Shown here: one piece after another, positions 1 through 61,736 of the stretch
Layout of the letters: every line of letters starts with the position of its first letter
Numbering within the stretch: the first letter of the stretch is position 1
Source: Jacunavirus JC01
Taxonomy: Duplodnaviria; Heunggongvirae; Uroviricota; Caudoviricetes; Casjensviridae
Virus record (IMG/VR): IMGVR_UViG_2974716774_000001
Location: 1 to 61,736 of that record
Length of the DNA stretch: 61,736 bases
Reading direction: 5' to 3' (one strand)
Made by a program: the position numbers and the translations under genes
The notes under the pieces: model-generated
The model's input: the letters and a program-made list of their open reading frames with translations, nothing else
What the model was told of the DNA's origin: nothing
The model's database searches: none

Positions 1-12
1 GGTGCGCAGAGC
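1..12. repeat. Terminal 12-bp direct repeat GGTGCGCAGAGC, left copy (putative cohesive end)
   Basis: Bases 1-12 are identical to bases 61725-61736; a lambda-gpA-like large terminase is encoded at 10651-12723. Confidence 0.6.
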
Positions 13-477
13 CGCGATTCGCGAAAAATTGCCGGTTCCTGTATAGCGCCGCCTTGAAAATCAGCAACTTACGTGGGGCCGCCGGTGGGCTTAGCGTAGC
101 TAACAGGATAATTTTTCAGAAATTCGTCGATAGCCCCGCATTGAAAGTTTTTATTTATCAGCGACTTACAGGCCGCGGTCATCTCGACGGCACAGTGTGT
201 TTCCGGAAACACAGATTTGCCGTATTAAGTGTGTCGGTCAAAAAGCCTTACTGTACAAGGATTTACTATACTCTTAACACACTAACACACAGACACACTT
301 AATGTGTATATAAGGTAAGTAGGTATTGTGTGATGATCGTAATGGCGTTTCACGTTACGTATTATATGTATGTATTAGCGAGTTTTGAGAGTAAGTGTGT
401 CATGGTGAAAGTGCCGAAAAAGTCATGCAGATCATAGGTTTACCCGGCACACCCATTTTTAGCGGAGGGTGTGTCGC

Positions 478-514
478 CCAAAAACCAAAAAACAAAAACG
501 GGGCCGAAGCCCCG
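478..514 (-). terminator. Rho-independent terminator ending the leftward primase operon
   Basis: Hairpin CGGGGC-CGAA-GCCCCG at 499-514; on the minus strand it is followed by a long T-rich run (complement of the A-rich 478-498). Confidence 0.6.
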
Positions 515-548
515 AATTGGATGTGACGCGCGGATCCGCAATGCACTT

Positions 549-3182
549 TTACGCCCACGTATCGGCGACCTCCTTCGCGGCGCAAGACGCGATTTGTTCT
601 TCCAGGTGGAGTTTCATGGCGTCGTAGTCGATGGTGTCTTTGTCCTTCATCCACTTTTCAGGGTGGCGCATCCATACTGATCCACGAACCCCGTTGACGC
701 GCAGCTGAATACGCTTAACCGGCCCTTTCGAGTACCCCAGCGCTGACAGTCGTGATGCCACTCTGCTGTCACTAGGACGTATGTCACGGGGCACGCTGCG
801 CAGTAACAGTCCTGTGTGTATTAGCTCGTCCGTGACGCCCGCCACATCGTCAGACGCAATGGCGTCTTCCACGAAGTTCGTGAAGTCGTCCTGGGCGTTA
901 TCGATCATGTCGCTGGTGGCTTCAGTGAGCGGAGCAATACCGGAAGAGTGGTCGAAGTCCTCGCTGTATTCCCAGTCACGGAACCACAGCCGCAGCTCGC
1001 CAGCGCACGCCTTGAATGCCTTCTCGAAGTCTTTGAAGAAGCCGGGCTTGTCCTTCAGGAAAGCCATCGCGTCTTCCTTACTGCGAAAGCGAGACCGGAC
1101 TATCAGGAAACGACGGTCGCCATTGCTAATCGGCAGCGCGGCGATGTCGTTGGTGTACATCATCCAGCTGGCCGTGTTCACTTCGTCCTGACCTTCGCGG
1201 TTCTTCCTCTCGATGAAAAGCTGCTCGTTAGTGATAGGCTCCTTCAGGGAGTTAATGACGTCATAGCGGTGGCCCGCAACGCTGATTTCCTCGATGACCT
1301 TCAGCATCGACCCGGCCTGCCATCCCGTGAATGGCCGGTGGATAACCTGGTTGTTGACGGTGCCGACGTTTTCGCGGCCCAGCAGGTACGACATGAATTT
1401 CTTGATAATCGTCTTGCCGGAACCCTGGCCGCCGAGAATGACCAGCGAGTACGTCATGCGTTTGTTCGGGTTATTGATAACCCATGCCAGCCAGTCCATC
1501 GCGTGCCGGTACTCTTCCGGGTCGACGAACTGCGTGCGGAAAAAGTCCTGCACAATCTCAACGGCTTTAAGGCCTTTCTTAGAGATTTTCTCCGGCACTC
1601 CCGGCATCGTTTTCGGGTCAAACGTGTTCAGCCAGAGTTTTCCCTGCCACCGGAAAAAGTCTTCGCTTGGCACGCCGACCTCAGGCTTCCATGACGAACC
1701 TGGCATCCGGCCGTGCATGTCCGGGTAGTACATCATGCCGTGGATAATCGGCACCGGCCGCAAAGCGGTGGCGAATTGCTCAGGACTGCAGCCCATAAAT
1801 GCGGTATGCTGCGCCAGCGAGTTATTGAACGCGTGCGGCACCAGCGCAACTTTCGTCTCGCGGTTGATGAAGAGGTTATCTTTCTCGGCGTACACCCACG
1901 GCTCTATCCAGGCTGGCGCATCAAACTGCTTGTGGTCGACAGACAGTGCGTTGCGTTTGGTGGAAGCAGGGATTTTCTTGCCGGTAATACGTTTGTAGTT
2001 ATCACAGGCCAGCTCTACTGCGTGATCGCGAATGGTTCCCCAGACCGGTGTTTCGCGAAGTCGCTCAGCTGCGCGATCCCATTCGTACAGGTCTTCTGCC
2101 TGTTCGAACATCGGGATAACCCGCAGTAAGATGTCCTTTTCCATACGGGCATCCTCCACTTTCTTCACCAGACTTCTGACGGTGAAGGTGGCACCGCCGG
2201 TGCGGCGGAAATTCCCGTTATCCCATTTGTCGTTAAACGCGGCCTCGTCGTAGTTCGACGCGCGCGCTGACCACTCCTGCGCCAGCTCGCGAAACTCATC
2301 CTGCTCGCGCTCAGCGTCTTTGATGGCTGCGATGACCGGGAACCAGGCAGAATAGTCTTCCGCTGGTGGCAGGTCTTCCAGCAGGGCAGCAAACTCGGCG
2401 TACGTGCCGTCCCATTTATCTTTCGCGTCGTCTGCGTCTACCCAGTCGTCCTCGTCCACTTCGCCCAGGGCATCGGAGCGGTCTTCCGGCGCGCCGCCGA
2501 CGATTTTCCCGCGCTGCGGTGGCTCGTACAGCTTGTCGCCAGGCTGGATTTTTTCCCATCCCTGCTCCATCGCATAGCGGTCAAACTCATCCACGATGCG
2601 GCGCGCGTCGGCAAGGCTCAGCACTTCGAGATCCATGTCAGCGTGCATCGTCAGCGGCGTGTCTTTGCTGACCCACTGATACGGCTTCTGGGTGCCCGGG
2701 TGGATACCGAAGGCGACGAACTGCTGGCCAGCACCGAGGATTTCCACGGCGTTCTTCTCGCCGAAGTCATCGACCCAGCTGTGCGACTTCACTTTCGTGA
2801 ACGGTTCGTCAGCGCAGTAGACGAGCAGCGTTTTTGGCGCCCGGCCCACGCGAGCGGGTGCAAACCCCACGTTGGCTTCGATGAAATCGCGCATATGCTT
2901 CGCCGCGTCGACGTCCATGCAGTCAATATCGACCGCTGGCGTGAACCAGGTGCGGATGCCGATGCCGTAGCGGAAATATTTCTTCTGCCATTCCTCCAGC
3001 GCGTCTTCGTTAACTGCAACCGACTCCCAGTTTTTCATGAGCGGCGCTTTACCGGCCGCCTTGAAAGGCACCAGCTCACCGGTCTTTTTGTCGCGGATCT
3101 TCGCGTCAAGAGGGGAGATTGGAATAAAGGCATAGCCGTTTTCTAGCAACGTCCTGCCGTATTGCTGGAGATATCTTTTCAT
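549..3182 (-). CDS. DNA primase/helicase (P-loop NTPase, D5-like)
   Basis: 877-aa ORF; Walker A-like LVILGGQGSGKT; long N-terminal region preceding the NTPase domain; sits beside the polymerase module. Confidence 0.65.
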   Translation of the reverse strand: MKRYLQQYGRTLLENGYAFIPISPLDAKIRDKKTGELVPFKAAGKAPLMKNWESVAVNEDALEEWQKKYFRYGIGIRTWFTPAVDIDCMDVDAAKHMRDFIEANVGFAPARVGRAPKTLLVYCADEPFTKVKSHSWVDDFGEKNAVEILGAGQQFVAFGIHPGTQKPYQWVSKDTPLTMHADMDLEVLSLADARRIVDEFDRYAMEQGWEKIQPGDKLYEPPQRGKIVGGAPEDRSDALGEVDEDDWVDADDAKDKWDGTYAEFAALLEDLPPAEDYSAWFPVIAAIKDAEREQDEFRELAQEWSARASNYDEAAFNDKWDNGNFRRTGGATFTVRSLVKKVEDARMEKDILLRVIPMFEQAEDLYEWDRAAERLRETPVWGTIRDHAVELACDNYKRITGKKIPASTKRNALSVDHKQFDAPAWIEPWVYAEKDNLFINRETKVALVPHAFNNSLAQHTAFMGCSPEQFATALRPVPIIHGMMYYPDMHGRMPGSSWKPEVGVPSEDFFRWQGKLWLNTFDPKTMPGVPEKISKKGLKAVEIVQDFFRTQFVDPEEYRHAMDWLAWVINNPNKRMTYSLVILGGQGSGKTIIKKFMSYLLGRENVGTVNNQVIHRPFTGWQAGSMLKVIEEISVAGHRYDVINSLKEPITNEQLFIERKNREGQDEVNTASWMMYTNDIAALPISNGDRRFLIVRSRFRSKEDAMAFLKDKPGFFKDFEKAFKACAGELRLWFRDWEYSEDFDHSSGIAPLTEATSDMIDNAQDDFTNFVEDAIASDDVAGVTDELIHTGLLLRSVPRDIRPSDSRVASRLSALGYSKGPVKRIQLRVNGVRGSVWMRHPEKWMKDKDTIDYDAMKLHLEEQIASCAAKEVADTWA

Positions 3183-3460
3183 TCAAGCACCTCGCCTTCA
3201 GCATCAAACCGCATGGCTTCCGGCGCCATTAACCAGGTCGCCTTCACTCCCGAACCGCTGGCCGCCGAGGCGAGCGCGGTGGCAACACGGTATGACATGC
3301 GTCCGGCTTCCTGTGCTTTCAGTGCTGTGTGGTAATTCACATCGGCGAGGCGGGATAGTTGCTGCATTGACCCGTCCCGGTGGGCGTAGGCAGACATAAT
3401 CATGCACAGGTACTTCAGTCGCATGTATTTGTCTTTGCGTGCCCAGTCTGGAAAGCGCAT
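3179..3460 (-). CDS. Hypothetical protein, first gene of leftward operon (possible HTH)
   Basis: 93-aa ORF overlapping primase start by 4 nt; segment SMQQLSRLADVNYHTALKAQ looks helix-turn-helix-like. Confidence 0.45.
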   Translation of the reverse strand: MRFPDWARKDKYMRLKYLCMIMSAYAHRDGSMQQLSRLADVNYHTALKAQEAGRMSYRVATALASAASGSGVKATWLMAPEAMRFDAEGEVLE

Positions 3461-3511
3461 AGTGTGTTCCTCAAAAATAAAACCCCACGCACAGGCGCGC
3501 GAGATTTGCAG

Positions 3512-3541
3512 ATACTAGGCCGCCTGACCGGCTCCCGTCAA
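3512..3541 (-). promoter_or_regulatory. Putative sigma70-type promoter for the leftward primase operon
   Basis: On the minus strand TTGACG, 18-nt spacer, TAGTAT, about 45 nt upstream of the 3460 start. Confidence 0.3.
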
Positions 3542-3627
3542 CGCAAATCTTATGGTACCGCCGTAATAAATTTGCATCCGGAAAGTAAGTTTTGATTTCT
3601 GTCACGTAAAAAATTTTAAAATACCGC

Positions 3628-3656
3628 TTGACGCTGGCCCGCCCCACGAATTACAT
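3628..3656 (+). promoter_or_regulatory. Putative sigma70-type promoter for the rightward replication operon
   Basis: TTGACG (3628-3633), 17-nt spacer, TTACAT (3651-3656), upstream of the 3704 start. Confidence 0.35.
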
Positions 3657-3703
3657 TTAGCTCGTCAAAACGACAAACCTACTAACCAATAACGGAGTGA
3701 GAT

Positions 3704-4081
3704 ATGTCTGGTTCTATTGAGCTGTTGATTGAAGCCCTGAATAACTGCACCGCTGCCCTGCAGGCCCACACCGCTGCAAACGGCAACGCCGCTGGCGCCG
3801 CAGCTGATAAATCTGCTTCTGGTGCTAAGAAAAACAACGCCAAACCGGCTAAACCGGAAACCCCGAAAGCAACGAAAACCAAGCAGGAAACCACTGAAGC
3901 GATCGTTGCGCTGAAAGACACCGTTGGCAAAGACGCTGCGGTCGCTCTTCTGAAGAAACACGGCTTTGCTAAGCTCGCGGACATCGCCGAAGATAAATTC
4001 GACGTGCTGTTCGAAGAAGCTACCGCACAGCTGGAAGCGCATAATGCCGCAGGCGACACTCCTGCTGACGACGACTTCTGA
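3704..4081 (+). CDS. Hypothetical Ala/Lys-rich protein with acidic C-terminal tail
   Basis: 125-aa ORF with RBS GGAG upstream; ends ...TPADDDF, reminiscent of SSB-type acidic tails. Confidence 0.55.
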   Translation: MSGSIELLIEALNNCTAALQAHTAANGNAAGAAADKSASGAKKNNAKPAKPETPKATKTKQETTEAIVALKDTVGKDAAVALLKKHGFAKLADIAEDKFDVLFEEATAQLEAHNAAGDTPADDDF

Positions 4082-4089
4082 TTGACCAG

Positions 4090-4110
4090 GCCCGGGCGAC
4101 CGGGCTTTTT
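4090..4110 (+). terminator. Intrinsic terminator/attenuator
   Basis: Hairpin GCCCGG-GCGA-CCGGGC followed by TTTTT, immediately before the RBS of the next gene. Confidence 0.5.
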
Positions 4111-4120
4111 GGAGTAAACA

Positions 4121-5461
4121 ATGCCCGCCAGATCCTTTCTTCTCCGCCTCATGGATGAATTTGGAAACGGCGGGCATTCTATTTTTGCGCCGTCCGGTTC
4201 GGCGATGTGGCTTTACTGTAGCGGAAGCCTTATCGCGAACCTGCTGGAAGATGACGACGGCTCGTACGAGGCTGCCGAAGGAACGGTGGCGCACGAGCTG
4301 GGAGAGCAGTGGCTGAAGTCTGGCGTTAAGCCCGACCATCGGCTCGGTGAGGTCGTCAGCGTCACGGAAGGCGAAGGCAAGCCGGTTTATGAAGTGCCTA
4401 TCGACGAAGTGATGCTGGACTTCGTTGAAGAGTACGTGCTGTGGTGTGAATGGCTCGAAGGCGACCACTTCGTCGAGCAGCGAGTCTATTTTACCGAGCT
4501 GATGCCGTACGCCAATCAGGATGAGATTGAGGAAGACCCGCTGGCGGTGCCGGTGGATTTCGTACCTCAGGGCGGTACCGCCGACCACGTTTGCTGCATG
4601 ATGGGTCTGATGATTATCACGGACTTCAAATACGGCAAGGGGATCTGGGTCGACGCGGTGGGCAACACCCAGGCGATGCTGTATGCGCTGGGATTCTTTT
4701 ACAAATGGGACTGGAAATACCATTTCGAAAAGATAGTTATCCGCATCGCTCAGCCGCGCCTGCATAACTGGGGCGAGTGGGAAATAACGCGCGACGAGCT
4801 ACTGGATTTTGCCGAGTTCGTCCGCGAGCGCGCTGCGAAGGCGTGGCAGATTAACGCGCCGCGCCGGGTGAGTGCCAAAGGCTGTCAGTGGTGCAAAGCG
4901 AAAGACAGTTGCGTCGCGAACGCCGTGGCGCTGGAAAACCTCGTCTACCGCGATTTTGATTTGCTCGCGGAAGAACTGACGGAGCACCATATGTCGATGA
5001 TGAAAGAGAAGCTGCGCGAAGAGTACAAGATGCACCTCGCCAAAGTGGCCGTGCTGGACGAGGCGGACATGGTGCGCATTCTGGAATTTCGTCGGCCCGT
5101 TGAGCAGTGGTTTAAAGCCATCAACGCAAAACTGGAGGCCGCGGCTAACGCTGGCCACACCATTCCCGGCAAGAAGCTGGTGGATGGAAAATCAAATCGC
5201 GTTTTCCGTAACCAGAAAGCGGCGATTGATCATCTGCTGTTCCTCGGCCTTGAGATGGAGGATATCGTCACCGAAGAGGTTATCTCTCCGGCTCAGGCAG
5301 AGGAAAAGTTAAGGAAGGTGGCAAAGCTGGACAGGAAGAGCATCGACGTTGCGCTTCGCAACTACGTGTTCAAGCCTCCCGGAAAACCCACACTTGTCAA
5401 TGACGACGACCCAAGAGTCGCCCTGGGAGACCACGACGAAGGTGCCTGGGACGATGAGTAA
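4121..5461 (+). CDS. DUF2800-like PD-(D/E)XK nuclease (Cas4/RecB-like fold with C-terminal Cys cluster)
   Basis: 446-aa ORF; N-terminal HSIFAPSGSAMWLYCSGS pattern and C-terminal CQWCKAKDSC cluster; typical partner of DUF2815 and PolA in phage replication modules. Confidence 0.6.
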   Translation: MPARSFLLRLMDEFGNGGHSIFAPSGSAMWLYCSGSLIANLLEDDDGSYEAAEGTVAHELGEQWLKSGVKPDHRLGEVVSVTEGEGKPVYEVPIDEVMLDFVEEYVLWCEWLEGDHFVEQRVYFTELMPYANQDEIEEDPLAVPVDFVPQGGTADHVCCMMGLMIITDFKYGKGIWVDAVGNTQAMLYALGFFYKWDWKYHFEKIVIRIAQPRLHNWGEWEITRDELLDFAEFVRERAAKAWQINAPRRVSAKGCQWCKAKDSCVANAVALENLVYRDFDLLAEELTEHHMSMMKEKLREEYKMHLAKVAVLDEADMVRILEFRRPVEQWFKAINAKLEAAANAGHTIPGKKLVDGKSNRVFRNQKAAIDHLLFLGLEMEDIVTEEVISPAQAEEKLRKVAKLDRKSIDVALRNYVFKPPGKPTLVNDDDPRVALGDHDEGAWDDE

Positions 5462-5503
5462 CTCCGTAACTCCGTAACTCCGTAACTCCGTAACTCCGTA
5501 ACC
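5459..5503. repeat. Octanucleotide microsatellite (TAACTCCG) x5 plus partial unit
   Basis: Five perfect tandem copies of TAACTCCG at 5459-5498 plus TAACC; first unit contains the stop codon of the upstream gene. Confidence 0.9.
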
Positions 5504-5510
5504 CGAAAGG

Positions 5511-6155
5511 ATGGCCAAAATGGCTGAGAAACAAAAACTGGTAGTGGCTAAGCGTATGCAGGGCGGTGTCGTTTACACGAACGGCATGATTCGTCTGGAT
5601 GAAGTTATTCTGAGCTATCCGCACCTCGATGAGATGTGGGCAGGCGAAACCGGCGATAAACCGGCGTACAGTGCTGAGTTCCTTGCGCCGAAAGAGACGC
5701 ATCGGGAAATCATCAAAGAGGCGCTCGATATCTGCCGCAAGCTGGCGTCAGAAAAGAAACTTAACATCGCTGGCGACAAGATGTTCGTGAAAGACGGCGA
5801 TAAGTGGTTCGAGCACAAGCCGGAGTGCGCAGGCCGCTTTAAGTTTACTGCCCGCGAACAGACGCACCCTACCGTTCGTCGTGCGGACGGCAGTAAGATG
5901 CACCCTAAGGATGACAAGGCAGAAATCAAAGAGATGTTCTACGGCGGCTGCATTGTATCCGCTCTTATCAACCCCTGGGTGCAGAACAACTCCTACGGCA
6001 AACGTATCAACGCCAACCTGAAAGCTGTGCGCTTCGTGCGTGACGGTGAGCCGTTTGGTGAAGGTCGTGTCGACGACGATGAGGCATGGGATGATGACGT
6101 AGGCGGCGGTGACGACTGGGATTCCGGCGACGCTGGCAGCGATGATGATTTTTAA
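5511..6155 (+). CDS. DUF2815-like single-stranded DNA-binding protein
   Basis: 214-aa ORF with RBS AAAGGA; acidic C-terminus ...DWDSGDAGSDDDF; conserved position between DUF2800 nuclease and PolA. Confidence 0.55.
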   Translation: MAKMAEKQKLVVAKRMQGGVVYTNGMIRLDEVILSYPHLDEMWAGETGDKPAYSAEFLAPKETHREIIKEALDICRKLASEKKLNIAGDKMFVKDGDKWFEHKPECAGRFKFTAREQTHPTVRRADGSKMHPKDDKAEIKEMFYGGCIVSALINPWVQNNSYGKRINANLKAVRFVRDGEPFGEGRVDDDEAWDDDVGGGDDWDSGDAGSDDDF

Positions 6156-6175
6156 AACCGCTACCGCTTAATGCA

Positions 6176-6199
6176 AGCCTGCCTTCGGGCGGGCTTTTT
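6176..6199 (+). terminator. Intrinsic terminator/attenuator upstream of the polymerase gene
   Basis: 8-bp stem AGCCTGCC / GGCGGGCT (one G-U pair), loop TTCG, followed by TTTTT. Confidence 0.45.
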
Positions 6200-6214
6200 C
6201 ATCTGGAGTTAAAA

Positions 6215-8269
6215 ATGCCTGACCACATTCGCCTTGACTATGAATCCCGTAGCCGAACCGACCTGCCCACTGCAGGCCTGGCCCGGTATGTGCGAGACCC
6301 GACCACGCAGGTGCTGATGGCTTCCTGGGAAGAGAACGATTCAGGGAAAATCGACTTCTGGGATATCCGCCAGGGCCGACGGCCGCCAAAACCGCTGATT
6401 GATGCTATCCGCGATCCGAAAGTTATCAAATGGGCCTTCAACGCGCAGTTTGAGCGCAACATGACCGAGCATGTCCTCGGCATAAAAACCCCGTATTCTT
6501 CCTGGCGCTGTACGATGGTGCTGGCGTACATGCTGGGCTTCTCTGGCGACCTCGCAATGATTGGCAGACTGGTAGGCCTGCCCGAAGAGATGCTGAAGAG
6601 CAAAGAGGGTTCGAAGCTCATCTCGCGTTTCTCAAAGCCGCGTAAACCAACAAAGGCCGACCCACGCGAATGGCACGACTGGACGACGCACCCGGAAGAG
6701 TTTGACAGTTTTGGCGGCTATAACCGACAGGACGTGCGCGCGGAGTCCGCTATCGGCCGTCGGCTCGGCAATACGGAGAAATACCCCATTCTGGAAAGCG
6801 AGTGGGATCTCTATGCGCTAGACCAGTACATCAACGACACCGGAGTCACCGTCAACGCCGAATTTGCGCGCATGGCACTTGAGGTGGCCGAGCGCAGGAA
6901 GCCGATCCTTTTTGAAGAGATGCGCGACATTACCGGCCTCAGTAACCCCAACTCCGTGTCTCAGCTGCTGCCCTGGCTGGGAGAACGCGGCTACCACTTC
7001 AGCGACATGCAGTCGGAAACAGTAAAGCAGGCGCTGCGCGAAGCCGATGAGCTGGGTCTTCCGGAAGAAGTTCGTCGCGTGCTGAAGCTGCGCCAGAACG
7101 TCAGCAAGTCGTCGCTCGGCAAATACAACACGATGCTGAGCACCATGACCGAGGAAGATAACAAATACCGCTACTCGCTGCAGATGTGGGGCGCCAGCCG
7201 CACCGGCCGCTGGGCAGGACGCGGCGTTCAGCTGCACAATTTGCCCCGCACGCCAAAAATGCTGGAAGACGAGTACATGCAGGACGTCGCCATTGAGATG
7301 GTGAAAAAAGGCGACATGGAAGGACTGGAGCTGCTGGTCGGCGAGCCGATGGACGCGCTGGTCGGTCTGATCCGCTCTGCCTTCATCCCCACCCCAGGCT
7401 ACCGTTTTGTGGTATCAGACCTGGCATCCATCGAATCGGTCGTTATCGGCTGGCTGACTGACTGCAAATGGTTCATGGACACGCTGCACGCCGGGCGAGA
7501 CCTGTACCGGGCGTTCGCCGCAGAGTGGCTGAAGATACCGTACGAAGAGACAAAACCGCACCGCAGCAAAGCCAAACCGGCAACCCTCGGCGCGGGCTAT
7601 GGTCTCGGCGGCGGCAAATTCGACCCGATTAAGAAAAAGAAAAACGGCCTGTGGGCATACGGCGAAGGTATGGGCGTATTCATGACCCAGCAGGAAGCGC
7701 ACGCGTCCGTGAATGCGTTCCGCGAGCTTTGCCCTGAAATCGTTTCGTACTGGCGCCAGCTGGAAGATGCAGCCAAGACGTGCATCAAAGAGCGCCGGTC
7801 GGTCAAGTGCGGCAAGGTTACTTTCGAGTTTCGTAAGCCGTTCATGGCCATCGTTCTTCCGTCCGGGCGCCGCCTGTATTACTTCAAGCCTTTCCTGAAA
7901 AAGAAAACCGTCGAGTACACGGACAAACACACCGGCGAGATCAAGACGTTCGAAAGCCAGGAGATTCTCTACTACGGGAAAGACGGCCCGAAATGGGGTC
8001 TCCAGCACACCTACGGCGGCAAGCTGGTGGAAAACATCGTACAGGCTATCGCGCGTGACGTGCTGGCCGGTGGGCTGAAACGCGCGCACGAAGACGGCTT
8101 CGGCATACCGTTCCACGTCCACGATGAAATCATCACGGAAGTGCCGGTCGACGACGAAGAGCGAAATCTCGATCGTCTGCGCCAGCACATGACGGCGCCG
8201 ATACCGTGGGCACCAGGTCTACCCCTCGGCGCAGCTGGGTGGGAAGGCTTCCACTACAGGAAAGACTGA
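6215..8269 (+). CDS. DNA polymerase, family A (Pol I-like)
   Basis: 684-aa ORF; motif A-like VVSDLASIESVV, motif B-like RSKAKPATLGAGYGLGG, motif C-like HVHDEIITEV; RBS GGAG upstream. Confidence 0.85.
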   Translation: MPDHIRLDYESRSRTDLPTAGLARYVRDPTTQVLMASWEENDSGKIDFWDIRQGRRPPKPLIDAIRDPKVIKWAFNAQFERNMTEHVLGIKTPYSSWRCTMVLAYMLGFSGDLAMIGRLVGLPEEMLKSKEGSKLISRFSKPRKPTKADPREWHDWTTHPEEFDSFGGYNRQDVRAESAIGRRLGNTEKYPILESEWDLYALDQYINDTGVTVNAEFARMALEVAERRKPILFEEMRDITGLSNPNSVSQLLPWLGERGYHFSDMQSETVKQALREADELGLPEEVRRVLKLRQNVSKSSLGKYNTMLSTMTEEDNKYRYSLQMWGASRTGRWAGRGVQLHNLPRTPKMLEDEYMQDVAIEMVKKGDMEGLELLVGEPMDALVGLIRSAFIPTPGYRFVVSDLASIESVVIGWLTDCKWFMDTLHAGRDLYRAFAAEWLKIPYEETKPHRSKAKPATLGAGYGLGGGKFDPIKKKKNGLWAYGEGMGVFMTQQEAHASVNAFRELCPEIVSYWRQLEDAAKTCIKERRSVKCGKVTFEFRKPFMAIVLPSGRRLYYFKPFLKKKTVEYTDKHTGEIKTFESQEILYYGKDGPKWGLQHTYGGKLVENIVQAIARDVLAGGLKRAHEDGFGIPFHVHDEIITEVPVDDEERNLDRLRQHMTAPIPWAPGLPLGAAGWEGFHYRKD

Positions 8270-8556
8270 TGGCCGCCAAAGTCGTCAAAGAGTCGAAAGT
8301 CGAGAAGGAGATCCGGCAGTACGCTCTCGCGACCGGCTGGTGGGTGGCGAAGTTCGTCGCCCCCGGCAAGCGCGGCGTACCGGATCGCCTGTTCATCAAA
8401 AACGGCTGGCACCTTTTCATGGAGATAAAAAGGCCCGGAGAGGTACCAACCGAACAGCAGTTACTTCGCCACCAGGAGATGCGCAAATATGGGGCTATTG
8501 TCGTATGGGTCGACAGCGTTGAAGAAGCTAAAAGCTGGCTTGATTTCATATGCTGA
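8269..8556 (+). CDS. VRR-NUC domain nuclease
   Basis: About 95 aa from the ATG overlapping the PolA stop (ATGA); residues PDRLFI...EIKRPGE fit the VRR-NUC pattern. Confidence 0.55.
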   Translation: MAAKVVKESKVEKEIRQYALATGWWVAKFVAPGKRGVPDRLFIKNGWHLFMEIKRPGEVPTEQQLLRHQEMRKYGAIVVWVDSVEEAKSWLDFIC

Positions 8557-10072
8557 ATACCGACACCGGAAATTTAAGCTGGTCGCCTATAAGCGGATGC
8601 AGCAGCACAAATACCAGCGAGAGGCCTATGACTTCATCATGGCCACGCCTTTCTGCGGGCTCTTCATCGACATGGGTCTCGGCAAAACAATCACCTCCCT
8701 GACCGCCGCGGTTGACCTGCTGATGAATTTCGAGGTCAGCCGCGTCTTGATCATCGCGCCCCGGCGCGTTGCTCGCAAAACATGGCCGGACGAGATTCTG
8801 GCGTGGGAACACACCTGCATGTTTGAGTTTCAGGTTATTGACGGCTCGGTTAAGCAGCGTCTGGAGGCCATCAAAAACCCGTGCAGCATTCACATTGTCA
8901 GCCGTGATAACGTCGAGTGGCTAACCGAGCAGTGGCGCCAGCGATGGCCATACGACATGGTTATCATTGACGAGAGCAGCTCCTTCAAAGACCACACTAC
9001 CAAACGCTTTAAAGCAATGCGCCGCGTTCGTCCGTACATCAAACGCCTCGTTGAACTGACGGCCACACCGGCGGCAGAGACCTACGAGCATCTTTTTGCC
9101 CAGGTCTATCTGCTGGACAGCGGCGCGCGCTTCGGCAAAAGCATCACGGTCTACCGCGAGCAGTATTTCAACTACAACCGCTGGACGTTCAAATACAAAC
9201 TGCGGGAGGGCTCGGAGCAGCAGATACTGGAGAAAATCGCCGACATCTGCCTGGTCATGCGCGCCGAGGACTATCTCGATCTGAAGCAGCCGGTGTACAT
9301 CAACCGCAAGGTGAAACTCGACCGCAAGCAGTCGAAGCTGTACGCCGAGATGGCTGAGAATTTCATCGTTGAGGTTTATGGCGCCGATGAGCAGCCGGTG
9401 ATGGTCGAGGCGGAGACAGCGGCGTCGCTTTCGGCCAAACTCCTGCAGATGTCCTCCGGCGTGCTATACAACACCTATCTGGACGGCATTAACGAGAAGA
9501 CCGGAAAGCCTATCCAGAAGCGCGACATCTACGAGATCCACACGGCAAAACTTGACATGCTGGAGGAAATCATAGAAGAGTGCGCTGGAGAGAACATTCT
9601 CGTGGCGTACCACTTCCAGTCGTCGCTTGACCGCCTGAAGAAGCGCTTTCCTAAAGCGGTTCAGATGGACAAAGAAGGCGAATGTGTCACGAAGTGGAAC
9701 CAGGGCAAGATAAGCCTGCTGCTGGCGCACCCGCAATCAGCCGGGCATGGTCTGAACCTGCAGAAAGGCGGCCACATCATTGTTTACTACGACATCCCGC
9801 ACTCGCTGGAGCTGTACATGCAGTTTAACGGCAGACTGGCGCGGCAGGGTCAGACGCACGTCGTCAAGATTATCCACCTCATCGCTGAAGGCGAGAAGCA
9901 GGATAAGCGCGGCGAGTGGGTGCCCATGCCGACGGTCGACGTCGGTGTCGTCGAATCCCTCCAGGCCAAAAAGGACGGCCAGGAATGGTTACTGGAAGAA
10001 TTGCTGCGGATACGCCGCCGACGCGCCAACGCGCGCAGGAAGGCACTGGCCGCAGCCGTAGAGGACTTCTGA
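8489..10072 (+). CDS. SNF2/DEAD-like helicase
   Basis: ATP-binding GLGKT motif, DESS (DEAH-like) box, C-terminal helicase region; start ambiguous (8489 overlaps the VRR-NUC gene, alternative ATG at 8597). Confidence 0.7.
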   Translation: MGLLSYGSTALKKLKAGLISYAEYRHRKFKLVAYKRMQQHKYQREAYDFIMATPFCGLFIDMGLGKTITSLTAAVDLLMNFEVSRVLIIAPRRVARKTWPDEILAWEHTCMFEFQVIDGSVKQRLEAIKNPCSIHIVSRDNVEWLTEQWRQRWPYDMVIIDESSSFKDHTTKRFKAMRRVRPYIKRLVELTATPAAETYEHLFAQVYLLDSGARFGKSITVYREQYFNYNRWTFKYKLREGSEQQILEKIADICLVMRAEDYLDLKQPVYINRKVKLDRKQSKLYAEMAENFIVEVYGADEQPVMVEAETAASLSAKLLQMSSGVLYNTYLDGINEKTGKPIQKRDIYEIHTAKLDMLEEIIEECAGENILVAYHFQSSLDRLKKRFPKAVQMDKEGECVTKWNQGKISLLLAHPQSAGHGLNLQKGGHIIVYYDIPHSLELYMQFNGRLARQGQTHVVKIIHLIAEGEKQDKRGEWVPMPTVDVGVVESLQAKKDGQEWLLEELLRIRRRRANARRKALAAAVEDF

Positions 10073-10073
10073 G

Positions 10074-10667
10074 ATGGTGGCGAAAAACAAAAATGCACCG
10101 ATGGCGCTAAGGGCGCGCCGGTCTAACCAGAACGACTCTGAAACCGAGTCGATGATATTCCAGGGCGCGAACATCACGCAGCTCGGGAAACTGTTTCGCA
10201 TGGATCGCCGCGACATCACGCCGAAAATAATGGACGTGGCGCCGTGTGGCGAGCGCGGCGGATACCCCATCTACTACGTCCATGAAGTCGCGCCGCACCT
10301 GGTGAAGCCGATATACGACGTCGAGACCTACCTCAAGCGAATGCACCCGAACGATCTGCCAAAACATCTGACGAAAGAGTTTTGGGGCGGGATGCGCGCC
10401 AAGCAGGAGTACGACAAGGAAGCGGGCAACCTGTGGGAGACGGATAAAGTCATCGCGATAATGAGCGAAGTTTTCAAAGTCCTGCGAATGTCTATCCTGC
10501 TGGCCGGTGACACCGTGGAGCGCGAAATCGCTTTCACCGCTGAACAACGCGAGAAGCTTCGCGTTATTCTCGACGGCGCGCTGCAGGAATGCGCTAACGG
10601 CCTGGTAAACCGCTTCGGCCCTGAGGCTGAGAAAGAGCAGGAGCAGGACGATGACGACGAAATATAA
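10074..10667 (+). CDS. Terminase small subunit (Nu1-like, putative)
   Basis: 197-aa ORF immediately upstream of and overlapping the large terminase; N-terminal region resembles the lambda Nu1 winged-HTH; acidic C-terminus QDDDDEI. Confidence 0.5.
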   Translation: MVAKNKNAPMALRARRSNQNDSETESMIFQGANITQLGKLFRMDRRDITPKIMDVAPCGERGGYPIYYVHEVAPHLVKPIYDVETYLKRMHPNDLPKHLTKEFWGGMRAKQEYDKEAGNLWETDKVIAIMSEVFKVLRMSILLAGDTVEREIAFTAEQREKLRVILDGALQECANGLVNRFGPEAEKEQEQDDDDEI

Positions 10668-12723
10668 AAACCTCGCTGCGATAGTAGCAGACCTGGCGGA
10701 GCAGCTGCGGCCGCCGGAGCGTCTCACCGTTGCCGCTGCCGCCGAGAAATATCGTTTCGTCAACCAGCCGGGTGCCTACATCGGGCCGTGGCTTAATGAG
10801 ACCGCGCCGTACATGGTCGAGCCGATGAACGTCTTCGCCAGCCGCGAGTATAACCGCATGGCGTTCGTCGGCCCGGCGCAGTGCGGCAAAACGGACTCCC
10901 TCATCATTAACGGCGTGGCCTATTCGGTGAAAGTCGACCCGCTGGACACGATGGTTTTCTGCCCCACCAGCAACGCGGCGCGCGACTTCTCGATGCGCCG
11001 TATCGACCGTCTCCACATGCACAGCCCCGAGATCGGGATGATGCTGCGCAAAAGCCGCGACGCCGACAACAAATTCGACAAGCACTATGTAAACGGCATG
11101 ATGCTGACGCTCAGCTTCCCGTCGAAAACGGAGATGGCAGGCCGCCCGGTAGGCCGCATCATCATGACCGACTTCGACCGTATGCCGATGGACGTGGATG
11201 GCGACGGCAACCCGTTTGACCTGGCGTCAAAGCGTACGACGACGTTTAACTCATTCGCCATGTGCTGCGCGGAGTCCTCGCCTTCCCTGCCGCTGACCGA
11301 CCCAAACTGGATAGCCAAAGGCGAGCATGAAGCGCCGCCCTGCGAGGGCATTTTCGCGCTCTACAACCGAGGCGACCGTCGACGCTGGCAGTGGCCATGC
11401 CTGCACTGCTGGACGTGGTTCGAGGGCAAATTCGAACACCTGCAGTGGGATACTCGCGAAGGCCTGTCCAACGCCGAGCGCGGCGAAACCGTACGCATGG
11501 TCTGCCCGCACTGCGGCGTGGAGATCCACCCTGACGAACGTCACGAGATGCAGCAGTGGGGGATGTGGGTGCCGGAAGGATGCCGTGTCAACGAGAAGGG
11601 TCAGCTCACGGGTAAGCGCCCTCGCACGCAGTTCGCGTCTTTCTGGCTGCGCGGCACGGCGGCGGCATTCGCTCAGTGGCGCAGCCTCGTCACCACCTAC
11701 CTCGACGCGCTGGATGAATATGACCGCACGATGTCCGAAGAGGCGCTGAAGAAATTCTGGAACAACGACATGGGCGAAGTCTACCGCCCGAAAAGCCAGG
11801 AGTCTCTGCGCGTACCGGAGGCACTCAAAGCCCGGGCCGAGAAGCTGCCGGAGCAGATGGTACCGAATGGCGTGCGTTTCCTCGTGGCGACCGTCGACGT
11901 CCAGCAGAACCGTTTTGAGGTTATGGTGTCCGGAATAATGCCCGGCCAGCCTTTTGACGTTGTGCCGATTGACCGCTTTAAGATCGCCAAGTCCGAGCGA
12001 CTGGACGTGGACGGCGAGCGCCTGCCCATTAACAGCTCAGCCTACCTTGAGGACTGGCGCCTGCTGGAAGAACGGGTCATCAACGCGTCCTACCCGCTGG
12101 CTGATGGCTCCGGTCGTCGGATGCGCGTCAAGATAACGGGCTGTGACTCCGGCGGTAAAGCCGGTACCACCGACAAGGCGTACGACTTCTGGCGTGAGCA
12201 GCGTGACAAAGGCAACGCTGGCCGATTCATTCTGCTGAAAGGTGAGCCAAACGCTTCGGCGCCGCGTACTCGCGTGGGCTTCCCGGACAGCCAGCGCAAA
12301 GATAATAAATCCGCAGCACGCGGCGATATTCCCGTGTTGTTCATAAACTCTAACATGATGAAGGACAGTCTTAACGGACGACTGGACGTCATGGAGCCCG
12401 GGAAGGGCATGATTCACCTGGCGACGTGGATGCCGGATGCGTTCTTCTCGGAGCTGTGCGCCGAGGTCAGAACGGACAAGGGATGGCAAAACCCGAAAAA
12501 CCTGCGAAACGAAGCGTGGGATTTGCTGTATTATCAGCTCGCTCTCTGCGCTTCGCCCAAGCTGCTGGCTGTCGAGATGATGGACTGGGAGAACCCTGTC
12601 GGCTGGGCGGAAGAGTGGGATAAAAACGACCTCGTATCGCAGCCAGATGAAGGCGAGCGCTTCCAGATGAAGGCGAGCGAGGATAAGATAGATTTCGGCA
12701 AATTCGCCGAGGCGCTTGCGTGA
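10651..12723 (+). CDS. Terminase large subunit (lambda gpA family)
   Basis: 690-aa ORF; Walker A GPAQCGKT; size and organisation as lambda gpA; followed by gpW-like and portal genes. Confidence 0.85.
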   Translation: MTTKYKNLAAIVADLAEQLRPPERLTVAAAAEKYRFVNQPGAYIGPWLNETAPYMVEPMNVFASREYNRMAFVGPAQCGKTDSLIINGVAYSVKVDPLDTMVFCPTSNAARDFSMRRIDRLHMHSPEIGMMLRKSRDADNKFDKHYVNGMMLTLSFPSKTEMAGRPVGRIIMTDFDRMPMDVDGDGNPFDLASKRTTTFNSFAMCCAESSPSLPLTDPNWIAKGEHEAPPCEGIFALYNRGDRRRWQWPCLHCWTWFEGKFEHLQWDTREGLSNAERGETVRMVCPHCGVEIHPDERHEMQQWGMWVPEGCRVNEKGQLTGKRPRTQFASFWLRGTAAAFAQWRSLVTTYLDALDEYDRTMSEEALKKFWNNDMGEVYRPKSQESLRVPEALKARAEKLPEQMVPNGVRFLVATVDVQQNRFEVMVSGIMPGQPFDVVPIDRFKIAKSERLDVDGERLPINSSAYLEDWRLLEERVINASYPLADGSGRRMRVKITGCDSGGKAGTTDKAYDFWREQRDKGNAGRFILLKGEPNASAPRTRVGFPDSQRKDNKSAARGDIPVLFINSNMMKDSLNGRLDVMEPGKGMIHLATWMPDAFFSELCAEVRTDKGWQNPKNLRNEAWDLLYYQLALCASPKLLAVEMMDWENPVGWAEEWDKNDLVSQPDEGERFQMKASEDKIDFGKFAEALA

Positions 12724-12730
12724 GGCAATT

Positions 12731-12985
12731 ATGATCGACACTACAGACCTTAAACTCAAACTGAAAGAGGCGGAGCAGGCCTATCATGACCTCATGACCG
12801 GCGGCTCTGTTCGCGTCTATGTTGACCAGAATGCTGAGCGCATCGAGTACACGGCGGGTAACAAGCAGAACCTGCTGAACTACATCATGCAGCTGCGGGC
12901 AATGATTTGCCGCATTGACCCGACCGACCCGGTATGCTTTATCGGTCTCGGCATCGCGCGCGGCCCGGTAGGAGTCATTTTCTGA
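12731..12985 (+). CDS. Head-tail joining protein, lambda gpW-like
   Basis: Short ORF with AYHDLMTGGSVRV matching the gpW core pattern (AALHDLMTGKRV); RBS GAGG upstream of the ATG at 12731. Confidence 0.6.
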   Translation: MIDTTDLKLKLKEAEQAYHDLMTGGSVRVYVDQNAERIEYTAGNKQNLLNYIMQLRAMICRIDPTDPVCFIGLGIARGPVGVIF

Positions 12986-14637
12986 TGAGCAAGAAAAACA
13001 GCAGCGGAGCCAACCTCGCCGTTATCGATCACCTGAGCGCCATCGCGGCGCCAAAGCAGTCGATGATTGGTGGCGGGCTGGAAGGGGCGAGCCGCACACA
13101 GCGAGAAACGATGAGCTGGAACCCGGCGATAATCTCGCCAGACCAGCAAATCCAGCTGGGCAACAAAGACCTGGCTGATGCCCGTGCGCGCGACATGATT
13201 CAAAACGATGGCTACTCCATCGGCACAATGGCCATTCACCGCGACAGCATCGTCGGCGCGCAGTACCGTCTGAATGCTAAGCCTAACTGGCGGGTGCTGG
13301 GCGTCAACGAAGCGTGGGCGCGCGAGTGGCAGCGAGAGGTAGAGGCGCGGTTTAACCTCGTGGCGGATTCGCCGGAGAACTACTTCGACGCCGCGGGCAT
13401 CAACACGCTGACCGGCATGATTCGTCTGGCCATCAGCAGCGTTTTGATGACCGGAGAGGTCGTGGCTACGGCAGAGTGGCTGCGCCAGGCCAACCGGCCT
13501 TTCAGCACTGCCATCCAGATGATCTCCCCGACCCGCCTGTCTAACCCAGACGGCATGATGGACAACCGCTTCCTGCGCTCCGGCGTTCGTCAGGACATGT
13601 ACGGTCGCCCCATCAGCTACTTCATCAAGAAAACTTTCCCGGGCGCCGAGTATGGCGCGGATGACTGGAAATGGATCGAGGTGCCTGCAACGAAGCCGTG
13701 GGGCCGACGTCAGGTCATCCATATCTACGAGCAGCTGCAGCCAGACCAGTCTCGCGGTGTCAGCGACATGGTGTCGGTGCTCAAGCAAATGCGCATGACC
13801 AAAAACTTCCAGGAGATCGTCCTGCAGAACGCCGTCGTAAACGCGTCGTACGCAGCGGCCATTGAGTCGGAGCTGCCGTCCGAAGTCGTTTTCAGTCAGA
13901 TGGGTCTGGGCCAGAACGGCTTCAAAGAAATGCTTGGCGGCTACATGGGCTCGCTGATGGAGTACATCGCGAGAACCAAAAACATCGCGATAGACGGCGT
14001 TAAGATCCCGCACCTCTTCCCGGGAACGCGCCTGAAGATGCAGCCAATGGGCACCCCTGGCGGCGTGGGCACTGACTATGAAGAGTCACTGCTGCGCAAC
14101 ATCGCCGCTGGCCTCGGGCTTTCGTACGAACAGTTCAGCCGCGACTACACCAAAACCAACTACTCCAGTGCGCGCGCCTCGATGGGCGAGACCTGGAAAT
14201 TCATGAACAGCCGCAAAAAGATGGTGGCTGACCGTTTCGCGAGTCACATCTACTCCCTGTGGCTGGAAGAGGAAATTGCGGCGGGCAATGTTCCGCTGCC
14301 GCCGGGCAAGACGCGCGACTGGTTTTACGCTCCGCTCGTCAAAGACGCGCTGTGCAAAGCCGAGTGGATTGGCGCGAGCCGCGGTCAAATCGACGAGAAG
14401 AAAGAAACCGAAGCTGCTATCCTGCGAATCAAGAACGGGCTGTCGACGTACGAGATTGAAATCGCAAGACTGGGCGGCGACTGGCGAGAAGTGTTTGACC
14501 AGCGCGCCGAAGAAGAGGGTATTATCAGAGAGAAGAAACTTAATTTCTCTGGTCAGCCCGTGCAGGAAGATACTGCGGAAAACGGCAGCGCCGAAGAGAA
14601 GACTACCGCAGAAACCGAGGATGCTACCAATGAGTAA
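12985..14637 (+). CDS. Portal protein (lambda gpB-like)
   Basis: About 550 aa from the ATG overlapping the gpW stop (ATGA); position between gpW and gpC-like genes. Confidence 0.75.
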   Translation: MSKKNSSGANLAVIDHLSAIAAPKQSMIGGGLEGASRTQRETMSWNPAIISPDQQIQLGNKDLADARARDMIQNDGYSIGTMAIHRDSIVGAQYRLNAKPNWRVLGVNEAWAREWQREVEARFNLVADSPENYFDAAGINTLTGMIRLAISSVLMTGEVVATAEWLRQANRPFSTAIQMISPTRLSNPDGMMDNRFLRSGVRQDMYGRPISYFIKKTFPGAEYGADDWKWIEVPATKPWGRRQVIHIYEQLQPDQSRGVSDMVSVLKQMRMTKNFQEIVLQNAVVNASYAAAIESELPSEVVFSQMGLGQNGFKEMLGGYMGSLMEYIARTKNIAIDGVKIPHLFPGTRLKMQPMGTPGGVGTDYEESLLRNIAAGLGLSYEQFSRDYTKTNYSSARASMGETWKFMNSRKKMVADRFASHIYSLWLEEEIAAGNVPLPPGKTRDWFYAPLVKDALCKAEWIGASRGQIDEKKETEAAILRIKNGLSTYEIEIARLGGDWREVFDQRAEEEGIIREKKLNFSGQPVQEDTAENGSAEEKTTAETEDATNE

Positions 14638-15994
14638 AATGGCAACGCAGGCTTTCAAACAGGCGCTGGCCCGTATGCAGCTTCAGCCCATGATGATTGA
14701 GCCGAGCGCAGTTCCGCAAATCGCCGCGTACGCTCAGGCCATGATGGCGGGTGGCGAGCTGCCGGAGGACATGACCGAAGAGCTGCTCAACATGAAGTTT
14801 GACGAGCTGTGCCAGACCTACGGCTACAGCAGCTCAACCCGTGGTAAAAACTTCGCGTTTGCCGACGGCACCGCGATCATTCCGGTGCATGGCTCGCTGA
14901 TTAACCGCTACGGCGGGTATTATTACGGCGACGTCACCGGGTATAACTTCATCCGTCGGCAGCGCGCTGAAGCGATGGCTGACCCGGACGTGGAGCGAAT
15001 TATCTATGACGTTAACAGTAACGGCGGCGAAGCTGCAGGATGCTTTGAACTGTCGGATGAATCGTTTGAAATGCGAGGACAAAAACCGACGCTGGCCGTG
15101 GTCGACTCCAACTGCTATTCGGCGGCGTACGCATTTGCGAGCAGCGCGGATAAAATTTCCGTGACGCCTTCGGGCGGAGCGGGTAGTATCGGCGTCATCT
15201 CGATGCACACGGACATCTCAAAGCTCCTGTCGGATTATGGTGTTAAGATTACACTTATCACCGCCGGGGAGCATAAGGCTGATGGCAACCCGTTTGAGCA
15301 GCTGTCACCGGAAGTGAAGGCGAACATTCAGGCGAGCGTAGACGCAACCCGCGATAAGTTCGTCGCACTGGTGGCGCGAAATCGTGGGATAGACGAGAAG
15401 GCAGTACGTGACACGGAAGCGCGCTGCTTTAACGCCAGTGATGCGCTGGCGCTGAATCTAATTGACGCGGTAGAGACGCCGACACAGGCCATCTCCGCGT
15501 TTATTAACGGGCCATCCGGCTCAACCACTGAGGACGATTCAATGACCAAAGAACAAACCACCAAGCCGGATGGCGCTAATGCGCAGGCACCAGACCCGGC
15601 AAAAATGGAACGCGAACGCATCGCGGGCATTATGAACTGCGAAGCGGCAAAGGGTAAAAGCACTCTCGCTTCTCACCTGGCTTTCAGCACCACGATGAGC
15701 GTGGATGAGGCCAGCGCGATTCTGTCCGCTGCCGCGCCTGAAGCTTCAGCAGCTGCACCGGCAGCGCCAGCTGCACCGGCAGCGCCATCCGCTCCGACTG
15801 CTGCAGCTCCGGGAGCACAGGCAAACGTTCCGGTTGTACCGGCCGCACCGGCTGCACAGACCAACTTCTTCGCTCAGGCCATGAACGCGTCACAGCATCC
15901 GCAAGTCGGCGCGGATGCTCCGGCTGACGGCAAAGGCGAAGAAGTGGACGAGCTGATGGCCAGCTTCACCCTGGCCACTGGCGAAAAGTTTTAA
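14630..15994 (+). CDS. Head maturation protease / scaffold (lambda gpC-like, S49 peptidase family)
   Basis: About 454 aa; ClpP/S49-like core (IIPVHGSLI...YDVNSNGGEA...); Ala/Pro-rich C-terminal region; start overlaps the portal stop. Confidence 0.65.
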   Translation: MSKMATQAFKQALARMQLQPMMIEPSAVPQIAAYAQAMMAGGELPEDMTEELLNMKFDELCQTYGYSSSTRGKNFAFADGTAIIPVHGSLINRYGGYYYGDVTGYNFIRRQRAEAMADPDVERIIYDVNSNGGEAAGCFELSDESFEMRGQKPTLAVVDSNCYSAAYAFASSADKISVTPSGGAGSIGVISMHTDISKLLSDYGVKITLITAGEHKADGNPFEQLSPEVKANIQASVDATRDKFVALVARNRGIDEKAVRDTEARCFNASDALALNLIDAVETPTQAISAFINGPSGSTTEDDSMTKEQTTKPDGANAQAPDPAKMERERIAGIMNCEAAKGKSTLASHLAFSTTMSVDEASAILSAAAPEASAAAPAAPAAPAAPSAPTAAAPGAQANVPVVPAAPAAQTNFFAQAMNASQHPQVGADAPADGKGEEVDELMASFTLATGEKF

Positions 15995-16009
15995 CACGGG
16001 AGCCCGAAA

Positions 16010-16405
16010 ATGCTTATGACTCTGATGGCATCTCTGCCAAACCTGCTCGCAGGTAATTTTGACCTGGGCTCCTGGGAGCCTACCCAGATTCATTCTGGTG
16101 AAGCGGATATCGTGACCGACGGCGAACCTGTCGGCGTGGCGTTCGCGAAATATCAGGTTATCGCTCGTGCTAACGCAGGCGCTAACGCTGGTAAACTCGT
16201 ACCGTGGGATCCGGCGGGCAGTGACGGCGCAGAACTGGCGATCGGCATTGCTAACGAAGCTGGCGTTCCGGGCACTTACGCTCCGTACTACTGCGGTGGG
16301 GTTTTCAACCCTGACGCGATTGTGTGGCCTGCGAGTGTCACCTCCGTTGCGGCCCGCAAAGCAGCATTTGCGCGCACCAACATCCAGATCACCACGCTGT
16401 ACTAA
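16010..16405 (+). CDS. Head decoration protein (lambda gpD-like)
   Basis: 131-aa ORF immediately upstream of the major capsid gene; similar in size and composition to gpD. Confidence 0.55.
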   Translation: MLMTLMASLPNLLAGNFDLGSWEPTQIHSGEADIVTDGEPVGVAFAKYQVIARANAGANAGKLVPWDPAGSDGAELAIGIANEAGVPGTYAPYYCGGVFNPDAIVWPASVTSVAARKAAFARTNIQITTLY

Positions 16406-16416
16406 GGAGACACAGA

Positions 16417-17478
16417 ATGGCTGGACTTTATGATACTTACCGCCTCCTCGCGACGCAGCGTAAGTTTAAACAACTCCCGACGTTCTTCCTGAACTGGTTT
16501 ACCTCTCAGGTTAACTTTCCGGAAGACAAAATTGCCTTCGACAAAGTGTCCACTGACCTGACCCGCATCGCGCCGTTCGTCGCGCCGACTGCGCAGGGTA
16601 AAGTGATCCGCGAAGAAGGCCACACCATGACGGCGTTTAAACCGGCGTACGTTAAGCCGAAACACGTCATCGATCCTAACATGATTATCCCGCGCCAACC
16701 GGGCGAAGCGCTGGCCACCGGCTCGCTGACCATCGATCAGCGTCGTCAGGCGGTCATCGCTTTCCTCCTGCGTAAGCATCGTGCCATGCACGAGAATACC
16801 TGGGAGTGGATGGCGGCGCAGGCGCTGCTGTATGGCTACGTCGACGTCGAAGGTGAGAACTACCCGAAAACCCGCGTGGACTTCGGCCGCGATCCGGCGC
16901 TGACTGGTACGGTTAACTGGGCTGCCGCAGGTTACACCTTCGAGCAGGCGATGGAAGACCTGTACATGATGCGCCGCCTGGCCAACGACAAGTCTGTCAG
17001 CGCAGCTGTGACCGTTGACCACGTTTTCGGTGGCGACGCATGGGCGCAGTTCGCGAAGATCGGCAAGGAAGCGCTGTTCGGCCGCAACGGCCTGATGGAC
17101 ACCACCGTCGGCGGCTCTGAAACGCGCATCACCCGTCTGTGGGATGGCTTCGAAGGTGTCGAATACATGGGCACCATCGCTGGCCTGAACGGCGGCGGTA
17201 AGATTAACGTCTGGGTGAACACGCAGAAATTCCGCGATGAGAAGAACGAGTCGCAGTACCTGATGCCTCAGGATTCTGTGCTCGGCGTTTCTCAGTCAGT
17301 GGACGGCGTTCGCTGCTTCGGCGCGGTACTGGACAAGGCAGCTGGCTATCAGGCTCTCGAATACTTCCCGAAAATGTGGGAGAACGAAGACCCGAGCGTC
17401 GAGTACCTGATGACCCAGGGCGCACCGCTGATGGTTCCGCGTGATCCGAACGCGACCTATCTGCTTAAAGTGCTCTAA
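16417..17478 (+). CDS. Major capsid protein (lambda gpE family)
   Basis: 353 aa from the ATG at 16417 with RBS AAGGAGA; gene order W-B-C-D-E as in lambda. Confidence 0.8.
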   Translation: MAGLYDTYRLLATQRKFKQLPTFFLNWFTSQVNFPEDKIAFDKVSTDLTRIAPFVAPTAQGKVIREEGHTMTAFKPAYVKPKHVIDPNMIIPRQPGEALATGSLTIDQRRQAVIAFLLRKHRAMHENTWEWMAAQALLYGYVDVEGENYPKTRVDFGRDPALTGTVNWAAAGYTFEQAMEDLYMMRRLANDKSVSAAVTVDHVFGGDAWAQFAKIGKEALFGRNGLMDTTVGGSETRITRLWDGFEGVEYMGTIAGLNGGGKINVWVNTQKFRDEKNESQYLMPQDSVLGVSQSVDGVRCFGAVLDKAAGYQALEYFPKMWENEDPSVEYLMTQGAPLMVPRDPNATYLLKVL

Positions 17479-17494
17479 TCGGCACTAATGAACG

Positions 17495-17514
17495 GCCCGG
17501 TTCGCCGGGCGTTT
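17495..17514 (+). terminator. Possible intrinsic terminator after the capsid gene
   Basis: Hairpin GCCCGG-TTCG-CCGGGC followed by a weak T-rich tract GTTTAAAACTTTT. Confidence 0.35.
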
Positions 17515-17537
17515 AAAACTTTTCAGGAGAGAAGGCC

Positions 17538-17942
17538 ATGCCTCAACGTAAAGTAGTCCAGACTGTAGTCCTGCTCCGCGATGGCGAGCGCATTGTGCCG
17601 CCGGTCGGCAAGCCGTTCAACTTCACCGCGGAAGAGCTGAAGCGTATCGAAGAAGTGAATCCGGACGCAGTGGCGAAGATTGTCGACCCGGGCACCGATG
17701 AAGGTAAACTGGTGACGCTGACCCAAGCTGAGATTGATCAGCAGAAGCAGCAGGCGATCGATGATGCCATTGCTAAATTCAAAAAAGAGCAGGGTATCAA
17801 AGATGATGCTGAAAACACCGATGGCGGCGCTGACAAAAACGCTGCTGGCACCACTGCCAGCAAAACGCAGCAGTCCGGCAAAACGCAGCAGTCCGGCAAA
17901 AACGACAAGTCAGCTGCTGATGCAGCGGGCGATGACATCTAA
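17538..17942 (+). CDS. Hypothetical head-associated protein (position of lambda FI)
   Basis: 134-aa ORF with RBS AGGAGAGAAGG; contains an in-frame 18-bp tandem duplication (KTQQSG KTQQSG). Confidence 0.5.
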   Translation: MPQRKVVQTVVLLRDGERIVPPVGKPFNFTAEELKRIEEVNPDAVAKIVDPGTDEGKLVTLTQAEIDQQKQQAIDDAIAKFKKEQGIKDDAENTDGGADKNAAGTTASKTQQSGKTQQSGKNDKSAADAAGDDI

Positions 17943-17944
17943 AA

Positions 17945-18304
17945 ATGTCAAGAATTGCTGAGGTGAAAGCCAAAGCGCGGAGGGCCGTACATTCGGCCTT
18001 CCGTCTTGACGCGACCTATCAGGATGCGTCTCTCGATGCCGCCGTACCTGTCACGGTTCGGTGGCATAACCGTATCGTGATCCAGGGAGATTACGACTCC
18101 AGCGGTTATGCGAACATTATCGACGGCATCGAAAGAATCATCTTCAACCGCGAAGAGCTGGACGCGCTGGGCATCGACCCGCGCAGTGGAGGCGTACTGG
18201 TCATCACTGAGCCCGGCTTTGACAACGCAGTGTTGTATCTCGACGCCCGCGAGCCTATGGTCGGGCCGATAGAAGAGAAATGGTGGGTTAAGCGGAGTTC
18301 CTGA
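17945..18304 (+). CDS. Head-tail connector protein (gpFII-like, putative)
   Basis: 119-aa ORF; C-terminal ...EEKWWVKR resembles the FII ...ENFWVDR pattern; position after the capsid genes. Confidence 0.4.
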   Translation: MSRIAEVKAKARRAVHSAFRLDATYQDASLDAAVPVTVRWHNRIVIQGDYDSSGYANIIDGIERIIFNREELDALGIDPRSGGVLVITEPGFDNAVLYLDAREPMVGPIEEKWWVKRSS

Positions 18305-18306
18305 TT

Positions 18307-18930
18307 ATGTCCGTCACCGTAGTAACCGCAGGATCTAAGGAGCTGATGACTTATCTGGAGACGGTGCCTGAGCTGGCGAAGCGCGCAATGCGCCTGGCCA
18401 TCAACGGTACCGCGAAGGGTAAGGGCATGACCGCCATCAAGCGCCAGATGCTTGACGAGGTGGCCTTCCCGTCCGGATACCTGAACGCCGACCGTCTGCG
18501 CGTCACCCGCCTCGCCTCCGACAACAATCTCGAAGCCACCATCACCGGCCGCAAACGTGCCACCAGCCTTGCGCGCTTTGTCACGGGCAACCCGGTAGTG
18601 GGCTCCGACAAAGGTGGCGGCGTCAGTGTAAGAGTGCAGCGCGGCCGCACGACCTACCTTAAACAAGCCTTCCTCGTGCGACTGAAGCGCGGCGCCAGCT
18701 TGAGCGAGGATAATTACAACCTCGGCCTGGCGGTTCGTCTGAAGCCGGGAGAGAGCCTGACCAACAAACGCACGCAGCATCAGGCATGGCTGGTGCCAAA
18801 CAAGGTGGCGCTGCTTTACGGGCCATCGGTAGACCAGGTATTCTCCGGCGTGATAGAAGAGCTGCGTCCGGTCATTGGTCAGGAGGTGGCCAGTGAGTTC
18901 CACCGACAGTTTGCGAGGCTGAGTAAATAA
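18307..18930 (+). CDS. Tail completion protein (putative)
   Basis: 207-aa ORF between head-tail connector and major tail genes. Confidence 0.4.
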   Translation: MSVTVVTAGSKELMTYLETVPELAKRAMRLAINGTAKGKGMTAIKRQMLDEVAFPSGYLNADRLRVTRLASDNNLEATITGRKRATSLARFVTGNPVVGSDKGGGVSVRVQRGRTTYLKQAFLVRLKRGASLSEDNYNLGLAVRLKPGESLTNKRTQHQAWLVPNKVALLYGPSVDQVFSGVIEELRPVIGQEVASEFHRQFARLSK

Positions 18931-19442
18931 TGGCAGAAGAGCACATCCGGCTTAAAATTCTCAAAGCGCTGACGAAGCACCTGGAAGGCATCAACGGCAT
19001 TGAGCCCTACGTCCACGACATTCGCGGCTCGGTATACCGCGGGCGCGCCATTCTGGGCGATTCCATGCCGCTTCCGTGCGTGTCTATTCTCGAAGGCAAG
19101 GCTACAGACTACGGAGAGTTTGCAGACGAGGAAGAAACTGTTAGAAAAGATAAGTGGCTTCTCTTGATTCAGGGCTGGGTGAAGGACGATCCAGCCAACC
19201 CCACTGACCCGGCGTATGGTCTGCTGGCTGATGTGGAGCTACGGTTATCCGATATTACCGCCAAAGAAGCGGGTGCTCCGAAATTTCCGGACATTCACCT
19301 TCTCGGTGGGTTAATATCCTCGCTGACTCTCGCCGCGCCGGTTGTCCGGCCGCCGGAAGATGCGCTGTCAAGCAAGGCGTTTTTCTACCTGCCGGTACTG
19401 GTAGGTTTGAAATCGGACTTAACTAAACCTGGAGGGCGATAA
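18930..19442 (+). CDS. Tail terminator/completion protein (putative)
   Basis: 170-aa ORF directly upstream of the major tail protein gene; start overlaps the upstream stop. Confidence 0.35.
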   Translation: MAEEHIRLKILKALTKHLEGINGIEPYVHDIRGSVYRGRAILGDSMPLPCVSILEGKATDYGEFADEEETVRKDKWLLLIQGWVKDDPANPTDPAYGLLADVELRLSDITAKEAGAPKFPDIHLLGGLISSLTLAAPVVRPPEDALSSKAFFYLPVLVGLKSDLTKPGGR

Positions 19443-20585
19443 ATGCCTAACTATCAACCGAATTATGTGGTCGGCCGCGGTAGCCTGTATTTCAACAAGT
19501 TTAAGAAAAACTCGAATACCCCGGAAACCGGCGAACTGTATTTCGGCAACACGCCGGAGTTCACCATTACCTCTGACTCAGAAACGCTTGACCACTACTC
19601 TTCGGAGCAGGGTATGCGTAACCTCGATGCGCGCGTGATGCTGGAATACACCCCGGGTGGCAGCTTCACCTGTGATGAAATCAACGCGGATAACCTGGCG
19701 CTGCATTTCCTCGGTGAAAACACCAATATCACCCAGCTGCAGATGACAGACCGCAAAGAGATCATCCCGGTACTGAAGCGTGCTCGCTACTATCAGCTGG
19801 GCATTGATGACGTCACCCCGAGCGGCGTGCGTAACATCAACAACCTGCAGATCGTGGTGGCCAGCGTCGATTCGTCCATCTCTCTGGGCGCAGGCGACGT
19901 GACCAGCATCCCCGGCGCTACCGTGCTTCCGGCGGACAACTACGAAGTGGATCTGGCCAACGGCCGCATCTACATCGAGCCGGACGCCTCGGCTGTCGGC
20001 GCGGAAGGTATGCAGGCGGCGGTGCAGTACGACGTTGACCCGCAGGTGCGAAATATGGTCATCGGCAAAGCGGACATGATTTATGGCTCGCTGCGCTTCA
20101 TCTCCGACAACCCGGTCGGCGGGAACAAGGATTACTTCTTCCCGAAAGTGGCGCTGACGCCGGATGGCGATTATGCTCTCAAAGGTGACGACTGGCAGGT
20201 GATGAGCTTCACCTTCAGCGCGATGAAGCTGAACAGCCGGACGGCGTACATGTACATCGACGTGCGCAGTGGCACCGAGTCTGCGACTGAAGGTACCACC
20301 CGTACCATCACCGCTACCCCGGCGGCCACCAGCTCTACGGTGGGCACTGCAGTCAACGTGACGATTACGGTTCGCGATGGCAGCAACAACCTGGTGCAGA
20401 ACGAAGCCGTTACCCTGACCGCTAACAGCGGCTCAACGGTGACACCGGCCAGCGGCAGCACCAACGCCTCCGGCCAGCTGGTTGTGCAGCTGAACCGCGC
20501 TACGGCGGGCACGGGTACGGTGACGGCTACGCTTGACAGCGGCAAGTCAGTGACCTCGGCTCAGGTGACTTTCGCCGCGGCTTAA
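19443..20585 (+). CDS. Major tail protein with C-terminal Ig-like (Big_2-type) domain
   Basis: 380-aa ORF with RBS GGAGGG; C-terminal about 90 aa is Thr/Ser/Val-rich beta-strand-like (TITVRDGSNNLVQNEAVTLTANSG...) typical of Ig-like decorations; followed by a strong terminator. Confidence 0.7.
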   Translation: MPNYQPNYVVGRGSLYFNKFKKNSNTPETGELYFGNTPEFTITSDSETLDHYSSEQGMRNLDARVMLEYTPGGSFTCDEINADNLALHFLGENTNITQLQMTDRKEIIPVLKRARYYQLGIDDVTPSGVRNINNLQIVVASVDSSISLGAGDVTSIPGATVLPADNYEVDLANGRIYIEPDASAVGAEGMQAAVQYDVDPQVRNMVIGKADMIYGSLRFISDNPVGGNKDYFFPKVALTPDGDYALKGDDWQVMSFTFSAMKLNSRTAYMYIDVRSGTESATEGTTRTITATPAATSSTVGTAVNVTITVRDGSNNLVQNEAVTLTANSGSTVTPASGSTNASGQLVVQLNRATAGTGTVTATLDSGKSVTSAQVTFAAA

Positions 20586-20605
20586 AGCCGAAAGGAAAGC
20601 AAGCG

Positions 20606-20633
20606 AAGCGCCTACGGGCGCTTTTCTTGTTTT
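20606..20633 (+). terminator. Rho-independent terminator after the major tail gene
   Basis: Stem AAGCGCC / GGCGCTT, loop TACG, followed by TTTTCTTGTTTT. Confidence 0.6.
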
Positions 20634-20687
20634 AACGGCATGGCTTTGTGCTAAATTAGCGGTGTTTAGCAAACAGGAGCGTCTACC

Positions 20688-21143
20688 ATGTCATTAGCAG
20701 ATTTTCAACCTGAAACCCGTACCGTTAAAGTCAAGAACGTCACCTTCGAAGTCCGCGGCCTTTCCTTTGCCGACATCTCCAGCCTTATCCGCACGCACAT
20801 GGATGACCTCGAAGCGGTCTTCACCATGTACGAGCGCGAGGCGCAGGGGCTTAACTTCGGCAACTTGGCGATGGCCAGACTGGCCACTGCTCTCATCTCC
20901 GATGCGCCGGGCCTCGTTGCCCACATCATCGCGCTGGCCGCCGACTCTCCGGAGTTCGTCGACAAAGCCGCACGCCTTCCCGCCTTCACGCAGCTTGATG
21001 CACTGAAGAAAATCGGAGCGATGACCTTCGAAGAGGTCGGCGGTGTAAAAAAGCTGCTGGAGATGATCGTCGAGCTGGTGGAAAACCTTCAGCCAGAAAA
21101 AAGCGAGCAGCCGAAGCGGTCGTCTCCGTCCGGGAAAAAATAA
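20688..21143 (+). CDS. Tail assembly chaperone (gpG-like)
   Basis: 151-aa ORF directly upstream of the tape measure gene with RBS AGGAG; ends at GGG AAA AAA TAA. Confidence 0.6.
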   Translation: MSLADFQPETRTVKVKNVTFEVRGLSFADISSLIRTHMDDLEAVFTMYEREAQGLNFGNLAMARLATALISDAPGLVAHIIALAADSPEFVDKAARLPAFTQLDALKKIGAMTFEEVGGVKKLLEMIVELVENLQPEKSEQPKRSSPSGKK

Positions 21144-21382
21144 TCAACTACTACGATGGAATGCGGGAGCAGGTCAGTCTGCTCCTTTCCGAAGGCCACC
21201 CACACGCCCGGCGCTACCCACTGGCGACGCTGTGGCTGGAAGCACAAATCGTAATGCGCCGTCATAACCAAAGATTTGTCACCGAATCCCTGCTGATGCA
21301 GGGCTGTATCGGAACGATAATGAATGGGAAGAAAGGCTCTAAGCATTATCAGGACATGATAAGGAAACTTAGCGATGGCTAA
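20688..21382 (+). CDS. Tail assembly chaperone frameshift product (gpGT-like, predicted -1 frameshift near 21134-21140)
   Basis: The -1 frame is open from the slippery run GGGAAAAAA through 21382 and ends just inside the tape measure gene. Confidence 0.45.
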
Positions 21383-24300
21383 CAATTCATCCCGTGACGT
21401 CGAGCTTAATATCCGGGCGAGAGACTACAGCCAGAAAACGCTGAAGCAGGTAACAGATGCCATCAGCGACATGGCCAAAGCCCAGGATGCCCAGCGCCTT
21501 GCTGCCGAGCGCGGCGAAGTCACCGCCAAAGAGCTGGAGGCGAGCTACCGCAAGCTGGAGAGCGCCGGTCAGGCGCTGCTTAAGCTCAACTCACTGGTTG
21601 AAGTGTATAAGCGACAGACGGCCGCGCTGGAAGCCCAGCAGGTCAAGCTGGAGCAGACCGTCGAGAAGCAGAAGGAGCTGCAGGCCGCGTATGACGGCGC
21701 CGAGAAAGTAACGAAGCGTCAGGAGGCAGCACTGGCCCGCGCTAACCGCGCCGTGGAGAAAGCCACGCAAGGCCTGAGCGACCAGCAGGCTCGCGTATCC
21801 CGTGCGGCCGCGGAGCTGGACAAATACGGCATCTCCACCAACGAGCTGGCCCGGAGCCAGCAGACCATCGTGGCCAACGTCGGGCGCGTTAACGCGGTGC
21901 TGGAGCGCCAGGACAACATTATCCAGCGCGTGCCTGAGGCAGTGAGGAAATACAATCAGGCGTGGGATGAGGCGATCGCGACAAACAACCGTCTCGATAC
22001 GGCGCGCCTGGAAAAATATAACCGCGCGTGGGATGAGGCGATCGCCATCAACAACCGCATGGACGCCGCCGCCAAGCTGACGCAGCAGCGCCTCGAAGAG
22101 CAGGCTTACGCGATCGATAAGGTTATCACAGGCCTGCGGCGCCAGGCGGATGAGGCCATCGCAGCATCGCGCGGCTACCAGACTCTCGGCCGTGTGGTGG
22201 CAGCGACGAACCTGAGCACCGGCGGCCGTCTGGCCACTGACCTGCAGGCCATCGTTACGCCAGCGCAGGCGGCGCGTTCTACTCTGGGCGGGCTGGAGAA
22301 ACAGGTCGACTCGCTCTCCCGGGAAATTGAGGCGGGTGGGAAAAACATCGAGGGCGCAGCCCAGAAGCTGAAAGACCTGCAGGCCGCGCAGCAGGCGGCA
22401 ATCGGCATGGCCCGTCTTATTGACCAGTTCCGGGCACAGACGACTGCCGTGCGTACCGCGCGTGCGGAGTTTCAGGCAGCACGCGCCGACGTCATGCAGC
22501 TGGCCGAGCGTATGCGTGCCGCACAGGCTGACACCGAGGGTCTGGGTCGTGAGATGCAGGCGGCGCAGCAGCGCCTTAATGCCGCGACGCAGGCACTGCG
22601 CACTACCGGCGCGGCAGCGCGACAGACGCAGGCGGCGCTACGGTCAGCCGGTGTCGACACCCGAACGCTGGGCACTGAATCCGATCGCCTGCGCACTACC
22701 GCACAGCGTACGACGACGGCCGTCGATGGGCTGGCGGGCGCAGTTCGTCGCAGCGGGGAGGCAGCACGCGACGGCGCGAAGGCATTCTCCTTCTTCACGG
22801 ACAGCGGCCGTACCACGCTGTCGGCCACACAGCGCCTCAAAGGTGAGATTCTGGCGCTGACCACGACGTACATTGGCTTCCAGGGCGCTATCAACCTGGC
22901 GGGCGGCGCGGTGGATGCGTTCAAGACCCGGCAGCAGGCGCTCATCAAGATCTCGCAGGTCGTCGGCAAAGACCAGAACCGTCTCAACGCCGAGTGGGAG
23001 TACATGGAGGGTCTGGCCAACCGGCTCGGTGTCAAGATTGAGGACGTGGCCCAGGGATACACCTCATTCGCCGTGGCGGCCAAAGCGACAGGCCTCAGCC
23101 TGCAGCAGACGAAGTACGTGTTCGAGAGCATCACCAAAACCGGCCGCGTGTTCCACCTGTCGGCCGATGACATGCAGGGCGTGTTCCGCGCCATGCAGCA
23201 GATGCTGTCGAAGGGTCAGGTCTATGCGGAAGAGCTTACCGGCCAGCTGGGCGAACGTCTCCCGGCGGCGGTGGCGTTGTTCGCTAAAGGCATGGACATG
23301 ACCACGCAGGAGCTGCTGAAGGCGATGCAGAACGGCGAGATCAGCTCGCAGGCCGTCATCAACTTCGCACGCGCCAACGCCAAAGCTATCGACGCCGAAA
23401 TCGAGACCGCCAGCAAAGGCGTGGATGCGATGGAAGCGCGCGCCCAGAATGCCATGTTTAACTTCAAACTGGCGATGGCGGACTCCGGCTTCATCGAGGC
23501 GTACGTCAGGATGCTGGAGCGCCTGACCGAGTTCCTGAACAGCCCTGACGGTGCAGAGGCCGCGAAGAAATTCGGTGATGCTTTCTCCAAAGCCGCAGAC
23601 GCGATCATCTGGTGCGTTGACAACATCGACATTCTGATTAACGCGCTGACCGTTTTCGCAGGCCTGAAGGCGGTGCAGTATGTCGCGGGTCTCGTGCAGG
23701 GGCTGCGCAAGCTGGCGCCGCTGTTCGCGCAGATCGGCAAAATCGGCGATGGCATCCTGTCGTTCTTCAGCAAATTCGCAGCGCGCCTGGCGACAGGCAC
23801 CGGCGCAGTGAAAGGCCTGGGCATCGCGCTTGGCGGGCTGGTGCGCGCCATACCGTACGTGGGCTGGGCGCTGCTGGCCTATGACATCGGGGCCATCTTC
23901 TATGAGCAGTCGCAGACATTCGCCAAAGCGGTCGACGAGGTTATCCGCGACTTCAAGAACCTCGGCAATCAGCTTATCGCACTGGCGGAGACACCGGTGG
24001 CAGCGCTGCGGGATCTGGCGTATGCCATCGTGCGGCCTATCACCACGCTCTTCTCTACCAGCATCACGGCTATCGCGAACTGGATAGCGGATGTCGTCAG
24101 CCTGATCCCGGGCGTTGGTGAAGACCTGGCCAAGTGGACGCGAGACGTGGCGAAGGAGCTGACCAAGCAAAACCGTGACATGTTCCAGAACGTGTCCGGC
24201 ATCTGGGATGACGTCAATGACAAATGGGCCAAGATGAATGACGACATCACCAAAAAATACAGCCAGACGATGAGCGAGGTCGTTCGTCAGACGCTGGCCG

Positions 24301-25883
24301 CTAAAGCCAAAATGCTGCAGACGGATCTCAGCGCGGCGATGGGCTTCCAGTTCACCGAAGACCCGGGCGGCGGGATCAGCAAGCGTGACCGTGAGGTGCA
24401 GGCGCTGACCAAAGAGTTTGAAAAACTGCAGAAGTCCGCCGACAAAGCGAAGAAGTCGGCCAAAGAAGCACTGATGCGTAAAAACCTGCCGGGCCGCCTG
24501 GCGCTGGTCGACGAAGAGTTCGCACCGCAGCTCGCCAGGGCGAAAGCGCTCGGCGGCGATGAAGGGGCCAAGCTGACCAAACAGCTGCAGGGCATCATCG
24601 CTATCCGTAAGCAGGCCGAGACCGACGAGTACAACGCGTCACAGCGTAGTTCGTCCGGCATCGACAAGCGAGCACGCGCGTTGGAGAACCTGACGCAGAA
24701 ATACAAAGAGCTGAAAGACTCTATCCAGCTCAAAGAGGTGCAGCAGGATCCGACGTCTTCGCTGGCTGACCGCACCGCGGCTGCTGTGCAGAAAGCTAAC
24801 ACCGAGATGGATAAATATATCCGTCAGGCTAATAAGCTCGGTGGCGCGGAAGGCAAAGCACTCTCCGACCAGTTTACTGCCCTGAAGACGGTTAACGAGC
24901 AGTACATCACCCAGAAGATGCAGCTGGAGGAAGTGGAGCGCCTGGAGAACAAGGTCAACAATCTGCTGGCCATCCGTAAGTCGCGGATTGAGGAAATCAA
25001 CGCCAAACGTGAAGCGGGCGTTATCAACGAAGACCAGCAGGTCGCAGGCGTCAATCAGGTCAATCAGGAAACGCAGGGGCCGCTTAATGCCGCTCTGGGC
25101 CAGCTGCAAAGCGCGGGGTCACAGGCGCAAAGCATCATGGGGCCGGAGGCATGGGCGCAGCTCCAGGCGAACATCGCTGCGGCAAAAGCCAGTATGCTTG
25201 ACCTGACAGGTACTTTCACCACGATGGACTCTACCGTCGTTAAAGGTGTTCTCGGCGGCTTTGAAGCGGCGATGGACTCTATCTATGACAGCATGGTACA
25301 GCTCATCCGCGGCACGCAGTCTCTCAGTGACGCGTTTTCGAACCTGGGCGTGGCAGTGGCCAAGTTCTTCGCCGACTTCCTGCGTCAAATCGCAATGGCC
25401 ATCCTTCAGCAGATGGTGCTCAATGCGCTTGCGGGAATGGGAGGCGGTATCGGCGCGGCGGCGCAGGCAGCGGGCGGCGTGGCCAAAGGTGCGGCCAAGC
25501 ACAACGGTGGTATCATCGGCAGCTCGACGACCGGAGGTATGCAGACACGTCAGATGCAGACGTCGTGGTTTGCCAACGCTCCGCGCTTCCACACCGGCGG
25601 GCTGCCCGGCCTGAAGTCAGACGAGGTACCAGCCATTCTGCAGAAAGGCGAGCAGGTGCTGTCCAAAGATGACCCGAACAACATCCTGAACCAGCAGCGG
25701 TCTACGTCAGGCGGTGCTGCGTCGCCGCAGATGAATCGCTTCGTGCTGGTGGACGACCGCACCAAGATCCCCGAGGCCATGAACAGCCAGGAAGGGGAGC
25801 AGGTATTCGTGCAGTTCCTTCAGCGCAACGCCGCGACAGTCCGGCAGATTGCGTCACGTAAAACGAGCGGGAGAAACGGATAA
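21375..25883 (+). CDS. Tail tape measure protein
   Basis: 1502-aa ORF, N-terminal coiled-coil-like Ala/Gln/Arg-rich region, central hydrophobic Gly/Ala-rich region; located after the chaperone pair. Confidence 0.85.
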   Translation: MANNSSRDVELNIRARDYSQKTLKQVTDAISDMAKAQDAQRLAAERGEVTAKELEASYRKLESAGQALLKLNSLVEVYKRQTAALEAQQVKLEQTVEKQKELQAAYDGAEKVTKRQEAALARANRAVEKATQGLSDQQARVSRAAAELDKYGISTNELARSQQTIVANVGRVNAVLERQDNIIQRVPEAVRKYNQAWDEAIATNNRLDTARLEKYNRAWDEAIAINNRMDAAAKLTQQRLEEQAYAIDKVITGLRRQADEAIAASRGYQTLGRVVAATNLSTGGRLATDLQAIVTPAQAARSTLGGLEKQVDSLSREIEAGGKNIEGAAQKLKDLQAAQQAAIGMARLIDQFRAQTTAVRTARAEFQAARADVMQLAERMRAAQADTEGLGREMQAAQQRLNAATQALRTTGAAARQTQAALRSAGVDTRTLGTESDRLRTTAQRTTTAVDGLAGAVRRSGEAARDGAKAFSFFTDSGRTTLSATQRLKGEILALTTTYIGFQGAINLAGGAVDAFKTRQQALIKISQVVGKDQNRLNAEWEYMEGLANRLGVKIEDVAQGYTSFAVAAKATGLSLQQTKYVFESITKTGRVFHLSADDMQGVFRAMQQMLSKGQVYAEELTGQLGERLPAAVALFAKGMDMTTQELLKAMQNGEISSQAVINFARANAKAIDAEIETASKGVDAMEARAQNAMFNFKLAMADSGFIEAYVRMLERLTEFLNSPDGAEAAKKFGDAFSKAADAIIWCVDNIDILINALTVFAGLKAVQYVAGLVQGLRKLAPLFAQIGKIGDGILSFFSKFAARLATGTGAVKGLGIALGGLVRAIPYVGWALLAYDIGAIFYEQSQTFAKAVDEVIRDFKNLGNQLIALAETPVAALRDLAYAIVRPITTLFSTSITAIANWIADVVSLIPGVGEDLAKWTRDVAKELTKQNRDMFQNVSGIWDDVNDKWAKMNDDITKKYSQTMSEVVRQTLAAKAKMLQTDLSAAMGFQFTEDPGGGISKRDREVQALTKEFEKLQKSADKAKKSAKEALMRKNLPGRLALVDEEFAPQLARAKALGGDEGAKLTKQLQGIIAIRKQAETDEYNASQRSSSGIDKRARALENLTQKYKELKDSIQLKEVQQDPTSSLADRTAAAVQKANTEMDKYIRQANKLGGAEGKALSDQFTALKTVNEQYITQKMQLEEVERLENKVNNLLAIRKSRIEEINAKREAGVINEDQQVAGVNQVNQETQGPLNAALGQLQSAGSQAQSIMGPEAWAQLQANIAAAKASMLDLTGTFTTMDSTVVKGVLGGFEAAMDSIYDSMVQLIRGTQSLSDAFSNLGVAVAKFFADFLRQIAMAILQQMVLNALAGMGGGIGAAAQAAGGVAKGAAKHNGGIIGSSTTGGMQTRQMQTSWFANAPRFHTGGLPGLKSDEVPAILQKGEQVLSKDDPNNILNQQRSTSGGAASPQMNRFVLVDDRTKIPEAMNSQEGEQVFVQFLQRNAATVRQIASRKTSGRNG

Positions 25884-27583
25884 TGGCACTGACAGGCCTC
25901 CGTCCACTCAAAGAGACCAACACGCTGGGCACCTCCGCTCAGCGCTTTGGACTACTCAATGGGGCGTACGATATTTTCGTGCAGGACACCTACACCGGCG
26001 GCGACGCTGACCAGAACTACTACGCGGCCAAGTGGCTGCGTCTGGCGGCGGGCACCTACCAGCTGCGCTTCATCGGCGATGACTCGGCGACGTTCAGCCT
26101 GAACGGGATGCAGGTGGCGTCCGGCACCTACGACGGCAGCTGGATCACGCCGGTCGTCGAGACGTTCACGGTTGGCGCGGATGACGTATACCGCTGGGAT
26201 ATCGTGAACCACAACGGCCCGGCCAATTCGCCCGCGTTCGTCTCATACGAGCTGAGCAAGGACGGCGTGATTATTGAGGTGTCTCGCGCGCAGGACTTCA
26301 TCGGCGACCTCGTACCGATCCCGGACAAAGCGCTGGGCCCGAAGCCGCCGTACAATAACGATATCCGTCTGAGCTACCCGATCTTCCTGCCGAAGCCAAA
26401 CTGGAAAGACGGCGTTACCGAGCGACTGGAGTGGAAGACCGATGTGCTGGTGTCCGAGACCGGCGCCGAGCAGCGCCGCAAGCTGCGCCAGTACCCCCGC
26501 CGGTCGCTGGAGGCGAGCTTCACCGGGCAGGGCAATTACGCCGCGCTGATCGACAGCTACCTGTCCGGCGTCGGCTACTCCAACGGCCTGGTGCCGCTGT
26601 GGTGGGATGAGACGCCGATTAGTGGCGACGTGGTGGCGGGCGCGGTAGACATCTTCGGCGACTTCAAGTGGCGCGAGTTTAACGCGAACGACGTCGTGAT
26701 TATCCGCAGGCCGGGCCGCGTCACCGACTATGAGCTGAACATTGTGGCCGAGCGCAGCGACACCAAACTGGTGCTGCTCTACGGCCTGCAGGAAGACACG
26801 CGTGCTGGCACCATCACGCCGGTGCGGGTGGCACAAATCCGCGAGCAGCTCTCCGGCACGATCCTGACCGACCGCGTTAAGCAGTACCAGCTGCGCTTCT
26901 TCACGGTGGAAGCCGCGGACTACCCGGCAGAGTGGACTTTCCCGATTTACGAGCGCACCAACCTGCCGATCCTGACGTGGGAGCCGAACTACCGCGAGTC
27001 GCTCGACCTCAACTACGACCGGCAGATCTACACCTGGGATAACGAGGTGGGCAACCCTTACACCGTTGACCCGGGCGGCACGCTGCAGCTGGGCGAGAAA
27101 ATGGGCTTCACGGTGTTCGGACGCGCGGAAATGCACGGCCTCAAGCGCACGCTGTATAAACTGTCTGGCCGGTGGCGCGAGATTCATGTGCCGTCCGGCA
27201 GCGACGAGTTTACGCTGGCCCGCGACATCAATGACAGCGCTGGCGCACTCGTGGTCTACCGCAGTGGCTATAACCAGTACCGGCTCAGCCAGCAGGCCAC
27301 CCGGCGCGACATTCTCGTCGAGCTGTATGACGGGCGCGTCCTGCCTAACACCATCATCTCCAGCCGCGTCGTGGGGGATGAAGAGTGGCTATTTCTGCAG
27401 GAGACGCTGCCGCCTGTTCCCAAAGACCAGGTGCGTCGTATAAGCTACATGCCGAGAAGCCGACTCGATATCGACGCCATCGAAATCAGCAGGCTTACCG
27501 ACGCGGACGGCGCGGCCCAGGTGGCACTGACTTTTAAAGCCATCACTGAAAGAAGGAACGCGCCGCCGATAACTTTCCAGTGA
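25883..27583 (+). CDS. Tail tip protein (distal tail / tip assembly, putative)
   Basis: 566-aa ORF immediately after the tape measure gene (TAATG overlap). Confidence 0.5.
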   Translation: MALTGLRPLKETNTLGTSAQRFGLLNGAYDIFVQDTYTGGDADQNYYAAKWLRLAAGTYQLRFIGDDSATFSLNGMQVASGTYDGSWITPVVETFTVGADDVYRWDIVNHNGPANSPAFVSYELSKDGVIIEVSRAQDFIGDLVPIPDKALGPKPPYNNDIRLSYPIFLPKPNWKDGVTERLEWKTDVLVSETGAEQRRKLRQYPRRSLEASFTGQGNYAALIDSYLSGVGYSNGLVPLWWDETPISGDVVAGAVDIFGDFKWREFNANDVVIIRRPGRVTDYELNIVAERSDTKLVLLYGLQEDTRAGTITPVRVAQIREQLSGTILTDRVKQYQLRFFTVEAADYPAEWTFPIYERTNLPILTWEPNYRESLDLNYDRQIYTWDNEVGNPYTVDPGGTLQLGEKMGFTVFGRAEMHGLKRTLYKLSGRWREIHVPSGSDEFTLARDINDSAGALVVYRSGYNQYRLSQQATRRDILVELYDGRVLPNTIISSRVVGDEEWLFLQETLPPVPKDQVRRISYMPRSRLDIDAIEISRLTDADGAAQVALTFKAITERRNAPPITFQ

Positions 27584-27590
27584 GGCGTGT

Positions 27591-28409
27591 ATGAGCTATA
27601 ACGACAGAGAGTCATCCAACTACGACGGCGAACCCATATACCTGTATGAGTTTCGCCTCAACGATCAATACTGGCGCTACACCTCCGCCGCGACGCGCAT
27701 GTCGCTCGGGGGTCAGGTGTGGGAGCCAATGGGGGTCTCCGACGACGGGATAAAACAGACGGGTGACACATCGGTGGACGCGCTAAACATAACGATGCCC
27801 ATCTCGTCTCCCGTCGTCGGACTTTTCATCGGTACGCCGCCTATCAGCCCAATCTACATCACACTGCGCCGGTTCCACATGGGTGACGATGATGCGGCCG
27901 TCTGCTACGTCGGCGAGGTGATGGAGAGTAACCAGAACAGCCCCGTGTCCGCGGTACTCACCTGCAACACCCTTTCCGCATCTCTCGAACGAAACGGCCT
28001 GCGCCTGTCCTACACGCGCGGCTGCCCGTATTCCCTGTATGACGTCTGCTGCAAGGTGGACAAAGAGCAGTTCCGCTACAACGGCACCATATCCACTGTG
28101 GGCGGCAGCCAGATAACGGTGCCGGGCATCGAGACGTTCGGCGACCGCTGGTTTGCTGGTGGCTATATTGAGTGGGTGGATCCGAAGCGCGGCGTCGACC
28201 GTCGGGCCATTGAGCAGCATACCGGAAACAAGCTGACCATTTTCGGCACGGTCTCCGGCCTGGCCGGTGGGATGATTATCAAAATCTACCCGGGCTGTCC
28301 GCGCACCACGCAGGCCTGCAAAACCAAGTTTAACAACCTGGCCAACTACGGCGGGATCCCGTCGATGCCTGACCGCTCCCCGTTCGACGGCAATCCTATT
28401 TTCAACTAA
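27591..28409 (+). CDS. Tail tip protein with C-terminal Cys cluster (hub-like, putative)
   Basis: 272-aa ORF with RBS GAGG; cysteines in RGCPYSLYDVCC and PGCPRTTQAC suggest a metal or Fe-S site. Confidence 0.5.
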   Translation: MSYNDRESSNYDGEPIYLYEFRLNDQYWRYTSAATRMSLGGQVWEPMGVSDDGIKQTGDTSVDALNITMPISSPVVGLFIGTPPISPIYITLRRFHMGDDDAAVCYVGEVMESNQNSPVSAVLTCNTLSASLERNGLRLSYTRGCPYSLYDVCCKVDKEQFRYNGTISTVGGSQITVPGIETFGDRWFAGGYIEWVDPKRGVDRRAIEQHTGNKLTIFGTVSGLAGGMIIKIYPGCPRTTQACKTKFNNLANYGGIPSMPDRSPFDGNPIFN

Positions 28410-28419
28410 GGAGTACACC

Positions 28420-28650
28420 ATGTGGTTCGCACTGGCGGCACTGGTCATATCCATCATCCTGCAGGTCGCGCTGGCGCCGAAACCGACGCAGCCAAAACCG
28501 GCCACCTTCTCCGACTTCGATATCCCGCAGGCGGAAGAGGGTACACCGCAGGCCGTATGCTTCGGCGAATGCTGGAGTGGTGACTGGCAGGTACTTGCGT
28601 ACGGCAATTTCCGTACGAAGAAAGTCAAAGCTAAGCAGGCTAAAAAATGA
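28420..28650 (+). CDS. Small membrane protein (tail-associated, putative)
   Basis: 76-aa ORF with RBS AAGGAG; N-terminal hydrophobic helix WFALAALVISIILQVALA. Confidence 0.4.
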   Translation: MWFALAALVISIILQVALAPKPTQPKPATFSDFDIPQAEEGTPQAVCFGECWSGDWQVLAYGNFRTKKVKAKQAKK

Positions 28651-28868
28651 CAGATGAACCGCGTATCTACATGCGCCATGCGCGCGCTATGAACATCTGC
28701 GGCCCGGGCGTGGAGCGCATCGCCGAGCGCATGGGGGTCAACCTGATGGACTTCCTGGAGAACGGGTATCCGTGCGCACTGGCCGAGAAGTCCGCTAACC
28801 CGCTGCTGCGCAAGGCCGCGGCAATGGCACGCGAAGAGTGGGAGGCCGCACATGGGAAAGGCCAGTAA
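28647..28868 (+). CDS. Hypothetical protein
   Basis: 73-aa ORF overlapping neighbours by 4 and 17 nt in the tail tip operon. Confidence 0.35.
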   Translation: MTDEPRIYMRHARAMNICGPGVERIAERMGVNLMDFLENGYPCALAEKSANPLLRKAAAMAREEWEAAHGKGQ

Positions 28869-31800
28869 GGTTACAGTCGGCTACAAATATTATATGGGCC
28901 TGCACATGTCGATCTGCCGCGGGCCGGTCGACGAGCTGTGCGAGATTACCGTGGGCGATCGGCAGGCCTGGCAGGGCTCTGTCACCGGCAACACGCAATT
29001 CAGCATCAACAAAAAGAACCTTTTCGGCGGCACCAAAGCGGAAGGTGGCATCGACGGCACGCTGGACGTGATGATGGGCGGCGCTACCCAAACTATGTCG
29101 AGCAAGCTGCGCGCGATGCTGCAGGGCGATCAGCCGGAGTTTCGCGGCCTGATGACGACCTTCTTCGACGGCATGGTCTGCGCCATGTCGCCGTACCCGA
29201 AGGCCTGGAAGTTCCGCGTTCGTCGCATCCTGTCCGGCTGGGATGGCCCGGTGTGGTATCCGCAGAAGGCAACCATTAACCTGACCGGCTATTACGACGA
29301 TGGCTCCAGTCGCCAGATTAAGGCGATGAACCCGGTTCACATCATTTACGAAGCGCTGACTAACCGCGCGTGGGGGCTGGGCCGCGACCGCTCACTCTTC
29401 CTCGATGACGCGTGGCGTAAAGCTGCCGACGACATCTACGACGAAGGCTTCGGTCTGTGTATCCGCTGGGGGCGGCAGGACACGCTGATGTCATTCGTGC
29501 AGACGATTATCGACCACATCGGCTGCGCGGTATACGTGGACAAGTTCACCGGTAAATTCAAGATAAAGCTCATCCGCAACGACTATGACGCGGATTCTCT
29601 GCCCATAGTGGATATGGACTCCGGCCTGCTGTCTATCGACGAGGCGACCAACGCGTCGACGTATAACCTCATCAACGAAGTGATCGTCAACGCGCACAAC
29701 CCTGTCACCAACAAAGACTTTCAGGCCCGTCAGCACAACCTGGCGCTCATCCAGACGCAGGGCGCGCTGAACAGTGACACCCGCGACTACCCGGGCATCC
29801 CGACGCCGGAGCTGGCCATCCGCATCGCCCAGCGTGACCTGAAGGCGGCCTCGACCAACGTCCGGCGCTTCACCGTGACCGCCGACCGTCGGTTGTGGCG
29901 CCTGCAGCCCGGCGATGTCTTCAAGCTGCGTGACCCGCAAAGCCGCGGTATCGAGACTGTGGTCGTGCGCGTTGGCAAGGTGGAAGAGACTAACCAGACT
30001 GACGGCAGTATCAAAATCACTGCAGTGCAGGACGTCTTTGGCGTTGAGCTGAATACCTTCGCTGACGTTCAGCCGCCATCCCACGTCGAGCCGACTTTCG
30101 ACCCGCAGCTGGCCCGTCGTCTGGTTTACGAGTACACCTACGCCGAGCTGGCCCGCCTGCTGCCCACCGGTGAGTTCGAGGCTATCAAACCGGCGGAAGG
30201 CTTTGTCCACGCCCATGCGGAGAAGCCGACGGCCATGTCTGCCGGTGCTGACCTCGCGGTGCGCCCGGAGGGCCAGGCTAACTTCGTCGTTAACGGCACC
30301 ACCGACTTCACGCCACTGGCCGAGCTGCAGAACCAGATTGGCTACCTCGACACGCAGCTGCAGTATTACCGCGAGATTGACTTCGACGATGACGAAGAGG
30401 TGTATGTCGGCATGTCGCTGCTGATCGGCGATGGCCAGAAGAACGAAATAGTGCGTCTCGATGCGCTTGACCGCACCACGAAGACGATGACTATCGCGCG
30501 TGGCTGCTGGGATACTATCCCGCAGCGGCATTTCGGCGGCGCGCTTATCTGGGCTATCGAGGATAACGGCGGCACCGACGCGACGAAGTACCTGTCCGGC
30601 GAGACCGTCGACGTCAAGATCCTCCCGTTCACCCTGCGCGGCGGCAGCTACCCTATCGACGAAGCGCCGATTGACAGCGTGCTCATGCGCCATCGCTTCT
30701 TCCGGCCGTACGCGCCCGGGCTGGTGGAGGTCGAGACAATCGCCCGTGGCAGCAAAGCGCCGTGGTACGTCTCTTTCGACCTGCGGGCTGACGTCGGCTC
30801 AAACGAGGTGCCGGACTTCGCGCTCATCACCTGGGCTCACCGCGATCGCCCGGTGCAGCAGGATAAGCTGATTGACCACATGCAGACCAGCATCGGGCCG
30901 GAACCGGGCACGACGTATCGCCTGCGTGTCTTCAACGCCACTGGCGCGCTGGTACGCACCGAAACCGGCATCACCGGCACGCAGTTCGCCTATACCTACC
31001 AGATGGCCGCTGATGACACGCAGGTGGAGCTGGAAGCCACAGAGTCGACCTTCGGCACCATCTTCCTCGATGCGCAGCGTGACGGCGTGGATTCGTGGAT
31101 GTACTACACGCTGACGTTCACCGTTCACAAGAAGCCGCCGCAAAACGGCGAGGTGGCGCTGCTCTCGATGCAGACGACCGCCGATGACACCGACATGACC
31201 TCCAACCCGGATAACGACCTCTCCGGCGCGCAGGTGTCGAGTATGCAGATGAACGCGACGCAGGATGACTCGGATATCGCGACAGGCGACGACAACACCG
31301 GCGGCCAGGTGGCGCTGATGAGCGAGAACGCCACGCAGACCACGAAGATCCTGCCGACCATCGACTTCTACCTGTACGAAGCGCCCTACCTGACGCTGGC
31401 GCGGGAAGGCCGCGATTTGACGCATTCCCAGATGCTCGGCTTCGTTGCGCGACCGTCTGACCGTGCTACCGATGGCTACGACTTCTGTGACCGCCTGCAG
31501 GGCGAAGAGGCCTGGCACAATAACGGCGCCGCGCCGTGGACTCCGTGGGGCGTGCTGAAGGGCTTCATGGCGCAGCTGACCAACGAGTTTGAAGTCGACC
31601 TGACCAGCGATACTGATGGCGTGCCGATCGGCTCCGTCCAGCAGGGCGACGTGCTGCTCATCGACAACGAGCTGATGGTCGTGCAGTCTGTCGACGGAAA
31701 ACGCTTCACCGTTGGCCGCGGTGCCGTGGATACCGTACCGGCCATCCACTACGCGAAAGTCGTGGTATGGCTGTTTGACCGCGCGCACGCTGCTGCCGAC

Positions 31801-32670
31801 AGGCTTTACGGCGACAACGACGTGGCCAACGCCGTCATCAGGCCACACAGCTTCGCCGAGGCTATCCGCCCTGAGGATATGCCGTTTAAGCAGCTGCAGA
31901 TGCAGTACCGGCCAATCCGGCCATACCCGCCGGGCATGTTGCTGTTTAACGGCCAGCACTGGTTCAAGCGCATCAACGCACTGGCAGACGAGAACTACGA
32001 GAAGCCGCAGGGCAAGCCGGTCATCGTGACCTGGGCGCACCGTAACCGCATCTGGCAGGACGACGAAGCGTACGACCACTACGCCACGGGCATCCCGCCG
32101 GAGCCGGGTGTGGAGTACCGTATCTGGATTGGGTACCGGTACATCGAGAATCGCCAGGAAGTGAAGGTCACTCTCGATACGCTGGTGACGTCGGATGCCG
32201 GTATCACGTTCACCAAAGAGATGGTAGAGCGCTGGGGCGAGAAAGCTGGCCGCTTCCTACAGTCTCCCGGCTTTGTCGGCGTAGAGGTGGCAGTCAACGC
32301 AGTGCGGGATGGCGTGTTTAACTGGCAGGGCTACGGCGCGCAGATGCTGCTGCCGTCTTACCCGCTGAGCCCGGGCGAGAAGCCTGGCGGCGGCACGGTT
32401 CCGCCAGACCCGGAATACCCGCAGCCCGGCGACCCGACGCCTAACCCGAACGACCCGGATCCAAACCCGAACCCGGGCGACGGCAATGGCGACACCGACC
32501 CGCTGCCAGACCCGGGCAACCCAGACCCGAATCCGGATCCGGAAGTGCCGGACACTGACCCACCGGCGCCAGAACCGGAGCCGGAGCCAGACCCGGAGAA
32601 CGTATTCGGCTGGTCGAACAACTGGGATCACGGCTGGGCATCGAAACTGCCTGACCAGAACGGAGAATAA
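28852..32670 (+). CDS. Tail tip central fibre / host specificity protein (lambda gpJ-like)
   Basis: 1272-aa ORF; internal region ELAIRIAQRDL...RRLWRLQPGDVF resembles the gpJ pattern; C-terminal Pro/Asp/Asn-rich low-complexity linker. Confidence 0.65.
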   Translation: MGKASKVTVGYKYYMGLHMSICRGPVDELCEITVGDRQAWQGSVTGNTQFSINKKNLFGGTKAEGGIDGTLDVMMGGATQTMSSKLRAMLQGDQPEFRGLMTTFFDGMVCAMSPYPKAWKFRVRRILSGWDGPVWYPQKATINLTGYYDDGSSRQIKAMNPVHIIYEALTNRAWGLGRDRSLFLDDAWRKAADDIYDEGFGLCIRWGRQDTLMSFVQTIIDHIGCAVYVDKFTGKFKIKLIRNDYDADSLPIVDMDSGLLSIDEATNASTYNLINEVIVNAHNPVTNKDFQARQHNLALIQTQGALNSDTRDYPGIPTPELAIRIAQRDLKAASTNVRRFTVTADRRLWRLQPGDVFKLRDPQSRGIETVVVRVGKVEETNQTDGSIKITAVQDVFGVELNTFADVQPPSHVEPTFDPQLARRLVYEYTYAELARLLPTGEFEAIKPAEGFVHAHAEKPTAMSAGADLAVRPEGQANFVVNGTTDFTPLAELQNQIGYLDTQLQYYREIDFDDDEEVYVGMSLLIGDGQKNEIVRLDALDRTTKTMTIARGCWDTIPQRHFGGALIWAIEDNGGTDATKYLSGETVDVKILPFTLRGGSYPIDEAPIDSVLMRHRFFRPYAPGLVEVETIARGSKAPWYVSFDLRADVGSNEVPDFALITWAHRDRPVQQDKLIDHMQTSIGPEPGTTYRLRVFNATGALVRTETGITGTQFAYTYQMAADDTQVELEATESTFGTIFLDAQRDGVDSWMYYTLTFTVHKKPPQNGEVALLSMQTTADDTDMTSNPDNDLSGAQVSSMQMNATQDDSDIATGDDNTGGQVALMSENATQTTKILPTIDFYLYEAPYLTLAREGRDLTHSQMLGFVARPSDRATDGYDFCDRLQGEEAWHNNGAAPWTPWGVLKGFMAQLTNEFEVDLTSDTDGVPIGSVQQGDVLLIDNELMVVQSVDGKRFTVGRGAVDTVPAIHYAKVVVWLFDRAHAAADRLYGDNDVANAVIRPHSFAEAIRPEDMPFKQLQMQYRPIRPYPPGMLLFNGQHWFKRINALADENYEKPQGKPVIVTWAHRNRIWQDDEAYDHYATGIPPEPGVEYRIWIGYRYIENRQEVKVTLDTLVTSDAGITFTKEMVERWGEKAGRFLQSPGFVGVEVAVNAVRDGVFNWQGYGAQMLLPSYPLSPGEKPGGGTVPPDPEYPQPGDPTPNPNDPDPNPNPGDGNGDTDPLPDPGNPDPNPDPEVPDTDPPAPEPEPEPDPENVFGWSNNWDHGWASKLPDQNGE

Positions 32671-32672
32671 TC

Positions 32673-33410
32673 ATGCCATTAAAAAATGCCCCGAGTCAGG
32701 GGCTTAACTACGGATGGGTGCGCGGCGAGGACTACTGGGGCGGCCCGGTCAACGACGACCTTATCTTCCTCGATACGCTGCTGCACCCTGTCGTCAGGTC
32801 AATGTCTTTCAGCTCGCCACCAGCCGATGCCGTGCCGGGCGACCGCTTCATCGTGGCGGCCAACCCGACAGGCCCGTGGGTGAACCACGCGGGGGATCTG
32901 GCGGCGCTGGTGGAAGGCACATGGGTTTTCTATAAACCGAAGACCGGCTGGCGTCTGCGCCTGCTCTCCACGAATCAGTTCGTCTGGTACAACGGGGATA
33001 ACTGGCAGGATGAGGTGACAGGGGATGACCCGGTTAACCCCGGGCCGGATCCAACGGTCAAGCCGACAGCGTACGACATCGCGGTGACAGTGAGCGACGC
33101 CATGTACCCGGACGAGGCGCTGGTGCATATGCCTCTGCTCGATGCGATGATGCTCCCGGCCAACATGGCAGACAGCTCGCTCGACATGCTACAGTCGTCT
33201 CAGGTTTACGCGCAGATGCGAGTGCAGAGGAACGGCACCAACGTGGGCACCATTACCGTTGAGGCAGGCTCGTACAATGCCACCTTCGCCACGGCCGGTG
33301 GAAACGCCGTTCCCTTCGCCAAAGGGGATCGCCTGACTATCCGTGGCCCGGCAGTCGCGGTGGACGCATTCAAGAATTTTGGATTCGTCATCCGCCTGAA
33401 ATTCGTGTGA
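32673..33410 (+). CDS. Hypothetical tail-associated protein
   Basis: 245-aa ORF with RBS GGAG directly after the gpJ-like gene. Confidence 0.45.
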   Translation: MPLKNAPSQGLNYGWVRGEDYWGGPVNDDLIFLDTLLHPVVRSMSFSSPPADAVPGDRFIVAANPTGPWVNHAGDLAALVEGTWVFYKPKTGWRLRLLSTNQFVWYNGDNWQDEVTGDDPVNPGPDPTVKPTAYDIAVTVSDAMYPDEALVHMPLLDAMMLPANMADSSLDMLQSSQVYAQMRVQRNGTNVGTITVEAGSYNATFATAGGNAVPFAKGDRLTIRGPAVAVDAFKNFGFVIRLKFV

Positions 33411-33417
33411 GGAAAGC

Positions 33418-34371
33418 ATGGCCACCTTTATCGACGGCTTTGAACAGTTTGACGGCGACCGCACTGCGGCGCTGATGCGCATGGCAGGCTACTCCGTCGG
33501 CGGTGTCACCCTGGCGGCGGGCAGGAAGGGCAACAGCCGCTCGGTCAGCTGCTACCGCGCCACGCTCTCCCGGGCATGGTCGATGGTCGACAATCTCCTG
33601 ACGCTGGGCTTCGCGGTCAAATTCGACCAGCGTGGCCCGCTGCTGTCCGTGGGATCCGGCGCGAACCAGCTGTACCTGTGGGTAGACCCGGAGACCGGGC
33701 TGGTTAACCTCGGCACTGGCCTGGCGGCCGGTACGCCGGGATACATCAACCCGCTGAAAAACCGCTGGTACTACTTCGAGCTGCAGCTGGACAAGTCCAC
33801 CAGCAAAGCGACGCTGTTCGTGAATGGCAAACAGGACATCTCGATACCGCTGCCATCCTTCATCACCGGCAACCTGACCGTGCTGCTCAACCCGTTTCAG
33901 CTCTTCGTGGCGCCGAAGGAGGACTACGGCACGCGGCTCTACGACGACCTGTACCTCAACGACGGCCCGCGGCTCGGCCCGATTCAGGTCACGTCGCGTT
34001 TCGCCACGGCGGATGGCAGCAAGACCGGCTGGAGTTTTGACGGTGCTGCTACGCGCTGGCAGGCGGTGTCGCCGCCGATTAACGAGCTGGACAAGTTTAT
34101 CTACACGGCGATCGACGGGAACGAGAACAGCTTCATCTCCGGCACCTCGCTGCCGGACAATAACCCTATCCGGTACCTGCAGCTGGTAACGCTCTTCAGG
34201 AAGGCCACGTCTGACCCGATGAGCCTCGACTTTAACATCGGCAGCCAGGTGAAACGTGAGTCAAACATCAGCCGCGACTGGACGTTCCGATATACGATGA
34301 TGAGCGCGTCGGGGTATGATGCCGACAGCATTAAGGCCGCCGAGTTCGGCGTCAAACTGATTCTGGGGTAA
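33418..34371 (+). CDS. Paralog 1 of a five-member tandem family (putative lectin-like tail fibre/decoration protein)
   Basis: 317 aa; N-terminal M-x-x-F-I-D-G-F-E; internal RWYYFELQL...LFVNGK; RBS GAGGAAAG. Confidence 0.55.
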   Translation: MATFIDGFEQFDGDRTAALMRMAGYSVGGVTLAAGRKGNSRSVSCYRATLSRAWSMVDNLLTLGFAVKFDQRGPLLSVGSGANQLYLWVDPETGLVNLGTGLAAGTPGYINPLKNRWYYFELQLDKSTSKATLFVNGKQDISIPLPSFITGNLTVLLNPFQLFVAPKEDYGTRLYDDLYLNDGPRLGPIQVTSRFATADGSKTGWSFDGAATRWQAVSPPINELDKFIYTAIDGNENSFISGTSLPDNNPIRYLQLVTLFRKATSDPMSLDFNIGSQVKRESNISRDWTFRYTMMSASGYDADSIKAAEFGVKLILG

Positions 34372-34375
34372 ACAC

Positions 34376-35353
34376 ATGCTGATTTTTATGGATGGCTTCG
34401 AGCAGCTGAGAGACACGGTGGCCTCCGGCTCGCCTTCCCCGCTGCTGACAGTTCTCAACGCCTCCGGCTACACCGCCTCAGGCAATATCACCGTTGACCC
34501 AGCGCGCGTTCAGACGTCGCGCTGCCTGACGCTGGTGGACACGGCGACGCTGAAGCGCACCTTCACCTCGACGCAGGGCAAGGTCGTTATCGGCTTTGCG
34601 TACAAAGGCGGCACCCGCACGGATATCACGAATATCACGAACGTCGGCGCGCTGCAGTGGGATGCGACCACGGGCAAGCTGAAGATGGCCAATGGCACCG
34701 GCACGGCCACGGTGCTGCTGGACACGTGGTATTACTACGAGATTGTGATCGACAAGGCGAACCAGCTACTGCAGGTCTTCGTGAATAACGGAAAAGACAT
34801 CGAGGTCGGGCTACCGGCCAGCGCGCAGAACCTGTCGACATTTGAGTGCCTGTGGGCTGGCGCCGCGGCCGATAACAAAGGCGTTGATGACCTGTACTTC
34901 GTCGACAGCGCCACCGGCCGCTACGTTGACCGCATGGGGCCGATAGCCATTACCGCCCGCCTGCCCACGCAGGACGTCGACAAAGAATGGTCGCCTTCCA
35001 GCGGCACCGACCACTGGGATCTCGTCAATAACATGCCGCCGGTCGACGACCAGTATGTCCAGTCAAACACCTCCGGCGCGACTGACACGTACCTCTCGAA
35101 CGTCGGTCTGCCTCAGGGCGCCGCGATCCTGGCCGTCGGCATCACGGCGCTGAATAAGAAGTCCGATATCGACGCCCGGCAGCTGGGGCTGGTCATCGGG
35201 CGCAAGGGCCAGACGCAGAAGGAAAAGGTGGACACTCAGCTCTCCACCAGCCCAAAATACAGTTACGCCGTCTTCGAGACCGCGCCGGACAACACGGCGT
35301 GGACGGATGAAAGCGTGACCTCAGTACCGTTCGGCGTCGTCGTGCGCCCATAA
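34376..35353 (+). CDS. Paralog 2 of the tandem family
   Basis: 325 aa; N-terminal MLIFMDGFEQ; TWYYYEIVID...VFVNNGK; YVQSNTSGATD motif. Confidence 0.55.
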   Translation: MLIFMDGFEQLRDTVASGSPSPLLTVLNASGYTASGNITVDPARVQTSRCLTLVDTATLKRTFTSTQGKVVIGFAYKGGTRTDITNITNVGALQWDATTGKLKMANGTGTATVLLDTWYYYEIVIDKANQLLQVFVNNGKDIEVGLPASAQNLSTFECLWAGAAADNKGVDDLYFVDSATGRYVDRMGPIAITARLPTQDVDKEWSPSSGTDHWDLVNNMPPVDDQYVQSNTSGATDTYLSNVGLPQGAAILAVGITALNKKSDIDARQLGLVIGRKGQTQKEKVDTQLSTSPKYSYAVFETAPDNTAWTDESVTSVPFGVVVRP

Positions 35354-35366
35354 CAGGAGAAACACA

Positions 35367-36392
35367 ATGTCTCTTAAATTTCAGGACGGCTTCGACCACT
35401 ACGCCGCAACCGGAGTTAAGGGCGCGACGCTTCAGCCGTATCTCACCGATAACGGCTACGATGTGCGTAACGCCTCCGACACCACGTTCGCCGTGGTTGA
35501 TGGTCGACGTGCTGGCGCGCGGGCGCTGCAGTTCACCGTGGCGCGAAACTCAACGACGAACGCGTCGCTGTCGTGGGGCTTCACCTATCAGGGCGACTAC
35601 GCCTGCTTCGGCTTTGCGATGAAGGCCAGCGGCTCCCGTATGCGCATCTGCCGCATCGAGAACGTCATCGACGTCGACTGGGATGCCACTACCGGCAAAA
35701 TCAGCGTGGCGGGCCAGCTGGGCGTTAACCCGCTCATCCTGAACGACTGGTACTACTTCGAGATTGAATGCGACTTCACCGCGAATAACGTTAAGATCTG
35801 GGCGAACAACGAACTGCAGCTGACCGTGGATATCTCGTCCGTCGCGAAGCCCGCGAAAGCGACTATCGTGTGGGGCCAGGTAGGCACCGCGCCGGATGCT
35901 GGCGTGCAGATCCTGGATGACTTCTACGCGCTCGATGCCGGTGGCACCTCCAATACCGCACGCCTGTCGCCGATTGAAGTCGTGACCCGTGCGCCGTCAG
36001 CCGACATCACGACCCAGTGGGAGATCGTGAACGCTACGGCAGGCACGCCGCACTACCAGATCGCCGGGCAGCTGGAGCCGAACAAAGCGGGCGCGCCGTA
36101 CCTGCAGTCGAACACCGCTGGCGCCACTGACCTGTTCCGCTCCAACACCGCGCTGCCGACAGACAACACGGTCTTTGCGGTCTCCGTCATCGCGTACGCT
36201 CGCAAGGGCGACGTGGACGACCGCAAACTCGGTCTGCTGATCCAGCCTGAGGGCGGCTCTGAGTCCGAGACGCAGGTGCCGCTGACGGAGGCCTTCAAGT
36301 ATTACCAGCAGACCTTCGATAAAACGCCGAGCGGCGGCGCGTGGAATAAGAACATTGTAGAGTCGCTGCAGTTCGGCATCCGCACGCGCTAA
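35367..36392 (+). CDS. Paralog 3 of the tandem family
   Basis: 341 aa; N-terminal MSLKFQDGFDHYA; DWYYFEIECD...IWANN; YLQSNTAGATD motif; RBS AGGAGAAA. Confidence 0.55.
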   Translation: MSLKFQDGFDHYAATGVKGATLQPYLTDNGYDVRNASDTTFAVVDGRRAGARALQFTVARNSTTNASLSWGFTYQGDYACFGFAMKASGSRMRICRIENVIDVDWDATTGKISVAGQLGVNPLILNDWYYFEIECDFTANNVKIWANNELQLTVDISSVAKPAKATIVWGQVGTAPDAGVQILDDFYALDAGGTSNTARLSPIEVVTRAPSADITTQWEIVNATAGTPHYQIAGQLEPNKAGAPYLQSNTAGATDLFRSNTALPTDNTVFAVSVIAYARKGDVDDRKLGLLIQPEGGSESETQVPLTEAFKYYQQTFDKTPSGGAWNKNIVESLQFGIRTR

Positions 36393-36401
36393 GGAGCCAG
36401 C

Positions 36402-37559
36402 ATGGCCATTCTTTTCGTTGAAGGCTTTACCGGCGTGCCGCGCGTCGCAAACGGCGGGTGGGCAAACACCCATCCGCTGTACGCGCTGGGCTGGACGCTG
36501 AACGCCAAATACAACGGCTCCAGCGCCGTATCTGCGTCCGATGGCAACGTGGTGGCCAGCGTAGAGGCAGACCCGACGTTCGCCACGCGCAGTCAGGTGT
36601 CGCTGCAGAAAACGTCGGCGAATGGTTCGCTGTCGCTGGTGCAGCAGATGACGCAGGCTTTCGACACCTCCGGGTATCAGAAGTACGTCATCGGCGGGAT
36701 GTTCCTGGTGAGCCAGACGGACACCTCAGCGGCAGGCGGCTACGTGGTTATTTCGGGCGCTGTGCAGTTCCCAAGCTCCCAGGGCAGCTTCCCTACGGCT
36801 GACATCCTTGCGCAGTTCTACGTGCCGAATAACGGGGCTGACGGCACCGCGTCTGCGACCATTGTCAGTCAGTCGCTCGTCACGCCGCTGCTGAAGAAGG
36901 ACAAGTGGACGCACTTCGAGGTTTTCGTCGAACAGGACACCGACCGCATTCGCGCCTACCTCGATGGCACGCTGGTGCTGGACTACACCTACACCGGCAC
37001 CTTCGGCTCGGCAACCGGCGGACTCAGCCTGACGGCGTTGCGCTCCACGGCACAGACGGGCGTCTTCACCACGAAATTCTCTAACGTCTACATGCTGGGC
37101 TGCGACGACGTTCATACTGGCCCTCTCGGCCCGGGTGCCCGCGTGCTGGAAGTGGCGCCAGCGGCTGACTTCGCCGTGACGTGGGGCCGTCCTGCCAGCT
37201 TTGCGAGCAACGCCGCGGTGCTGCAGCAGGCCTTCAACGCCGCCGCGCCGTCGTTTCTGACCACGGCCGATACCACGCCAGACCTGTACAAAGGCCCGGA
37301 CGCAGTGGCGGCTAACGCGGCTACGGTGTACGGCGTGGCCATGAAAGTGAACGCGATGACAATGGCCGAGGGCAACCACGCGATCGCGGCCGCCGCGCAG
37401 TACGGCACCAGCAGCTCCGTGGGGCCGCGCAGCTACAACCTGCAGCTGGGTACGCTCAAGCCGCTGGTGCTGGACATCTCGAAGAACCCGGCAACGGCCG
37501 AGCGCTGGACACCTTCGGAAATCACCGCGGCCGGTATCGGCATCAAGATGCTTAACTAA
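36402..37559 (+). CDS. Paralog 4 of the tandem family (more divergent)
   Basis: 385 aa; N-terminal MAILFVEGFTG; KWTHFEVFVEQD...YLDG; RBS context TAAGGAGCCAGCATGG shared with paralog 5. Confidence 0.5.
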   Translation: MAILFVEGFTGVPRVANGGWANTHPLYALGWTLNAKYNGSSAVSASDGNVVASVEADPTFATRSQVSLQKTSANGSLSLVQQMTQAFDTSGYQKYVIGGMFLVSQTDTSAAGGYVVISGAVQFPSSQGSFPTADILAQFYVPNNGADGTASATIVSQSLVTPLLKKDKWTHFEVFVEQDTDRIRAYLDGTLVLDYTYTGTFGSATGGLSLTALRSTAQTGVFTTKFSNVYMLGCDDVHTGPLGPGARVLEVAPAADFAVTWGRPASFASNAAVLQQAFNAAAPSFLTTADTTPDLYKGPDAVAANAATVYGVAMKVNAMTMAEGNHAIAAAAQYGTSSSVGPRSYNLQLGTLKPLVLDISKNPATAERWTPSEITAAGIGIKMLN

Positions 37560-37568
37560 GGAGCCAGC

Positions 37569-38645
37569 ATGGGCGTCACCCTGATGGAAAACTTTGACTG
37601 TGACGTGGGCGCGCTGGTGGAGCGGGGCTGGGTTATGCCCGCCACCACGACGAACGTCTTCACAGCCATTGAGCAGTTCACTGAGAACGGCATCACCCGA
37701 AACTGCTTCCGCCACAGCATGTCGATGAGCTATTACGGCTTCGGCGCGTTCTACCCGTTCCGCATCCCGCTGCCCGCATCGAAAGAGTTTTTCGTGTCAT
37801 TCCGGATGCGCTACCCGAACGCCTCCCGTATCAACTCGTCAACCGCATGGAGCGTCTCTACTAACAGTGGGCGTTCAGCCGCGAACCTGGTGCTGGAGGT
37901 CTACCCGGCCGATGCTTATTCCAGCGTCTACCTGAAGAACAACGGACAGGTGGCGGGGTCTCCCAGCTACCGGTTCAACCATCAGACGTGGGCGACCATT
38001 GAGATGCAGCGCAAAGCGGACGGCTCGACGAAGGTGTGGGTGGACGACATGCTGCTCTACAGCGCAAACGCAAACACCACGGCCTCGGCGGACAACTACC
38101 TGTACATGGGCGTGGTCAATGCCGGGCAGGGCAGCACGATTGATGGATATCAGATAGCCGACGTCGTTGTCATTGACCCGACCACGGCAGGCCTGCAGAA
38201 TCGACCGGGATCCAGTGAGCGCGTATTGTCGCTGGCCGCAAGTGCCGATGTGCTGGCACAATGGACGGCGATCGGCGGCGCCACCGAGCCGCACAACCAG
38301 CTGATGAAAAACTATCCGGCCACGGTGGATACGACGAAAGTGCTGCAGGGCGACACCGCAGGGCAGCGCGAGCAATACAGCCTCGCGGATTTCCCGGCAG
38401 GCTTTGGCACGCAGCTGCTGACGCTCGGCTTTGAGCAGCGCGCGAACAACCCTGGCAGCTCGCCGCACGTCTTCACTACCGAAGTGGATCTGGGTGCCGG
38501 GCCTGTCGGTGTCGCAGATAACACCGTGGCACCCGGCGCAACGTACAGCTATCGCCCGGTGTACGTGGCCTCAAAGCCCGGCGGCGGTACATGGACAGCG
38601 GCGGACATCCCGGCGCTGAAGATAGGCTTCTCCGTTAAGTCATAA
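37569..38645 (+). CDS. Paralog 5 of the tandem family (more divergent)
   Basis: 358 aa; N-terminal MGVTLMENFD; QTWATIEMQRK...VWVDD; same RBS context as paralog 4. Confidence 0.5.
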   Translation: MGVTLMENFDCDVGALVERGWVMPATTTNVFTAIEQFTENGITRNCFRHSMSMSYYGFGAFYPFRIPLPASKEFFVSFRMRYPNASRINSSTAWSVSTNSGRSAANLVLEVYPADAYSSVYLKNNGQVAGSPSYRFNHQTWATIEMQRKADGSTKVWVDDMLLYSANANTTASADNYLYMGVVNAGQGSTIDGYQIADVVVIDPTTAGLQNRPGSSERVLSLAASADVLAQWTAIGGATEPHNQLMKNYPATVDTTKVLQGDTAGQREQYSLADFPAGFGTQLLTLGFEQRANNPGSSPHVFTTEVDLGAGPVGVADNTVAPGATYSYRPVYVASKPGGGTWTAADIPALKIGFSVKS

Positions 38646-38654
38646 GGCGCATAT

Positions 38655-40763
38655 ATGGCCGAAGCTATTAAGATGGCGGGCTACCGACTGGTAAGCCTGT
38701 CCTATAACGGCAAAACGCCGGACAAGCTGGGCGCGGCCACCGCAGGTACGCTATCCATCATCTACGTTGAGGCCGCGATAAACCGCGTCGCCTCTTTTCG
38801 TCTTACCGCCCTGAGCGCAGCTACCCGATCCCCTGACAGAATTGGTGCCGTGTCTGCGGCCACCACGGCCATGATTTACGTCGAAGCGCCGGTCAACCGC
38901 ATGGCCACGTATCGCCTGGTCGGCCTGAGTGCCACGACTCGCCAGCCGGACAAGCTGGCAGTGGCCACTGCAGGTCTCGTGGCGTTCCTGATCCGCCCGC
39001 CTTTCGGCAGCGCGCAGGCCGGGCGCTTCGGCTTCATCATCGAGCAGAAAGAGGTCGGGCCTCCGGCGTACGTGAAAGAGGCACAGCTGCTCGTTACCGC
39101 CGCGCGGCAGGTGCCGCCGGTAAGCCAGGTCATCTCGTACGAGAGCGTGCGCCAGACAGTGATGCTGACGTCCATGCTCTACGGCGCGATGCCGTTCCCG
39201 CTCTCCTACACTCGCGCGAAGCAGCTGCACCAGCTCGTGCTGCAGGCGAAGCCGATCAGCACTATCTCGTACGAGTCCGTGAAGCAGGTGCGCAACCTGG
39301 CGGCGACGCAGTTCAACTACATCATTCCGGGAGACGTCTGGTCGAAGAGCAGCGCCGCCCAGACCGTGATGCTGGTCTGTCAGTCGCTCACCATTCCGTA
39401 TACGCCGACGTCCGGCGAGTACCTCAGGCAGAACCTGATGCTGGTGGCGCTGCAAAGCGCGCCAATGCCCATCCGTATTTCCCGCGTTACCGTGCGGCAG
39501 GAGAGCGTGCTGGTGGCGCTGAAGCGTCCGCAGGAGAGACTGCCACGGTCGATTACCCGCGTGCCGCTGGTGACGACGCTGGCTTCGCAGAGACGCATCG
39601 ATCCGATGCCGCGCTCCGCCGAATTTGTGGGCGCCGTGCTTTCGCAGGCGTCAGTGCCCACGGTAATGCCGGAGCCGCACGGCCCTGACCACGTAGCGCA
39701 GCTGTATTCGCTGGCGCTGGTTCCGACCGTTATGCCCGCAGTCCAGGGCGTGCAGCAGGTTAAACAGGAGCGCGTGCTGGTGTCGCAGGCCCGCCCGGCG
39801 CCGCTACCGATTTCCCGCGAGGCTGTACCTCAGGTTACGCTGCTTGCCTCGCAGGGCACGTCATACCCGGCACCGGGATCCATGTCGAGCCTGCAGGTGA
39901 AACAGGAGCGCACGCTGGCGCTGGTGCAGTCGTCCTATCCGCCGCCGACCCGCATCTCCTATACCGCCGTGCCTCAGGTGGCCATTGCGTTCATGACCCA
40001 CCCTCCAGCGTCTTACTACCCCGACCCGGAAGTGGTGTACGAGCGCTCGCGCTATGACTTCGTGTCGCAGTTCGTCGAGCTGGTGACGATGGGTCGACCG
40101 TTGGCGCTGCCGCTGTCCTATGTGCCGGTGCCGCAGCTGGCCATGCTCACCGCGCAGCACGCGGACTACCTGTCGCCGGAAGAGATGGCTCGCTCCGGTG
40201 CCTTCACCTGGCAGGTCATCGAGAACGTCGCGACCACAGCGGACTACCCTTCCGCCGACGCACCGGCCAGCCGCGTTATCGTGCCGCAGCTCATCGAGCA
40301 CGTTGCGGTGACGGCCGACTACCCTGATGCCCATCTGCCGGTCAATTACGCGATTGTGACGCAGGTCGTGGAGCATACGGCCACGGTTGAGACTTATCCC
40401 GATCCGGGCACCCTTCAGTCAGTGCAGAATGTGTGGCAGGTATCCGAGCAGCTGGCGGTCGAAACTGATTACCCGGACGCTGGTGCGCTACACTCACCTG
40501 TGATAGCTTTGCAGCTTGTTGAGCAGGTCACTTCGTCGGCTAACTACCCGGACAAAGATTTCCCGCAGTCTTTCGTCCGGCTGGCTCAGGCGACACAGCA
40601 GGTGGCCTTCAAAGCAGCTTACCCTAACAAGGACGTTCCACAGTCCTCGGCTCGGGTAAATCAGGTGCTCCAGCATGTTGCCCGGCGCGACCTGACGATG
40701 TATCAGCTACCGGTACCGCCGCGGCGCCACAGAGTGCGGGTCGTGTGCCGATTCGTGTACTGA
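38655..40763 (+). CDS. Repeat-rich protein (putative tail fibre shaft)
   Basis: 702-aa ORF with three types of internal tandem peptide repeats (N-terminal about 38-aa units, central ISYESV-type units, C-terminal about 27-aa units ending in DYPD/TYPD/NYPD). Confidence 0.55.
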   Translation: MAEAIKMAGYRLVSLSYNGKTPDKLGAATAGTLSIIYVEAAINRVASFRLTALSAATRSPDRIGAVSAATTAMIYVEAPVNRMATYRLVGLSATTRQPDKLAVATAGLVAFLIRPPFGSAQAGRFGFIIEQKEVGPPAYVKEAQLLVTAARQVPPVSQVISYESVRQTVMLTSMLYGAMPFPLSYTRAKQLHQLVLQAKPISTISYESVKQVRNLAATQFNYIIPGDVWSKSSAAQTVMLVCQSLTIPYTPTSGEYLRQNLMLVALQSAPMPIRISRVTVRQESVLVALKRPQERLPRSITRVPLVTTLASQRRIDPMPRSAEFVGAVLSQASVPTVMPEPHGPDHVAQLYSLALVPTVMPAVQGVQQVKQERVLVSQARPAPLPISREAVPQVTLLASQGTSYPAPGSMSSLQVKQERTLALVQSSYPPPTRISYTAVPQVAIAFMTHPPASYYPDPEVVYERSRYDFVSQFVELVTMGRPLALPLSYVPVPQLAMLTAQHADYLSPEEMARSGAFTWQVIENVATTADYPSADAPASRVIVPQLIEHVAVTADYPDAHLPVNYAIVTQVVEHTATVETYPDPGTLQSVQNVWQVSEQLAVETDYPDAGALHSPVIALQLVEQVTSSANYPDKDFPQSFVRLAQATQQVAFKAAYPNKDVPQSSARVNQVLQHVARRDLTMYQLPVPPRRHRVRVVCRFVY

Positions 40764-40771
40764 TATGACTA

Positions 40772-40791
40772 ACGGGCTTCGGCCCGTTTTT
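40772..40791 (+). terminator. Rho-independent terminator after the tail fibre region
   Basis: Hairpin ACGGGC-TTCG-GCCCGT followed by TTTTT. Confidence 0.6.
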
Positions 40792-40806
40792 ACTGAAGGG
40801 GTATCT

Positions 40807-41136
40807 ATGTCCAACCAAAATGCAGACGAAGGGGCAAAATCGGGCGTGAAAGTCGACCTGACAATCAACATCCCGACAATGCTGTCTCTGTTCGCGATGG
40901 TCGCGGGATCCATCACCTATGTTAACGGGCAGATCACCGCCATCAACAATCAGCAGCTCGTGACCGTCGGCGACGTGAAAGTGCTGCAGACGCAGGTAGC
41001 GGCACAGGGAGCGGCGCAGACCGCGCTCCGCGCTGACACCGCCACCCAGCTCGCCCAGTTCCGCACCGAAGTCCGGTCAGACCTACGTGACCTGAAAGAA
41101 GGTGTGGATCAACTCAACCGAAATAGTGGACGTTAA
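40807..41136 (+). CDS. Putative holin (single transmembrane segment)
   Basis: About 110 aa from the ATG at 40807 with RBS GAAGGGG; one hydrophobic helix INIPTMLSLFAMVAGSITYV; directly upstream of the lysis genes. Confidence 0.35.
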   Translation: MSNQNADEGAKSGVKVDLTINIPTMLSLFAMVAGSITYVNGQITAINNQQLVTVGDVKVLQTQVAAQGAAQTALRADTATQLAQFRTEVRSDLRDLKEGVDQLNRNSGR

Positions 41137-41138
41137 TC

Positions 41139-41894
41139 ATGCCGAAATATACCGAGTATTTTGGAAACGCCTCTCTGCCTCGTGGGATCCGGAACAACAA
41201 CCCGGGCAACATCGAATGGGGCAGCCCGTGGCAAGGTCTGGCCAAGACCATCGGGCGCAACCGGGATGACCGATTTGCGCAGTTCGTCGACCCGGCCAGT
41301 GGCATCCGCGCCATTGCCGTGACACTCATCACCTACTATGACAAGCGCAAAGCCAAAGACGGCAGCCGCATCGACAGCGTGCGCGAAGTTATCGATCGCT
41401 GGGCACCGCCGGTCGAGAACAACGTGTCCGCCTACGCGAAGCAGGTGGCCGCGGTGCTCAACGTGCGCCCGGAGGATGAAACGCTAAACCTCCACAACTA
41501 CGACACCATGCGCGGGCTGGTGGAGGGCATCATCCGCCACGAAAACGGCGACCCGAAAAAAGCTGGCGTCACTCCGTACAACAACGCAAACCAGTGGTAT
41601 CCGGACGAAGTGATCGACGAGGCTCTCCGCCGCGCCGGTCTGGTAAAGAAGGTCGCCACGGTAGGCTCCGTTCCCGCCACTAAGACGACCGCCGCTGCCG
41701 GTACCGTCGCTGCCATTGGCGTTGGCCAGCTTGCTGAAGTCAGCCAGCCGGTCATTGACGCCGTGCGCAACTCGCAGGACAACATCACCTCAGGTCAATG
41801 GACGCGCATCGCTTTCGGTGTCGTTACCATCGGCATCGGGGCGTGGCTGACGTACCTGCAGTACCGCAAATACAAAGCGGGTCAAGCCGTATGA
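41139..41894 (+). CDS. Putative endolysin / cell-wall hydrolase with C-terminal transmembrane segment
   Basis: 251-aa ORF between the holin candidate and the spanin pair; conserved-looking GIRNNNPGNIEWG segment; C-terminal hydrophobic helix IAFGVVTIGIGAWLTYLQY. Confidence 0.4.
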   Translation: MPKYTEYFGNASLPRGIRNNNPGNIEWGSPWQGLAKTIGRNRDDRFAQFVDPASGIRAIAVTLITYYDKRKAKDGSRIDSVREVIDRWAPPVENNVSAYAKQVAAVLNVRPEDETLNLHNYDTMRGLVEGIIRHENGDPKKAGVTPYNNANQWYPDEVIDEALRRAGLVKKVATVGSVPATKTTAAAGTVAAIGVGQLAEVSQPVIDAVRNSQDNITSGQWTRIAFGVVTIGIGAWLTYLQYRKYKAGQAV

Positions 41895-42178
41895 TGGCCT
41901 TATGGTCACGGATGAAGACGGGCGTCATTCTGGCGCTCGCCTTCGTCGGCATTCTGCTCAGCGTGTGGTTCGGCGGTCGGCGCAGCGGGTCGGTCAAAGA
42001 ACAGTACGAGCGGAAGAAAGACGAGCTGGCGGCCGAGAAGAAGGCTAACCAGCAGCATACCGAAACGCGTCAGGAGGTGAATGATGTCCAGGATGAAACT
42101 AACTCTCTGCCGCCTGGCGAAGCTGAGCGTCGTCTTCGCGATGGCTGGATGCGCGGCTCCGACGACGGTCGAGACTAA
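41891..42178 (+). CDS. i-spanin (Rz-like)
   Basis: Start overlaps the upstream stop (ATGA); N-terminal TM helix GVILALAFVGILLSVWF followed by a charged coiled-coil-like domain. Confidence 0.55.
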   Translation: MMALWSRMKTGVILALAFVGILLSVWFGGRRSGSVKEQYERKKDELAAEKKANQQHTETRQEVNDVQDETNSLPPGEAERRLRDGWMRGSDDGRD

Positions 42179-42341
42179 CCCGCGAGACTTCTGCCTGGTG
42201 GCCAAAGCGATCTACATCGGCGATGGGGATAAGCTGACGGACAAGACGGCGGAGCAGATTTACAGTCACGACTGCACGGGCCAGCGGCTGTGCGGGTGGG
42301 GCGGTAAGAGGGCAGCAGAGGTATGCAGCAGGAAGCGATAA
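42081..42341 (+). CDS. o-spanin (Rz1-like lipoprotein), overlapping the i-spanin gene
   Basis: Signal peptide with lipobox-like FAMAGC, Cys-containing small periplasmic domain; starts inside the i-spanin gene in another frame. Confidence 0.55.
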   Translation: MMSRMKLTLCRLAKLSVVFAMAGCAAPTTVETNPRDFCLVAKAIYIGDGDKLTDKTAEQIYSHDCTGQRLCGWGGKRAAEVCSRKR

Positions 42342-42347
42342 AAATAT

Positions 42348-42378
42348 GCCCGCTGGGCGCCTGAATCACTCAGCGGGC
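42348..42378 (-). terminator. Possible terminator in the convergent intergenic region
   Basis: Inverted repeat GCCCGCTG ... CAGCGGGC with a 15-nt loop; T-rich only on the minus strand side. Confidence 0.35.
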
Positions 42379-42433
42379 AAACATCACACCAACAAACCGT
42401 CATTCCCGTTCTGTTCGCAGTTAAGCACTTCCC

Positions 42434-42916
42434 TCAGCTGGCGTCAACACTCTCTTTCCTGAAGCACATCCAGTGGGTGTCGACACGTTTCCCTGACCGA
42501 TGGCCAAATAACGGAGCCGCATCCACGAGAGTGAGGATTTCGCGTACGCGGTGGCTGGTGTCGTTCCACTTGAAGATTAGCGTTCCACCCGGCCGGAGAA
42601 CGCGGAAGGCTTCGCTAAAACCTTTCCTCAGGTCTTCCCGCCAGGTGTCTTTGTTGAGCACGCCGTATTTGTGGCGCAGCAAGCTGCGCGGCCCAGCGCG
42701 GGATACGTGCGGTGGATCGAAAACGACCATCTCGAAAGTCTCATCGGCGAAAGGCAGCTGGCGGAAATCTGCCTGGACGTCAGGGCGAACTTCGATGGTT
42801 CGGTCGGTCATCTGAAAAGTGCCCACACGGATGTCGCAGAAAACAACGCGCGGGTCTTTCCTGTCGAACCAGAAAACTCGGCTGCCACAGCACATGTCAA
42901 GCACGGTTTTATCCAT
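42434..42916 (-). CDS. Small DNA methyltransferase (N6-adenine or N4-cytosine type)
   Basis: 160-aa ORF; DPPH motif (VVFDPPHV) and Gly-rich SAM-binding-like LDMCCGSRVF. Confidence 0.55.
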   Translation of the reverse strand: MDKTVLDMCCGSRVFWFDRKDPRVVFCDIRVGTFQMTDRTIEVRPDVQADFRQLPFADETFEMVVFDPPHVSRAGPRSLLRHKYGVLNKDTWREDLRKGFSEAFRVLRPGGTLIFKWNDTSHRVREILTLVDAAPLFGHRSGKRVDTHWMCFRKESVDAS

Positions 42917-43343
42917 CGAGGTTCGCTCCGTGCCACAGGGCGTTATCCGCGTCTCTCTTTTTCATCAGTGCCATCAGGCTATCGGTGTAGCCGCGGACGT
43001 CTATGAGCCCGCCAGCTAGTTTTTTGTTAAGCAGATCCAGCTCCTGCTGATAGGTCATGCAGTGGTCTCCAGGCATGAACAGCATGTGCTTTTTATCCGG
43101 CACGCCGCCGTGCGGCACCATCGCTTCCGAGGCACTGATGATAAGCGCCCGCGCGTGGAAGAACGGCCAGCGGCTGTCCTCAAAGTACATGGCCGGGATG
43201 CTGACGCTTTGGGTGTGAAAGACACCCATTTTGTCGCCTTTCCACTGCCACTGGATCTTCACTGACGAACCTGTGCGCTGGATGTCCACGCGCGCTGCCA
43301 TGTTGGCCGCGTTTGCATAATCGAGAAGTCGAGTCACGTTCAT
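42909..43343 (-). CDS. Hypothetical protein
   Basis: 144-aa ORF overlapping neighbours by 4-8 nt in the leftward operon. Confidence 0.45.
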   Translation of the reverse strand: MNVTRLLDYANAANMAARVDIQRTGSSVKIQWQWKGDKMGVFHTQSVSIPAMYFEDSRWPFFHARALIISASEAMVPHGGVPDKKHMLFMPGDHCMTYQQELDLLNKKLAGGLIDVRGYTDSLMALMKKRDADNALWHGANLDG

Positions 43344-43651
43344 GGCTGTTCACCTTTGCTGATGATTTCAAGGCCGTACTCGCGTATCGCCCGGATGAAC
43401 ACCTTATGCGGGATACGACGAGTGTTTTTGTGTTTCAGGCTGCGCGCCACCACTTCGCCCAGCTCCGGCGAATGGCTCACCACAACGGCACGGAACGCGG
43501 CATCCCGGCGAGGATAATCGTTCAGTATAAACTGGGTGCCGACAGGCAGCTGCGCTTTAAACTCGTTGGCCAGGTTAAGGGCTGCTACGCGCGCCGTGGC
43601 TTCTTTGACCAGCAGCGCGCGGCCGGTGGATGTGTTGGCTTTCACAATCAT
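43340..43651 (-). CDS. Hypothetical protein
   Basis: 103-aa ORF, 4-nt overlaps with both neighbours. Confidence 0.45.
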   Translation of the reverse strand: MIVKANTSTGRALLVKEATARVAALNLANEFKAQLPVGTQFILNDYPRRDAAFRAVVVSHSPELGEVVARSLKHKNTRRIPHKVFIRAIREYGLEIISKGEQP

Positions 43652-44025
43652 TTCAGTTCCTCCGCGATTTGTCTGGCGATGTGGTACAACGGGGCGACTT
43701 TGTTTGGAGCAATGCGCATTGCCGTTTCGAGGCAGCGCGGGATCGGGTCTTCACGACGCGCTTTGGGCCAGTACCACACGTATCCGTGAATGCGCGCTTC
43801 CCAGTAGCAATAGCGCAACGATTGGAGCTGGCTAATAATGCTGCTGTAAGACCGACCGAGCAGCAACGTCATGCGCTCAATGCTGTCGCCGCGCATCACA
43901 CACTTGATGAGGTATTCACGTTCGGCGTCGCTCCAGCGCGTCCGGGCACGCGGTGCAGGCCGTGGCGCGGTTAAGTAGACTGGCTCCAGCGGATAGTCAT
44001 CAAACAGTGAGTTTCTGGCTTTCAC
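43648..44025 (-). CDS. Hypothetical protein with possible HTH (candidate regulator)
   Basis: 125-aa ORF; segment WSDAEREYLIKCVMRGDSIERMTLLLGRSYSSIISQL looks helix-turn-helix-like. Confidence 0.4.
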   Translation of the reverse strand: MKARNSLFDDYPLEPVYLTAPRPAPRARTRWSDAEREYLIKCVMRGDSIERMTLLLGRSYSSIISQLQSLRYCYWEARIHGYVWYWPKARREDPIPRCLETAMRIAPNKVAPLYHIARQIAEELK

Positions 44026-44351
44026 TTCAGATCCTCCGCGGTGAGGTTAAAAGACTTTTTGCAAGACAGCGAGTACACAAGCTCGTCATGCCGCAAGGAT
44101 ACGGTAAGGCATCCCATGACCTCGGAACCGTTCATGACTACAGAGTATTTGGACTCAGCGCCGTTTTTCTCAAAAACGGTGTTAAAAGAAGCGCCGGGAT
44201 AAAGGCGGCGCGATTCTCTCATGACCTTAATCAAGATGTTCGATATTTTTCGGGCGTGCTGTTCACGGATGGCATCGGCAATGCTTTCTGCAAATGCGCC
44301 TACATCACCATCTTTCACTTCAAAGGAGAAACGTGGCGGGATGTTTTTCAT
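44022..44351 (-). CDS. Hypothetical protein
   Basis: 109-aa ORF directly downstream of a promoter. Confidence 0.45.
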   Translation of the reverse strand: MKNIPPRFSFEVKDGDVGAFAESIADAIREQHARKISNILIKVMRESRRLYPGASFNTVFEKNGAESKYSVVMNGSEVMGCLTVSLRHDELVYSLSCKKSFNLTAEDLK

Positions 44352-44385
44352 AAAAAATGCTCCGGTAGTGTGGGTCTACAGGAGC

Positions 44386-44414
44386 ATTATGATTATACAC
44401 TTCATGTGTGTCAA
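44386..44414 (-). promoter_or_regulatory. Sigma70-type promoter with embedded dyad (family member)
   Basis: Minus strand TTGACA-CACATGAAGTGTATAAT-CATAAT; 17-nt spacer contains ACAC-N5-GTGT. Confidence 0.45.
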
Positions 44415-44421
44415 ACAGTTT

Positions 44422-44631
44422 TTACTTGATTTTCGAAAAGTCCATTTTCTGCGCTTCACGCCAGGCCTGATTCTTTGCCTGTCGAACAGACATTCCGGTC
44501 GCACGTAATTCCTCCACGCGGGTCTTTTGCCAGTCGATGTAATGGTACTGCGCCCAGGCCGGTGTCCGGCGGGCTACTGCTTCAAGCCTCTCGACGCGCT
44601 CTTCAAGAGTACGGCCCATTGCTCTCTCCAC
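44422..44631 (-). CDS. Hypothetical protein
   Basis: 69-aa ORF, basic/acidic helical composition. Confidence 0.4.
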   Translation of the reverse strand: MERAMGRTLEERVERLEAVARRTPAWAQYHYIDWQKTRVEELRATGMSVRQAKNQAWREAQKMDFSKIK

Positions 44632-44948
44632 TATTTCTGTTTAGCCACCCAGTCCGCGTTAATTGAAAAGCGGACGAACCCTTCTTTGTCCGGCGCTGAG
44701 CCGACGTCTACGGCTCGCAGGCGTCGCCACCCAAGATATTTCGCCGGAACGAAATGCGTATTAAAGCCGGGAAGCAGGTGCATGTAGTAATGCACGGGCT
44801 TAAACGGCACTTCGAGCACCGGCATGTCGTGATACGACATCTCCCGGTATGCCCGCTTCGCCTCTTTGTAGGCAAGAGCGAACAACATGTGGCGACGCTT
44901 GAGCTGTTCCACGTAGTTAAACCGTCTTATCTGAGCTGCGCTAAACAT
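44631..44948 (-). CDS. Hypothetical protein
   Basis: 105-aa ORF downstream of a family promoter. Confidence 0.45.
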   Translation of the reverse strand: MFSAAQIRRFNYVEQLKRRHMLFALAYKEAKRAYREMSYHDMPVLEVPFKPVHYYMHLLPGFNTHFVPAKYLGWRRLRAVDVGSAPDKEGFVRFSINADWVAKQK

Positions 44949-44982
44949 AAAAATCCCCTCGTTGGATTAACCTTCAAGGGGA

Positions 44983-45011
44983 ATATAGATTACACACTAG
45001 AGGTGTGTCAA
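44983..45011 (-). promoter_or_regulatory. Sigma70-type promoter with embedded dyad (family member)
   Basis: Minus strand TTGACA-CACCTCTAGTGTGTAAT-CTATAT. Confidence 0.45.
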
Positions 45012-45217
45012 CGACTTTCTCGGCTGTTCCACGGCTGCGAGATGTCAGAGTCAACAACGCATCCGGTAAACGGCGCCCAGGACGTGCGGGTCTGCTGGTT
45101 GATGCCTGTGGTAGTGCAGATTGAGGACGATACTGCCGACCACAGATAGAACACAAAGAGAACCGCGAGAACGATAGTCACTGCAGCGCCAACGCCTTTG
45201 GTATGATTGATTACCAT
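45008..45217 (-). CDS. Small membrane protein (putative)
   Basis: About 69 aa from the ATG at 45217 preceded by RBS GGAGG; one hydrophobic helix AAVTIVLAVLFVFYLW. Confidence 0.35.
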   Translation of the reverse strand: MVINHTKGVGAAVTIVLAVLFVFYLWSAVSSSICTTTGINQQTRTSWAPFTGCVVDSDISQPWNSRESR

Positions 45218-45313
45218 AGCTGGCCTCCGTCTGGTTTGGTGTATCACCGCTTTCAAAATACCAGAGCGCCACTGCCTTCCTCTTCAGATTAGTCTGCTTA
45301 ATGTAAATCTGCT

Positions 45314-46021
45314 TTACAGATCCTCCCACCTTCTGAACCACGCTTCCCGATCGAAATGCTTCTTCGCCGCCAGTGGCATCCCGATCTCCATCAGCTCTTC
45401 CCGGCGGACGTACTCTTCTGGCGCGCGGCTGGTGCTGAGGCCATCGAAGATAATCAGCGACGCGCCGAAGCCTGCGGTAGAGGCATCAGAAGACATGGCG
45501 TCTGGTCTGTACCAGCGAGGCAGGTCGAAAGCGATACGCCCTTTGATGTGGATAATCTTCGAGCATTCGCCGTCCGGCCACCAGCTCTCCGACGTCGCCG
45601 ACTTCACCAGCCAGAAAGATGGCGTGCCTTTCCGGTGCTCTTCGTACGCCTTCTTCATGATGTGCTGCATACCGGTGACGTGGGGCGCCCGACGGCCGCG
45701 CCCGGCGCGCTTGATGCTGTAAGGTGGATTGCCGAAGCATTTGACCGGCTCAGCGTCATCCGCACCCGCCAGCTCGGCACCTTTGCGCAGCGCTGCGCTC
45801 CAGTCCTGCGTCAGCGCGTTATCATCTGCCGTGAAGAACACCGGGCACTTCGCATTGGGGCCGTCACTGAACAGGTCGACGACGAACGGGCCATACAGCT
45901 CATCCAGCGCCAGGTAGAGCCAGTCCGGCGTACACCACTGGTCGCCTATCTCGTTCGGCAGGTGGGTCTGCTGGGCCTGCAGTTGCTGCAGAGCACGCAC
46001 GTACTCATTGCTCATCGGCAT
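45314..46021 (-). CDS. DNA N6-adenine methyltransferase (phage Dam-like)
   Basis: 235-aa ORF; NPPY catalytic motif (CFGNPPYS) and W-C-T-P-D-W segment. Confidence 0.65.
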   Translation of the reverse strand: MPMSNEYVRALQQLQAQQTHLPNEIGDQWCTPDWLYLALDELYGPFVVDLFSDGPNAKCPVFFTADDNALTQDWSAALRKGAELAGADDAEPVKCFGNPPYSIKRAGRGRRAPHVTGMQHIMKKAYEEHRKGTPSFWLVKSATSESWWPDGECSKIIHIKGRIAFDLPRWYRPDAMSSDASTAGFGASLIIFDGLSTSRAPEEYVRREELMEIGMPLAAKKHFDREAWFRRWEDL

Positions 46022-46490
46022 CCCCTTTGAGATACGGCGGGATGAATCCGTGTACCTGGTCTCCCTCGCGCAGCAGGCGGATCATCATTGCAAGCACGTC
46101 AACCATTTCCGACTCAACCCGGTGCCAGCTGCCTCGTCCTTCGAGATAATGGACGCATTCCTTTGTGACCTCGCCAGCCTCTTCCCCGAATTTGGTCAGC
46201 ACATAGTTGGGCTGGGGGAATTTCTGCATGGCTGCCTCAGCGCGCTCCATCGCGTCGTCCACCAGCTTGAGGAAGAGCTGCTGGCCTCTGTCCTTGTTGC
46301 TGGACAGCGCATGGAACTCATCGGTGTGGATGAAATAGTGCTTGATGGTTCCCGCGATATTAGGCGTGTGACGGCTGGTGTCGTGTCCAGCGTGGAAAGC
46401 CCAGCTGAAAAAGTCCAGCATCTGCTCGGTGGTAAAAGTCAGCGTCTTGCCTTTCTGCTCGCTGATAATTTCGTCAAATGTCTTGCTCAT
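46005..46490 (-). CDS. MazG-like nucleotide pyrophosphohydrolase (putative)
   Basis: About 161 aa; acidic motif pattern FGEEAGEVTKE...ESEMVDVLAMM resembles the EExxE...E..D metal-binding signature. Confidence 0.4.
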   Translation of the reverse strand: MSKTFDEIISEQKGKTLTFTTEQMLDFFSWAFHAGHDTSRHTPNIAGTIKHYFIHTDEFHALSSNKDRGQQLFLKLVDDAMERAEAAMQKFPQPNYVLTKFGEEAGEVTKECVHYLEGRGSWHRVESEMVDVLAMMIRLLREGDQVHGFIPPYLKGDADEQ

Positions 46491-46864
46491 TTGTATCCCC
46501 ATGATTTAACAATGTGAATCACCCGGCGGCACTGCTTGATGCTGAAGTGTCCAATGTGGCAGCGGCCCACGGAAATGCGCATGGCGCGGGCCAGCATCCT
46601 GTATGCAACGTCGCGGGAGTGCCTGCCATTGCGCCACACCTGGTCGAACAGGCGGTGCGCTTCGCTCCTGACGGCGCGCAGGTTTTTATTGGCCAGCGTT
46701 CCCATTGGGGCTTCTGTTCCCCTGTGGCAGCCGACATAGGCGTCACATGGCACGCAACGCCAGAACTTCTTGTCGGCGAGGTCTTCGCGGTGCGGATACA
46801 GGTCTGTGCCGCTGGCCAGCTCCGCAGGTTTTCCGCAGTATGTACATTTAACTTGAGATGGCAT
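46487..46864 (-). CDS. Zinc-finger protein (phage-associated CxxC...CxxC)
   Basis: 125-aa ORF; Cys pairs CTYCGKP and CVPCDAYVGCH. Confidence 0.45.
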   Translation of the reverse strand: MPSQVKCTYCGKPAELASGTDLYPHREDLADKKFWRCVPCDAYVGCHRGTEAPMGTLANKNLRAVRSEAHRLFDQVWRNGRHSRDVAYRMLARAMRISVGRCHIGHFSIKQCRRVIHIVKSWGYK

Positions 46865-46890
46865 TAAACTGCTCCCATGCTAATCGGTTT

Positions 46891-47931
46891 CTATAAATCG
46901 CTTCGTTCAGTCTCATAAGCTGCGATAACAGTTGCGCTGACGAACCGGGCAGCGATTTGAGGTACGATGGCGTTACCATATCCTTTGAGTAGCCCCACGC
47001 GGCCGGGTACCCCATGAGCCAGCGGGAATGTTCCGGGTTCAACGGGCCTGAAGCATCCATCCCGGCAGAAGAGCCAGTCAGCACTTCCCCAGTCTCCGTG
47101 ATCCGCACTGGGCAATCCGGCATAACCAGCTGCGCGGCAACGTCCAGTCTGTCCACTGACAGTTTGCCGTTGCGTATCCGTCCTCCCTGATAGCCGCCCT
47201 TGTGATCCGTCGCGCTCGATGTTGGCCATATCGCCAGCTTCGCCTCCCCGCCCAGCTTCAGGATTTTCCGGCCCGCCGATGTGCTGTAGTCGCTGCCCTT
47301 CGCATCGTTCGCTATCGCCGTATGCCAGCTGGTCATCTTCGCCTGCTGCGCCAGCGAGCTGCCCGTCATGTTGGCCGTGATGCCCGACCAACCGCGCCGC
47401 CCGTCCGAGTGACTCGGTGTCGTCCAGGCGAAAGGCCGCGAAAAATAATCGGTCGCGTTTGTGCGGAGCGCCGACGCCTGCAGCTGGCAGTACATGCGCT
47501 GCGCAGGCGTAACCTTCCTCTTCCAGCTCAATGAGTAAAGCGTCAAGCCAGTGGTCTTTTTTAACTGCCGCTGCAACCTGCTCGCCGAAGAGCATTGGAG
47601 GACGACACTCTGCGATGAGATCGAGAAGGGCCGGAGCCAAGTGACGTGAATCTCTTGCCCCGAGGCCTGCTCCAGCCACGCTGAAAGGCTGGCACGGAGG
47701 ACTACCCGTCCACAGCGGGAGATCGTCCGGGAGCCCGGCGAGTCGCAGGGCAAGCGGCCATCCGGCGATGCCTGCGAAGAAGTGGCACTGGGTGAAGCCA
47801 CGGAGGTCTTGTGGTCTGACATCTAAAATGCTCCGCGTGTCTACGATGCCCATCGGGATAAGCCCGGCGTCAATGAGAAGCCGCAGCCTTTCAGCTGCGA
47901 CCGGATCGTACTCGTTATAGTAATTCATCAC
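46891..47931 (-). CDS. DNA cytosine-5 methyltransferase, reading frame apparently interrupted by two frameshifts
   Basis: Frame A (46891-47931) carries motif I (FFAGIAGW), motif IV (GSPPCQPFSVAG), motif VIII (HKRDRLFF) and C-terminal motif X (GNAIVPQIAARF); the target-recognition region and motif IX (RWLMGYP) are in the overlapping +1 frame (ORF 46848-47822). Confidence 0.55.
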   Translation of the reverse strand: MMNYYNEYDPVAAERLRLLIDAGLIPMGIVDTRSILDVRPQDLRGFTQCHFFAGIAGWPLALRLAGLPDDLPLWTGSPPCQPFSVAGAGLGARDSRHLAPALLDLIAECRPPMLFGEQVAAAVKKDHWLDALLIELEEEGYACAAHVLPAAGVGAPHKRDRLFFAAFRLDDTESLGRAARLVGHHGQHDGQLAGAAGEDDQLAYGDSERCEGQRLQHIGGPENPEAGRGGEAGDMANIERDGSQGRLSGRTDTQRQTVSGQTGRCRAAGYAGLPSADHGDWGSADWLFCRDGCFRPVEPGTFPLAHGVPGRVGLLKGYGNAIVPQIAARFVSATVIAAYETERSDL

Positions 47932-48506
47932 AGACGCCAGGAAGCCGGTGATACGACGTTAAGCCGAGATGTGTTTTTGGCGATGCGCAGGGTCAGCGGA
48001 TTGGCCTCGCAGTAGGAGCTGAGGCCGCGCGCATATTGATCCATTGCACCGATGCGGCGGATTTCGAGGTCGGCGCGCTTCGTCATCGCCTCGACATACC
48101 GGCGGGCGCTGTTTTTGTCCGGCGCATAGACCAGCATCGCGCGTTGCATCGTCTCGTCATTGACGACGAACGCTTGCAAAATCCCGCTCAGTGGCGGTGT
48201 GGGCCAGGCACCACTGGCGACGTGGGCGAGCACCCGATTCTCAAGCTCATCATATGCCTGGGCGACCAATGGGGCGTTGCCGACTACTTTCTCCCGTATC
48301 CGATTAACTTCTTCCTGCACGCGATTTGAACGCGGAATTATTCGGTGCATCGGGAGGCCGCTGGAAAGATGCGGGCGGGAAACGCCTTTTCTTGCGGTCG
48401 GCGAGCACTCAGGCGGGTCTTTATCGTCCACAGCCCATGTTTTACCGCATACCTTGCATGAATATTCGTCGTTCATGCGTACGACGTCTTTATGCTCAAG
48501 AGACAT
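47928..48506 (-). CDS. Hypothetical protein with N-terminal zinc-ribbon-like CxxC
   Basis: 192-aa ORF; CKVCGK ... ECSP near the N-terminus; 4-nt overlap with the methyltransferase start. Confidence 0.45.
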   Translation of the reverse strand: MSLEHKDVVRMNDEYSCKVCGKTWAVDDKDPPECSPTARKGVSRPHLSSGLPMHRIIPRSNRVQEEVNRIREKVVGNAPLVAQAYDELENRVLAHVASGAWPTPPLSGILQAFVVNDETMQRAMLVYAPDKNSARRYVEAMTKRADLEIRRIGAMDQYARGLSSYCEANPLTLRIAKNTSRLNVVSPASWRL

Positions 48507-48515
48507 AGCTACCTC

Positions 48516-48710
48516 TCATTTCTTCCGCGCTTCGATGGCTTTCACCATGTCGCAGATCGCGGTGTAGTCCAGCGCGACTCGCGTCCCGCTGGGCAGTTCC
48601 AGTGACATGACGTCCAGGTCTTCGTCGACCCGCACCTCAAATGAGGCCCGCTCAGGCTCGGGCTGCCAGATTTGCCGTATGGCGCCGGGAATGATGCGGA
48701 CAGTGACCAT
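48516..48710 (-). CDS. Hypothetical small protein
   Basis: 64-aa ORF packed between neighbours. Confidence 0.35.
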   Translation of the reverse strand: MVTVRIIPGAIRQIWQPEPERASFEVRVDEDLDVMSLELPSGTRVALDYTAICDMVKAIEARKK

Positions 48711-48712
48711 TG

Positions 48713-49216
48713 TTAAAATCCTACGCCGTCAGCTTTACGTTTAGGTGGGATTCTGCGTGGCTCAGGCTCCTGAATCTCCGGCTGAACCTCTTCGCGGAAC
48801 TCATTGGCGGTTTTGATGACTTCGCGCATACCCTCTTCGCTCAGCCTGCCGTAGTCCTTCTCATTGACGTGGATGCCAATGGAGTTAGTGACTGCCCGAT
48901 TGACGATGCTGGTCACGAGCGTGGTTCCCGGGAACACGCCACCCGCAGAGAAGCCTGCCTGGTAGAGCGCATCGGCGGCGTCGCGGATATAATCACGGCA
49001 CGCGGCGCCGGACTCCGGTTTAACCAGCGCCAGCAGAATGGCGGCATAACGTTCGTCCACGACGGACACGTCGTCGCTGCACAGGATTTCCAGCTTGTCT
49101 TTCTGGCTGCAGCGCGCGACAACCTGATCGCCGTTGACCAGCTCGACGGCCAGAATGCGCGGGAACTTCGGAGCATCGGTAACGACCAGCTGGCCGGTTT
49201 GAATTAATTTAGTCAT
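48713..49216 (-). CDS. Hypothetical protein
   Basis: 167-aa ORF, 1-nt overlap with the upstream gene. Confidence 0.45.
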   Translation of the reverse strand: MTKLIQTGQLVVTDAPKFPRILAVELVNGDQVVARCSQKDKLEILCSDDVSVVDERYAAILLALVKPESGAACRDYIRDAADALYQAGFSAGGVFPGTTLVTSIVNRAVTNSIGIHVNEKDYGRLSEEGMREVIKTANEFREEVQPEIQEPEPRRIPPKRKADGVGF

Positions 49217-49965
49217 CAGATTGATTCCTCATCGGTTATTAACTGGAAGGCATCACCGCGCACAGACCACGGCTGCCAGACATCCACTACAAGACACCCG
49301 CCGAAGCCAGCGTCAAAACAATTCTGCACCTGCACCCAGAAGCGTACGCGGGAGCTGCCAGCGCAGCCCTGCAGCGGCCAGTCCCAGCTGTGCGGGGCGA
49401 TGACCGGGAAACGCAGGATGGGTGAGGGCACAGAGTAAGGGTTTGCCGCGCCCATGCGGATCAGCGCGCGCTTCAGGTCTGCCCGGCGCTGCCACATATC
49501 CACGGTGTCGGCACCGCGCAGGAAGTGGTCGTACGGCATGTGGGCGATAATCATGGCGGCCACGTCTTCCGCCGGTGCTGGCCATTCCGGGTCAAAGCAC
49601 CAGTCGGCCATCAGCGAGCGCAGCTTATCGGCACGGCCGCCGTTGTCTTTGTCGTACAGCATGGCGTCGAACGCGTGCCACGGGAAATTAACCTGCACGC
49701 CATTGCGGGTGAATCGCGGATTGGGCTCGCTGTAGAGCGACGAGTAGAGTTTCCTGAACTCATCTTCCAGCGCCAGCGAAAAGCCGTTCAGCGACGTTCC
49801 TGTGGCGTCTCCGGCGGTGTCGTAGACATGGATTTCAGTGCCGTTGGTGACAACGATGACTCGCTGCCCGTCAGGCCAGGGGAAAGGATAGAGGGTAACT
49901 TTGTCCGGGTCGCGCTGGTCAAACGGGCGGATCCGCGGAACGGGTTTGCTCAGTTTCATAGTCAT
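49216..49965 (-). CDS. Hypothetical protein
   Basis: 249-aa ORF directly downstream of a family promoter. Confidence 0.5.
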   Translation of the reverse strand: MTMKLSKPVPRIRPFDQRDPDKVTLYPFPWPDGQRVIVVTNGTEIHVYDTAGDATGTSLNGFSLALEDEFRKLYSSLYSEPNPRFTRNGVQVNFPWHAFDAMLYDKDNGGRADKLRSLMADWCFDPEWPAPAEDVAAMIIAHMPYDHFLRGADTVDMWQRRADLKRALIRMGAANPYSVPSPILRFPVIAPHSWDWPLQGCAGSSRVRFWVQVQNCFDAGFGGCLVVDVWQPWSVRGDAFQLITDEESI

Positions 49966-49988
49966 ATCTCACTGTGGTGGCAATGAGA

Positions 49989-50017
49989 ATACTAATTACA
50001 CACTCTGCGTGTGTCAA
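49989..50017 (-). promoter_or_regulatory. Sigma70-type promoter with embedded dyad (family member)
   Basis: Minus strand TTGACA-CACGCAGAGTGTGTAAT-TAGTAT. Confidence 0.45.
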
Positions 50018-50030
50018 GAAGAATCTGGGC

Positions 50031-50061
50031 AAAAGAAAAGCCCGGGTGACTAATCCGGGCT
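50031..50061 (-). terminator. Rho-independent terminator (leftward)
   Basis: Stem AGCCCGG / CCGGGCT with 9-nt loop; on the minus strand followed by TTTTCTTTT. Confidence 0.55.
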
Positions 50062-50115
50062 TTGGGTGATGCACTTACCAGTGAGTGTGATACGTCGGAG
50101 CTGGAATGCAGTAAA

Positions 50116-50385
50116 TCATATATCCGGGTTCTCGTAAATAAGTTTCCACCAGTTATATGCCTCCAGATCTATCTCGACGACGAGCGGGTCATCGAGGTAC
50201 GACATGCAGGTGCCGACGTCTTCCACCATCAGGCAGCAGCTCTCCGGGTGGTGGAGCAGACGCACCTGGCGGAACGTCTTGCGCCACAGCTCATCGCGCT
50301 CCAGGCCTGCCGGGCATTCGATAATCTGGCCAGTGCCCTTGTCCTGCCAGTATTCGGTTTCGAGGCTGACGTATCTGCCCATCAC
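50116..50385 (-). CDS. Hypothetical acidic small protein
   Basis: 89-aa ORF. Confidence 0.4.
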   Translation of the reverse strand: MMGRYVSLETEYWQDKGTGQIIECPAGLERDELWRKTFRQVRLLHHPESCCLMVEDVGTCMSYLDDPLVVEIDLEAYNWWKLIYENPDI

Positions 50386-50603
50386 GATACCCTCTTGATC
50401 CGCGTGCCGGTCTTGCCGTAAATCTCGTCGCGCTCGACGAACCGGAAAGCCAGCCTCAGGTTGAGTTTATAGCCCAGCTTGCGCAGGTACGTGCAGTGCT
50501 TGGGCAGGACGTTCTCCAGGAAGAACGAGTCGCCGATGGCCAGTCGCGCCAGCAGCTCCTCGTGCTTCTGCCTGGTCTCAGGGGAGATGTCAGATATCGT
50601 CAT
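50382..50603 (-). CDS. Hypothetical small protein
   Basis: About 73 aa from the ATG at 50603, overlapping the RdgC-like C-terminus by 14 nt. Confidence 0.4.
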   Translation of the reverse strand: MTISDISPETRQKHEELLARLAIGDSFFLENVLPKHCTYLRKLGYKLNLRLAFRFVERDEIYGKTGTRIKRVS

Positions 50604-51816
50604 CGTCGTCTTCGCTCTCTTCTTCGCCGAGATCCCACTCGTCATCCACCATGTCCTCTTCGCTTTCCGGCAGCGGCTCGCCGCCTTTCGCCTTAGCCTT
50701 CGATTCTTTGGCCACCGCGATATCGTCGCCGTCCGCGTAGTCCTCCAGCGCCGAGCGGTTAACGGTGACGCCGGTGCGATACATCGCGGTGCTGAAGGCA
50801 ACGATGGCGCGACGCATGACCCACAGCTCGCTCATCCACAGCTGGAAAGCATTGTCACCGCGATCATATTCCTGCCCGAAGTCCACGTCATCGCTCTCGG
50901 CGCTGGTGGAGAACGCTTTTACGTCGCCGTTGTGGTTCATCTTCGCCCAGATGTTCTCCATGCCAGGCAGATTGGACATGAAGCGGAACTCCATTTCCGT
51001 CGGGAAGAAGCCGGACGCCAGCAGATCGCGGTAGCGCGGCTCAGCCAGCTCGCCGTCTTTGACCGAGATGGTCTCTTTCTCATCGTTCACGAGTTTCAGG
51101 TGGCTGCCCAGCAGGAAAAGGTCTGCCACATCGGAGTGACGGAGCAGGATGCTGCGGAAGAAGCGCTGCATGGCGCCCTGGTCGACGTACGCGGGCACCG
51201 TAGGGAGCGAGCTGAACGCCTTGCGGATGAGCGCCGTGACATCTTCTGCTGCCTTCTGGCTGCCGGTGAAGACATACAGGTCAAGCCCGTCGATCATGAC
51301 GTAAATGCGGCTGCGGCGGATGGGCGCGGTGGTCAGCAGCTGCGCCGTCACCTCGTCTTTCAGGATGGCGTAGTCTTTGCGGTTCAGCTCGCGCTCTTCG
51401 CGTGCCTTCATCTCGGCGGCGCGCTCAAACAGCTTGTCGTTGATGGAGCTGGACGGCAGCACGCGCTCGCGCTTCTCGATGCACATTACCAGGGAATTGC
51501 ATTCGTGGATCTCGACGACCAGCGGCTGCACATATTTATCTTCGCCGTCTTCTTTACCCGCGTACATGTCTTCCGGCACCGCGTAGTGCGGAGGTACGAA
51601 GCCCCAGGTGCGCCACTGGCCGTGCGCCGGGTCTTTGGCCGGGTGCTCTTTCAGGCGGTCGTGGATGAGCTGAATGGCGGACTCGTGGTCGATTTCGCCT
51701 TCGTGCAGATCCAGAATGGTCAGCAGCGCCGCCGCCACGTCTTTGCCTTCGCGGACGTTCTCGGCGATCTTATCGAGGTAGTAGTGCTGGAACTTATCGA
51801 AGTGCTTCAGTTTCAT
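50590..51816 (-). CDS. Recombination-associated protein RdgC-like
   Basis: 408-aa ORF; AAEDVTALIRKAFSSLPTVP and NSLVMCIEKRERVLPSS match the RdgC pattern ([37 protein letters not shown]); acidic C-terminal tail EEESEDDDDDI. Confidence 0.6.
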   Translation of the reverse strand: MKLKHFDKFQHYYLDKIAENVREGKDVAAALLTILDLHEGEIDHESAIQLIHDRLKEHPAKDPAHGQWRTWGFVPPHYAVPEDMYAGKEDGEDKYVQPLVVEIHECNSLVMCIEKRERVLPSSSINDKLFERAAEMKAREERELNRKDYAILKDEVTAQLLTTAPIRRSRIYVMIDGLDLYVFTGSQKAAEDVTALIRKAFSSLPTVPAYVDQGAMQRFFRSILLRHSDVADLFLLGSHLKLVNDEKETISVKDGELAEPRYRDLLASGFFPTEMEFRFMSNLPGMENIWAKMNHNGDVKAFSTSAESDDVDFGQEYDRGDNAFQLWMSELWVMRRAIVAFSTAMYRTGVTVNRSALEDYADGDDIAVAKESKAKAKGGEPLPESEEDMVDDEWDLGEEESEDDDDDI

Positions 51817-52157
51817 TGGAATGTCTCCGGTGTCACGTTAATGAAGGTTTTCTCCTGCGCGCCCGGCACAACCGCCTTGCGGACATGCGTCAGCGCTTCG
51901 GTCATGCGCTCCCGTGCGGCCTGCAGGCTGGCGCACTGGCGGGAATACTGCTTATCGAGGTCATTAAACAGCGCCTCGTCTTCGGGGTTCGTCGACTCGG
52001 CCAGCTCATTCAGAAGCACCGGGTAGAAGGCGTGCAGCTCTTCCTCGATCTGCGTGAGCCACAGCTCCATGTCGGTGTCCATCCGGGTCAGGCGGTCATA
52101 GTGGGCCGCCATCGTTCTGCGGTGCTGCTTGCCCGCAACGTTAGGGTTATTCGACAT
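51813..52157 (-). CDS. Hypothetical protein
   Basis: 114-aa ORF, 4-nt overlap with the RdgC-like start. Confidence 0.4.
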   Translation of the reverse strand: MSNNPNVAGKQHRRTMAAHYDRLTRMDTDMELWLTQIEEELHAFYPVLLNELAESTNPEDEALFNDLDKQYSRQCASLQAARERMTEALTHVRKAVVPGAQEKTFINVTPETFQ

Positions 52158-52407
52158 CTTTGCTCTCCGCCTGTTTCAGTCCGTACGCCAGGTCGTTAAT
52201 AACCTGCGCCGCTGACATGCCCACGTAGCCGTGCTTGTTTGAGGCCTCCATCGCTTCTTCGTACCACTCTTTGTAGTCTTCGAGGTAGTCAATGCGAGAG
52301 AGGATCTTGCGAACCTGCCCGATATCTACCGATACGCCATCGAGACCTTGCTGCGATGCGATGCGCAAGGCCTGCAGAATCTCTTCAATGCTCAAGTTAT
52401 TCGACAT
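52147..52407 (-). CDS. Hypothetical protein
   Basis: 86-aa ORF. Confidence 0.4.
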   Translation of the reverse strand: MSNNLSIEEILQALRIASQQGLDGVSVDIGQVRKILSRIDYLEDYKEWYEEAMEASNKHGYVGMSAAQVINDLAYGLKQAESKDVE

Positions 52408-52630
52408 TACCTGGCTCCCCCAGCACTTCCAGAATCTCGTGTTGCGTTACCGCCCACTGCACTTCCGGGCTCTCAGCGTGGCCGCTGATATGCACGAGAT
52501 GGTGGACGAGGTAGACCCGCATGTCCGGGCGAGACATCGGGTGATGCGATTTAACAAGACCGCGATAGACGCGGTTGTTATAGCTGTCGCGAAAACGAAT
52601 TTCGCAGCCGATCAGATTGCAGTTCCGCAT
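52397..52630 (-). CDS. Hypothetical protein
   Basis: 77-aa ORF. Confidence 0.35.
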   Translation of the reverse strand: MRNCNLIGCEIRFRDSYNNRVYRGLVKSHHPMSRPDMRVYLVHHLVHISGHAESPEVQWAVTQHEILEVLGEPGNVE

Positions 52631-52652
52631 GGTTATCTCCTGCGGTAAGAGG

Positions 52653-53009
52653 TTATTGTCCGTACAGCCAGCCTTTGTGTTGCTGAAGCAGCTCAGTCGG
52701 GTAGTGCGTGCAGCACCAGCGCAGCAGCATGTACGCGTAGGCGCGCTGCTGGGCGCACTGCTCGTGCCCTACGGCTTTGGCCGGGGTGTAGCGGCCCTTC
52801 TCAAACACGACGTCGCCGTCGCGCTCGGCGATAACGCCTGTCCAGCTCAGGCGGATCTTGAGCCCGTGGCGGCGCTCCAGATCGTTAAACAGCGGTGCGA
52901 TGGCCACGCTTACCGGGGCCACCAGCGTGTTGATGGCCATTGCCGTTTTCGTTGGCACGGCGCCGAGCTTCCACGCCTCGTCTGACACGTTAACCTTGCT
53001 CATCTTCAT
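52653..53009 (-). CDS. Hypothetical protein
   Basis: About 118 aa from the ATG at 53009 preceded by RBS AAGGGG. Confidence 0.4.
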   Translation of the reverse strand: MKMSKVNVSDEAWKLGAVPTKTAMAINTLVAPVSVAIAPLFNDLERRHGLKIRLSWTGVIAERDGDVVFEKGRYTPAKAVGHEQCAQQRAYAYMLLRWCCTHYPTELLQQHKGWLYGQ

Positions 53010-53376
53010 CCCCTTTGGTCGGTAGTTCCACGCTGTAAAGCAGGCGGCTAAGGTCAGCCCGAGCATCCTTCACGCCGCGCACGTATTCTTTCAGGTACTG
53101 CTCGCCGTTCTTCTCGGCCTGCCCGTTGTACTGCGCCATCAGCTGCTCTTTGATGCTGGTGGACAGTGCCGTGTTCGCGCCGCCGCTGCGCACATGGCTG
53201 TCAAACACGGCATAGCGGCCCTGCAGGTAGGCGTTGATGGCCATCTGGCGGCGGAAGCGCGTGTGGTAGCGCCAGGTGTTGAACGCCATGTACACCAGCG
53301 GCGCGCAGATAAGCAGATTGCCGAACCACGCGATCGCGGTCAGCTCCGCCCGGTGCTGCAATATCCAGTCAAGCAT
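52990..53376 (-). CDS. Hypothetical membrane protein
   Basis: 128-aa ORF; N-terminal hydrophobic helix LTAIAWFGNLLICAPLVYMAF. Confidence 0.4.
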   Translation of the reverse strand: MLDWILQHRAELTAIAWFGNLLICAPLVYMAFNTWRYHTRFRRQMAINAYLQGRYAVFDSHVRSGGANTALSTSIKEQLMAQYNGQAEKNGEQYLKEYVRGVKDARADLSRLLYSVELPTKGDEDEQG

Positions 53377-54034
53377 CGTTGTCCTCCACCAGCTCGTAGA
53401 CGAGGAAGCCCGGAACTTCGGTGATGCGCATGGGCCGCGATTCGACCAGCGTTTTCAGCACCTCAGCCGTGTTGATGCGCAGCTCGGTCATGCCGTTGCC
53501 GATCATGATTTGACGAACCGTGGCTTCAAAGAAGGCGTTGAACTCTTCTCCGTGGCGCTCTTCCATCTTGTCCATCAGCGCACGAAGCAGTTCATTTTCG
53601 TCGAGCAGATCCCACTGCTTCTGGAGGCGCTCAACCTCGGCCTGCGCCTTCTCGCGGGTGTCGATGACGTCGCGACCGGCCAGCGATTCAAACTGAGCGG
53701 CGCTGGTGTCGGTTTCAGCCGCCTGCACAGGGGAATACTTAACCTCTTTTAAATCCTCCGCCATCTTGTCATAAGGCGCAGCAAATGCAGCGTACGAACC
53801 CGGCTGGCGGCCCTGCGGCGCCACGGTGGAGTTATAGGCATAGCCTGCCACCTTCGTGCCGTTAAGCAGCACGTTCAGGCGCGCCGCCACCGCGTCATAG
53901 AGCGACGGGTTGAGGTCTTTAATCCGCACTGCCACACCGCCGTTAAGCTCGGCGATAATGCTTTTGATCGGCGATACACCGTCAAATTTGTTAGCCACAG
54001 CCACGGCCAGGTTCATCAGTTCTTTCTGTTCCAT
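53369..54034 (-). CDS. Hypothetical protein
   Basis: About 221 aa from the ATG at 54034 preceded by RBS AAGGA. Confidence 0.45.
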   Translation of the reverse strand: MEQKELMNLAVAVANKFDGVSPIKSIIAELNGGVAVRIKDLNPSLYDAVAARLNVLLNGTKVAGYAYNSTVAPQGRQPGSYAAFAAPYDKMAEDLKEVKYSPVQAAETDTSAAQFESLAGRDVIDTREKAQAEVERLQKQWDLLDENELLRALMDKMEERHGEEFNAFFEATVRQIMIGNGMTELRINTAEVLKTLVESRPMRITEVPGFLVYELVEDNDA

Positions 54035-54044
54035 GTTGGTGTCC

Positions 54045-54581
54045 TTAAATCTTGTCACGGAGCCACTGGATCCCAGCGGACATGTATTTGACCTGATGAA
54101 TCGCATCATCGAGGGCGTTGTGGAATGTGCCTTCTCGTTCGAACTTCAACGGGTTTATGCCTGCCAGATCTACCGCCGTACGAACGTCGCGGATATTCCA
54201 GAATTTCCACGGTGTCGGAAGATGCAGCTGAGCGAACCACGCTTCCAGAATAGTGATGTCGAACACGGATCCGTTGCCCCAAACGAGGTCATTACCGTCC
54301 AGCCACTGAATGAATTTAAGGGCACTCTCGCGCGGGTTGTCGCTGCCATTAAACGCGTCCTGCTTAGCGGCGTCTGACTGTTTCTGCCACCATTCCAGGG
54401 TGTCGGGGTCAACGTGCCCGAAGGCGCGGGCATTTTCGTAGCCCATGCAGCAGTAGAACGTCTCACCGATCTCGCCCGTGTAGCGGTCGAAAGCCACGGC
54501 GCCGATGGACAGCACCGAACAGCCCGGGCTACGGCCGAGCGTCTCAATGTCGATCATTACGTCACGATGTTTCTTTTTCAC
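54045..54581 (-). CDS. DEDDh-type 3'-5' exonuclease (DnaQ-like)
   Basis: 178-aa ORF; Exo I IDIETLG, Exo III HNALDDA. Confidence 0.6.
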   Translation of the reverse strand: MKKKHRDVMIDIETLGRSPGCSVLSIGAVAFDRYTGEIGETFYCCMGYENARAFGHVDPDTLEWWQKQSDAAKQDAFNGSDNPRESALKFIQWLDGNDLVWGNGSVFDITILEAWFAQLHLPTPWKFWNIRDVRTAVDLAGINPLKFEREGTFHNALDDAIHQVKYMSAGIQWLRDKI

Positions 54582-55450
54582 CAGTCTTCTCCGAAAGGAT
54601 TACACTCTTCAGTGCAGTTACCCGGCGCATCTTCATACAACGGCCGGTAGTCATTATCGACTTCACTAAACGTCGCTATCAGGTCAGCGGCGCTACGGAA
54701 GCCCCGGTACATCTTGCGTGGCCCTTCGACCACATTTGGCCCGACGTCACCACAGCTTTTCTCCATTTCCGCCGCGGCGTGGAAGTATTCCGGATTGTCC
54801 TGGAAGGCCCGGAGCAGCTTCGCGTCAGACTTTTTAAAGCAGAAAACGCAGTTTCCGCAGTGCTCAGGTATCCCCAGGTCAAACGGCATAAACTCCCACC
54901 AGTCGAGCACATCTTCTTTCGTGGTTGGCCACCAGTGCGCCAGCGGGTACACCTTGTTTTGCCGGGTCTGGCGGTCAGGCTTTTTAGGCTTGATGCGCCG
55001 TGGTTCGTCAATGCGCATACCGACGGCTGTCAGGTATTCCCCTTTGGCCCAGCCCAGCGCCTCCCACAGATACCCGTGGATCGGTATCTCTTTCAGCTCC
55101 CGCGTGCAGTGCAGGTAGTTGGTGTTCGGTAGCCCATACTTCCGGCACATCTCGATGTAGGGCTCACCTTTGCGGCTGGCGGTCTCGTACGTCACTACCT
55201 TCCAGCCGGTGCGCACGCCTTTCTGCTCGTGCGTTATCGCCTCCACCCACACGGTATTGAAGCCCAGCTGAACGTCGCAGTTATGCACGAAGTCCAGCGT
55301 GGCCGGGTGCTCAAAGCCAGTGTTGGCGAAAAGCACTTTAATGTCGTACTCGTCTGACTTCTCCTGCAGCAGCCGGTACGTCATGTGCGCCGAGGTTCGG
55401 CCACCGGACATGGCGGCCACCAGCCGTGGTTTCATTTGTGATGCCCGCAC
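54578..55450 (-). CDS. PP-loop ATP pyrophosphatase superfamily protein (PAPS-reductase-like)
   Basis: 290-aa ORF; PP-loop-like AAMSGGRTSA near the N-terminus; cysteine pairs HCGNCVFC and NCTEEC. Confidence 0.55.
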   Translation of the reverse strand: MRASQMKPRLVAAMSGGRTSAHMTYRLLQEKSDEYDIKVLFANTGFEHPATLDFVHNCDVQLGFNTVWVEAITHEQKGVRTGWKVVTYETASRKGEPYIEMCRKYGLPNTNYLHCTRELKEIPIHGYLWEALGWAKGEYLTAVGMRIDEPRRIKPKKPDRQTRQNKVYPLAHWWPTTKEDVLDWWEFMPFDLGIPEHCGNCVFCFKKSDAKLLRAFQDNPEYFHAAAEMEKSCGDVGPNVVEGPRKMYRGFRSAADLIATFSEVDNDYRPLYEDAPGNCTEECNPFGEDW

Positions 55451-56208
55451 TTTGAACAGACCAGATAATCTTCCTGGTAGATGTCGGGACAGGAATGAGG
55501 AACCCAGTTGTGCTCACAGGGCTTCGTCTTTTCGCGGTCGATCCCGAGCGTCAGCGGGGCGATTTCATTCGGCATTATCTGGAAGTGGTTAGTCAGCGCG
55601 CCTGCGATGGCCATGCCTTCTTCCCGATCGATGCGTGTTTCGATGCGGGTCAGCAAGCCCTGCTGGAAGATGAATGAGGTTTCGCCCTGCACGTCGTCCA
55701 GCTGAATGACGCGAGGCATCTGATTGAGGTCGGGCAGCTTAAAGCTGGTGGTTTTTCCGCTGCCCTGCTGGCCGACACCGATGACGTCAGGACGGGATTT
55801 CCCCTGTTCCGGTGCGGCGGGCTTATATTGTCGATTCTCCATGCCGAGAAGCTTGAGTGCCTCATCGAAGAACATGATTTCCACCGAAAATCCCTCTGAC
55901 TCCAGTTTGTCGCGGGTTTTAGTGAGTTTTTCCTGACGTGCAACGTTCGTCAGAACCAGAAAGCGCCAGCCCAAAAGGGAGGTTTCGACCTGTTTGCCTG
56001 CAGCTCTGCACCGCGCAGCGAAAGAAGTCATGTTAATCAGATCCCGGAAATTTCCATCCCAGCTGTCGAGGACGCTTTTGCATTTAAGCTTCTCCTTAAG
56101 CGCATAGGCGTAGGTGGTTTTTCCGCAGCCCTGCGGGCCGACAACGATGACGAACGTCGGTCGGTCGCTGGTGACGGGAGGGATGGTGCTGCCATTATGT
56201 CGAATCAT
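55432..56208 (-). CDS. P-loop NTPase with two Walker-A motifs and C-terminal Cys/His zinc-ribbon-like tail
   Basis: 258-aa ORF; VGPQGCGKTT and VGQQGSGKTT; VIQLDD Walker-B-like; C-terminal CEHNWVPHSCP...CSKCGHH. Confidence 0.5.
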   Translation of the reverse strand: MIRHNGSTIPPVTSDRPTFVIVVGPQGCGKTTYAYALKEKLKCKSVLDSWDGNFRDLINMTSFAARCRAAGKQVETSLLGWRFLVLTNVARQEKLTKTRDKLESEGFSVEIMFFDEALKLLGMENRQYKPAAPEQGKSRPDVIGVGQQGSGKTTSFKLPDLNQMPRVIQLDDVQGETSFIFQQGLLTRIETRIDREEGMAIAGALTNHFQIMPNEIAPLTLGIDREKTKPCEHNWVPHSCPDIYQEDYLVCSKCGHHK

Positions 56209-56273
56209 TTCTCTGCTCCGGTTGGGGTGGTACGCCCGGCGAAGAGGTGCCGGGCCTATGGGTGCGCTGGCGG

Positions 56274-56684
56274 TCAGGCCGTGCGCGTTACGATGACCTG
56301 CACGTATACCACGCCGCTCGGCGTGATGGTGGCGTTGGTCTCCATTGTGAAGTTACGGTTGTCGACGCTCTTCGCGTGACGGATGGACTGATTCAGCGAC
56401 TGGCGCAGCTGGCGCTTCCATTCGTTCATGTTCTGACGAACCTCGGCCAGCGTCATGTCGTCCGGCATTTTCAGGCTGCGCGAGTAGTTTCCGCCAGGCT
56501 TGAGAGACAGCAGGTTGGAGATGGCGCTGCCCGGGCGGCCGTTGCCCGGCAGGTCTACGTCCGGCTCGGCAGACAGCAGGGCTGCGGTGATAGCCTGCGC
56601 AGTAAGGCTGGTGGCTGTGTTGCCGCCGGTCGGCGCGTCCACATCATCAGGCAGATCCCATACGTCGTCGTGCTCGTTTGACAT
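56274..56684 (-). CDS. Hypothetical protein, first gene of the long leftward accessory operon
   Basis: About 137 aa from the ATG at 56684 preceded by RBS GGAG; the longer upstream ORF extension runs through the direct repeats and is rejected. Confidence 0.5.
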   Translation of the reverse strand: MSNEHDDVWDLPDDVDAPTGGNTATSLTAQAITAALLSAEPDVDLPGNGRPGSAISNLLSLKPGGNYSRSLKMPDDMTLAEVRQNMNEWKRQLRQSLNQSIRHAKSVDNRNFTMETNATITPSGVVYVQVIVTRTA

Positions 56685-56717
56685 TTTATTACTCCGTGTG
56701 TCGTTTGAAGATGTGAG

Positions 56718-56747
56718 AAAGATATAACTACACTTCGGATGTGTCAA
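56718..56747 (-). promoter_or_regulatory. Sigma70-type promoter with embedded dyad (family member) driving the leftward operon
   Basis: Minus strand TTGACA-CATCCGAAGTGTAG...TATATC about 30 nt upstream of the 56684 start. Confidence 0.45.
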
Positions 56748-56771
56748 ACTTTTTCTGGGCGCTCGGGGGCA

Positions 56772-57024
56772 GGCTGACTTTCTGAAGTAAGGCGGCGCGG
56801 CATGGCGTTCGTCACGGAAAACCGACAGCCGGGTAACTTTTTGAAGTAAGGAAACGCCGTGGCGCCGCGCGACAACCGGCTGACTTTTTGAAGTAAGGAA
56901 GTCATTCAAAAATTTTGGAAGCGAGCGACAGCCGGGTAACTTTTTGAAGTAAGCCGGGGATTTTCCTGAACAGCCGCAAAACCTCGTCGGCTCGATCGAC
57001 AGCCGGGTAACTTTTTGAAGTAAG
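56772..57024. repeat. Array of five direct repeats (core CTTTTTGAAGTAAG; long form CGACAGCCGGGTAACTTTTTGAAGTAAG)
   Basis: Copies at about 56772-56792 (degenerate), 56823-56850, 56873-56898 (degenerate), 56926-56953 and 56997-57024. Confidence 0.85.
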
Positions 57025-57293
57025 CCCCGCGGGCGGCGCGCCTCGCGCGTATATAAAGAGGGCCGTGGCGCCGGGCGGCCCAGGGTGGCGCCGAAAACGT
57101 GTGAAAATACGCGATTTTTGCTTTTTCTATGTGAATCAAGCACTTATCGAATTTTCAGCGCCCTGGGCGGCGTGGTTTTCTTGTGAATCAATGGCTTACG
57201 AGGTGGGCGGCGCGCCCTGGTGGGCCGGGCCGTTCTGGATTTCCATATAAACCAGGCATTTAGCGAATCTGTGAAAATTTTTGTAGAAAGTCT

Positions 57294-57322
57294 TTGACAC
57301 ACTCCGGGTGTATCACTACTAT
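57294..57322 (+). promoter_or_regulatory. Sigma70-type promoter with embedded dyad (family member) driving rightward genes
   Basis: TTGACA-CACTCCGGGTGTATCAC-TACTAT. Confidence 0.45.
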
Positions 57323-57372
57323 TCATCTCATCGGGGCAGCGGCCCCCATCTAAAAACTGATGAGGCGAAAAT

Positions 57373-57633
57373 ATGGAAAAGGTCTATCACACGCTCAAAG
57401 GCGAAACCCTTCAACACTGGCTCACCATTGCCATTATCCGCGATGTTTCCGGCGATGCACGTGTTGAAACGCGCAGCACGATCCATGTTAATAAAGTCTC
57501 CCCCGTCTCCTTCACCTGGGGCGCAGATTTTACCGACGCTGACATCCTGAATGATGGCGACCTTCTGCGCGTAGTTTACCAGCGCTACGGTCGTGACATT
57601 TTCACCGGTAAATATACCCGCGATTTTAATTAA
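57373..57633 (+). CDS. Hypothetical protein
   Basis: 86-aa ORF with RBS GAGG upstream. Confidence 0.4.
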   Translation: MEKVYHTLKGETLQHWLTIAIIRDVSGDARVETRSTIHVNKVSPVSFTWGADFTDADILNDGDLLRVVYQRYGRDIFTGKYTRDFN

Positions 57634-57643
57634 GGAGATCATC

Positions 57644-58165
57644 ATGCAAACTATTCAAACTAAATATAGCAATGGTCGAGTACGTGCCGCGTGCTGGAAT
57701 GGCTCCTGTCGTATTGATGCAGACCCGGCGCTGTCCAGTGAGGCTAATCATCGTGCCGCCGCTGAAAAATTGGTCGCTAAATTAAACGCTAATCGTAACG
57801 TTTTATGGGGGATCGTATGCAGCGCGCCATCGGTGGGCGACGGCTGGACTTTCATTATTGACTACGTGCCGGATATTCGCCCGCTTAATATGTCCATCAC
57901 GGTTAAATTCATGCCCGCGACTAATACCGGCCCGGCTTATATGCGTGTTTATTCATGGTTAAAACCAAAAGGAATTAAGGTGCATTATTCGCCGAAAGTC
58001 GCGGACGGTTGCGATATTCAAGGGCACGCGTTGTATGCGGCAAATATAATGCTGGATGAAATAAACCGCCAGTGTGAGGAAACGCGCGCGGGTATCAAAT
58101 ACGGCATTAGCGAATACGTTATGACCTACGACGGCGATCGCCTGTTCACCGTCAAAGCTGAATAA
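57644..58165 (+). CDS. Hypothetical protein
   Basis: About 173 aa from the ATG at 57644 preceded by RBS AAGGAG. Confidence 0.45.
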   Translation: MQTIQTKYSNGRVRAACWNGSCRIDADPALSSEANHRAAAEKLVAKLNANRNVLWGIVCSAPSVGDGWTFIIDYVPDIRPLNMSITVKFMPATNTGPAYMRVYSWLKPKGIKVHYSPKVADGCDIQGHALYAANIMLDEINRQCEETRAGIKYGISEYVMTYDGDRLFTVKAE

Positions 58166-58277
58166 TATTTAATTCTGGCCTTTCCGCCGTCGAAATATGA
58201 AAGCCCCGCGGGCCGTGAGTAGCGGCGGAAAAGGTTTTAATTAAGTGTTAATCCGAATAACTGAAAGGGGAATTATT

Positions 58278-58901
58278 ATGCGTGCCATTAGTCTGTCTGA
58301 ATCCGCTTCTTACCGTGTCCTGTACACTTCCCTTGCGCATGTGTCGCCTGCGGATCTTGCCAACCTTAAATCTATGTGTGAGGCCGGATATTATTTCGTT
58401 CACAACGTGGAAAATGATTTTTCCGGTATTATTTGCCGCTATGGTGCCGTAACGCCTGAAAGCGATGTCGGGGAAGTGATGATCGGCGATTATGGGTTTT
58501 CTGAATCTTTCGGCGAAATGATCGCGCAGTTCAAAGACGCCGGTTTTGATGCGGTGCATTTTGACGTTGACGGGGATTTAGTGGAGGGCGTCACCTGGTA
58601 CACGGAAAATAATACTCGTGTACAGCCCATTGCTTACGGCTGTGAAATATTAACATGGTGGGATCTGGCCGTTGAGCATCAGCTCACCGCAACGGATGAA
58701 TACGGGGATGACGGCGACGCGGATTTAAAATATTTTTTGGCGGATGGCGTGCTGTACTGCCTCGATAATTTCATGCGAGTAACTGATGGCGAAATGCAGG
58801 AGATGGGCTTTCACGCGAGCGCCGGTGAATCAAACGGCAGCGCCATCTGCATTACGCTCTCGGATAATAGTGATTTTGTCGACGTGGCGCGCGTATCATG
58901 A
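58278..58901 (+). CDS. Hypothetical strongly acidic protein
   Basis: About 207 aa from the ATG at 58278 with RBS AAGGGG; very high Asp/Glu content. Confidence 0.45.
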   Translation: MRAISLSESASYRVLYTSLAHVSPADLANLKSMCEAGYYFVHNVENDFSGIICRYGAVTPESDVGEVMIGDYGFSESFGEMIAQFKDAGFDAVHFDVDGDLVEGVTWYTENNTRVQPIAYGCEILTWWDLAVEHQLTATDEYGDDGDADLKYFLADGVLYCLDNFMRVTDGEMQEMGFHASAGESNGSAICITLSDNSDFVDVARVS

Positions 58902-59104
58902 CCGGCCCGGCAAAACGTGCGGCGGTTAAATTTACCGTATGCGCCGCGCTTGCTGTATTCGGTGGAGTGGCGATCCCGTTTGCCGGGTCGCCGTATAAGG
59001 TTTTTCTTTATGTCCTGGCTATCGGCGTATGCGTTAAACTCGCATGGCCCAGCCAGGAGGAGGGCGAGGCGCTGATTAAGGCGGTAGACGATGAGAAGCG
59101 TTAA
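58898..59104 (+). CDS. Small membrane protein
   Basis: 68-aa ORF; two hydrophobic segments. Confidence 0.4.
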   Translation: MTGPAKRAAVKFTVCAALAVFGGVAIPFAGSPYKVFLYVLAIGVCVKLAWPSQEEGEALIKAVDDEKR

Positions 59105-59279
59105 GATTGAAACGCGCGGCGGCATGTTGCTACGCGCGCCGCTCGATGCGATATCCGTTATCGAGGAAACCGGATCGTTGCGCGCTGAATGGGACATGCG
59201 GCATGTGTTGATTCATAATCCGCGCTTCCTGTACACGGTCAGGCCCGGCGATATCAAATCAATTCAGTATTCCCAATAG
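59091..59279 (+). CDS. Hypothetical small protein
   Basis: 62-aa ORF overlapping the upstream gene; followed by a terminator. Confidence 0.35.
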   Translation: MRSVKIETRGGMLLRAPLDAISVIEETGSLRAEWDMRHVLIHNPRFLYTVRPGDIKSIQYSQ

Positions 59280-59303
59280 CCCGCATCGCGGGCTTTTTTA
59301 TTT
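59278..59303 (+). terminator. Rho-independent terminator
   Basis: Stem AGCCCGC / GCGGGCT, loop ATC, followed by TTTTTTATTT. Confidence 0.65.
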
Positions 59304-59372
59304 CCGATCCGCGACGAACGCCCTAGTTTTGGATAGCTCGCTAACTATCACATCACGAAAATAAATGATTGT

Positions 59373-59401
59373 TTGACACACTTCAGGTGTATCATTAATA
59401 T
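59373..59401 (+). promoter_or_regulatory. Sigma70-type promoter with embedded dyad (family member)
   Basis: TTGACA-CACTTCAGGTGTATCAT-TAATAT. Confidence 0.45.
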
Positions 59402-59447
59402 TCTCTTATCAGGCCGATTCCCGGCCCCCACTGATGAGGTTGTGATT

Positions 59448-59840
59448 ATGGATCGTACGAAACTTGCCGCTGATTTCACCCAGGGCTATATCGAGGCGCT
59501 GTTATTCTCTTCCACTGTCGAGATCAACGGCGAAACGGTGAGCGCCGATCTGGTGGGATATGTTTCAACCGCTGCGATCGGCTCATGCACTGCGGATTGT
59601 AACGATTTCCTGTCAAAGCATAAGCCGCTGGTAAAACAGGCCGCACGCATTGAAGGCTACAGCGCATCACAGGCGGGCCATGATTTCGCGCTCACCCGCA
59701 ACGGTCACGGCGCTGGATTCTGGGATCGCGAGGTGTTGCCCCAGGAGCTGCGCGACGCGCTCACAGCCGCATCACAGGCTTTCGGTGAGGTCAGCGCATA
59801 CGTGAATGATGCCGGTGAGGTCGAATTAGCCAACGCCTGA
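59448..59840 (+). CDS. Hypothetical protein
   Basis: About 130 aa from the ATG at 59448 with RBS GAGG. Confidence 0.45.
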   Translation: MDRTKLAADFTQGYIEALLFSSTVEINGETVSADLVGYVSTAAIGSCTADCNDFLSKHKPLVKQAARIEGYSASQAGHDFALTRNGHGAGFWDREVLPQELRDALTAASQAFGEVSAYVNDAGEVELANA

Positions 59841-59846
59841 AAGTGT

Positions 59847-59876
59847 TTGACACACTCGGTGTATGTCATGTATATT
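59847..59876 (+). promoter_or_regulatory. Sigma70-type promoter with embedded dyad (family member)
   Basis: TTGACA-CACTCGGTGTATGTCATG-TATATT. Confidence 0.4.
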
Positions 59877-59904
59877 CACCACATCAACTGGTGAGAGGTG
59901 ACAC

Positions 59905-60102
59905 ATGAAAACGATTTTCCTGATTTGCGGCCTGCTGGCGCTGGCTTTACTGGCTCTGAATGTTGAGTTTATCGGCGTGGCGGTCTTTGTGGTTGTCGCT
60001 GGTGCAATCGCAGCTGGTGGCGCGGCAATGATTCTTCTCCCGCTGTTCATCATGGCGCGTGACATCTGCCGCGCAGTGAGTAAGGCGGTGAGCCGTGGCT
60101 AA
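59905..60102 (+). CDS. Small hydrophobic membrane protein (two TM segments)
   Basis: 65-aa ORF with RBS GAGAGG; almost entirely hydrophobic. Confidence 0.45.
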   Translation: MKTIFLICGLLALALLALNVEFIGVAVFVVVAGAIAAGGAAMILLPLFIMARDICRAVSKAVSRG

Positions 60103-60346
60103 TAAATTCCTGATGGCCATGCGCCAGGCGGACACGTATCGCGGCCATCTGCGCGCTAAAGGCTTTACCCGCAAGGCTGGATCGGGCGACCTGATTTTCA
60201 CGCGTGGCGACGCCGATCTGCGCTATGACGGCGACGCCGATCGCTGGGTGTGTGATGTGTTCACCGTTGTTGATGGCGAGCGCGCCGTGCTGTTTACCCG
60301 CAAGGCCGCGCCCATGCTCTTAACCGTTTTGAAATCTGTTCTGTGA
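60095..60346 (+). CDS. Hypothetical protein
   Basis: 83-aa ORF overlapping the upstream stop. Confidence 0.4.
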   Translation: MANKFLMAMRQADTYRGHLRAKGFTRKAGSGDLIFTRGDADLRYDGDADRWVCDVFTVVDGERAVLFTRKAAPMLLTVLKSVL

Positions 60347-60356
60347 GGTGCTGATT

Positions 60357-60620
60357 ATGTCAATTGCTCTTATCCTGGCGGTGTGTACGCCGCTTATTTC
60401 CGGCGGTGATGAATGCACGCATCACTATGTGAAAATGTACGACACTCCCGCGCAGTGTGTGGCTGTGATGGATCGAAACCAGCAAAAGCTTGATGACCGC
60501 TATCTGGCCTGTCAAAGCGCCGATGCTATGTGGCTCATCGACCGCACCAACGGGCGCAGCGCAGAGCAAATCATCGCTGACCTTAACGCCAGCATTCCGT
60601 ATCAGGGCGGCGCTAAATGA
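60357..60620 (+). CDS. Hypothetical secreted/lipoprotein-like protein
   Basis: About 87 aa from the ATG at 60357 with RBS GAGGTG; N-terminal signal-like MSIALILAVCTPLISGG. Confidence 0.4.
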   Translation: MSIALILAVCTPLISGGDECTHHYVKMYDTPAQCVAVMDRNQQKLDDRYLACQSADAMWLIDRTNGRSAEQIIADLNASIPYQGGAK

Positions 60621-60707
60621 TGCGCCTGTTCTGTTTCGCGCTTTCCGGCGCGTATCTCGCTATCCTGGTGGCGCTGTTAGCCGCCGTATTCCTTCAGTGG
60701 TGACGCC

Positions 60708-61115
60708 ATGTCTATTGCAACTATCCCCCGTTACTATGTGCGCCTTGTGCGCCCGCATCGCCTGGAGCCGGGCCAGAAAATCATGGTTGAGGTCAAAACG
60801 CTGGTGCCGCTTGAGCCAATGACGCTAAACCGTCGTACCGTGTCGCGGTCTGACTGGCGCGTCGTTACCGTGGATGACGTGGAGTTTTTCGGCTCGCATG
60901 TCCTGGTGAATTGGTCGTATGACGATGAGCGCTACAACCGGGAAACCGAAAGATTTGATCCGCGCGTCAAATACGGCGCTATCCGCTACGATGCCGTGGA
61001 GCAATACGCGCCGCTCGTGCTTGCCTGGATCGAGGGCACCGAAAAAGAAAAACGCATCTGCATAGAAAATCGCGAGGCAAAGTACGGCATCTTTCCGCGT
61101 GACCGCTTCCGATAG
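60708..61115 (+). CDS. Hypothetical protein
   Basis: 135-aa ORF, last rightward gene before the terminal non-coding region. Confidence 0.45.
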   Translation: MSIATIPRYYVRLVRPHRLEPGQKIMVEVKTLVPLEPMTLNRRTVSRSDWRVVTVDDVEFFGSHVLVNWSYDDERYNRETERFDPRVKYGAIRYDAVEQYAPLVLAWIEGTEKEKRICIENREAKYGIFPRDRFR

Positions 61116-61156
61116 CTGATATCCATTCCTTCCCGTCTCTCATCCGGCCCGCCCTG

Positions 61157-61183
61157 CGCGGGCTTTTTTATTTCCGCTATTCC
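61157..61183 (+). terminator. Rho-independent terminator
   Basis: Stem GCCCGC / GCGGGC, loop CCTGC, followed by TTTTTTATTT; near-copy of the 59278-59303 terminator. Confidence 0.65.
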
Positions 61184-61343
61184 GCCACGCTTTGACCTTT
61201 ATCCGACTTGTGCGACGAACGCCCTGGTTTTGGATTCAATTCTAATTATCACGCATGTTATTAGTTAGCCGTGCCCGTTGCCACGTTGCAGCGTGCGCCC
61301 TGCGATGCGCCCTGTAAGCGGGCCTGTGATACGGGCCAGTGCT

Positions 61344-61445
61344 CACACACTTCGGATGTGTCATGGGTGGCTGTGGTGCTGACACTTCGGATGTATCAAA
61401 GGCGCGGTGTGATTGTGACACGTTGATACACATGGAATGTGTCAT
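61344..61445. promoter_or_regulatory. Cluster of TGACAC/GTGTCA dyad elements (operator-like or packaging-recognition sites)
   Basis: CACACACTTCGGATGTGTCA (61344-61363), TGACACTTCGGATGTATCA (about 61380-61398), GTGACACGTTGATACACA and AATGTGTCATG (about 61412-61445). Confidence 0.4.
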
Positions 61446-61724
61446 GCCTGCGGCTGTGCTGTGGTACGGATGATGCCGCGTGCCCTGGTGTGGTGGGCTG
61501 GTGGATAGCCCTGATAATACCCTTTCTCCTGATGTTCTGTGATGCGGTGTGACAACCGCACTATCTGATGCCCATAGAAGGCCGATAAACGAGGCTGTGC
61601 GGGCCGATCTATGCTGTGCCTATGATACCCTATTGCTTCTGTGCTTGCGTGGCGTGTGGTGCGCGCTGTGCGTTATTCCGCGAAAGCCGAAAAGGTACTT
61701 CCCCGGCCAGGCCGGAAAGCCGGG

Positions 61725-61736
61725 GGTGCGCAGAGC
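61725..61736. repeat. Terminal 12-bp direct repeat GGTGCGCAGAGC, right copy (putative cohesive end)
   Basis: Exact copy of bases 1-12 at the last 12 positions of the window. Confidence 0.6.

Follow-up and report, generated by a model that had tools for sequence, protein, structure and literature searches.

Conserved motifs of a C5-cytosine methyltransferase lie in two different reading frames at a single locus of Cronobacter phage JC01, whose genome was obtained from Illumina data (PMC9759504). This raises the question of whether the gene is defective, and if it is not, how its two frames are read. The locus was studied within a window comprising the whole 61,736-nucleotide stretch of JC01 DNA that was analysed. 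A first-pass annotation of this DNA had offered three readings: an inactivated gene, paired homopolymer sequencing errors, or expression that depends on frameshifting. The completeness of one of the two frames in its own right had been left unweighed there. None of the three readings is supported. The gene is not broken; one stretch of DNA is most likely read in two frames to yield two proteins, apparently a catalytic and a DNA-recognition subunit.

The locus and its two reading frames

Frame A, on the minus strand, is a complete and uninterrupted ORF, and motif I through motif X can therefore be read without any change of frame. Counted from a GTG codon, it occupies 46891..47931(-) and encodes 346 amino acids. 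The true start is likely to be the ATG at 47928, which would give a protein beginning MNYYNE... like its homologues; it shares sequence with the stop codon of the ORF before it (TGATG). The stop codon is TAG, at 46891-46893. A second ORF in another frame, frame B, is present on the same strand inside the methyltransferase gene, and in JC01 it extends 43 nt beyond the stop of frame A, into the start of the next gene. This two-frame layout was found in 86 of 86 homologues. The products of frames A and B are referred to here as alpha and beta, and the features of the locus are as follows.

46891..47928 (-): alpha ORF (frame A), 345 aa from the ATG at 47928; catalytic chain
46848..47822 (-): beta ORF (frame B), 324 aa; +1 relative to alpha and nested in the alpha gene
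47831..47834 (-): Shine-Dalgarno-like GGAG, 8 nt upstream of the beta ATG (47820-47822)
47758-47781 (-): motif I, FFAGIAGW, frame A only; within the frame-A selection signature of codons 1-105
47680-47706 (-): motif IV, GSPPCQPFS, with the predicted catalytic Cys; frame A only
47482..47616 (-): first dual-constrained zone, alpha codons 106-150
47575-47589 (-): motif VI, FGEQV, frame A
47440-47466 (-): motif VIII, PHKRDRLFF, frame A only
47092..47439 (-): middle region; three WPTP-type modules in beta, spacer in alpha
46987..47091 (-): second dual-constrained zone, ultra-conserved as DNA; includes the G4 run
46995-47042 (-): putative beta motif IX, LNPEHSRWLMGYPAAW, frame B
46957-46983 (-): motif X, GYGNAIVPQ, frame A only

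The placement of these elements agrees with the first-pass annotation. Motifs I, IV, VI-like, VIII and X are all located in frame A, the region resembling a target-recognition domain (TRD; AWTTPSHSD) and a canonical-looking motif IX are present in the +1 frame, in ORF 46848-47822, and the homopolymers are found where they had been reported (T5 at 47441-47445, G4 at 46993-46996).

The catalytic chain

Pfam family PF00145 matches alpha at residues 68-172 (E = 1e-19), with no Pfam coverage outside this stretch, and the score of alpha for TIGR00675 in NCBIfam is under the family cut-off. The phage family phrog_363 aligns to alpha from end to end (residues 1-339; E = 2e-72). The alignment to intact homologues that had been suggested as a check needs no second frame: five annotated phage methyltransferases align over window positions 47928-46870 at full length and in a single frame (tblastn). 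The Pro-Cys of motif IV and motifs VI and VIII, which mark PF00145/Dcm proteins, are all present. A profile aligns to residues 74-174 of M.HhaI, and FFAGIAGW aligns to residues 2-33 of that enzyme. In the AlphaFold2 model, alpha residues 1-169 and 323-343 are confident, and GYGNAIVPQ, which is invariant among the homologues, forms a confident helix. The best Foldseek matches of the model were M.HaeIII and M.HhaI, with the catalytic core alone recovered; the Foldseek and HMM matches to canonical enzymes span about 170-190 residues.

The order of motifs in alpha is II-III, I, IV, VI, VIII, an unconstrained spacer, a IX-like segment and X. Since the II-III-like segment (alpha residues 2-39) sits before motif I, the canonical order I-II-III-IV is not followed. 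No folded TRD lies between motifs VIII and IX in the catalytic chain. The middle of alpha (about residues 165-280) is rich in Gly, Arg, Asp and Glu, and its pLDDT in AlphaFold2 is below 50. The region after motif VIII had been described earlier as Gly/Arg-rich and devoid of a recognisable fold. Conservation of this frame-A middle as protein, which had been named as an observation that would count against dividing the motifs between frames, was found in part: the frame is kept open, and the sequence is not conserved.

Selection in both frames

No close relatives of the window's protein were found in IMG/VR, and the homologues came from an alignment-based scan. The set consists of 86 sequences (81 in a further count) with about 45-55% amino-acid identity. 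Both frames are open in 81 of 81 homologues, and the third frame (C) has 4-25 stops. Frame A is open throughout the middle in all 86 sequences; frame B is open in 84-86 of the 86, and across the middle in every one. Under a synonymous-shuffle null, the probability per sequence of an open frame is about 0.10 for A in the middle, given B, and about 0.19 for B over codons 41-165.

Substitutions were analysed in 60 close pairs, aligned as nucleotides without regard to frame, and rates were obtained at codon phases A1, A2 and A3. The excess of third-position changes tracks frame A in codons 1-105, 151-165 and 316-330, and frame B in codons 166-280; all three phases are depressed in codons 106-150 and 281-315. 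The difference rates at A1/A2/A3 are.084/.049/.108 in the first dual zone and.058/.007/.215 in motif VIII. Across the middle, where A1, A2 and A3 are B3, B1 and B2, respectively, they are.233/.087/.076, followed by.081/.040/.060 in the second dual zone and.041/.009/.131 in motif X. Along the gene, selection thus appears in the order A, A+B, A, B, A+B, A, and the 86-sequence alignments agree with this pattern. The assignment of function to each frame made at first pass, with motifs I-VIII in A, the TRD and motif IX in B and motif X in A, matches the purifying selection seen in the 60 pairs. As judged from these rates, purifying selection acts in each frame, as would be expected if both encode functional protein.

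The first dual zone is read in alpha as motif VI (FGEQV) and WLD..LE..GY, and in beta as a helix, SxxLxSRLxxxL, and a hairpin, GSxLYxLxWKxxxTPxGR. The second zone is read in alpha as ADWLFCRDGxFRPVEPGTFPLxxGxPxRVG and in beta as LTGSxAGMxxSGxLNPxxSRWLMGxPxxW; its nucleotide identity with Rhodobacter phages is 92% over 102 nt.

The beta chain

Beta, deposited in GenBank as QJI52275.1, matches phrog_1008 and phrog_31772 (PHROG E = 1e-37 and 3e-25) and has no match in Pfam or NCBIfam. There are 1,237 homologues at E < 1e-5, and 32,580 cluster representatives are related to it at E <= 1e-3, the count of about 32,000 referring to clusters at 50% identity. The sole PDB-chain sequence match, LptG, was rejected as a chance match (E = 0.74).

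The WPTP-type modules of JC01 beta are AWTTPSHSD..., WHTAIANDAKG... and WPTSSATDHKGG..., and frame B also carries AIWPTSSATDHKGG. Among the homologues, the middle of beta is a mosaic of at least 32 recurring module types, with 70 architectures in 82 sequences. The module types recur across very distant sequences, their motifs are conserved as amino acids, and the longest beta relatives merely have more modules. Judged by sequence comparison, the frame-B features are far beyond chance, and the WPTP modules may be tandem target-recognition domains. Modelled alone in AlphaFold2, beta has a mean pLDDT of 65 and a pTM of 0.25; only local elements are confident, chief among them the helix and the hairpin. 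The leader, roughly 57 amino acids long, is unconstrained. In 92% of sequences the first beta ATG falls between alpha codons 15 and 60, and it is preceded by a Shine-Dalgarno-like motif in 55% of the 86 homologues, compared to 12% of control ATG triplets.

Several candidates for an in-frame union of beta with a catalytic domain were rejected. One (P0055) is a frameshifted hybrid without motifs VI and VIII, and in another (P0021) beta is read through into a Dam gene. A beta-only tblastn search at E < 1e-5 found no actinophage methyltransferases with WPTP/LNP in frame with the catalytic core.

A probable heterodimeric methyltransferase

The locus probably encodes two proteins in two frames, most likely the subunits of an alpha/beta heterodimeric C5-cytosine methyltransferase of the M.EcoHK31I type. 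Alpha would be the large catalytic domain, containing motifs I, IV, VI and VIII for AdoMet binding and catalysis together with the closing helix of motif X, its parts joined by a long spacer that is unconstrained in sequence and probably disordered. Beta would be started from its own Shine-Dalgarno sequence and ATG within the alpha gene. It would be made up of a dispensable leader, the helix and beta-hairpin, a variable WPTP array that probably functions in target recognition, and motif IX, LNPxxSRWLMGxPxxW. By docking on alpha, beta would supply the small domain that alpha lacks, and the enzyme would serve the phage in methylating its own DNA as protection from restriction by the host. We infer that both polypeptides are made, that they associate and that beta sets the specificity. 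A variable number of repeat modules is unusual for a TRD of single specificity, which counts against the heterodimer.

The precedent is M.EcoHK31I from E. coli HK31, a naturally occurring C5-methyltransferase that is an alpha/beta heterodimer (Lee, Kam & Shaw 1995, summarised in PMC2836561). According to that summary, motif IX is contributed by beta and motifs I-VIII and X by alpha, and activity requires the two chains together; the coding sequence of beta sits within the alpha gene, on its strand but in a different frame. The N-terminal part of its beta is described as dispensable, internal Met codons can serve to start beta, and the TRD is placed in alpha, not beta (PMC2836561), a placement that counts against the present reading. 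JC01 beta is likewise nested in alpha, on the same strand and in another frame, and its unconstrained leader recalls the dispensable N-terminus. Unlike its counterpart, however, JC01 beta is nearly as long as alpha and extends past the alpha stop. Another difference is that selection puts the entire variable region between motifs VIII and IX in JC01 beta. The JC01 enzyme is also an orphan, outside a restriction-modification pair. M.EaeI is a relative of M.EcoHK31I and is built alike.

M.AquI of Synechococcus/Agmenellum also has an alpha and a beta subunit, encoded by two ORFs that divide the C5-methyltransferase within its variable region. The JC01 enzyme resembles it in the split between motifs VIII and IX and in the division into a catalytic and a second chain, both of which are needed in M.AquI. 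The ORFs of M.AquI, however, are consecutive with a short overlap and its beta contains motifs IX and X, whereas JC01 beta is nested and motif X is in alpha. The Bacillus phage enzymes M.SPRI, M.Phi3TI and M.H2I have tandem exchangeable TRDs between motifs VIII and IX. Like the JC01 enzyme they are phage orphan C5-methyltransferases with short tandem modules that vary in number and order among phages; they are single chains in one frame, whereas the modules here, with their putative TRD role, are in beta. With M.HhaI and M.HaeIII (PF00145) alpha shares the catalytic core and the PCQ, (E/Q)xV, (Q/H)xRxR and GNxV motifs, but it differs in having the II-III segment before motif I and no folded TRD in the catalytic chain.

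It is possible, and is suggested here tentatively, that dual coding is obligate in a very large family of orphan C5-methyltransferases of phages and prophages, with at least 32,000 beta clusters. The alpha chain of this family would be permuted, with II-III before I, and would have only an unconstrained read-through spacer in the place of a DNA-recognition domain; recognition would reside in a separate subunit, encoded in the +1 frame of that spacer and made up of motif IX and a shuffled tandem array of WPTP modules, from 2 to about 12 in number. Specificities would then be reprogrammed or multiplied as modules are gained, lost and exchanged, alpha merely being kept open.

Alternative explanations

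An unlikely alternative to the heterodimer is that beta is a genuine overprinted gene with an unrelated job, for example in anti-defence or DNA binding, and that alpha works alone through its own IX-like segment, without a classical TRD. The alpha segment DGKxRPVEPGTFPLxxGxP, which is constrained in frame A, aligns weakly to M.HhaI residues 265-315 (E = 0.055). The best local match of the beta profile to M.HhaI, which is motif IX (residues 271-291), is similarly weak (E = 0.063). Since the two overlapping segments are equally weakly alike to the same part of M.HhaI, alpha might have its own motif IX. An alpha-linker-beta fusion modelled in AlphaFold2 with a locus-paired alignment gave no confident alpha/beta interface and no folded WPTP region, and this model thus cannot tell which frame supplies motif IX. 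The absence of confident docking favors an independent beta, as does the lack of Pfam, NCBIfam or PDB sequence matches. Against it, motif IX is the best site of the beta profile, as LNPxxSRWLMGYPxxW, and beta lies beneath an annotated methyltransferase gene in 211 of 211 phage records searched. An alpha acting alone would also be left with a disordered, unconserved stretch where known C5-methyltransferases have their DNA-recognition domain, and M.EcoHK31I provides a precedent for the two-chain enzyme.

Programmed frameshifts, one of +1 following motif VIII and one of -1 ahead of motif X, would produce one canonical chain; this was among the first-pass readings, and we regard it as very unlikely. 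The spliced sequence does resemble a canonical I-VIII / TRD / IX / X enzyme, an A-B-A pattern of selection would fit, and the T5 and G4 runs are near the junctions in the window. These homopolymers are not conserved, however: no conserved slippery heptamer or homopolymer was found at either junction in the 86 homologues, in 74 of the 86 the longest homopolymer following motif VIII measures 2-4 nt, and the T5 run within motif VIII is accounted for by plain Leu-Phe-Phe codons. In all 86 sequences the middle of frame A would be open needlessly, and codons 106-150 are constrained in both frames. About 130 codons before the supposed shift site, frame B is already open, with its own ATG and Shine-Dalgarno sequence. 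We know of no precedent for two efficient frameshifts in opposite directions in one gene, which also counts against this mechanism.

It is still less probable that frame B is untranslated and owes its conservation to constraint on the DNA or RNA itself, or to compositional bias in a GC-rich gene. Long spurious open frames are common in GC-rich genes, and the motif IX region is ultra-conserved as DNA, both of which would favor this explanation. The third frame, with its 4-25 stops per gene, speaks against it, and so does the textbook frame-B codon pattern of the middle, where the third-position rate is.233 against.087 and.076. Conservation of motifs at the amino-acid level, recurrence of module types in very distant sequences and enrichment of Shine-Dalgarno-like motifs before the beta ATG are further points for translation.

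A pseudogene or an assembly artefact with two compensating indels, to which the division of motifs between frames and the PGAP annotation of a homologue in an E. coli prophage as a pair of partial pseudogenes had lent some color, is refuted by comparison with relatives: frame A runs without a break in the window and in the 86 homologues, the five intact phage methyltransferases and phrog_363 align in one frame, the layout recurs in independent genomes that lack those homopolymers, the sequencing was by Illumina, the E. coli "pseudogene" is an intact 389-aa ORF, and purifying selection is strong in both frames.

Annotation and significance

The two-frame design, known from one E. coli enzyme, occurs very widely among phages, where it is routinely annotated wrongly. 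The GenBank record of JC01 has beta only, and the catalytic alpha is missing; RefSeq/PGAP usually has alpha only, and in the E. coli prophage it presents an intact gene as two pseudogene fragments. Pfam has no model for the beta family, with its tens of thousands of clusters. No description of a phage-wide nested ORF was found in the literature. Predictions of phage methylation, anti-restriction or REBASE-style specificity from such genomes would thus be based on half the enzyme.

The locus is also a clean example of two-frame coding in which selection passes from one frame to the other and back, and it offers a natural system for studying the evolution of overlapping genes. M.EcoHK31I has already been used in the engineering of split targetable cytosine methyltransferases (PMC2836561). 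Should the WPTP modules prove to be recognition domains, enzymes of this kind could be built from an existing modular toolkit.

Searches of plasmids and of E. coli returned prophage or phage-plasmid copies only. The name "Mte8-like protein", found in K1 phage genomes, is a mere annotation label.

A nested two-frame gene

The C5-methyltransferase gene of Cronobacter phage JC01 is open in two overlapping frames, here called frame A (alpha) and frame B (beta).

46891–47931, minus strand: frame A, uninterrupted, 346 aa counted from GTG
46848–47822, minus strand: frame B, open, 324 aa, +1 relative to A

The first-pass annotation had reported that the motifs of the enzyme are split between these frames, and translation bears this out. 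Frame A contains FFAGIAGW, GSPPCQPFS, FGEQV, PHKRDRLFF and GYGNAIVPQ, and frame B holds AWTTPSHSD, AIWPTSSATDHKGG and LNPEHSRWLMGYPAAW. Both homopolymer runs, T5 and G4, are likewise at the positions given in that annotation. Underweighted at the time was the fact that frame A runs from motif I to motif X without repair. The Pfam PF00145 match on this frame is limited to aa 68–172. Since homologues begin MNYYNE, translation of alpha probably starts from the ATG at 47928; this codon and the stop of the preceding ORF overlap in the sequence TGATG.

M.EcoHK31I is described in PMC2836561, citing Lee, Kam & Shaw (1995), as a natural heterodimeric C5-methyltransferase whose beta chain, carrying motif IX, is encoded in another frame within the gene for alpha, the chain with motifs I–VIII and X. 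It needs both subunits for activity; in the same account beta can do without its first 42 residues and can be started from internal Met codons. The JC01 gene shares this architecture, a likeness in layout. The locus is a nested two-frame gene, most likely for an M.EcoHK31I-type alpha/beta C5-methyltransferase, and it is probable that alpha and beta form one such enzyme. The split between frames was real, and the explanations first offered for it, an inactivated gene, paired homopolymer sequencing errors or frameshift-dependent expression, were all wrong. Possible novelties are the family size, a variable region that lies entirely in beta, the shuffling of modules and the systematic mis-annotation.

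Open frames and selection

The sample of 86 sequences combined 80 IMG/VR loci with five GenBank phages and the window. All of them have an unbroken frame A and a frame B open over about 85–95% of the gene, and the third frame has 4–25 stops per gene. Against synonymous-codon shuffles, frame A is open at codons 166–280 (alpha numbering) in 86/86, with a chance of about 0.10 per sequence given the frame-B protein, and frame B is open at codons 41–165 in 84/86, with a chance of about 0.19 given the frame-A protein; these chances cannot simply be multiplied, as the sequences are related and form about 56 lineages below 72% identity. The excess of open frames is overwhelming.

A +1 overlap sets the three codon phases against one another: changes at A3 are silent in A and always alter B, while those at A1 (=B3) alter A and leave B mostly unchanged. 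Rates were taken from 60 close pairs (70–99% amino-acid identity) in nucleotide alignments made without frame information.

Differences per site by alpha codon position (A1=B3, A2=B1, A3=B2), and the frame under selection
Codons 1–105: A1.050, A2.039, A3.191; A
Codons 106–150: A1.084, A2.049, A3.108; both frames
Codons 151–165 (motif VIII): A1.058, A2.007, A3.215; A
Codons 166–280: A1.233, A2.087, A3.076; B
Codons 281–315: A1.081, A2.040, A3.060; both frames
Codons 316–330 (motif X): A1.041, A2.009, A3.131; A

Selection alternates between the frames along the gene, and the original assignment of functional frames is therefore right. The 86-sequence alignments, guided by frame A or by frame B, give the same picture. 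Double coding constraint also explains why window 46991–47092 (102 nt) matches the methylase gene in 22 phages of Rhodobacter capsulatus at 90–92% nucleotide identity, although JC01 shares no other DNA similarity with them by megablast. It is very likely that both frames encode real proteins.

Two products or one

A double frameshift would yield one chain from frames A and B. It gives no reason for frame A to stay open through the middle, for frame B to be open already some 130 codons before the shift, or for the constraint on both frames at codons 106–150. Homologues do not keep the homopolymers found at the putative junctions: the T5 of the window is TTA-TTT-TTC (Leu-Phe-Phe), and other phages have TTC-TTT or lack Phe-Phe. 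Frame B always contains an ATG, the first lying at alpha codons 15–60 in 92% (median 36); in the window it is at 47822, preceded by GGAG at a distance of 8 nt. The first beta ATG follows an SD-like motif in 55% of sequences, versus 12% for control ATG triplets from the same genes. The sequence evidence thus favours two separately initiated products over frameshifting.

Homologues decide against inactivation. The annotated, intact methyltransferases of phages RcPescado, SLP-22, K1ind2, KlebP_265 and SEN5, used as tblastn queries, match the window in one frame at 45–54% identity, from 47928 to about 46870–46930. phrog_363 matches frame-A residues 1–339 (E = 2e-72), and the C-terminal ADWLFCRDGxFRPVEPGTFPLxxGxPxRVGxLRGYGNAIVPQ is strongly conserved. 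JC01 therefore carries no frameshift mutation. Paired homopolymer errors are unlikely because JC01, a chi-like member of the Casjensviridae, was sequenced on Illumina HiSeq (PMC9759504).

The beta family and its modules

Three-frame translation showed the +1 frame open in all five annotated homologues, with the motifs of JC01: GSxLYxLxWKxxxTPxGR...ASxxRT, repeated WPTPxAxDxKGG units and LTASGxxLTGSxAGMxxxGxLNPxxSRWLMGxPxxWxxCAxxAMPSSRK. Frame B matches phrog_1008 and phrog_31772 and has 1,237 homologues (E < 1e-5), of which, among the matches listed, essentially none carries a Pfam domain. It occurs in 211 GenBank phage records, all from phages of Proteobacteria and all beneath annotated C5-methyltransferase genes. 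With clustering at 50% identity, 32,580 representatives match the family (E <= 1e-3); their profile matches typically begin about 57 residues into the protein, which fits a conserved leader length.

The middle part of beta is built of modules. When 82 beta sequences were cut at W-x-[TS]-x anchors, 244 modules were obtained, falling into at least 32 recurring types and 43 singletons and forming 70 different architectures. Module number reaches about 12 in the longest relatives, and the alpha spacer between motifs VIII and IX (61–212 residues) varies along with module count. Multispecific methyltransferases of Bacillus phages carry tandem exchangeable target-recognition domains (TRDs). The beta array resembles these, and by analogy its modules would be TRDs.

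Predicted structure

The profile of frame A covers M.HhaI residues 3–172 in alignment, and Foldseek matches M.HaeIII and M.HhaI over about 170–190 columns. In an AlphaFold2 model of an alpha-linker-beta fusion with a locus-paired alignment, alpha 1–169, the motif X helix and a beta helix and hairpin were confident, alpha 170–318 fell below pLDDT 50 and the WPTP region of beta modules was poor; beta modelled alone gave the same pattern. The best local match of the beta profile on M.HhaI is motif IX, residues 271–291 (weak, E = 0.063), and the overlapping alpha segment aligns to M.HhaI 265–315 (weak, E = 0.055). Either chain may supply the working motif IX, and both may matter.

Alpha residues 2–39 (window 47812–47928; YYNExDPxAAxWL...GxVDxRSIxDV) align to M.HhaI 35–73, motifs II–III. 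This segment precedes motif I in the window and all homologues, the canonical slot between motifs I and IV is empty, and AlphaFold2 places a strand-helix-strand before the motif I strand (pLDDT 85–92). The motif order of alpha looks permuted, II-III-I-IV.

Annotation and neighborhood

The frame-B protein of the window is 100% identical to a protein of Cronobacter phage JC01. GenBank lists only the frame-B ORF of JC01, as QJI52275.1, 'hypothetical protein', named 'DNA methyltransferase' in RefSeq (YP_009998599.1). Because the frame-A protein has no entry in the protein collection searched, the public record (window 46848–47928) is without the actual catalytic chain. The nested +1 ORF of K1ind2 is annotated as 'Mte8-like protein'. 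For the homologue in a lambdoid prophage of E. coli ECCTRSRTH03 (L086:3487-4656), PGAP gives two 'incomplete' pseudogene fragments, although frame A there forms an intact ORF of 389 aa and frame B is open too. This homologue adjoins an MT-A70 methyltransferase and exo/bet/gam genes.

Two genes follow downstream in JC01:

46487–46864, minus strand: DUF3268 zinc-finger protein, immediately downstream, its start (46864) overlapped by the beta tail
45314–46021, minus strand: Dam-type N6-adenine methyltransferase (PF05869, E = 4e-30), about 0.8 kb downstream

One bacterial contig, P0021, has a beta frame that continues directly into a Dam domain. In three Klebsiella phage relatives (L018–L020) frame B extends 430–442 nt beyond the alpha stop into endonuclease-VII/HNH-like sequence (HVDHCH...GLLCRGCN), and alpha has an extra insertion inside the IX-like segment. 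Two beta relatives, P0050 and P0251, contain an HNH endonuclease ORF inserted in the beta frame at the equivalent of window about 46960–46990. The insertion separates motif IX from the beta segment that overlaps alpha motif X, in DNA that is ultra-conserved, and some of the beta sequence on its flanks occurs twice (DLCAPTAE ... DACVPTAT). This ORF may be a homing element targeting the dual-coding stretch.

JC01 shares with the chi-like phages SLP-22, P0002 and P0013, its relatives, a beta C-terminal tail beyond alpha motif X (window 46848–46940, LxxQLxRLxEAIFxNRxAxE), most other family members ending ...PSSRK; AlphaFold2 predicts a long helix for it (pLDDT 88–96).

Follow-up and report, generated by a model that had tools for sequence, protein, structure and literature searches.

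The window, that is, the whole 61,736-nt stretch of DNA analysed here, is the complete genome of a novel Chi-like (Casjensviridae) phage, and the phage itself is a Chi-like virulent siphophage. When the locus was compared by megablast with a collection of 50,697 phage records, nothing matched, which means that the collection contains no closely related sequenced phage. On the minus strand, positions 50590..51816 hold the CDS of an RdgC-like protein of 408 aa, which runs from an ATG to a TGA stop codon at 50590-50592 and is the counterpart of Chi gp58 and Enc34 ORF60. The minus strand is the coding one (GC3 of 0.81 and a codon log-likelihood of 0.66 per codon). A naive longest-ORF caller would favour a 515-aa ORF on the plus strand (50479..52026), but this antisense shadow is not a gene, being excluded by its codon statistics (a log-likelihood of 0.008 per codon) and by its lack of a Pfam family. 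The translation start context, as read from the sequence (51813..51828, minus strand), contains a GGAG Shine-Dalgarno motif (51825-51828) positioned 8 nt upstream of the ATG, and the start codon overlaps the stop of an upstream 114-aa gene in an ATGA. The adjoining genes encode small unknown proteins, a gap of 204 nt lies downstream of the ORF, and scans for promoters and terminators around the gene found nothing beyond shuffle expectation. A set of 33 homologs with lengths of 379-464 aa is mostly located on contigs of ~61 kb.

The 408-aa ORF is a real gene encoding an RdgC-family protein. The sequence-only reading had called it a phage-encoded RdgC homolog, and this is borne out by both sequence and predicted fold. 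Significant alignments were obtained with the Pfam RdgC family PF04381 (E=5.6e-26, 92 bits vs. a cut-off of 25; aa 107-282 onto profile positions 60-237 of 298), with PHROG 724 (E=3.6e-45; aa 1-340 onto profile positions 1-294 of 312) and, using phmmer, with the sequence of PDB 2owl (E=2.4e-13). Conserved RdgC segments include EKRERVLPSS (aa 114-123), LKDEV..LL..AP (aa 152-165) and SQKAAE..ALIRKAF (aa 186-201). Against the NCBIfam RdgC equivalogs NF001460-NF001465, the best score was 96.6 bits where the cut-off is 227, the others giving 45-89 bits against cut-offs of 324-501; judged by these scores, the phage protein falls outside the bacterial RdgC equivalogs. In the AF2 model (pTM 0.83), aa 1-347 (50776..51816, minus strand) form an RdgC-fold core with a pLDDT of 85. 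Foldseek matched the model to 2owy_A (E=1.6e-21) and 2owl (E~1e-20) with target-normalised TM scores of 0.81-0.84 (0.84 for 2owy_A), and RdgC structures were the only ones found at E<=0.001. In short, the ORF encodes a divergent RdgC-family protein of phage type.

Bacterial RdgC, represented by E. coli b0393 (PDB 2OWL) and P. aeruginosa PA3263 (PDB 2OWY), has in common with this protein its Pfam family, its predicted monomer fold, the EK(R/E)E(R/K)(V/I)LP, LKDEV and SxKxAE segments and a two-helix finger of equal length. However, the two are only about 24% identical, the gate and horseshoe residues are replaced, the fingertip is half basic, and bacterial RdgC lacks the 61-aa C-terminal extension with its acidic tail and hydrophobic terminus. 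An N-terminal extension had also been proposed from the sequence alone, but the first strand (MKLKHFDKFQHYYLDK) aligns with the E. coli RdgC N-terminus, and the extra length instead consists of two internal insertions (centre domain) and the C-terminal extension of aa 348-408. Both insertions were placed by alignment gap analysis. Insertion 1 (aa 17-42; 51691..51768, minus strand) is helical, with AF2 helices at aa 15-22 and 29-38, and has no counterpart in E. coli RdgC but is found in Chi gp58. Insertion 2 (aa 84-99; 51520..51567, minus strand) is a beta-hairpin of AF2 strands 84-89 and 92-96 that is missing from E. coli RdgC and mostly missing from Chi gp58.

The function of the RdgC finger has been described (PMC2965237), and the basic residues R97, K98, K100 and K101 of the E. 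coli fingertip are required for loading on circular DNA. In the phage protein, the two-helix finger/tip domain occupies aa 122-161 (51334..51453, minus strand), as placed by phmmer alignment to 2owl and residue mapping. Its length is kept, and in this ~25%-identity alignment the four fingertip residues correspond to R142, E143, N145 and R146, two of the four being basic, with R139 and K147 as additional conserved basic residues. The gate interface of E. coli RdgC (R118/F120) becomes T163/P165 and is not conserved, P165 being invariant in the clade. The horseshoe interface (Q212/E218/H222/K227) becomes G255/R261/L265/F270 and is likewise not conserved, in a region where the alignment is weak. 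RdgC is known as a homodimeric ring around a hole of ~30 A, but since the E. coli dimer-interface residues are not kept, ring formation by the phage protein is only putative. A tandem duplicate modelled with AF2 as a trial of ring formation and tail docking reached a pLDDT of 66.8 and a pTM of 0.53, and its placement of the two copies is unreliable. With the central-hole basic residues of P. aeruginosa RdgC (R4, K70, R81, R122, K146, R198, R208 and R252) as the pore reference, about four of the eight map to basic residues at ~25% identity, namely K115, R167, K188 and K300, the last two in adjacent columns. D7, N126 and S251 are not basic, and position 243 is V here and K/R in 22/31 clade members. 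Basic residues are conserved at more than 20 positions across the clade.

The C-terminal extension (aa 348-408; 50593..50775, minus strand), delimited by alignment and AF2 secondary structure, reaches past the end of bacterial RdgC and comprises helices at aa 354-359 and 363-376 followed by a linker and tail. The last 30 residues (aa 379-408, EPLPESEEDMVDDEWDLGEEESEDDDDDI; 50593..50682, minus strand) stand out as a disordered acidic tail by pLDDT, composition and conservation: AF2 pLDDT falls below 50, which predicts disorder, the net charge is -18, an E-W-D motif occurs internally, and 18 of the 30 residues are D or E, compared with 16.7% in the core (binomial P=1e-7). The tail ends in the tip DDDDDI-COOH (50593..50610, minus strand), and a family census found such an acidic run with a terminal hydrophobic residue in 30/30 close homologs, 26 of which also carry an aromatic-acidic motif in the tail. 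The acidic C-terminus noticed in the sequence-only reading is therefore real, and it is missing from canonical bacterial RdgC of ~300 aa; for this kind of protein, however, such a tail is not atypical but the hallmark of a large RdgC subfamily of phage type (101 of the 150 best family representatives, and 47 of the top 50). Among those 101, the terminal residue is L in 84, I in 7, V in 5 and F in 5. In the AF2 monomer the tail is not docked on the core, and in the low-confidence tandem run (pTM 0.53) the tails are again disordered and undocked. It is not the case that all phage RdgCs are tailed, as this is ruled out by the untailed 303-aa RdgC of Vibrio phage X29 and by many phage RdgCs of the bacterial type.

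Chi gp58, Enc34 ORF60 and SLP-22 gp59 (PHROG 724) occupy the orthologous position in collinear Casjensviridae genomes, share insertion 1 and also end in acidic tips with a terminal hydrophobic residue (DDDEV, EDDEV and DDEWAI, respectively). They differ from the RdgC-like protein in that identity is 25-52%, the terminal residue is V in Chi and Enc34 as opposed to I, and the linker is very short in Chi and Enc34 (355-357 aa in total), whereas it is ~45 aa with a W-D motif in this clade. RdgC family members are also carried by P1 (HrdC), P1-like RCS47, Vibrio X29, ICP1 and Pseudomonas YuA-like phages. These bacterial-type phage RdgCs are ~300 aa long, share 40-64% identity with the E. coli protein and come from phages that are temperate or differ in type in some other way; the X29 RdgC has no acidic tail and ends ...LGGFDE. 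P1 hrdC has been found to be non-essential by CRISPRi.

Work with the remaining proteins of the window showed that five of 66 carry the tip, where shuffling predicts 0.3 (maximum 3 in 2000). The T7-gp2.5/Enc34-type SSB (PF10991; 5511..6155, plus strand), identified by Pfam and translation, has a tail ending ...DDDEAWDDDVGGGDDWDSGDAGSDDDF-COOH, a tip of the same type as that of the RdgC-like protein. The tip also occurs on an ORF3-like protein of 125 aa with no assigned function (3704..4081, plus strand; ...TPADDDF-COOH) and on the small terminase TerS (DUF1441; 10074..10667, plus strand; ...EQDDDDEI-COOH), while a SNF2-type helicase (8489..10072, plus strand) has a weaker one, ...AAAVEDF-COOH. 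The window primase and DUF2800 exonuclease do not end in a hydrophobic residue, and no tip is present on the Rv2179c-like exonuclease; membership of the network is thus variable.

Within each phage compared, the tip is common to the RdgC-like protein, the T7-gp2.5-type SSB, TerS and ORF3, and in some lineages it is also found on the primase, helicase and exonucleases. In fact, the SSB, RdgC-like protein, primase, DUF2800 exonuclease, ORF3 and TerS of Enc34 and Chi all end ...[DE][DE]V, and ...D[DE]EI ends nine proteins of Aeromonas phage pAEv1812. The terminal residue co-varies with lineage, being V in Chi and Enc34, I in the Aeromonas phage, and I or F in the window and SLP-22. The paired endings of the SSB and the RdgC-like protein are ...DDDF and ...DDDDDI in the window, ...DEDEV and ...EDDEV in Enc34, ...EDEV and ...DDDEV in Chi, ...DDDDI and ...DEWAI in SLP-22, and ...DDDEI and ...DDGEI in pAEv1812. 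In three unrelated phage contigs, ...DDEL ends 5/40, 6/34 and 5/48 genes, with the RdgC-like protein always among them, and a Dam methylase is also found among the tip-bearing proteins. The polymerase and TerL carry the tip in none of the lineages compared.

Several other sources of the shared tips were considered and set aside. Gene conversion is excluded, as synonymous and stop codons differ between tips, and the same differences indicate that selection acts on the protein. Downstream Shine-Dalgarno sequences do not account for the acidic C-termini either: GGAG, GAGG or AGGA occurs in only 10/33 tips, Asp codons prevail (89 vs. 48 Glu), and the RdgC-like ORF is followed by its 204-nt gap. 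Nor are tips a general feature of phage proteins, given 0.3 expected per proteome against 5 observed and none in the structural module; T7 scores 1/52 proteins by the same rule. Within the window genome alone, a Fisher test of tips in non-structural vs. structural modules was not significant (P=0.15), so the module bias rests only on its repetition across genomes.

A precedent for such an arrangement is found in T7, where gp5 has basic patches to which the acidic tails of gp2.5 and gp4 bind in competition with each other. Like the tail described here, those of gp2.5 (ending ...SWDEDDEESEEADEDGDF) and gp4 (...STDWSNDTDF) are disordered and acidic, contain an aromatic-acidic motif and finish with a hydrophobic residue. 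In T7 as in the Chi-like phages, more than one protein of a phage bears the same tip, while the polymerase bears none. The two systems differ in that the tail-less polymerase is the receptor in T7 but only a candidate in the Chi-like phages, that two proteins carry tails in T7 as against five to nine, that the Chi-like set includes the RdgC-like protein, TerS and exonucleases, and that the terminal residue is Phe in T7 and aliphatic in most Chi-like tips. A second precedent is the Enc34 SSB (ORF6), whose tail sits in the DNA-binding groove of its neighbour and whose DNA specificity is altered when the tail is removed (PMC5686142). The candidate receptor in the window is the family-A DNA polymerase PolA (6215..8269, plus strand), which has no acidic tip in any lineage. 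It has conserved K/R residues at aa 541, 552, 553, 558 and 564, in a segment aligned with the front basic patch of T7 gp5, which is an indirect hint of tail binding. In the PDB, PolA has only a distant family-A match (the Pol theta region).

By analogy with the tails of T7 gp2.5 and gp4, the interpretation towards which the analysis leans, if modestly, is that the protein combines a DNA-binding RdgC core with an SSB-type docking or autoinhibitory tail. The core would bind DNA non-specifically through its basic surface, like bacterial RdgC. It keeps roughly half of the mapped pore residues, and its clade shares over 20 conserved basic positions. The tail would act like that of an SSB, docking the protein on a receptor common to the SSB, primase, helicase, exonucleases and TerS, and it would probably be autoinhibitory as well, vying with DNA for the basic surface of the protein itself. 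Most likely the receptor is encoded by the phage, and it could be either a basic patch of the tail-less polymerase, by the T7 precedent, or the groove in which the SSB binds DNA. Overall, a protein that coats or encircles DNA would be delivered to intermediates of phage replication and recombination. There it might restrain loading and strand exchange of the RecA type in favour of the phage DUF2800 nuclease and gp2.5-type annealing, although this last step is purely an extrapolation from E. coli RdgC. The tip shared by the RdgC-like protein, the SSB and other replication and packaging proteins suggests docking on one shared partner, and the evidence from the tail speaks for the protein being part of the phage's own replication, recombination and packaging network rather than for a role in modulating host RecA. 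A model centred purely on the polymerase does not readily account for the tips on TerS and a Dam methylase. Of course, I, L and V are similar residues, so that a tolerant host pocket would also be conceivable, against a phage-encoded receptor.

Both the clear RdgC homology and fold and the frequency in phages of bacterial-type RdgC genes without a tail (385 records) would agree with an extension of the sequence-only view, in which the protein functions just like its E. coli counterpart, coats DNA and prevents strand exchange by host RecA as well as SOS induction, the tail being an incidental stretch of low complexity. This seems unlikely, as the protein is no equivalog of bacterial RdgC and its interface and fingertip residues have diverged. 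Moreover, the tail and its terminal hydrophobic residue are kept across very divergent relatives and co-vary with unrelated tips of the same genome, which argues that the tail is not incidental; modulation of host RecA would be an extrapolation from E. coli RdgC only. Every tip-bearing protein acts on DNA, and the tails could conceivably have been acquired independently as purely intramolecular DNA mimics, each folding back onto the basic DNA-binding surface of its own protein to tune affinity or specificity, with no shared receptor. That is quite improbable, because self-binding to six or more unrelated folds leaves unexplained both the conserved terminal hydrophobic residue and its coordinated switch (V, I, I or F, L) between lineages, and AF2 does not dock the tail on the core.

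In bacterial SSB tips, an aromatic residue is followed by an acidic run and, at the very end, a hydrophobic carboxylate; the phage tips resemble them, and the SSB of Vibrio phage X29 has ...MDFDDD. It could accordingly be argued that the tips imitate the C-terminus of host SSB (...DFDDDIPF) so as to recruit or titrate SSB-interacting host proteins such as RecO, RecQ, PriA, ExoI or the chi subunit, especially as tips of this type recur in phages whose gene sets are unrelated, as expected of a conserved host receptor. The Pro-Phe ending is present in none of the tips, though, and T7, the closest experimental precedent, has a phage-encoded receptor. Chi and SLP-22, both Salmonella phages, consistently use different terminal residues (V vs. 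I) across their proteins, which favours a phage-encoded receptor; host mimicry is a very unlikely explanation. Hardly any credence can be given to an exonuclease, the name used in GenBank, Pfam and PHROG, or to a RexA-like exclusion or lysis-lysogeny factor, and both were rejected. The former draws on annotation strings only, and neither nuclease activity nor a nuclease domain was found for E. coli RdgC. As for the latter, lambda RexA is distantly related to RdgC in structure and binds DNA without sequence specificity (PMC11077077), but its biology is different, involving prophage exclusion, the lysis-lysogeny switch and a RexB partner. RexA was not among the Foldseek matches at E<=0.001, which were to RdgC only, and the gene lies in a virulent, Chi-like phage and has no neighbour resembling the membrane protein RexB. 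The annotation of Chi gp58 and Enc34 ORF60 as "exonuclease" is wrong, and the widespread use of this name in phage records (PHROG 724 is labelled 'exonuclease recombination-associated') is flagged here as unsupported.

The RdgC-like gene itself is ordinary: hundreds of phage genomes already have an annotated RdgC homolog. In the searchable literature, no description was found of the SSB-like layout of core, variable linker and conserved acidic tip in phage-type RdgC, or of the same tip with a lineage-specific last residue on other proteins of the same phage, and the sharing of tips between the RdgC-like and other phage proteins is apparently undescribed. A bolder extension of the docking model, put forward only tentatively, is that the tips form a genome-wide C-terminal address tag for one receptor pocket, with the RdgC-like ring as a tethered replisome accessory. 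The tag would be made up of the aromatic-acidic motif, the acidic run and one lineage-specific terminal hydrophobic residue, and five to nine proteins (SSB, RdgC-like protein, primase, helicase, nucleases, TerS and Dam) would plug into the pocket, both in Chi-like phages and in other phages with tailed RdgC-like proteins. Such a scheme would take the SSB-hub principle of bacteria and both expand and invert it, and the putative RdgC-like ring would be a DNA-encircling accessory, e.g., clamp-like or protecting forks or ends, rather than a free-standing RecA antagonist.

If one receptor is indeed shared, it would provide a simple wiring diagram for a widespread and unstudied phage replisome of PolA, gp2.5-type SSB, Prim-Pol/D5 primase and DUF2800 nuclease. 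It would also set RdgC-like proteins, which have no clear role even in E. coli, in a working context and supply a sequence rule by which proteins of unassigned function, such as ORF3, could be placed in a DNA-transaction network. Among phage records, the RdgC-like protein and the gp2.5-type SSB have near-identical host-genus distributions.

The RdgC-like gene was found exactly where the sequence-only reading had placed its 408-aa ORF, at 50590..51816 on the minus strand, running from ATG to TGA. Codon statistics trained on the window's large structural genes gave it 0.66 log2-units per codon and a GC3 of 0.81, versus 0.008 and 0.68 for a longer, overlapping antisense ORF of 515 aa (50479..52026, +). 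Given that codon score and the absence of any family match, the antisense ORF was rejected; it is a typical high-GC shadow ORF by which a longest-ORF gene caller would be misled. A GGAG lies 8 nt upstream of the RdgC-like ATG, which itself overlaps the stop codon of the upstream gene (ATGA), and the gene is therefore translationally coupled in a minus-strand operon. A scan for promoters and terminators near the gene returned nothing above shuffle expectation.

The proposed similarity to RdgC was borne out by family profiles and by alignment to the bacterial protein. The Pfam RdgC model (PF04381) scored 92 bits (cut-off 25; E=5.6e-26), PHROG 724 covered aa 1-340 (E=3.6e-45), and the crystal-structure sequences of E. 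coli and P. aeruginosa RdgC matched at E=2e-13 and E=3e-12, respectively. The protein belongs to RdgC at the family level and is not an equivalog of bacterial RdgC, since all six NCBIfam RdgC models (6/6) fall far under their curated cut-offs. Its best protein match is in Salmonella phage SLP-22 (51.7%), and Chi gp58 is 25% identical. Phage genes of this kind are already known, and the public name is misleading: its orthologs (Chi gp58, Enc34 ORF60 and SLP22_0059), PF04381 and PHROG 724 carry the labels "exonuclease" or "exonuclease recombination-associated", a legacy name, because neither nuclease activity nor a nuclease domain was detected in E. coli RdgC (RdgC structure paper).

An AlphaFold2 model built from 35 aligned sequences is confident over aa 1-378 (pLDDT 85, pTM 0.83). 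With this predicted model, Foldseek at E<=0.001 returned RdgC structures only (2owy, E=1.6e-21; 2owl, E~1e-20), with target-normalised TM values of 0.81-0.84. The first strand, MKLKHFDKFQHYYLDK, aligns to the N-terminus of E. coli RdgC, and the added length, located by that alignment and the model, consists of two insertions, one helical (aa 17-42) and the other a beta-hairpin (aa 84-99). Thus, the earlier interpretation holds for a phage RdgC homolog with an acidic C-terminus and fails for an N-terminal extension. The two-helix finger (aa 122-161) equals that of E. coli RdgC in length. Residue mappings rest on an alignment of ~25% identity that is least reliable in the base domain. In it, the E. 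coli fingertip residues R97/K98/K100/K101 become R142/E143/N145/R146 (basic at 2/4), the gate residues R118/F120 become T163/P165, with the Pro invariant across the clade, and the horseshoe residues Q212/E218/H222/K227 become G255/R261/L265/F270 (roles in E. coli: PMC2965237). In P. aeruginosa RdgC, eight pore residues weaken dsDNA binding when mutated (PMC1885664); about half of them map, in the same alignment, onto conserved basics (K115, R167, K188 and K300), and a further pore position, 243, is K/R in 22/31 clade members and V in the window protein. More than 20 basic positions are conserved in the clade. A ring-dimerisation test, with AlphaFold2 run on a tandem duplicate, gave a low pTM of 0.53.

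The protein continues for 61 aa (aa 348-408) past the point where bacterial RdgC stops, with two short helices leading through a linker into a disordered tail. The acidic C-terminus noted earlier is real: within the tail (aa 379-408; pLDDT <50), 18/30 residues are D/E (P=1e-7 versus core composition), the net charge is -18, and the protein ends ...DDDDDI. In 30/30 close homologs (42-94% identity, mostly on ~61-kb contigs), the tail has a net charge of -14 to -24 and a last residue of I or L, and 26/30 have an aromatic followed by D/E within it. phmmer, run exhaustively over 1.84 billion cluster representatives, gave 1006 matches at E<=1e-3, and the best 150 were scored for a tip, defined as at least three D/E among the five residues preceding a terminal I/L/V/F. 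A tip was present in 101/150 of these (terminal L 84, I 7, V 5, F 5) and in 47/50 of the top 50. Tipless representatives group around the bacterial-type length of 285-325 aa and stop soon after a ...GG motif. In tipped ones, a linker whose length varies greatly separates this motif from the tip, so the layout is a core, a variable linker and a conserved acidic tip, the same as that of single-strand-binding proteins (SSBs). Those tipped representatives that could be placed were on phage-sized contigs or in Aeromonas phages. Many phages, among them P1-like phages, ICP1, YuA-like phages and Vibrio phage X29, carry a tailless RdgC of the bacterial type; P1 hrdC was non-essential by CRISPRi. The annotated X29 SSB (38194-38694) ends ...PPMDFDDD, without the usual terminal hydrophobics of bacterial-type SSB tips, possibly because the annotation is truncated or a frameshift is present.

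The window appears to be a complete Chi-like (Casjensviridae) genome beginning near the cos end, from which it is collinear gene-for-gene with Enc34, Chi and SLP-22. A Prim-Pol/D5-type primase (549-3182, -) comes first in gene order, followed by ORF2, ORF3 (3704-4081, +), a DUF2800 nuclease (4121-5461, +), an Enc34/T7-gp2.5-type SSB (5511-6155), a family-A polymerase (6215-8269), a SNF2-type helicase (8489-10072), TerS (DUF1441; 10074-10667, +), TerL and the structural genes. Beyond these lies an early block on the minus strand with two methyltransferases, the RdgC-like gene, an Rv2179c-like 3'-5' exonuclease (54045-54581, -) and a PAPS-reductase-like gene. Megablast against 50,697 phage records found no DNA-level match, best protein identities are ~50-56%, and the phage is probably a new genus-level lineage.

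Within one phage, the tip recurs on proteins of DNA transactions. In Enc34, it ends the SSB (...WDEDEV), primase (...FDDEDEV), DUF2800 nuclease (...DEDDDEV), ORF3 (...EEEEV), TerS (...DDDEV) and RdgC-like protein (...EEDDEV), and the same six proteins of Chi all end in V (6/6). In Aeromonas phage pAEv1812, ...D[DE]EI or ...DDDI ends the primase, ORF3-position protein, nuclease, SSB, helicase, TerS, 3'-5' exonuclease, RdgC-like protein and a 71-aa RES protein. SLP-22 has SSB ...DDDDDI, ORF3 ...EDDI, TerS ...DDDEI, RdgC-like ...DEWAI and helicase ...VEF; besides the RdgC-like protein, the window has SSB ...SDDDF, ORF3 ...ADDDF, helicase ...VEDF and TerS ...DDDDEI. No tip occurs on the polymerase (...F(Y/H)YRKD) or on TerL in any of these five phages. 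Tips occur on 5/66 window proteins versus 0.30 expected from composition-preserving shuffles (maximum 3 in 2000); the structural module has none, a contrast that by itself is not significant (P=0.15). In the window and SLP-22, the primase (...EVADTWA) and DUF2800 nuclease (...EGAWDDE) keep an acidic/aromatic C-terminus; both have lost the terminal hydrophobic present in their Chi, Enc34 and Aeromonas orthologs, and membership of the tip set therefore varies by lineage.

The same sharing occurs in three unrelated phage contigs that were reached by way of their tipped RdgC-like proteins, with ...DDEL on 5/40 genes of L011 (including an Rv2179c-like exonuclease), 6/34 of L013 and 5/48 of L014 (including Dam and a YAcAr protein). 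They also share an early block of tailed RdgC-like gene, Rv2179c-like exonuclease and DUF7609 protein (L011 7433-8659, L013 3231-12258, L014 7972-13867); DUF7609 was not detectable in the window. Applied to T7 as a control, the same rule gives 1/52, gp2.5 (...SWDEDDEESEEADEDGDF), with gp4 (...STDWSNDTDF) just under threshold. Gene conversion was rejected as the source of the tips, since synonymous codons and stop codons differ among those of a single genome; the tips are thus maintained at the protein level. Shine-Dalgarno sequences of downstream genes were likewise rejected as a source, with GGAG, GAGG or AGGA in only 10/33 tips; the excess of Asp over Glu codons (89 vs 48) and the 204-nt gap after the RdgC-like ORF also count against embedded sites.

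The closest mechanistic precedent for the RdgC-like tail is T7. There gp2.5 and gp4 each use an acidic tail to bind basic patches of the polymerase gp5, which has no such tail, and the two tails compete for these patches; the gp2.5 tail is in addition a competitor of ssDNA for the cleft in which gp2.5 binds it. The structurally characterised, T7-gp2.5-type Enc34 SSB likewise has an acidic disordered tail, which in the crystal lies in a neighbouring molecule's DNA-binding groove (842 A2 buried) and whose removal unmasks dsDNA binding (PMC5686142). By analogy, the RdgC-like tail would dock its protein on a receptor that the phage SSB and the remaining tipped proteins would use as well; it would probably also moderate the protein's own DNA binding. 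The receptor is more likely phage-encoded, since the last residue changes in concert from lineage to lineage, even between Chi (V) and SLP-22 (I), both Salmonella phages. Two candidates can be named: the family-A polymerase, for which the evidence is weak (K/R at aa 541, 552, 553, 558 and 564 in at least 4/5 phages, in a segment aligned with the T7 front basic patch), and the SSB groove. Tips on TerS and Dam suggest that the hub involves more than the polymerase. Extrapolating from E. coli RdgC, the core may coat or encircle DNA, restraining RecA loading on SSB-covered DNA, which would suit a phage with its own nuclease and gp2.5-type annealing system; among phage records, the host-genus distributions of RdgC-like and gp2.5-type SSB genes are almost identical. 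The full-text literature, incompletely covered, yielded no description of an SSB-like tail on phage-type RdgC proteins or of one lineage-specific C-terminal tip on many DNA-transaction proteins per phage. The interest of the finding hinges on the proposed shared receptor.

Several other genes deserve mention. The replication-protein tip on TerS, also seen in Chi (...DDDEV, as in Enc34), Enc34, SLP-22 and pAEv1812, hints either that packaging is tied to the replication/recombination network or at a receptor other than the polymerase. ORF3 (125 aa; phrog_7721, no Pfam) is a conserved protein whose gene separates the primase operon from the DUF2800 nuclease. It is tipped in every lineage examined (...ADDDF, ...EDDI, ...EEEEV, ...EEDDV, ...NDDDI) and so is a candidate for addition to the DNA-transaction network. 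A DNA-modification module may be formed by two DNA methyltransferase-like genes and the PAPS-reductase-like gene (45314-46021, 46891-47931 and 54578-55450, all -); the first of these, 45314-46021, encodes 235 aa that match a methyltransferase PHROG and also the C-terminal part of a PAPS-reductase PHROG. The gene two places downstream of the RdgC-like one encodes a 249-aa phrog_6886 protein (49216-49965, -) ending ...TDEESI, and this protein's orthologs (...EGEVEI, ...EEDVEI, ...NEEDLI) always end in I, without the lineage-specific V/I switch.

Follow-up and report, generated by a model that had tools for sequence, protein, structure and literature searches.

Three overlapping leftward genes of Cronobacter phage JC01 encode a mosaic P-loop protein, a PP-loop protein of the phage lambda NinC family and a DEDDh exonuclease. 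They are real genes and are co-transcribed, and they are probably functionally independent accessory genes housed in a hypervariable cassette region that follows the DUF7609 gene. JC01 is a Chi-like siphovirus (Casjensviridae) whose only nucleotide-level match to a relative in a search of a phage collection is a 500-bp stretch at 75% identity in Salmonella phage SLP-22; the window analyzed here is the whole 61,736-nucleotide stretch of JC01 DNA. The adjacent ORFs lie where the original prediction placed them (55432-56208, 54578-55450 and 54045-54581, encoding 258, 290 and 178 amino acids, respectively), each has homologues, and all of the motifs then quoted are found, i.e., VGPQGCGKTT, VGQQGSGKTT, a C-terminal Cys/His cluster and AAMSGGRTSA. 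Read from a GTG at 55450, the middle ORF has 290 amino acids; the deposited start is the ATG at 55435, giving 285.

The operon and its flanks contain the following features:

56719..56747, minus strand: predicted sigma-70-like promoter, TTGACA-17-TATCTT, at the head of the leftward operon (consensus scan, pattern match only)
56274..56684, minus strand: DUF7609 protein, 136 aa, first gene of the operon (PF24582, 5.6e-32)
55432..56208, minus strand: mosaic P-loop protein, 258 aa, with the order P-loop mini-domain, X domain, zinc ribbon
54578..55435, minus strand: lambda NinC-family PP-loop ATP-pyrophosphatase-like protein, 285 aa (SGGRTS encoded at 55391-55408)
54045..54581, minus strand: DEDDh 3'-5' exonuclease of the Rv2179c / T4 DexA family, 178 aa (PF16473, phrog_255)
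53369..54109, minus strand: downstream gene, 246 aa from the first ATG, conserved in clade relatives

The gene junctions within the trio overlap (ATGA, GTGA), and no convincing minus-strand terminator was found between the predicted promoter and position 54045. Translational coupling and a single shared predicted promoter are also compatible with a functional unit. The DUF7609 gene occupies an identical position in all related contigs and forms a conserved anchor, with the variable cassette region lying downstream of it. For the downstream gene, a start at 54034 (preceded by AAGGA) is more likely than the first ATG; its homologues come after NinC or after the exonuclease in all clade relatives, and the 246-aa protein has no matches in Pfam, NCBIfam or PADLOC. 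Three methyltransferase genes, which the original prediction had linked to the trio, are indeed present in the same arm (42434-42916; 45314-46021, Dam; 46891-47931, C5), at distances of 6-12 kb.

Just downstream of the DUF7609 gene, related phages carry the trio genes in nearly every combination. Nine close relatives (L002-L009 and L094) have NinC without the exonuclease, L095/L096 have the exonuclease without NinC, and L098 has the P-loop protein with both NinC and the exonuclease missing. In a set of 73 NinC loci from diverse viruses, only one has the exonuclease near NinC, none has the P-loop protein or the 246-aa protein (0/73 for each), and no constant partner gene was found. The gene combinations in the relatives and the counts over the 73 loci therefore indicate that the trio is not a module.

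The immediate neighbors of NinC vary, with genes for replication, recombination and methylation recurring; C5 DNA methyltransferases are present near NinC in 11 of the 73 loci and N6/N4 enzymes in 10, a recurrence compatible with a DNA-directed role. In Klebsiella phage KPN N137 an exonuclease-like gene is found two genes away from NinC (a weak match, E 1.5e-4), and in L046 another lies 1.3 kb from NinC. In several lineages the P-loop/X gene is directly upstream of NinC, and X, NinC and the 246-aa protein may be partners within this clade.

The P-loop protein is rare, with four homologues in a search among 5.8 billion proteins and only seven representatives at E<1e-10 among 1.84 billion. Its parts are:

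55837..56169, minus strand: P-loop mini-domain, aa 14-124 (Walker A GPQGCGKT conserved, VLDxWxG and LVL invariant in alignments)
56113..56152, minus strand: 40-nt direct repeat, copy 1, encoding the genuine Walker A, VIVVGPQGCGKTT (repeat search, codon-level comparison)
55747..55786, minus strand: 40-nt direct repeat, copy 2, encoding the second ‘Walker A’, VIGVGQQGSGKTT, at the P-loop/X junction
55561..55773, minus strand: X domain, aa 146-216, homologous to stand-alone proteins of relatives
55435..55518, minus strand: zinc-ribbon-like C-terminal Cys/His cluster, CEHNW...C...CSKCG

The P-loop mini-domain matches phrog_14685 (1.4e-14), and Pfam hits on the protein (AAA_22, 28.0 bits, cutoff 27; Zeta_toxin, 26.7 bits, cutoff 22.3; AAA_33 below its cutoff) span little beyond Walker A. 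In the AF2 model, pLDDT reaches ~70-87 in the mini-domain only; the mean for the whole protein is 56, so that residues 14-124 are usable and the remainder is poor. Foldseek neighbors of the model are P-loop kinases, all weak (E 2e-3 to 4e-2, query TM ~0.25), and include APS kinase, adenylate and UMP/CMP kinases, T4 polynucleotide kinase (1ly1) and O-phosphoseryl-tRNA kinase. As in small P-loop kinases, a beta-strand/helix unit carries the Walker A of the modeled domain, the core consists of four parallel strands, and a strand past the P-loop contains an Asp; in contrast to them the domain is only ~110 aa long, lacks a lid or substrate domain and is fused to X and a zinc ribbon, and every match to a characterized kinase is weak (E of at least 2e-3).

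The X domain has no assigned family; its homologues are stand-alone proteins of 84-123 aa encoded upstream of NinC in relatives, including SLP22_0067 (40% identity, 1e-17) and proteins of L007, L008 and L009. The zinc-ribbon-like cluster is common to P0001, P0128, SLP22_0067 and proteins of L006 and L009, and is missing in P0002-P0004 and P0126. The domains have been shuffled among relatives, which display the orders P-X-Zn, P-X, X-P-Zn, X-Zn and P-P'.

The original prediction read this protein as a double Walker-A NTPase; its membership in the P-loop family stands, while the second nucleotide-binding site is not confirmed. The protein aligns with itself over the 13-aa Walker A patch only, which led to a repeat search that returned the 40-nt direct repeat, with 93% nucleotide identity between the copies. 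The second motif is missing in every homologue examined over that junction (P0001-P0004, P0126, P0128); P0001, the closest homologue, has unrelated sequence of equal length in place of copy 2. In the model, the second Walker A stretch has pLDDT ~30 and forms no domain. The second motif is a recent intragenic copy of the first, probably left by gene conversion where the two domains join, and it is most likely non-functional as a nucleotide site. Genuine relatives with two P-loop domains do occur (P0125, P0127), and the JC01 protein is built otherwise. A tandem two-site P-loop NTPase is not supported: motif 2 is a DNA copy, is lacking in the homologues examined and is modeled at low confidence.

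The middle gene encodes a member of the NinC family, which has >7,700 members. JC01 and lambda NinC share 35.5% identity over 96% coverage (E 1e-39; tblastn 5.8e-44), and the JC01 protein matches phrog_424 (1.2e-50) and PF01507 (4e-7), in agreement with the earlier description of a PP-loop, PAPS-reductase-like protein. All of the family motifs are present in JC01 (the SGGRTS PP-loop, CT(R)ELK, G.R.DE..R, GNCxxC and a C-terminal CxxxC) and are invariant or near-invariant across an alignment of 76 sequences, lambda NinC among them. By its motifs, NinC is a true ATP-pyrophosphatase PP-loop protein. The structural model is confident (pLDDT 90.3) and has an APS-reductase-like fold: SGGRTS (residues 10-15) follows strand 1 of a Rossmann-like alpha/beta core, and structurally NinC lies closest to APS reductase with [4Fe-4S], LarE-[4Fe-4S], TtuA, NcsA and PAPS reductases, with TilS and GMP synthase as further fold matches. 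A direct sequence search of the PDB with NinC gave no matches; searching with a profile turned up nothing better than a weak match to 21fy_C (‘PptA’; E 0.0036). Of five conserved cysteines, C274 and C278 are on a disordered C-terminal tail; C110, C196 and C199 appear to occupy the [4Fe-4S]-binding positions of APS reductases, a predicted Fe-S site based on motif position and fold neighbors.

The JC01 and lambda proteins are of the same length (285-290 aa) and homologous from end to end, sharing SGGRTS, (H/F)CT..LK, GNCxxC and the C-terminal CxxxC. They differ in setting: JC01 is a Chi-like lytic phage with NinC in a DUF7609-headed operon, whereas lambda NinC lies in the nin region between ninB and ninD, where it is a non-essential gene. 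To say that the JC01 protein ‘works like NinC’ adds no mechanism, because neither protein has a known activity; in the literature on NinC and on phage PAPS reductases in anti-defence, we found no experimental function for any NinC. According to one preprint, a phage PAPS reductase promotes Dnd evasion.

Databases name the middle protein ‘phosphoadenosine phosphosulfate reductase’. Compared with APS reductase (P. aeruginosa, PDB 2goy) and CysH, NinC retains the SGGxxS loop that CysH enzymes lack, has HC where they have CC, and shows no ECGLH catalytic motif; its C-terminus reads GNCTEECNPF (family consensus GCxESCExF). The NCBIfam CysH model PRK02090 scores 13.7 bits against NinC, with a cutoff of 154. 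This sub-cutoff score and the missing ECGLH speak against NinC being the PAPS reductase CysH (EC 1.8.4.8).

The kinship with phosphorothioation enzymes that had been proposed is supported by a partial model match. Among PADLOC defence models NinC is closest to SspD (2.9e-14; residues 5-228, model positions 2-202 of 277), and the DndC model gave no match at E ≤ 0.1 in the same scan. NinC has the PP-loop domain in common with SspD and DndC, and its conserved cysteines are compatible with an Fe-S site. In contrast to those systems, PADLOC scans of 14 proteins of the arm detected no linked desulfurase, DndD/SspC ATPase or DndE/SspB-like DNA-binding/nicking partner; the SspD match is partial, and NinC is a lone gene across thousands of phages. 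Dnd/Ssp partners were likewise not found around NinC in the relatives and the 73 diverse loci. In BREX type 4, a BrxP PAPS-reductase domain is linked or fused to DUF4007 and accompanied by PglZ, BrxC and BrxL (PMC12839542); none of these partners (DUF4007, PglZ, BrxC, BrxL) was detected among the 14 scanned arm proteins.

The third gene encodes a DnaQ-like exonuclease, as originally called, with a strong match to PF16473 (4.8e-49; 166.9 bits, cutoff 27) and to phrog_255 (4e-59). Like T4 DexA and M. tuberculosis Rv2179c, it has the PF16473 domain and all five DEDDh residues (D11, E13, D108, H154, D159), and its sequence matches the T4 DexA structure 8KEL (2e-6) (PMC12153337). The JC01 enzyme is 178 aa long and DexA 227 aa, and some DexA loops are therefore missing. 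Its closest relative (65% identity) occupies the same operon slot in L095/L096, both of which lack NinC.

We weighed four explanations that would give two or more of these genes a joint function. The original prediction, a DNA or nucleotide modification or anti-restriction module, would have NinC insert sulfur in the manner of DndC/SspD, with the P-loop protein as a DndD/SspC-like ATPase and the exonuclease as a processing enzyme. The SspD match, the conserved cysteines with Fe-S-type fold neighbors, the tight overlaps behind a single predicted promoter, the P-loop/X gene immediately before NinC in several relatives, and DNA methyltransferases recurring by NinC genes (with three in the JC01 arm) are all in line with it. 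The genes nevertheless separate in the relatives and across the 73 loci, no DndA, DndD, DndE, SspB or SspC-like protein is present among the 14 scanned arm proteins, and the ~110-aa P-loop domain looks kinase-like rather than like an ABC/ORC-type ATPase. Moreover, lambda, which carries NinC alone, is a standard substrate for restriction digests, and phosphorothioate is not known in lambda DNA. We consider a joint module very unlikely. The sulfur chemistry could instead be metabolic, with an APS-kinase-like P-loop protein and a cysH-type PAPS reductase boosting host sulfate assimilation. The database name and the APS kinases among the fold neighbors of the P-loop protein point that way; against this, the NinC PP-loop is of the canonical ATP-pyrophosphatase type, its CysH score, missing catalytic motif and divergent tail are as described above, the genes around it in phages serve replication, recombination and methylation rather than sulfur metabolism, and the P-loop protein resembles APS kinase at the level of general fold only. 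An auxiliary sulfur pathway is thus extremely improbable.

Two further explanations build on the kinase-like fold. The cassette might be an end-processing and repair kit, a split PNKP-like system in which the P-loop protein is the 5'-kinase, a HAD protein of the relatives the 3'-phosphatase and the exonuclease a trimming enzyme, together mending the cuts that host defence nucleases make in RNA or DNA. HAD_PNKP genes are present in the relatives' operon (L002, 9e-10; L095, L094, SLP-22 and L007 by homology), T4 polynucleotide kinase and O-phosphoseryl-tRNA kinase are among the fold neighbors, and the P-loop protein carries a fused zinc ribbon. JC01 itself, however, yielded no HAD phosphatase homologue when searched and no ligase was seen; the fold matches are weak and come from a poorly modeled protein, there is no PNK match at the sequence level, and the P-loop domain has no recognizable lid or substrate-binding region. 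We regard such a kit as unlikely. A salvage pair, in which the exonuclease turns host DNA into dNMPs, the P-loop protein re-phosphorylates these as a small (d)NMP kinase and NinC is unrelated, would agree with the scavenging of host DNA by T4 DexA (PMC12153337), with the adenylate and UMP/CMP kinases among the fold neighbors and with weak PHROG matches to thymidylate kinase families (3e-4 and 2e-3). Outside JC01 and L095/L096, though, the exonuclease and P-loop genes show no co-conservation, and the P-loop domain, whose matches span little beyond the Walker A region, is too short to hold an NMP-binding domain and lid; this pairing is highly improbable.

Under the preferred reading of independent accessory genes, each protein would act by itself. 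In the P-loop protein, a ~110-aa kinase-like mini-domain is joined to the X domain and zinc ribbon. NinC may use ATP to adenylate an oxygen of its substrate, a nucleic acid or a nucleotide, before replacing that oxygen, most likely with sulfur from a host cysteine desulfurase; it would act alone, in a step resembling that of SspD/DndC and of the TtuA/LarE class. The exonuclease would trim single-stranded nucleic acid from 3' ends, possibly for host-DNA scavenging or recombination, by analogy with T4 DexA, which has a documented part in host DNA scavenging (PMC12153337). A bolder proposal, which we judge quite unlikely, is that NinC proteins are stand-alone [4Fe-4S] PP-loop thiolases that, with host IscS only, place a low-frequency and as yet undetected sulfur (or other) mark on phage DNA or host tRNA as a counter-defence; in the JC01 clade they would be tuned by the X-domain/zinc-ribbon and 246-aa proteins.

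Downstream of DUF7609, Chi-like phages offer a clear case of both cassette and domain shuffling, and the P-loop protein illustrates that a 40-nt intragenic copy can mimic a second nucleotide-binding site. More broadly, the label ‘PAPS reductase / cysH’ misleads for thousands of phage genes that encode NinC-type PP-loop enzymes. These have a canonical ATP-pyrophosphatase loop and no CysH catalytic motif, and tallying NinC genes as auxiliary genes for sulfur metabolism in viromes is probably wrong. For the old question of what lambda NinC does, the cysteine pattern and the APS-reductase/TtuA/LarE-like fold point to concrete mutants and assays. Lambda is an equally good system for such work, and the JC01 locus therefore adds little leverage.

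Cronobacter phage JC01 is a published Chi-like siphovirus (PMC9759504), with 50 of 76 ORFs listed as hypothetical and the three genes considered here not discussed (PMC9759504). The PP-loop protein of this stretch matches a JC01 protein with 100% identity. The three overlapping leftward ORFs lie where the original prediction placed them (stop/start overlaps ATGA and GTGA), and every motif it quoted is found in the sequence. In a search of the phage collection, the closest nucleotide match came from Salmonella phage BAU.Micro_SLP-22 (Jacunavirus, Casjensviridae), whose PP-loop gene is 75% identical over 500 bp. The operon elements are as follows.

Leftward operon of JC01 (coordinates, strand, feature, basis)
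56747-56719 (-): sigma-70-like promoter upstream of the DUF7609 gene; pattern match
56274-56684 (-): DUF7609 gene, between the promoter and the trio; domain match
55432-56208 (-): P-loop protein gene, 258 aa; ORF call
54578-55450 (-): PP-loop (NinC) gene, 290 aa, or 285 aa if translation begins at the ATG of the deposited record (55435); ORF call
54045-54581 (-): exonuclease gene, 178 aa; ORF call

Since there is a single upstream promoter, and no convincing terminator between it and the trio, the DUF7609 gene and the trio are read as one transcription unit. The leftward promoter match (56719-56756) and a rightward one (57285-57322) both have TTGACA and a 17-nt spacer and lie inside the arms of a 28-nt inverted repeat, so that the divergent operons seem to have a common promoter/operator sequence. 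Between these promoter-like sites are five direct repeats of ~31 nt, 47-71 nt apart (56764-57027), which are candidate iterons or binding sites for a regulator. Their core, CCGGGTAACTTTTTGAAGTAAG, is present in 4 copies at ≤2 mismatches (0 expected by chance), and ~40 nt spanning one repeat copy has 93-95% identity to unannotated DNA in many Salmonella Chi-like phages. Downstream of the exonuclease gene, the longest ORF of a 246-aa gene (53369-54109, -) would overlap it by 65 nt; more likely is a start at 54034, an ATG that has AAGGA ahead of it just past the exonuclease stop and would give ~221 aa. The 246-aa protein has no family assignment; in all relatives of the clade it follows either NinC or the exonuclease. 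Further along the arm, JC01 encodes a 408-aa RdgC-domain protein (50590-51816, -; PF04381, 5.6e-26), which all relatives conserve at the distal operon end.

Judged by its sequence, the PP-loop protein is a NinC: its alignment with the lambda NinC protein is full-length (E 1e-39, 35.5% identity, 96% coverage), and phrog_424 matches at 1e-50. The family has >7,700 proteins at E<1e-10, and Chi was already reported to have a NinC-like protein (PMC4342425). Invariant residues in an alignment of 76 sequences are S10, G11 and S15 (part of the SGGRTS PP-loop), C110, K115, G139, R141, D143, E144, R147, C274 and C278, with C196 and C199 near-invariant. The AlphaFold model (pLDDT 90.3) is confident up to the final 13 residues, where C274 and C278 lie. 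In APS reductase, CC...CxxC provides the cluster ligands and the catalytic Cys is on the tail; we take the NinC cysteines to resemble this arrangement, with one Cys ahead of an R..K motif, a CxxC 86 residues on and a Cys-bearing flexible tail. A PAPS reductase is ruled out because NinC has a true ATP-pyrophosphatase loop, lacks the ECGLH motif and scores 13.7 bits with the NCBIfam CysH model (cutoff 154). Among the PADLOC defence-system models, SspD matches NinC at 2.9e-14 and DndC gave no match at E ≤0.1. NinC is best taken as a putative adenylating enzyme that is ATP-dependent and would transfer sulfur by an Fe-S- or Cys-based step. When polar effects are eliminated, lambda can do without ninC (PMC10695390), and no experimental function for NinC was found in the literature searched. 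The only solved protein reached by the family profile was PDB 21fy chain C ('PptA', 270 aa; E 0.0036), in a match that takes in the GNCxxC region; where NinC has the SGG PP-loop, this protein reads SCGAPS. In Klebsiella phage KPN N137, a NinC homologue with 44% identity (KPNN137_58, L011 3995-4744) carries the annotation 'putative head morphogenesis protein', and the GNCxxC segment is missing from its aligned sequence; a 237-aa protein two genes downstream is weakly similar to the JC01 exonuclease (E 1.5e-4).

The assignment of the third gene to the DEDDh exonucleases holds, with PF16473 (Rv2179c-like) matching at 4.8e-49, phrog_255 at 4e-59 and all DEDDh residues present (D11, E13, D108, H154, D159). 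By sequence, 8KEL/8KEN is the one relative with a solved structure (2e-6), 8KEL being T4 DexA (PMC12153337). A total of 851 phage records contain homologues; the top matches (57-60% identity) are in unrelated 9NA/Sasha-like and Klebsiella phages.

The 258-aa protein is rare: a search of 5.8 billion proteins gave four homologues, and one of 1.84 billion gave seven representatives at E<1e-10. It comprises a P-loop mini-domain (P; aa 14-124, pLDDT 70-87), a family-less X domain (aa 146-216) and a zinc ribbon (Zn; aa 231-258). Both Walker A motifs of the proposed double Walker-A NTPase are present; the second nucleotide site is not borne out. Of the two motifs, homologue alignments show conservation of the first alone (GPQGCGKT). 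The two segments form a 40-nt direct DNA repeat (93% identity) in which all shared residues have identical codons, the closest homologue (P0001) has unrelated sequence of equal length at the second position, and the predicted model there has pLDDT ~30. The second motif looks like a gene-conversion patch, a DNA-copy artefact of evolution, and is most likely no second site. The P-loop part has APS kinase, adenylate kinase, UMP/CMP kinase, T4 polynucleotide kinase and PSTK as weak fold neighbours (E 2e-3 to 4e-2), with no DndD/SspC-type ATPases among them.

Five domain arrangements occur among the relatives: X-Zn alone (SLP22_0067, L007, L009), X-P-Zn (L006), P-X (P0002-P0004, P0126), P-X-Zn (JC01, P0001, P0128) and two P-type domains in tandem (P0125, L098 3277-4104; P0127, L097 4001-4606). 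The tandem proteins are distant relatives of the mini-domain, and P0127 has GxQGCGK(S/T) and DDW(D/N)G intact in both domains; the family therefore does include true duplications of the mini-domain, in contrast to JC01 with its 40-nt patch. Gene order also varies in the clade.

Genes following the DUF7609 gene in JC01 and related phage loci (L numbers)
JC01: P-X-Zn, NinC, exonuclease, 246-aa gene
L094: P-X-Zn, HAD phosphatase, NinC, 246-aa gene homologue
L002-L005: P-X, NinC, 246-aa homologue ... HAD_PNKP ... RdgC
L095/L096: P-X, exonuclease (65% identical to that of JC01), 246-aa homologue ... HAD_PNKP ... RdgC; no NinC
L098: P-P', 246-aa homologue; no NinC, no exonuclease
L006: X-P-Zn, 107-aa gene, NinC
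L009: X-Zn, NinC
SLP-22 (L001)/L007: X-Zn, HAD, small gene, NinC
L008: four other genes including X, then NinC

The SLP-22 HAD gene, SLP22_0066 (L001 6884-7387), was given the name 'polynucleotide kinase' on deposition; its product lacks a P-loop and begins with the HAD motif FISDLDDT. This gene and the L007 one (4348-4833) are homologous to the HAD_PNKP phosphatase-domain protein of L002 (E 1e-10), and their predicted products are phosphatase-type proteins rather than kinases.

Across 73 more distant viral NinC loci (±6 kb), the direct neighbours of NinC are not constant: the exonuclease is near NinC in a single locus, and the P-loop protein, 246-aa protein and DUF7609 in none. Recurrent neighbours are DnaB, C5 methyltransferase (11 loci), a DUF2800 PD-(D/E)XK nuclease, N6/N4 methyltransferase (10 loci), PolA and NinG. 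The three methyltransferases described for the same arm are confirmed, 6-12 kb from the trio.

Methyltransferase genes of the arm
42434-42916: methyltransferase, phrog_954
45314-46021: methyltransferase, Dam
46891-47931: methyltransferase, C5

A DUF3268 zinc-finger protein (46487-46864, -) is encoded between the Dam and C5 genes. No Dnd, Ssp or BREX partners were found among 14 arm proteins scanned with PADLOC.

Because combinations vary in the clade, co-occurrence at distant loci is 1/73 or 0/73 and Dnd, Ssp or BREX partners were not found among the 14 proteins scanned, the three genes are cassettes independent of one another, in an early region that is hypervariable, and no three-component system. 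The kinase-like P-loop and the HAD phosphatase, the latter encoded in relatives, weakly hint at a possible PNKP-like end-healing theme, but no HAD gene was found in JC01 itself. Alongside the reading as independent cassettes, X, NinC and the 246-aa protein may have a clade-specific partnership. A DNA-directed role for NinC fits its frequent methyltransferase neighbours, yet such genes sit in replication modules anyway.

What the original prediction observed is largely correct: its family-level assignments (PP-loop protein, DEDDh exonuclease, P-loop protein) stand, and the joint modification or anti-restriction module gives way to variable cassettes. NinC and the DexA-type exonuclease are members of already known families, and the P-loop protein is a rare, shuffled one.

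Follow-up and report, generated by a model that had tools for sequence, protein, structure and literature searches.

The DNA analysed here (hereafter the window) is the whole of an IMG/VR record of Jacunavirus JC01, 61,736 bp in length. It starts and ends with GGTGCGCAGAGC (1-12 and 61725-61736), the same cohesive end of 12 bases as was determined for Chi (PMC4342425), and is therefore taken to be a complete cos genome of about 61.7 kb, that of a chi-like phage in the family Casjensviridae. The nearest record is that of Salmonella phage SLP-22, of the genus Jacunavirus; similarity to Chivirus and other genera is found only at the level of distant DNA and of proteins. A primase-helicase gene (549-3182, - strand; Pfam/PHROGs) is followed on the + strand, from 3.7 to 42.3 kb, by replication genes (exonuclease, gp2.5-like SSB, PolA, SNF2 helicase) and then by terminase and structural genes. 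Beyond these lie an early-left operon on the - strand (42.4-56.7 kb), coding for methyltransferases, an RdgC-type protein and DUF7609, and an early-right operon of small unknown genes on the + strand (57.4-61.1 kb).

Two features outside the central locus deserve mention. At the left end of the window the element AGCsCCGCnTTGAAA occurs twice (45-61 and 132-148), each copy overlapping or shortly preceding an IHF-like WATCAR-N4-TTR site (59-71 and 156-168), an arrangement that resembles a lambda-type cosB; Chi and Enc34 carry a perfect IHF core equally far from the end (positions 59-72). Just downstream of DUF7609 are genes for a P-loop ATPase (258 aa, 55432-56208, -) and a PAPS-reductase-like protein (290 aa, 54578-55450, -), both common to SLP-22 and an IMG/VR relative; for the latter protein, tblastn also gives a 38%-identical match in Chi, at a different position, near 43.1 kb. 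Together with three or four methyltransferase genes, this pair suggests a DNA-modification module.

The divergent gap, its promoters and the repeat array

The two early operons diverge from a gap of 688 bp (56685-57372), in agreement with the 690 bp given by the first-pass annotation and, on crude gene calls, the largest internal non-coding gap of the window. The leftward operon opens with a 136-aa DUF7609 gene (56274..56684, -; Pfam), whose start ATG at 56684 is preceded by GGAG, and the rightward operon with an 86-aa DUF7300 gene (57373..57633, +; Pfam). The DUF7300 gene is common only to Chi-type phages and hence no universal partner of the array described below; the first rightward-operon genes are unrelated between the phages compared. 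A longer minus-strand ORF (56274-57143, 289 codons) had been called spurious, and rightly so: the DUF7609 Pfam match is confined to residues 52-136 of the 136-aa protein begun at ATG 56684, and the upstream part of the ORF translates the repeats in shifting frames. As had been noticed, its translation is itself repetitive, with LLQKVTRLS found twice, plus YFKKLPGC. The repeat array is not coding.

A promoter scan predicts one strong sigma70-like early promoter on each side. P_left (56719..56747, -) reads TTGACA-17-TATCTT as scanned, with TATATC as an alternative -10; its -35 lies at 56747-56742, the palindrome ACACATCCGAAGTGT occupies its -35 and spacer, and by position it drives the DUF7609/recombination operon. 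P_right (57294..57322, +) reads TTGACA-17-TACTAT with a palindromic spacer and its -35 at 57294-57299, and downstream of it lies the variable accessory operon. The array lies upstream of both predicted promoters, so that neither would transcribe it. In the array-bearing relatives examined, both early promoters have the form TTGACA-17-TAnnnT and a palindrome that begins in the -35 and extends into the spacer, except that the right-hand promoter of Soft was not located.

The promoter palindrome, which starts in the -35 (TTGACAC-ATCCGAAG-TGT), covers 56730-56747 (-) and 57294-57311 (+) and recurs at 61347-61364 (-), 61382-61399 (-) and 44397-44414 (-). None of these extra copies has a -10, and they are situated within the left operon and in the non-coding DNA close to cos at the right end. 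The palindrome looks like a separate operator system, for which a Cro-like 93-aa protein encoded upstream of the primase (3179-3460) is perhaps a plausible binder; the annotators of Chi named their counterpart of this protein a transcriptional regulator.

Five repeats, all in the same direction on the + strand, occupy the gap, and their 13-bp cores span 56779-57024. As 25-bp units they comprise a degenerate copy 1 (56767..56791, GGGCAGGCTGAC-TTTCTGAAGTAAG), copy 2 (56826..56850, CAGCCGGGTAAC-TTTTTGAAGTAAG), copy 3 (56873..56897, CAACCGGCTGAC-TTTTTGAAGTAAG), copy 4 (56929..56953) and copy 5 (57000..57024), all +. The first-pass annotation had described five direct repeats of one core, and their presence is confirmed by the sequence and by the shuffle test below; identity of the core holds for copies 2-5 (56838-56850, 56885-56897, 56941-56953 and 57012-57024, all TTTTTGAAGTAAG), while core 1 (56779-56791, TTTCTGAAGTAAG) differs from them by one mismatch. 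Start-to-start distances between cores are 59, 47, 56 and 71 bp, within the range of 47-71 bp reported earlier. Three copies had been said to be extended, and copies 2, 4 and 5 indeed have the 28-mer CGACAGCCGGGTAACTTTTTGAAGTAAG in common; the left part of copy 3 is CGACAACCGGCTGAC. The further claim that GC-rich DNA follows each repeat fails at copy 3, where AT-rich sequence comes next. An AT palindrome, CAAAAATTTT, lies about 20 bp upstream of copy 4, and most related phages show a similar element before one copy.

The repeats are real and not a product of chance. When a 14-mer was scored at ≤2 mismatches, the window contained 6 matches, a number reached in 0 of 100 dinucleotide-preserving shuffles of the window (shuffle mean 0.17). 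The sole match outside the array is at 4105, where it overlaps a ribosome-binding site.

To the right of the array are two consensus IHF cores in the same orientation, 52 bp apart and both with a T-rich 5' flank: site 1 (AATCAAGCACTTA, 57134..57146, +), which belongs to a 17-nt direct repeat TGTGAATCAAGCACTTA, and site 2 (AATCAATGGCTTA, 57186..57198, +). They adjoin the array and are the only perfect matches to WATCAANNNNTTR in the 61.7-kb window; having both the core and an A/T-rich flank, they are predicted IHF binding sites. IHF-like ATCAA..TTA elements, exact or one-off, are present in the equivalent gaps of SLP-22, Enc34, Chi and Kokobel1. The IHF core in the Enc34 gap (53678-53690, TATCAACGCGTTA) and the IHF site of the Mu operator (about 944-956 of the extracted Mu locus) have the same sequence, the four unspecified bases included, which is probably a coincidence. 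A second short motif, AATTTTTRTAGARAA, is found after some repeats, and one copy of this type abuts the -35 of P_right: TTTTTGTAGAAAG (57278..57290, +), a relative of the 13-mer with two mismatches. This element may simply be an UP element, since other phages carry generic A/T-rich DNA there.

Conservation among chi-like phages

Comparison with related phage genomes had been proposed as a check on the repeats, and they turn out to be strongly conserved. The 13-mer TTTTTSAAGTAAG is unchanged, apart from the choice of G or C at S, in 77 distinct copies from 25 loci. It forms the right part of an asymmetric unit of 25 bp with the consensus CAnCCkGnnAGs-TTTTT-S-AAGTAAG, of which the left 12 bases (CAnCCkGnnAGs) are semi-conserved, with genus-specific variants; the sequence downstream of the 13-mer is not conserved. 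Genomes with this motif have 2-5 copies each (2-6 over all relatives), and the array keeps a constant position, flanked by the DUF7609 operon on one side and the early operon of opposite direction on the other, and a constant orientation, pointing away from DUF7609. Spacers differ in sequence and length even among close relatives, whereas the sites do not, and in this family proteins are 30-66% identical between phages while the 13-mer stays constant.

Arrays were found in the genera Chivirus, Yonseivirus, Lavrentievavirus, Jacunavirus, Redjacvirus, Enchivirus and Kokobelvirus, and also in IMG/VR contigs. Phage Chi has five copies in the equivalent gap, spaced 49, 43, 71 and 51 bp apart, and the array is also present in FSL SP-030, KpYy141, Soft, SAKp15 (Yonseivirus), pPM_01 (Lavrentievavirus), SLP-22 (Jacunavirus), Redjac, Enc34 and Kokobel1. 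A 31-nt probe matches 159 phage records, exact paired cores occur in 12 IMG/VR contigs, and in the five complete genomes checked the motif is confined to the array. Linkage to the RdgC operon is retained even in a distant IMG/VR lineage. In this 3-kb neighbourhood, DNA similarity between the window and Chi is detectable from the second repeat as far as the end of the second rightward gene and no further.

Two more distant phages delimit the distribution. Serratia phage JS26 (Dunedinvirus) carries five or six diverged units, GGTCTsGCTGGC-TTTyTCAAGTACC, in the equivalent place and orientation. Proteus phage Saba (Cenphatecvirus) lacks the motif throughout its 60,056 bp, and both its early promoters stand back to back in a 247-bp gap devoid of an array. 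The array module is thus dispensable in one member of the family, and as Saba keeps the promoter pair without it, the array appears to be an add-on, more in keeping with a modulatory role than with an essential one. Phages of the FSL SP-030 subgroup have an HNH endonuclease gene (2364-2888 of the extracted locus) between DUF7609 and the array and are left with two intact repeats and one decayed copy, so that two copies suffice in a viable phage.

A scan of bacterial and archaeal genomes for such arrays returned only one mis-binned chi-like contig; its nine other matches were rejected as unrelated tandem repeats in AT-rich or low-complexity DNA. The 13-mer occurs with regular periods in tandem repeats of Methanobrevibacter, Okeania, Bacteroidales, Clostridiaceae and a giant-virus bin, most likely by chance among very many repeat families. 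In Chi, three E. coli-type Chi recombination sites (GCTGGTGG; genome positions 53650, 53770 and 53914, one strand; about 3026-3290 of the extracted locus) fall within 265 bp of that phage's own repeat region, out of 16 genome-wide on the same strand; no such clustering was seen in the gap of the window. The motif and the array go unmentioned in the Chi genome announcement and in full-text literature searches.

Several GenBank records call ORFs across the array, which the present analysis corrects. The small hypothetical proteins concerned are JS26 gp14 (6676-6918 of the extracted locus), Soft gp16 (2508-2612), pPM01_0015 (2572-2700), SLP22_0068-0070 (1724-2821) and Chi gp63 (3352-3525), annotated over the array or IHF region; all are probably spurious ORFs made by the repeats.

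Possible functions of the array

The near-identity of the signal across phage genera makes it very probable that the units are docking sites for a protein. Our preferred reading, to which we give a probability of roughly 40%, is an operator- or enhancer-like platform that, with IHF, tunes the divergent early promoters. A sequence-specific factor would occupy the 3-6 sites independently, IHF would bend the intervening DNA, and the complex would set the strength or timing of the two promoters; a nucleoprotein platform would thereby form in a non-transcribed gap between two strong sigma70 promoters. The placement of the array upstream of both early promoters, with the only perfect IHF cores of the window beside it, is consistent with such a role. 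Against it, the array keeps no set distance from the promoters, lying about 20 to 90 bp from the -35 of P_left and 110 to 310 bp from P_right depending on the phage, which is not how a classical activator site behaves; the repeats show no helical phasing; each early promoter already has a palindromic, operator-like element of its own; and 13 invariant positions are unusually strict for an operator.

The binder may be a conserved host protein, given that the 13-mer is invariant in phages whose proteins are only 30-66% identical, but the JS26 variant and an apparent exchange of the module between lineages leave room for other explanations. When about 50 proteins of the window were scanned with Pfam and PHROGs, no sequence-specific DNA-binding domain was revealed in the early operons; the DNA-binding proteins found were TerS and the Cro-like 93-aa protein upstream of the primase. 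The latter was discarded as array binder: it is present in Saba too, its versions in different phages share 30-36% identity, and the promoter palindromes suit it better. DUF7609 is modelled as a small domain of beta-alpha-beta-beta topology, for which weak matches of the SpoVS/Alba/IF3-C kind were obtained. When the proteins of the window and of pPM_01 were profiled phylogenetically against Chi, Enc34, JS26 and Saba, a single gene was found to track the array relative to Saba; it codes for a 68-aa protein with two predicted transmembrane segments (58898-59104, +). It occurs in the window, Chi, pPM_01, Enc34, Soft and Kokobel1, is missing from Saba and is undetectable in JS26. We rejected it as the binder, as it is an implausible DNA-binding protein and JS26 has a variant array with no detectable homologue. 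The homologue in Soft is annotated as a 'putative DNA binding protein', a label that its sequence does not support. As for host factors, among the sites familiar to us (DnaA box, Tus-Ter, Fis, CRP, sigma54, sigma32, sigmaE, sigma28, OmpR, CpxR, RcsB, MqsA), which were compared as by-eye leads only, we know of none that fits all invariant positions or the G/C alternation at S.

The repeats could instead be iteron-like initiator sites, with replication starting in the neighbouring AT-richer DNA at about 57100-57160, where IHF would bend the DNA and negative supercoiling from the divergent promoters would help opening. The first-pass annotation had offered iterons or an array of regulator sites; the conserved binding-site array stands, but an iteron origin is unsupported by the tests run, and we regard it as unlikely. 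Several features do speak for it: direct repeats in one orientation, 3-6 in number where iterons call for at least three; IHF consensus sites beside the array, in a layout resembling the pSC101 and R6K gamma origins, which have adjacent IHF sites; a motif unique to this locus; and a position in the largest internal non-coding gap, between strong promoters, much as the origins of lactococcal phages c2 and sk1 lie in non-coding repeat regions between divergent promoters. Bulk GC skew also peaks at 56.5 kb in a two-replichore fit, but was dismissed as origin evidence, the third-codon-position signal per gene being a coding-strand effect with no replichore signal. Iterons are regularly spaced and helically phased, typically at about 22 bp, whereas spacing in these arrays is irregular (31-83 bp, differing between relatives, with larger gaps of 122 bp in Redjac and 168 bp in Soft and a median of 57 bp over all 43 spacings) and unphased at a period of 10-11 bp (Rayleigh test, p = 0.1-0.8). 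The least stable DNA of the genome is found at 96-450, 3583 and 57627, not in the array gap, where 57100-57159 is a 60-bp stretch of 33% GC and the best 300-bp window ranks only in the top 5% for instability. Pfam/PHROGs scans of the window proteins found no Rep, O or DnaA-like protein, and no conserved DnaA boxes are visible in the compared intergenic sequences. The only candidate initiator is the Prim-Pol/SF3-type primase-helicase (Prim-Pol, PriCT_2 and DUF5906 with a 180-aa tail), which was eliminated as an iteron binder on the grounds that its C-terminus (residues 701-877) does not covary with the motif: this region is 55% identical between pPM_01, which has the motif, and Saba, which lacks it, 26% identical between the window and Chi despite the same left half of the motif, and 71% identical between Chi and Enc34, yet their left halves differ. 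Saba, moreover, retains primase, exonuclease, SSB, PolA and helicase in the absence of the motif. A better origin candidate is the AT-rich stretch that separates cos from the 3' end of the primase gene and carries phage-specific direct and inverted repeats: TTAAGTGTGTC in the window (225-235 +, 292-302 -, 391-401 +), GGTTACAAGTT in Chi and TATTACAAATT in Enc34 (regions 224-505 and 235-515 of the respective extracts). The sequence of these repeats differs where the primases differ, following primase relatedness, and 96-450 of the window is a candidate for a primase-linked origin or for part of the packaging site. It is these primase-side repeats, with the irregular spacing, the skew, the stability profile, the primase tail and Saba, that lowered our estimate of an origin at the array.

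A role at the DNA level other than replication, as a sponge that titrates a host factor or as a loading or recombination site for the RdgC-type operon, seems improbable to us. It would accommodate sites that appear independent and unphased, a copy number varying from 2 to 6, an invariant 13-mer suggestive of a conserved partner, dispensability in Saba and the persistent linkage to the RdgC operon; however, no candidate factor was found and the array is absent from bacterial chromosomes. We hold it very unlikely that the array is a checkpoint or anchor for DNA entry comparable to the T5 iss, at which a factor bound to the oriented repeats would pause or anchor the incoming genome. The right cos end would enter first, bringing in the first 5 kb with the accessory rightward operon and P_right, and entry would pause before P_left. 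A cos genome with a lambda-like cosB/IHF region at its left end points to left-to-right packaging and right-end-first entry; a hypervariable accessory operon of 4.4 kb occupies the right end, with the array at its inner border; its untranslated repeats are more conserved than the neighbouring ORFs, as in T5 iss; fixed orientation and unphased spacing would suit a polar barrier; and the only gene tracking the array relative to Saba codes for a small membrane protein. Yet two-step entry has not been reported for chi-like phages, the direction of entry is itself deduced, T5-type DnaA boxes are absent from the array, Saba does without an array, and JS26 combines a variant array with no detectable homologue of the membrane protein. 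A bolder form, in which the array is an orientation signal read by a highly conserved host factor that halts entry after the first 5 kb in flagellum-dependent cos phages, is slightly less probable again; if true, it would mean T5-like two-step entry or a polar barrier in siphoviruses unrelated to T5. Least credible of all is an element acting as RNA or as tandem promoters, each unit being a promoter or a non-coding RNA module such as a sponge for a protein or sRNA. Orientation is fixed, and U5 followed by AAGUAAG could in principle bind Hfq-like proteins, which is speculation, but no predicted promoter reads into the array, the spacers have no conserved hairpins, no -10 is conserved at a set spacing from the unit, no -35/-10 pair 16-18 bp apart was picked up within the array by the promoter scan, and the G/C alternation at the central S breaks any reading as a -35. 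Rfam covariance models gave no match at E ≤ 1 over 56000-58000. Intrinsic terminators were likewise rejected, a 'terminator-like' match at copy 5 not being shared by the other copies.

Phage Chi and its relatives, classic flagellotropic phages, are now used in biocontrol and therapy work, and to our knowledge nothing is known of the control of the early program or of replication in chi-like phages. No other non-coding element found here in the family is as strictly conserved as the array, and its 13 constant bases, kept across phages with 30-60% identical proteins, offer a handle for finding the binding factor. That factor, possibly a host protein exploited by many genera, would help to map the origin, early regulation or DNA entry.

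Comparison with known systems

Iteron origins (pSC101, R6K gamma and P1; lambda ori) share with the array direct repeats in one orientation, IHF sites next to these and, plausibly, activation by neighbouring transcription. The array differs from them in its long and irregular spacing and in having neither an outstandingly unstable stretch of DNA, nor a linked or covarying initiator gene, nor conserved DnaA boxes; its motif is also identical across genera rather than replicon-specific. In the iss of T5, an untranslated repeat region is more conserved than the adjacent ORFs (10.1101/866236). The chi-like array is similarly conserved beyond its neighbouring accessory ORFs and lies near a genome end with early accessory genes; T5, however, has inverted repeats, palindromes and paired DnaA boxes, and the array has one asymmetric direct-repeat unit with IHF sites. 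The datA and DARS loci of E. coli are protein-binding boxes with an IHF site that act away from the origin and regulate an initiator. Like them, the array combines a handful of boxes with an IHF site, but the boxes of datA and DARS are DnaA boxes, and the chi-like motif matches no DnaA box.

The operator/enhancer of phage Mu (O1-O2-O3, between Pc and Pe) is alike in its divergent promoters, in an IHF site within the cluster and in mostly same-strand sites led by a T-tract (CTTTTCAGTAA and CTTTTTAGTAAG in Mu, CTTTTTSAAGTAAG in chi-like phages). Mu sites are 11 bp long, about 15 bp apart and overlap the promoters, whereas the chi-like units are 25 bp long, spaced 31-83 bp apart and upstream of the promoters; unlike Mu, chi-like phages are virulent and without transposition. 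With Mu Rep, Ner and the N-terminus of MuA as queries, phmmer reached a best E-value of 0.57 among the six-frame ORFs from six genomes, and no Pfam match to the winged helix of Mu Rep/MuA domain I-alpha was obtained either. We therefore read the resemblance of the chi-like array to the Mu operator/enhancer as one of architecture rather than of family membership.
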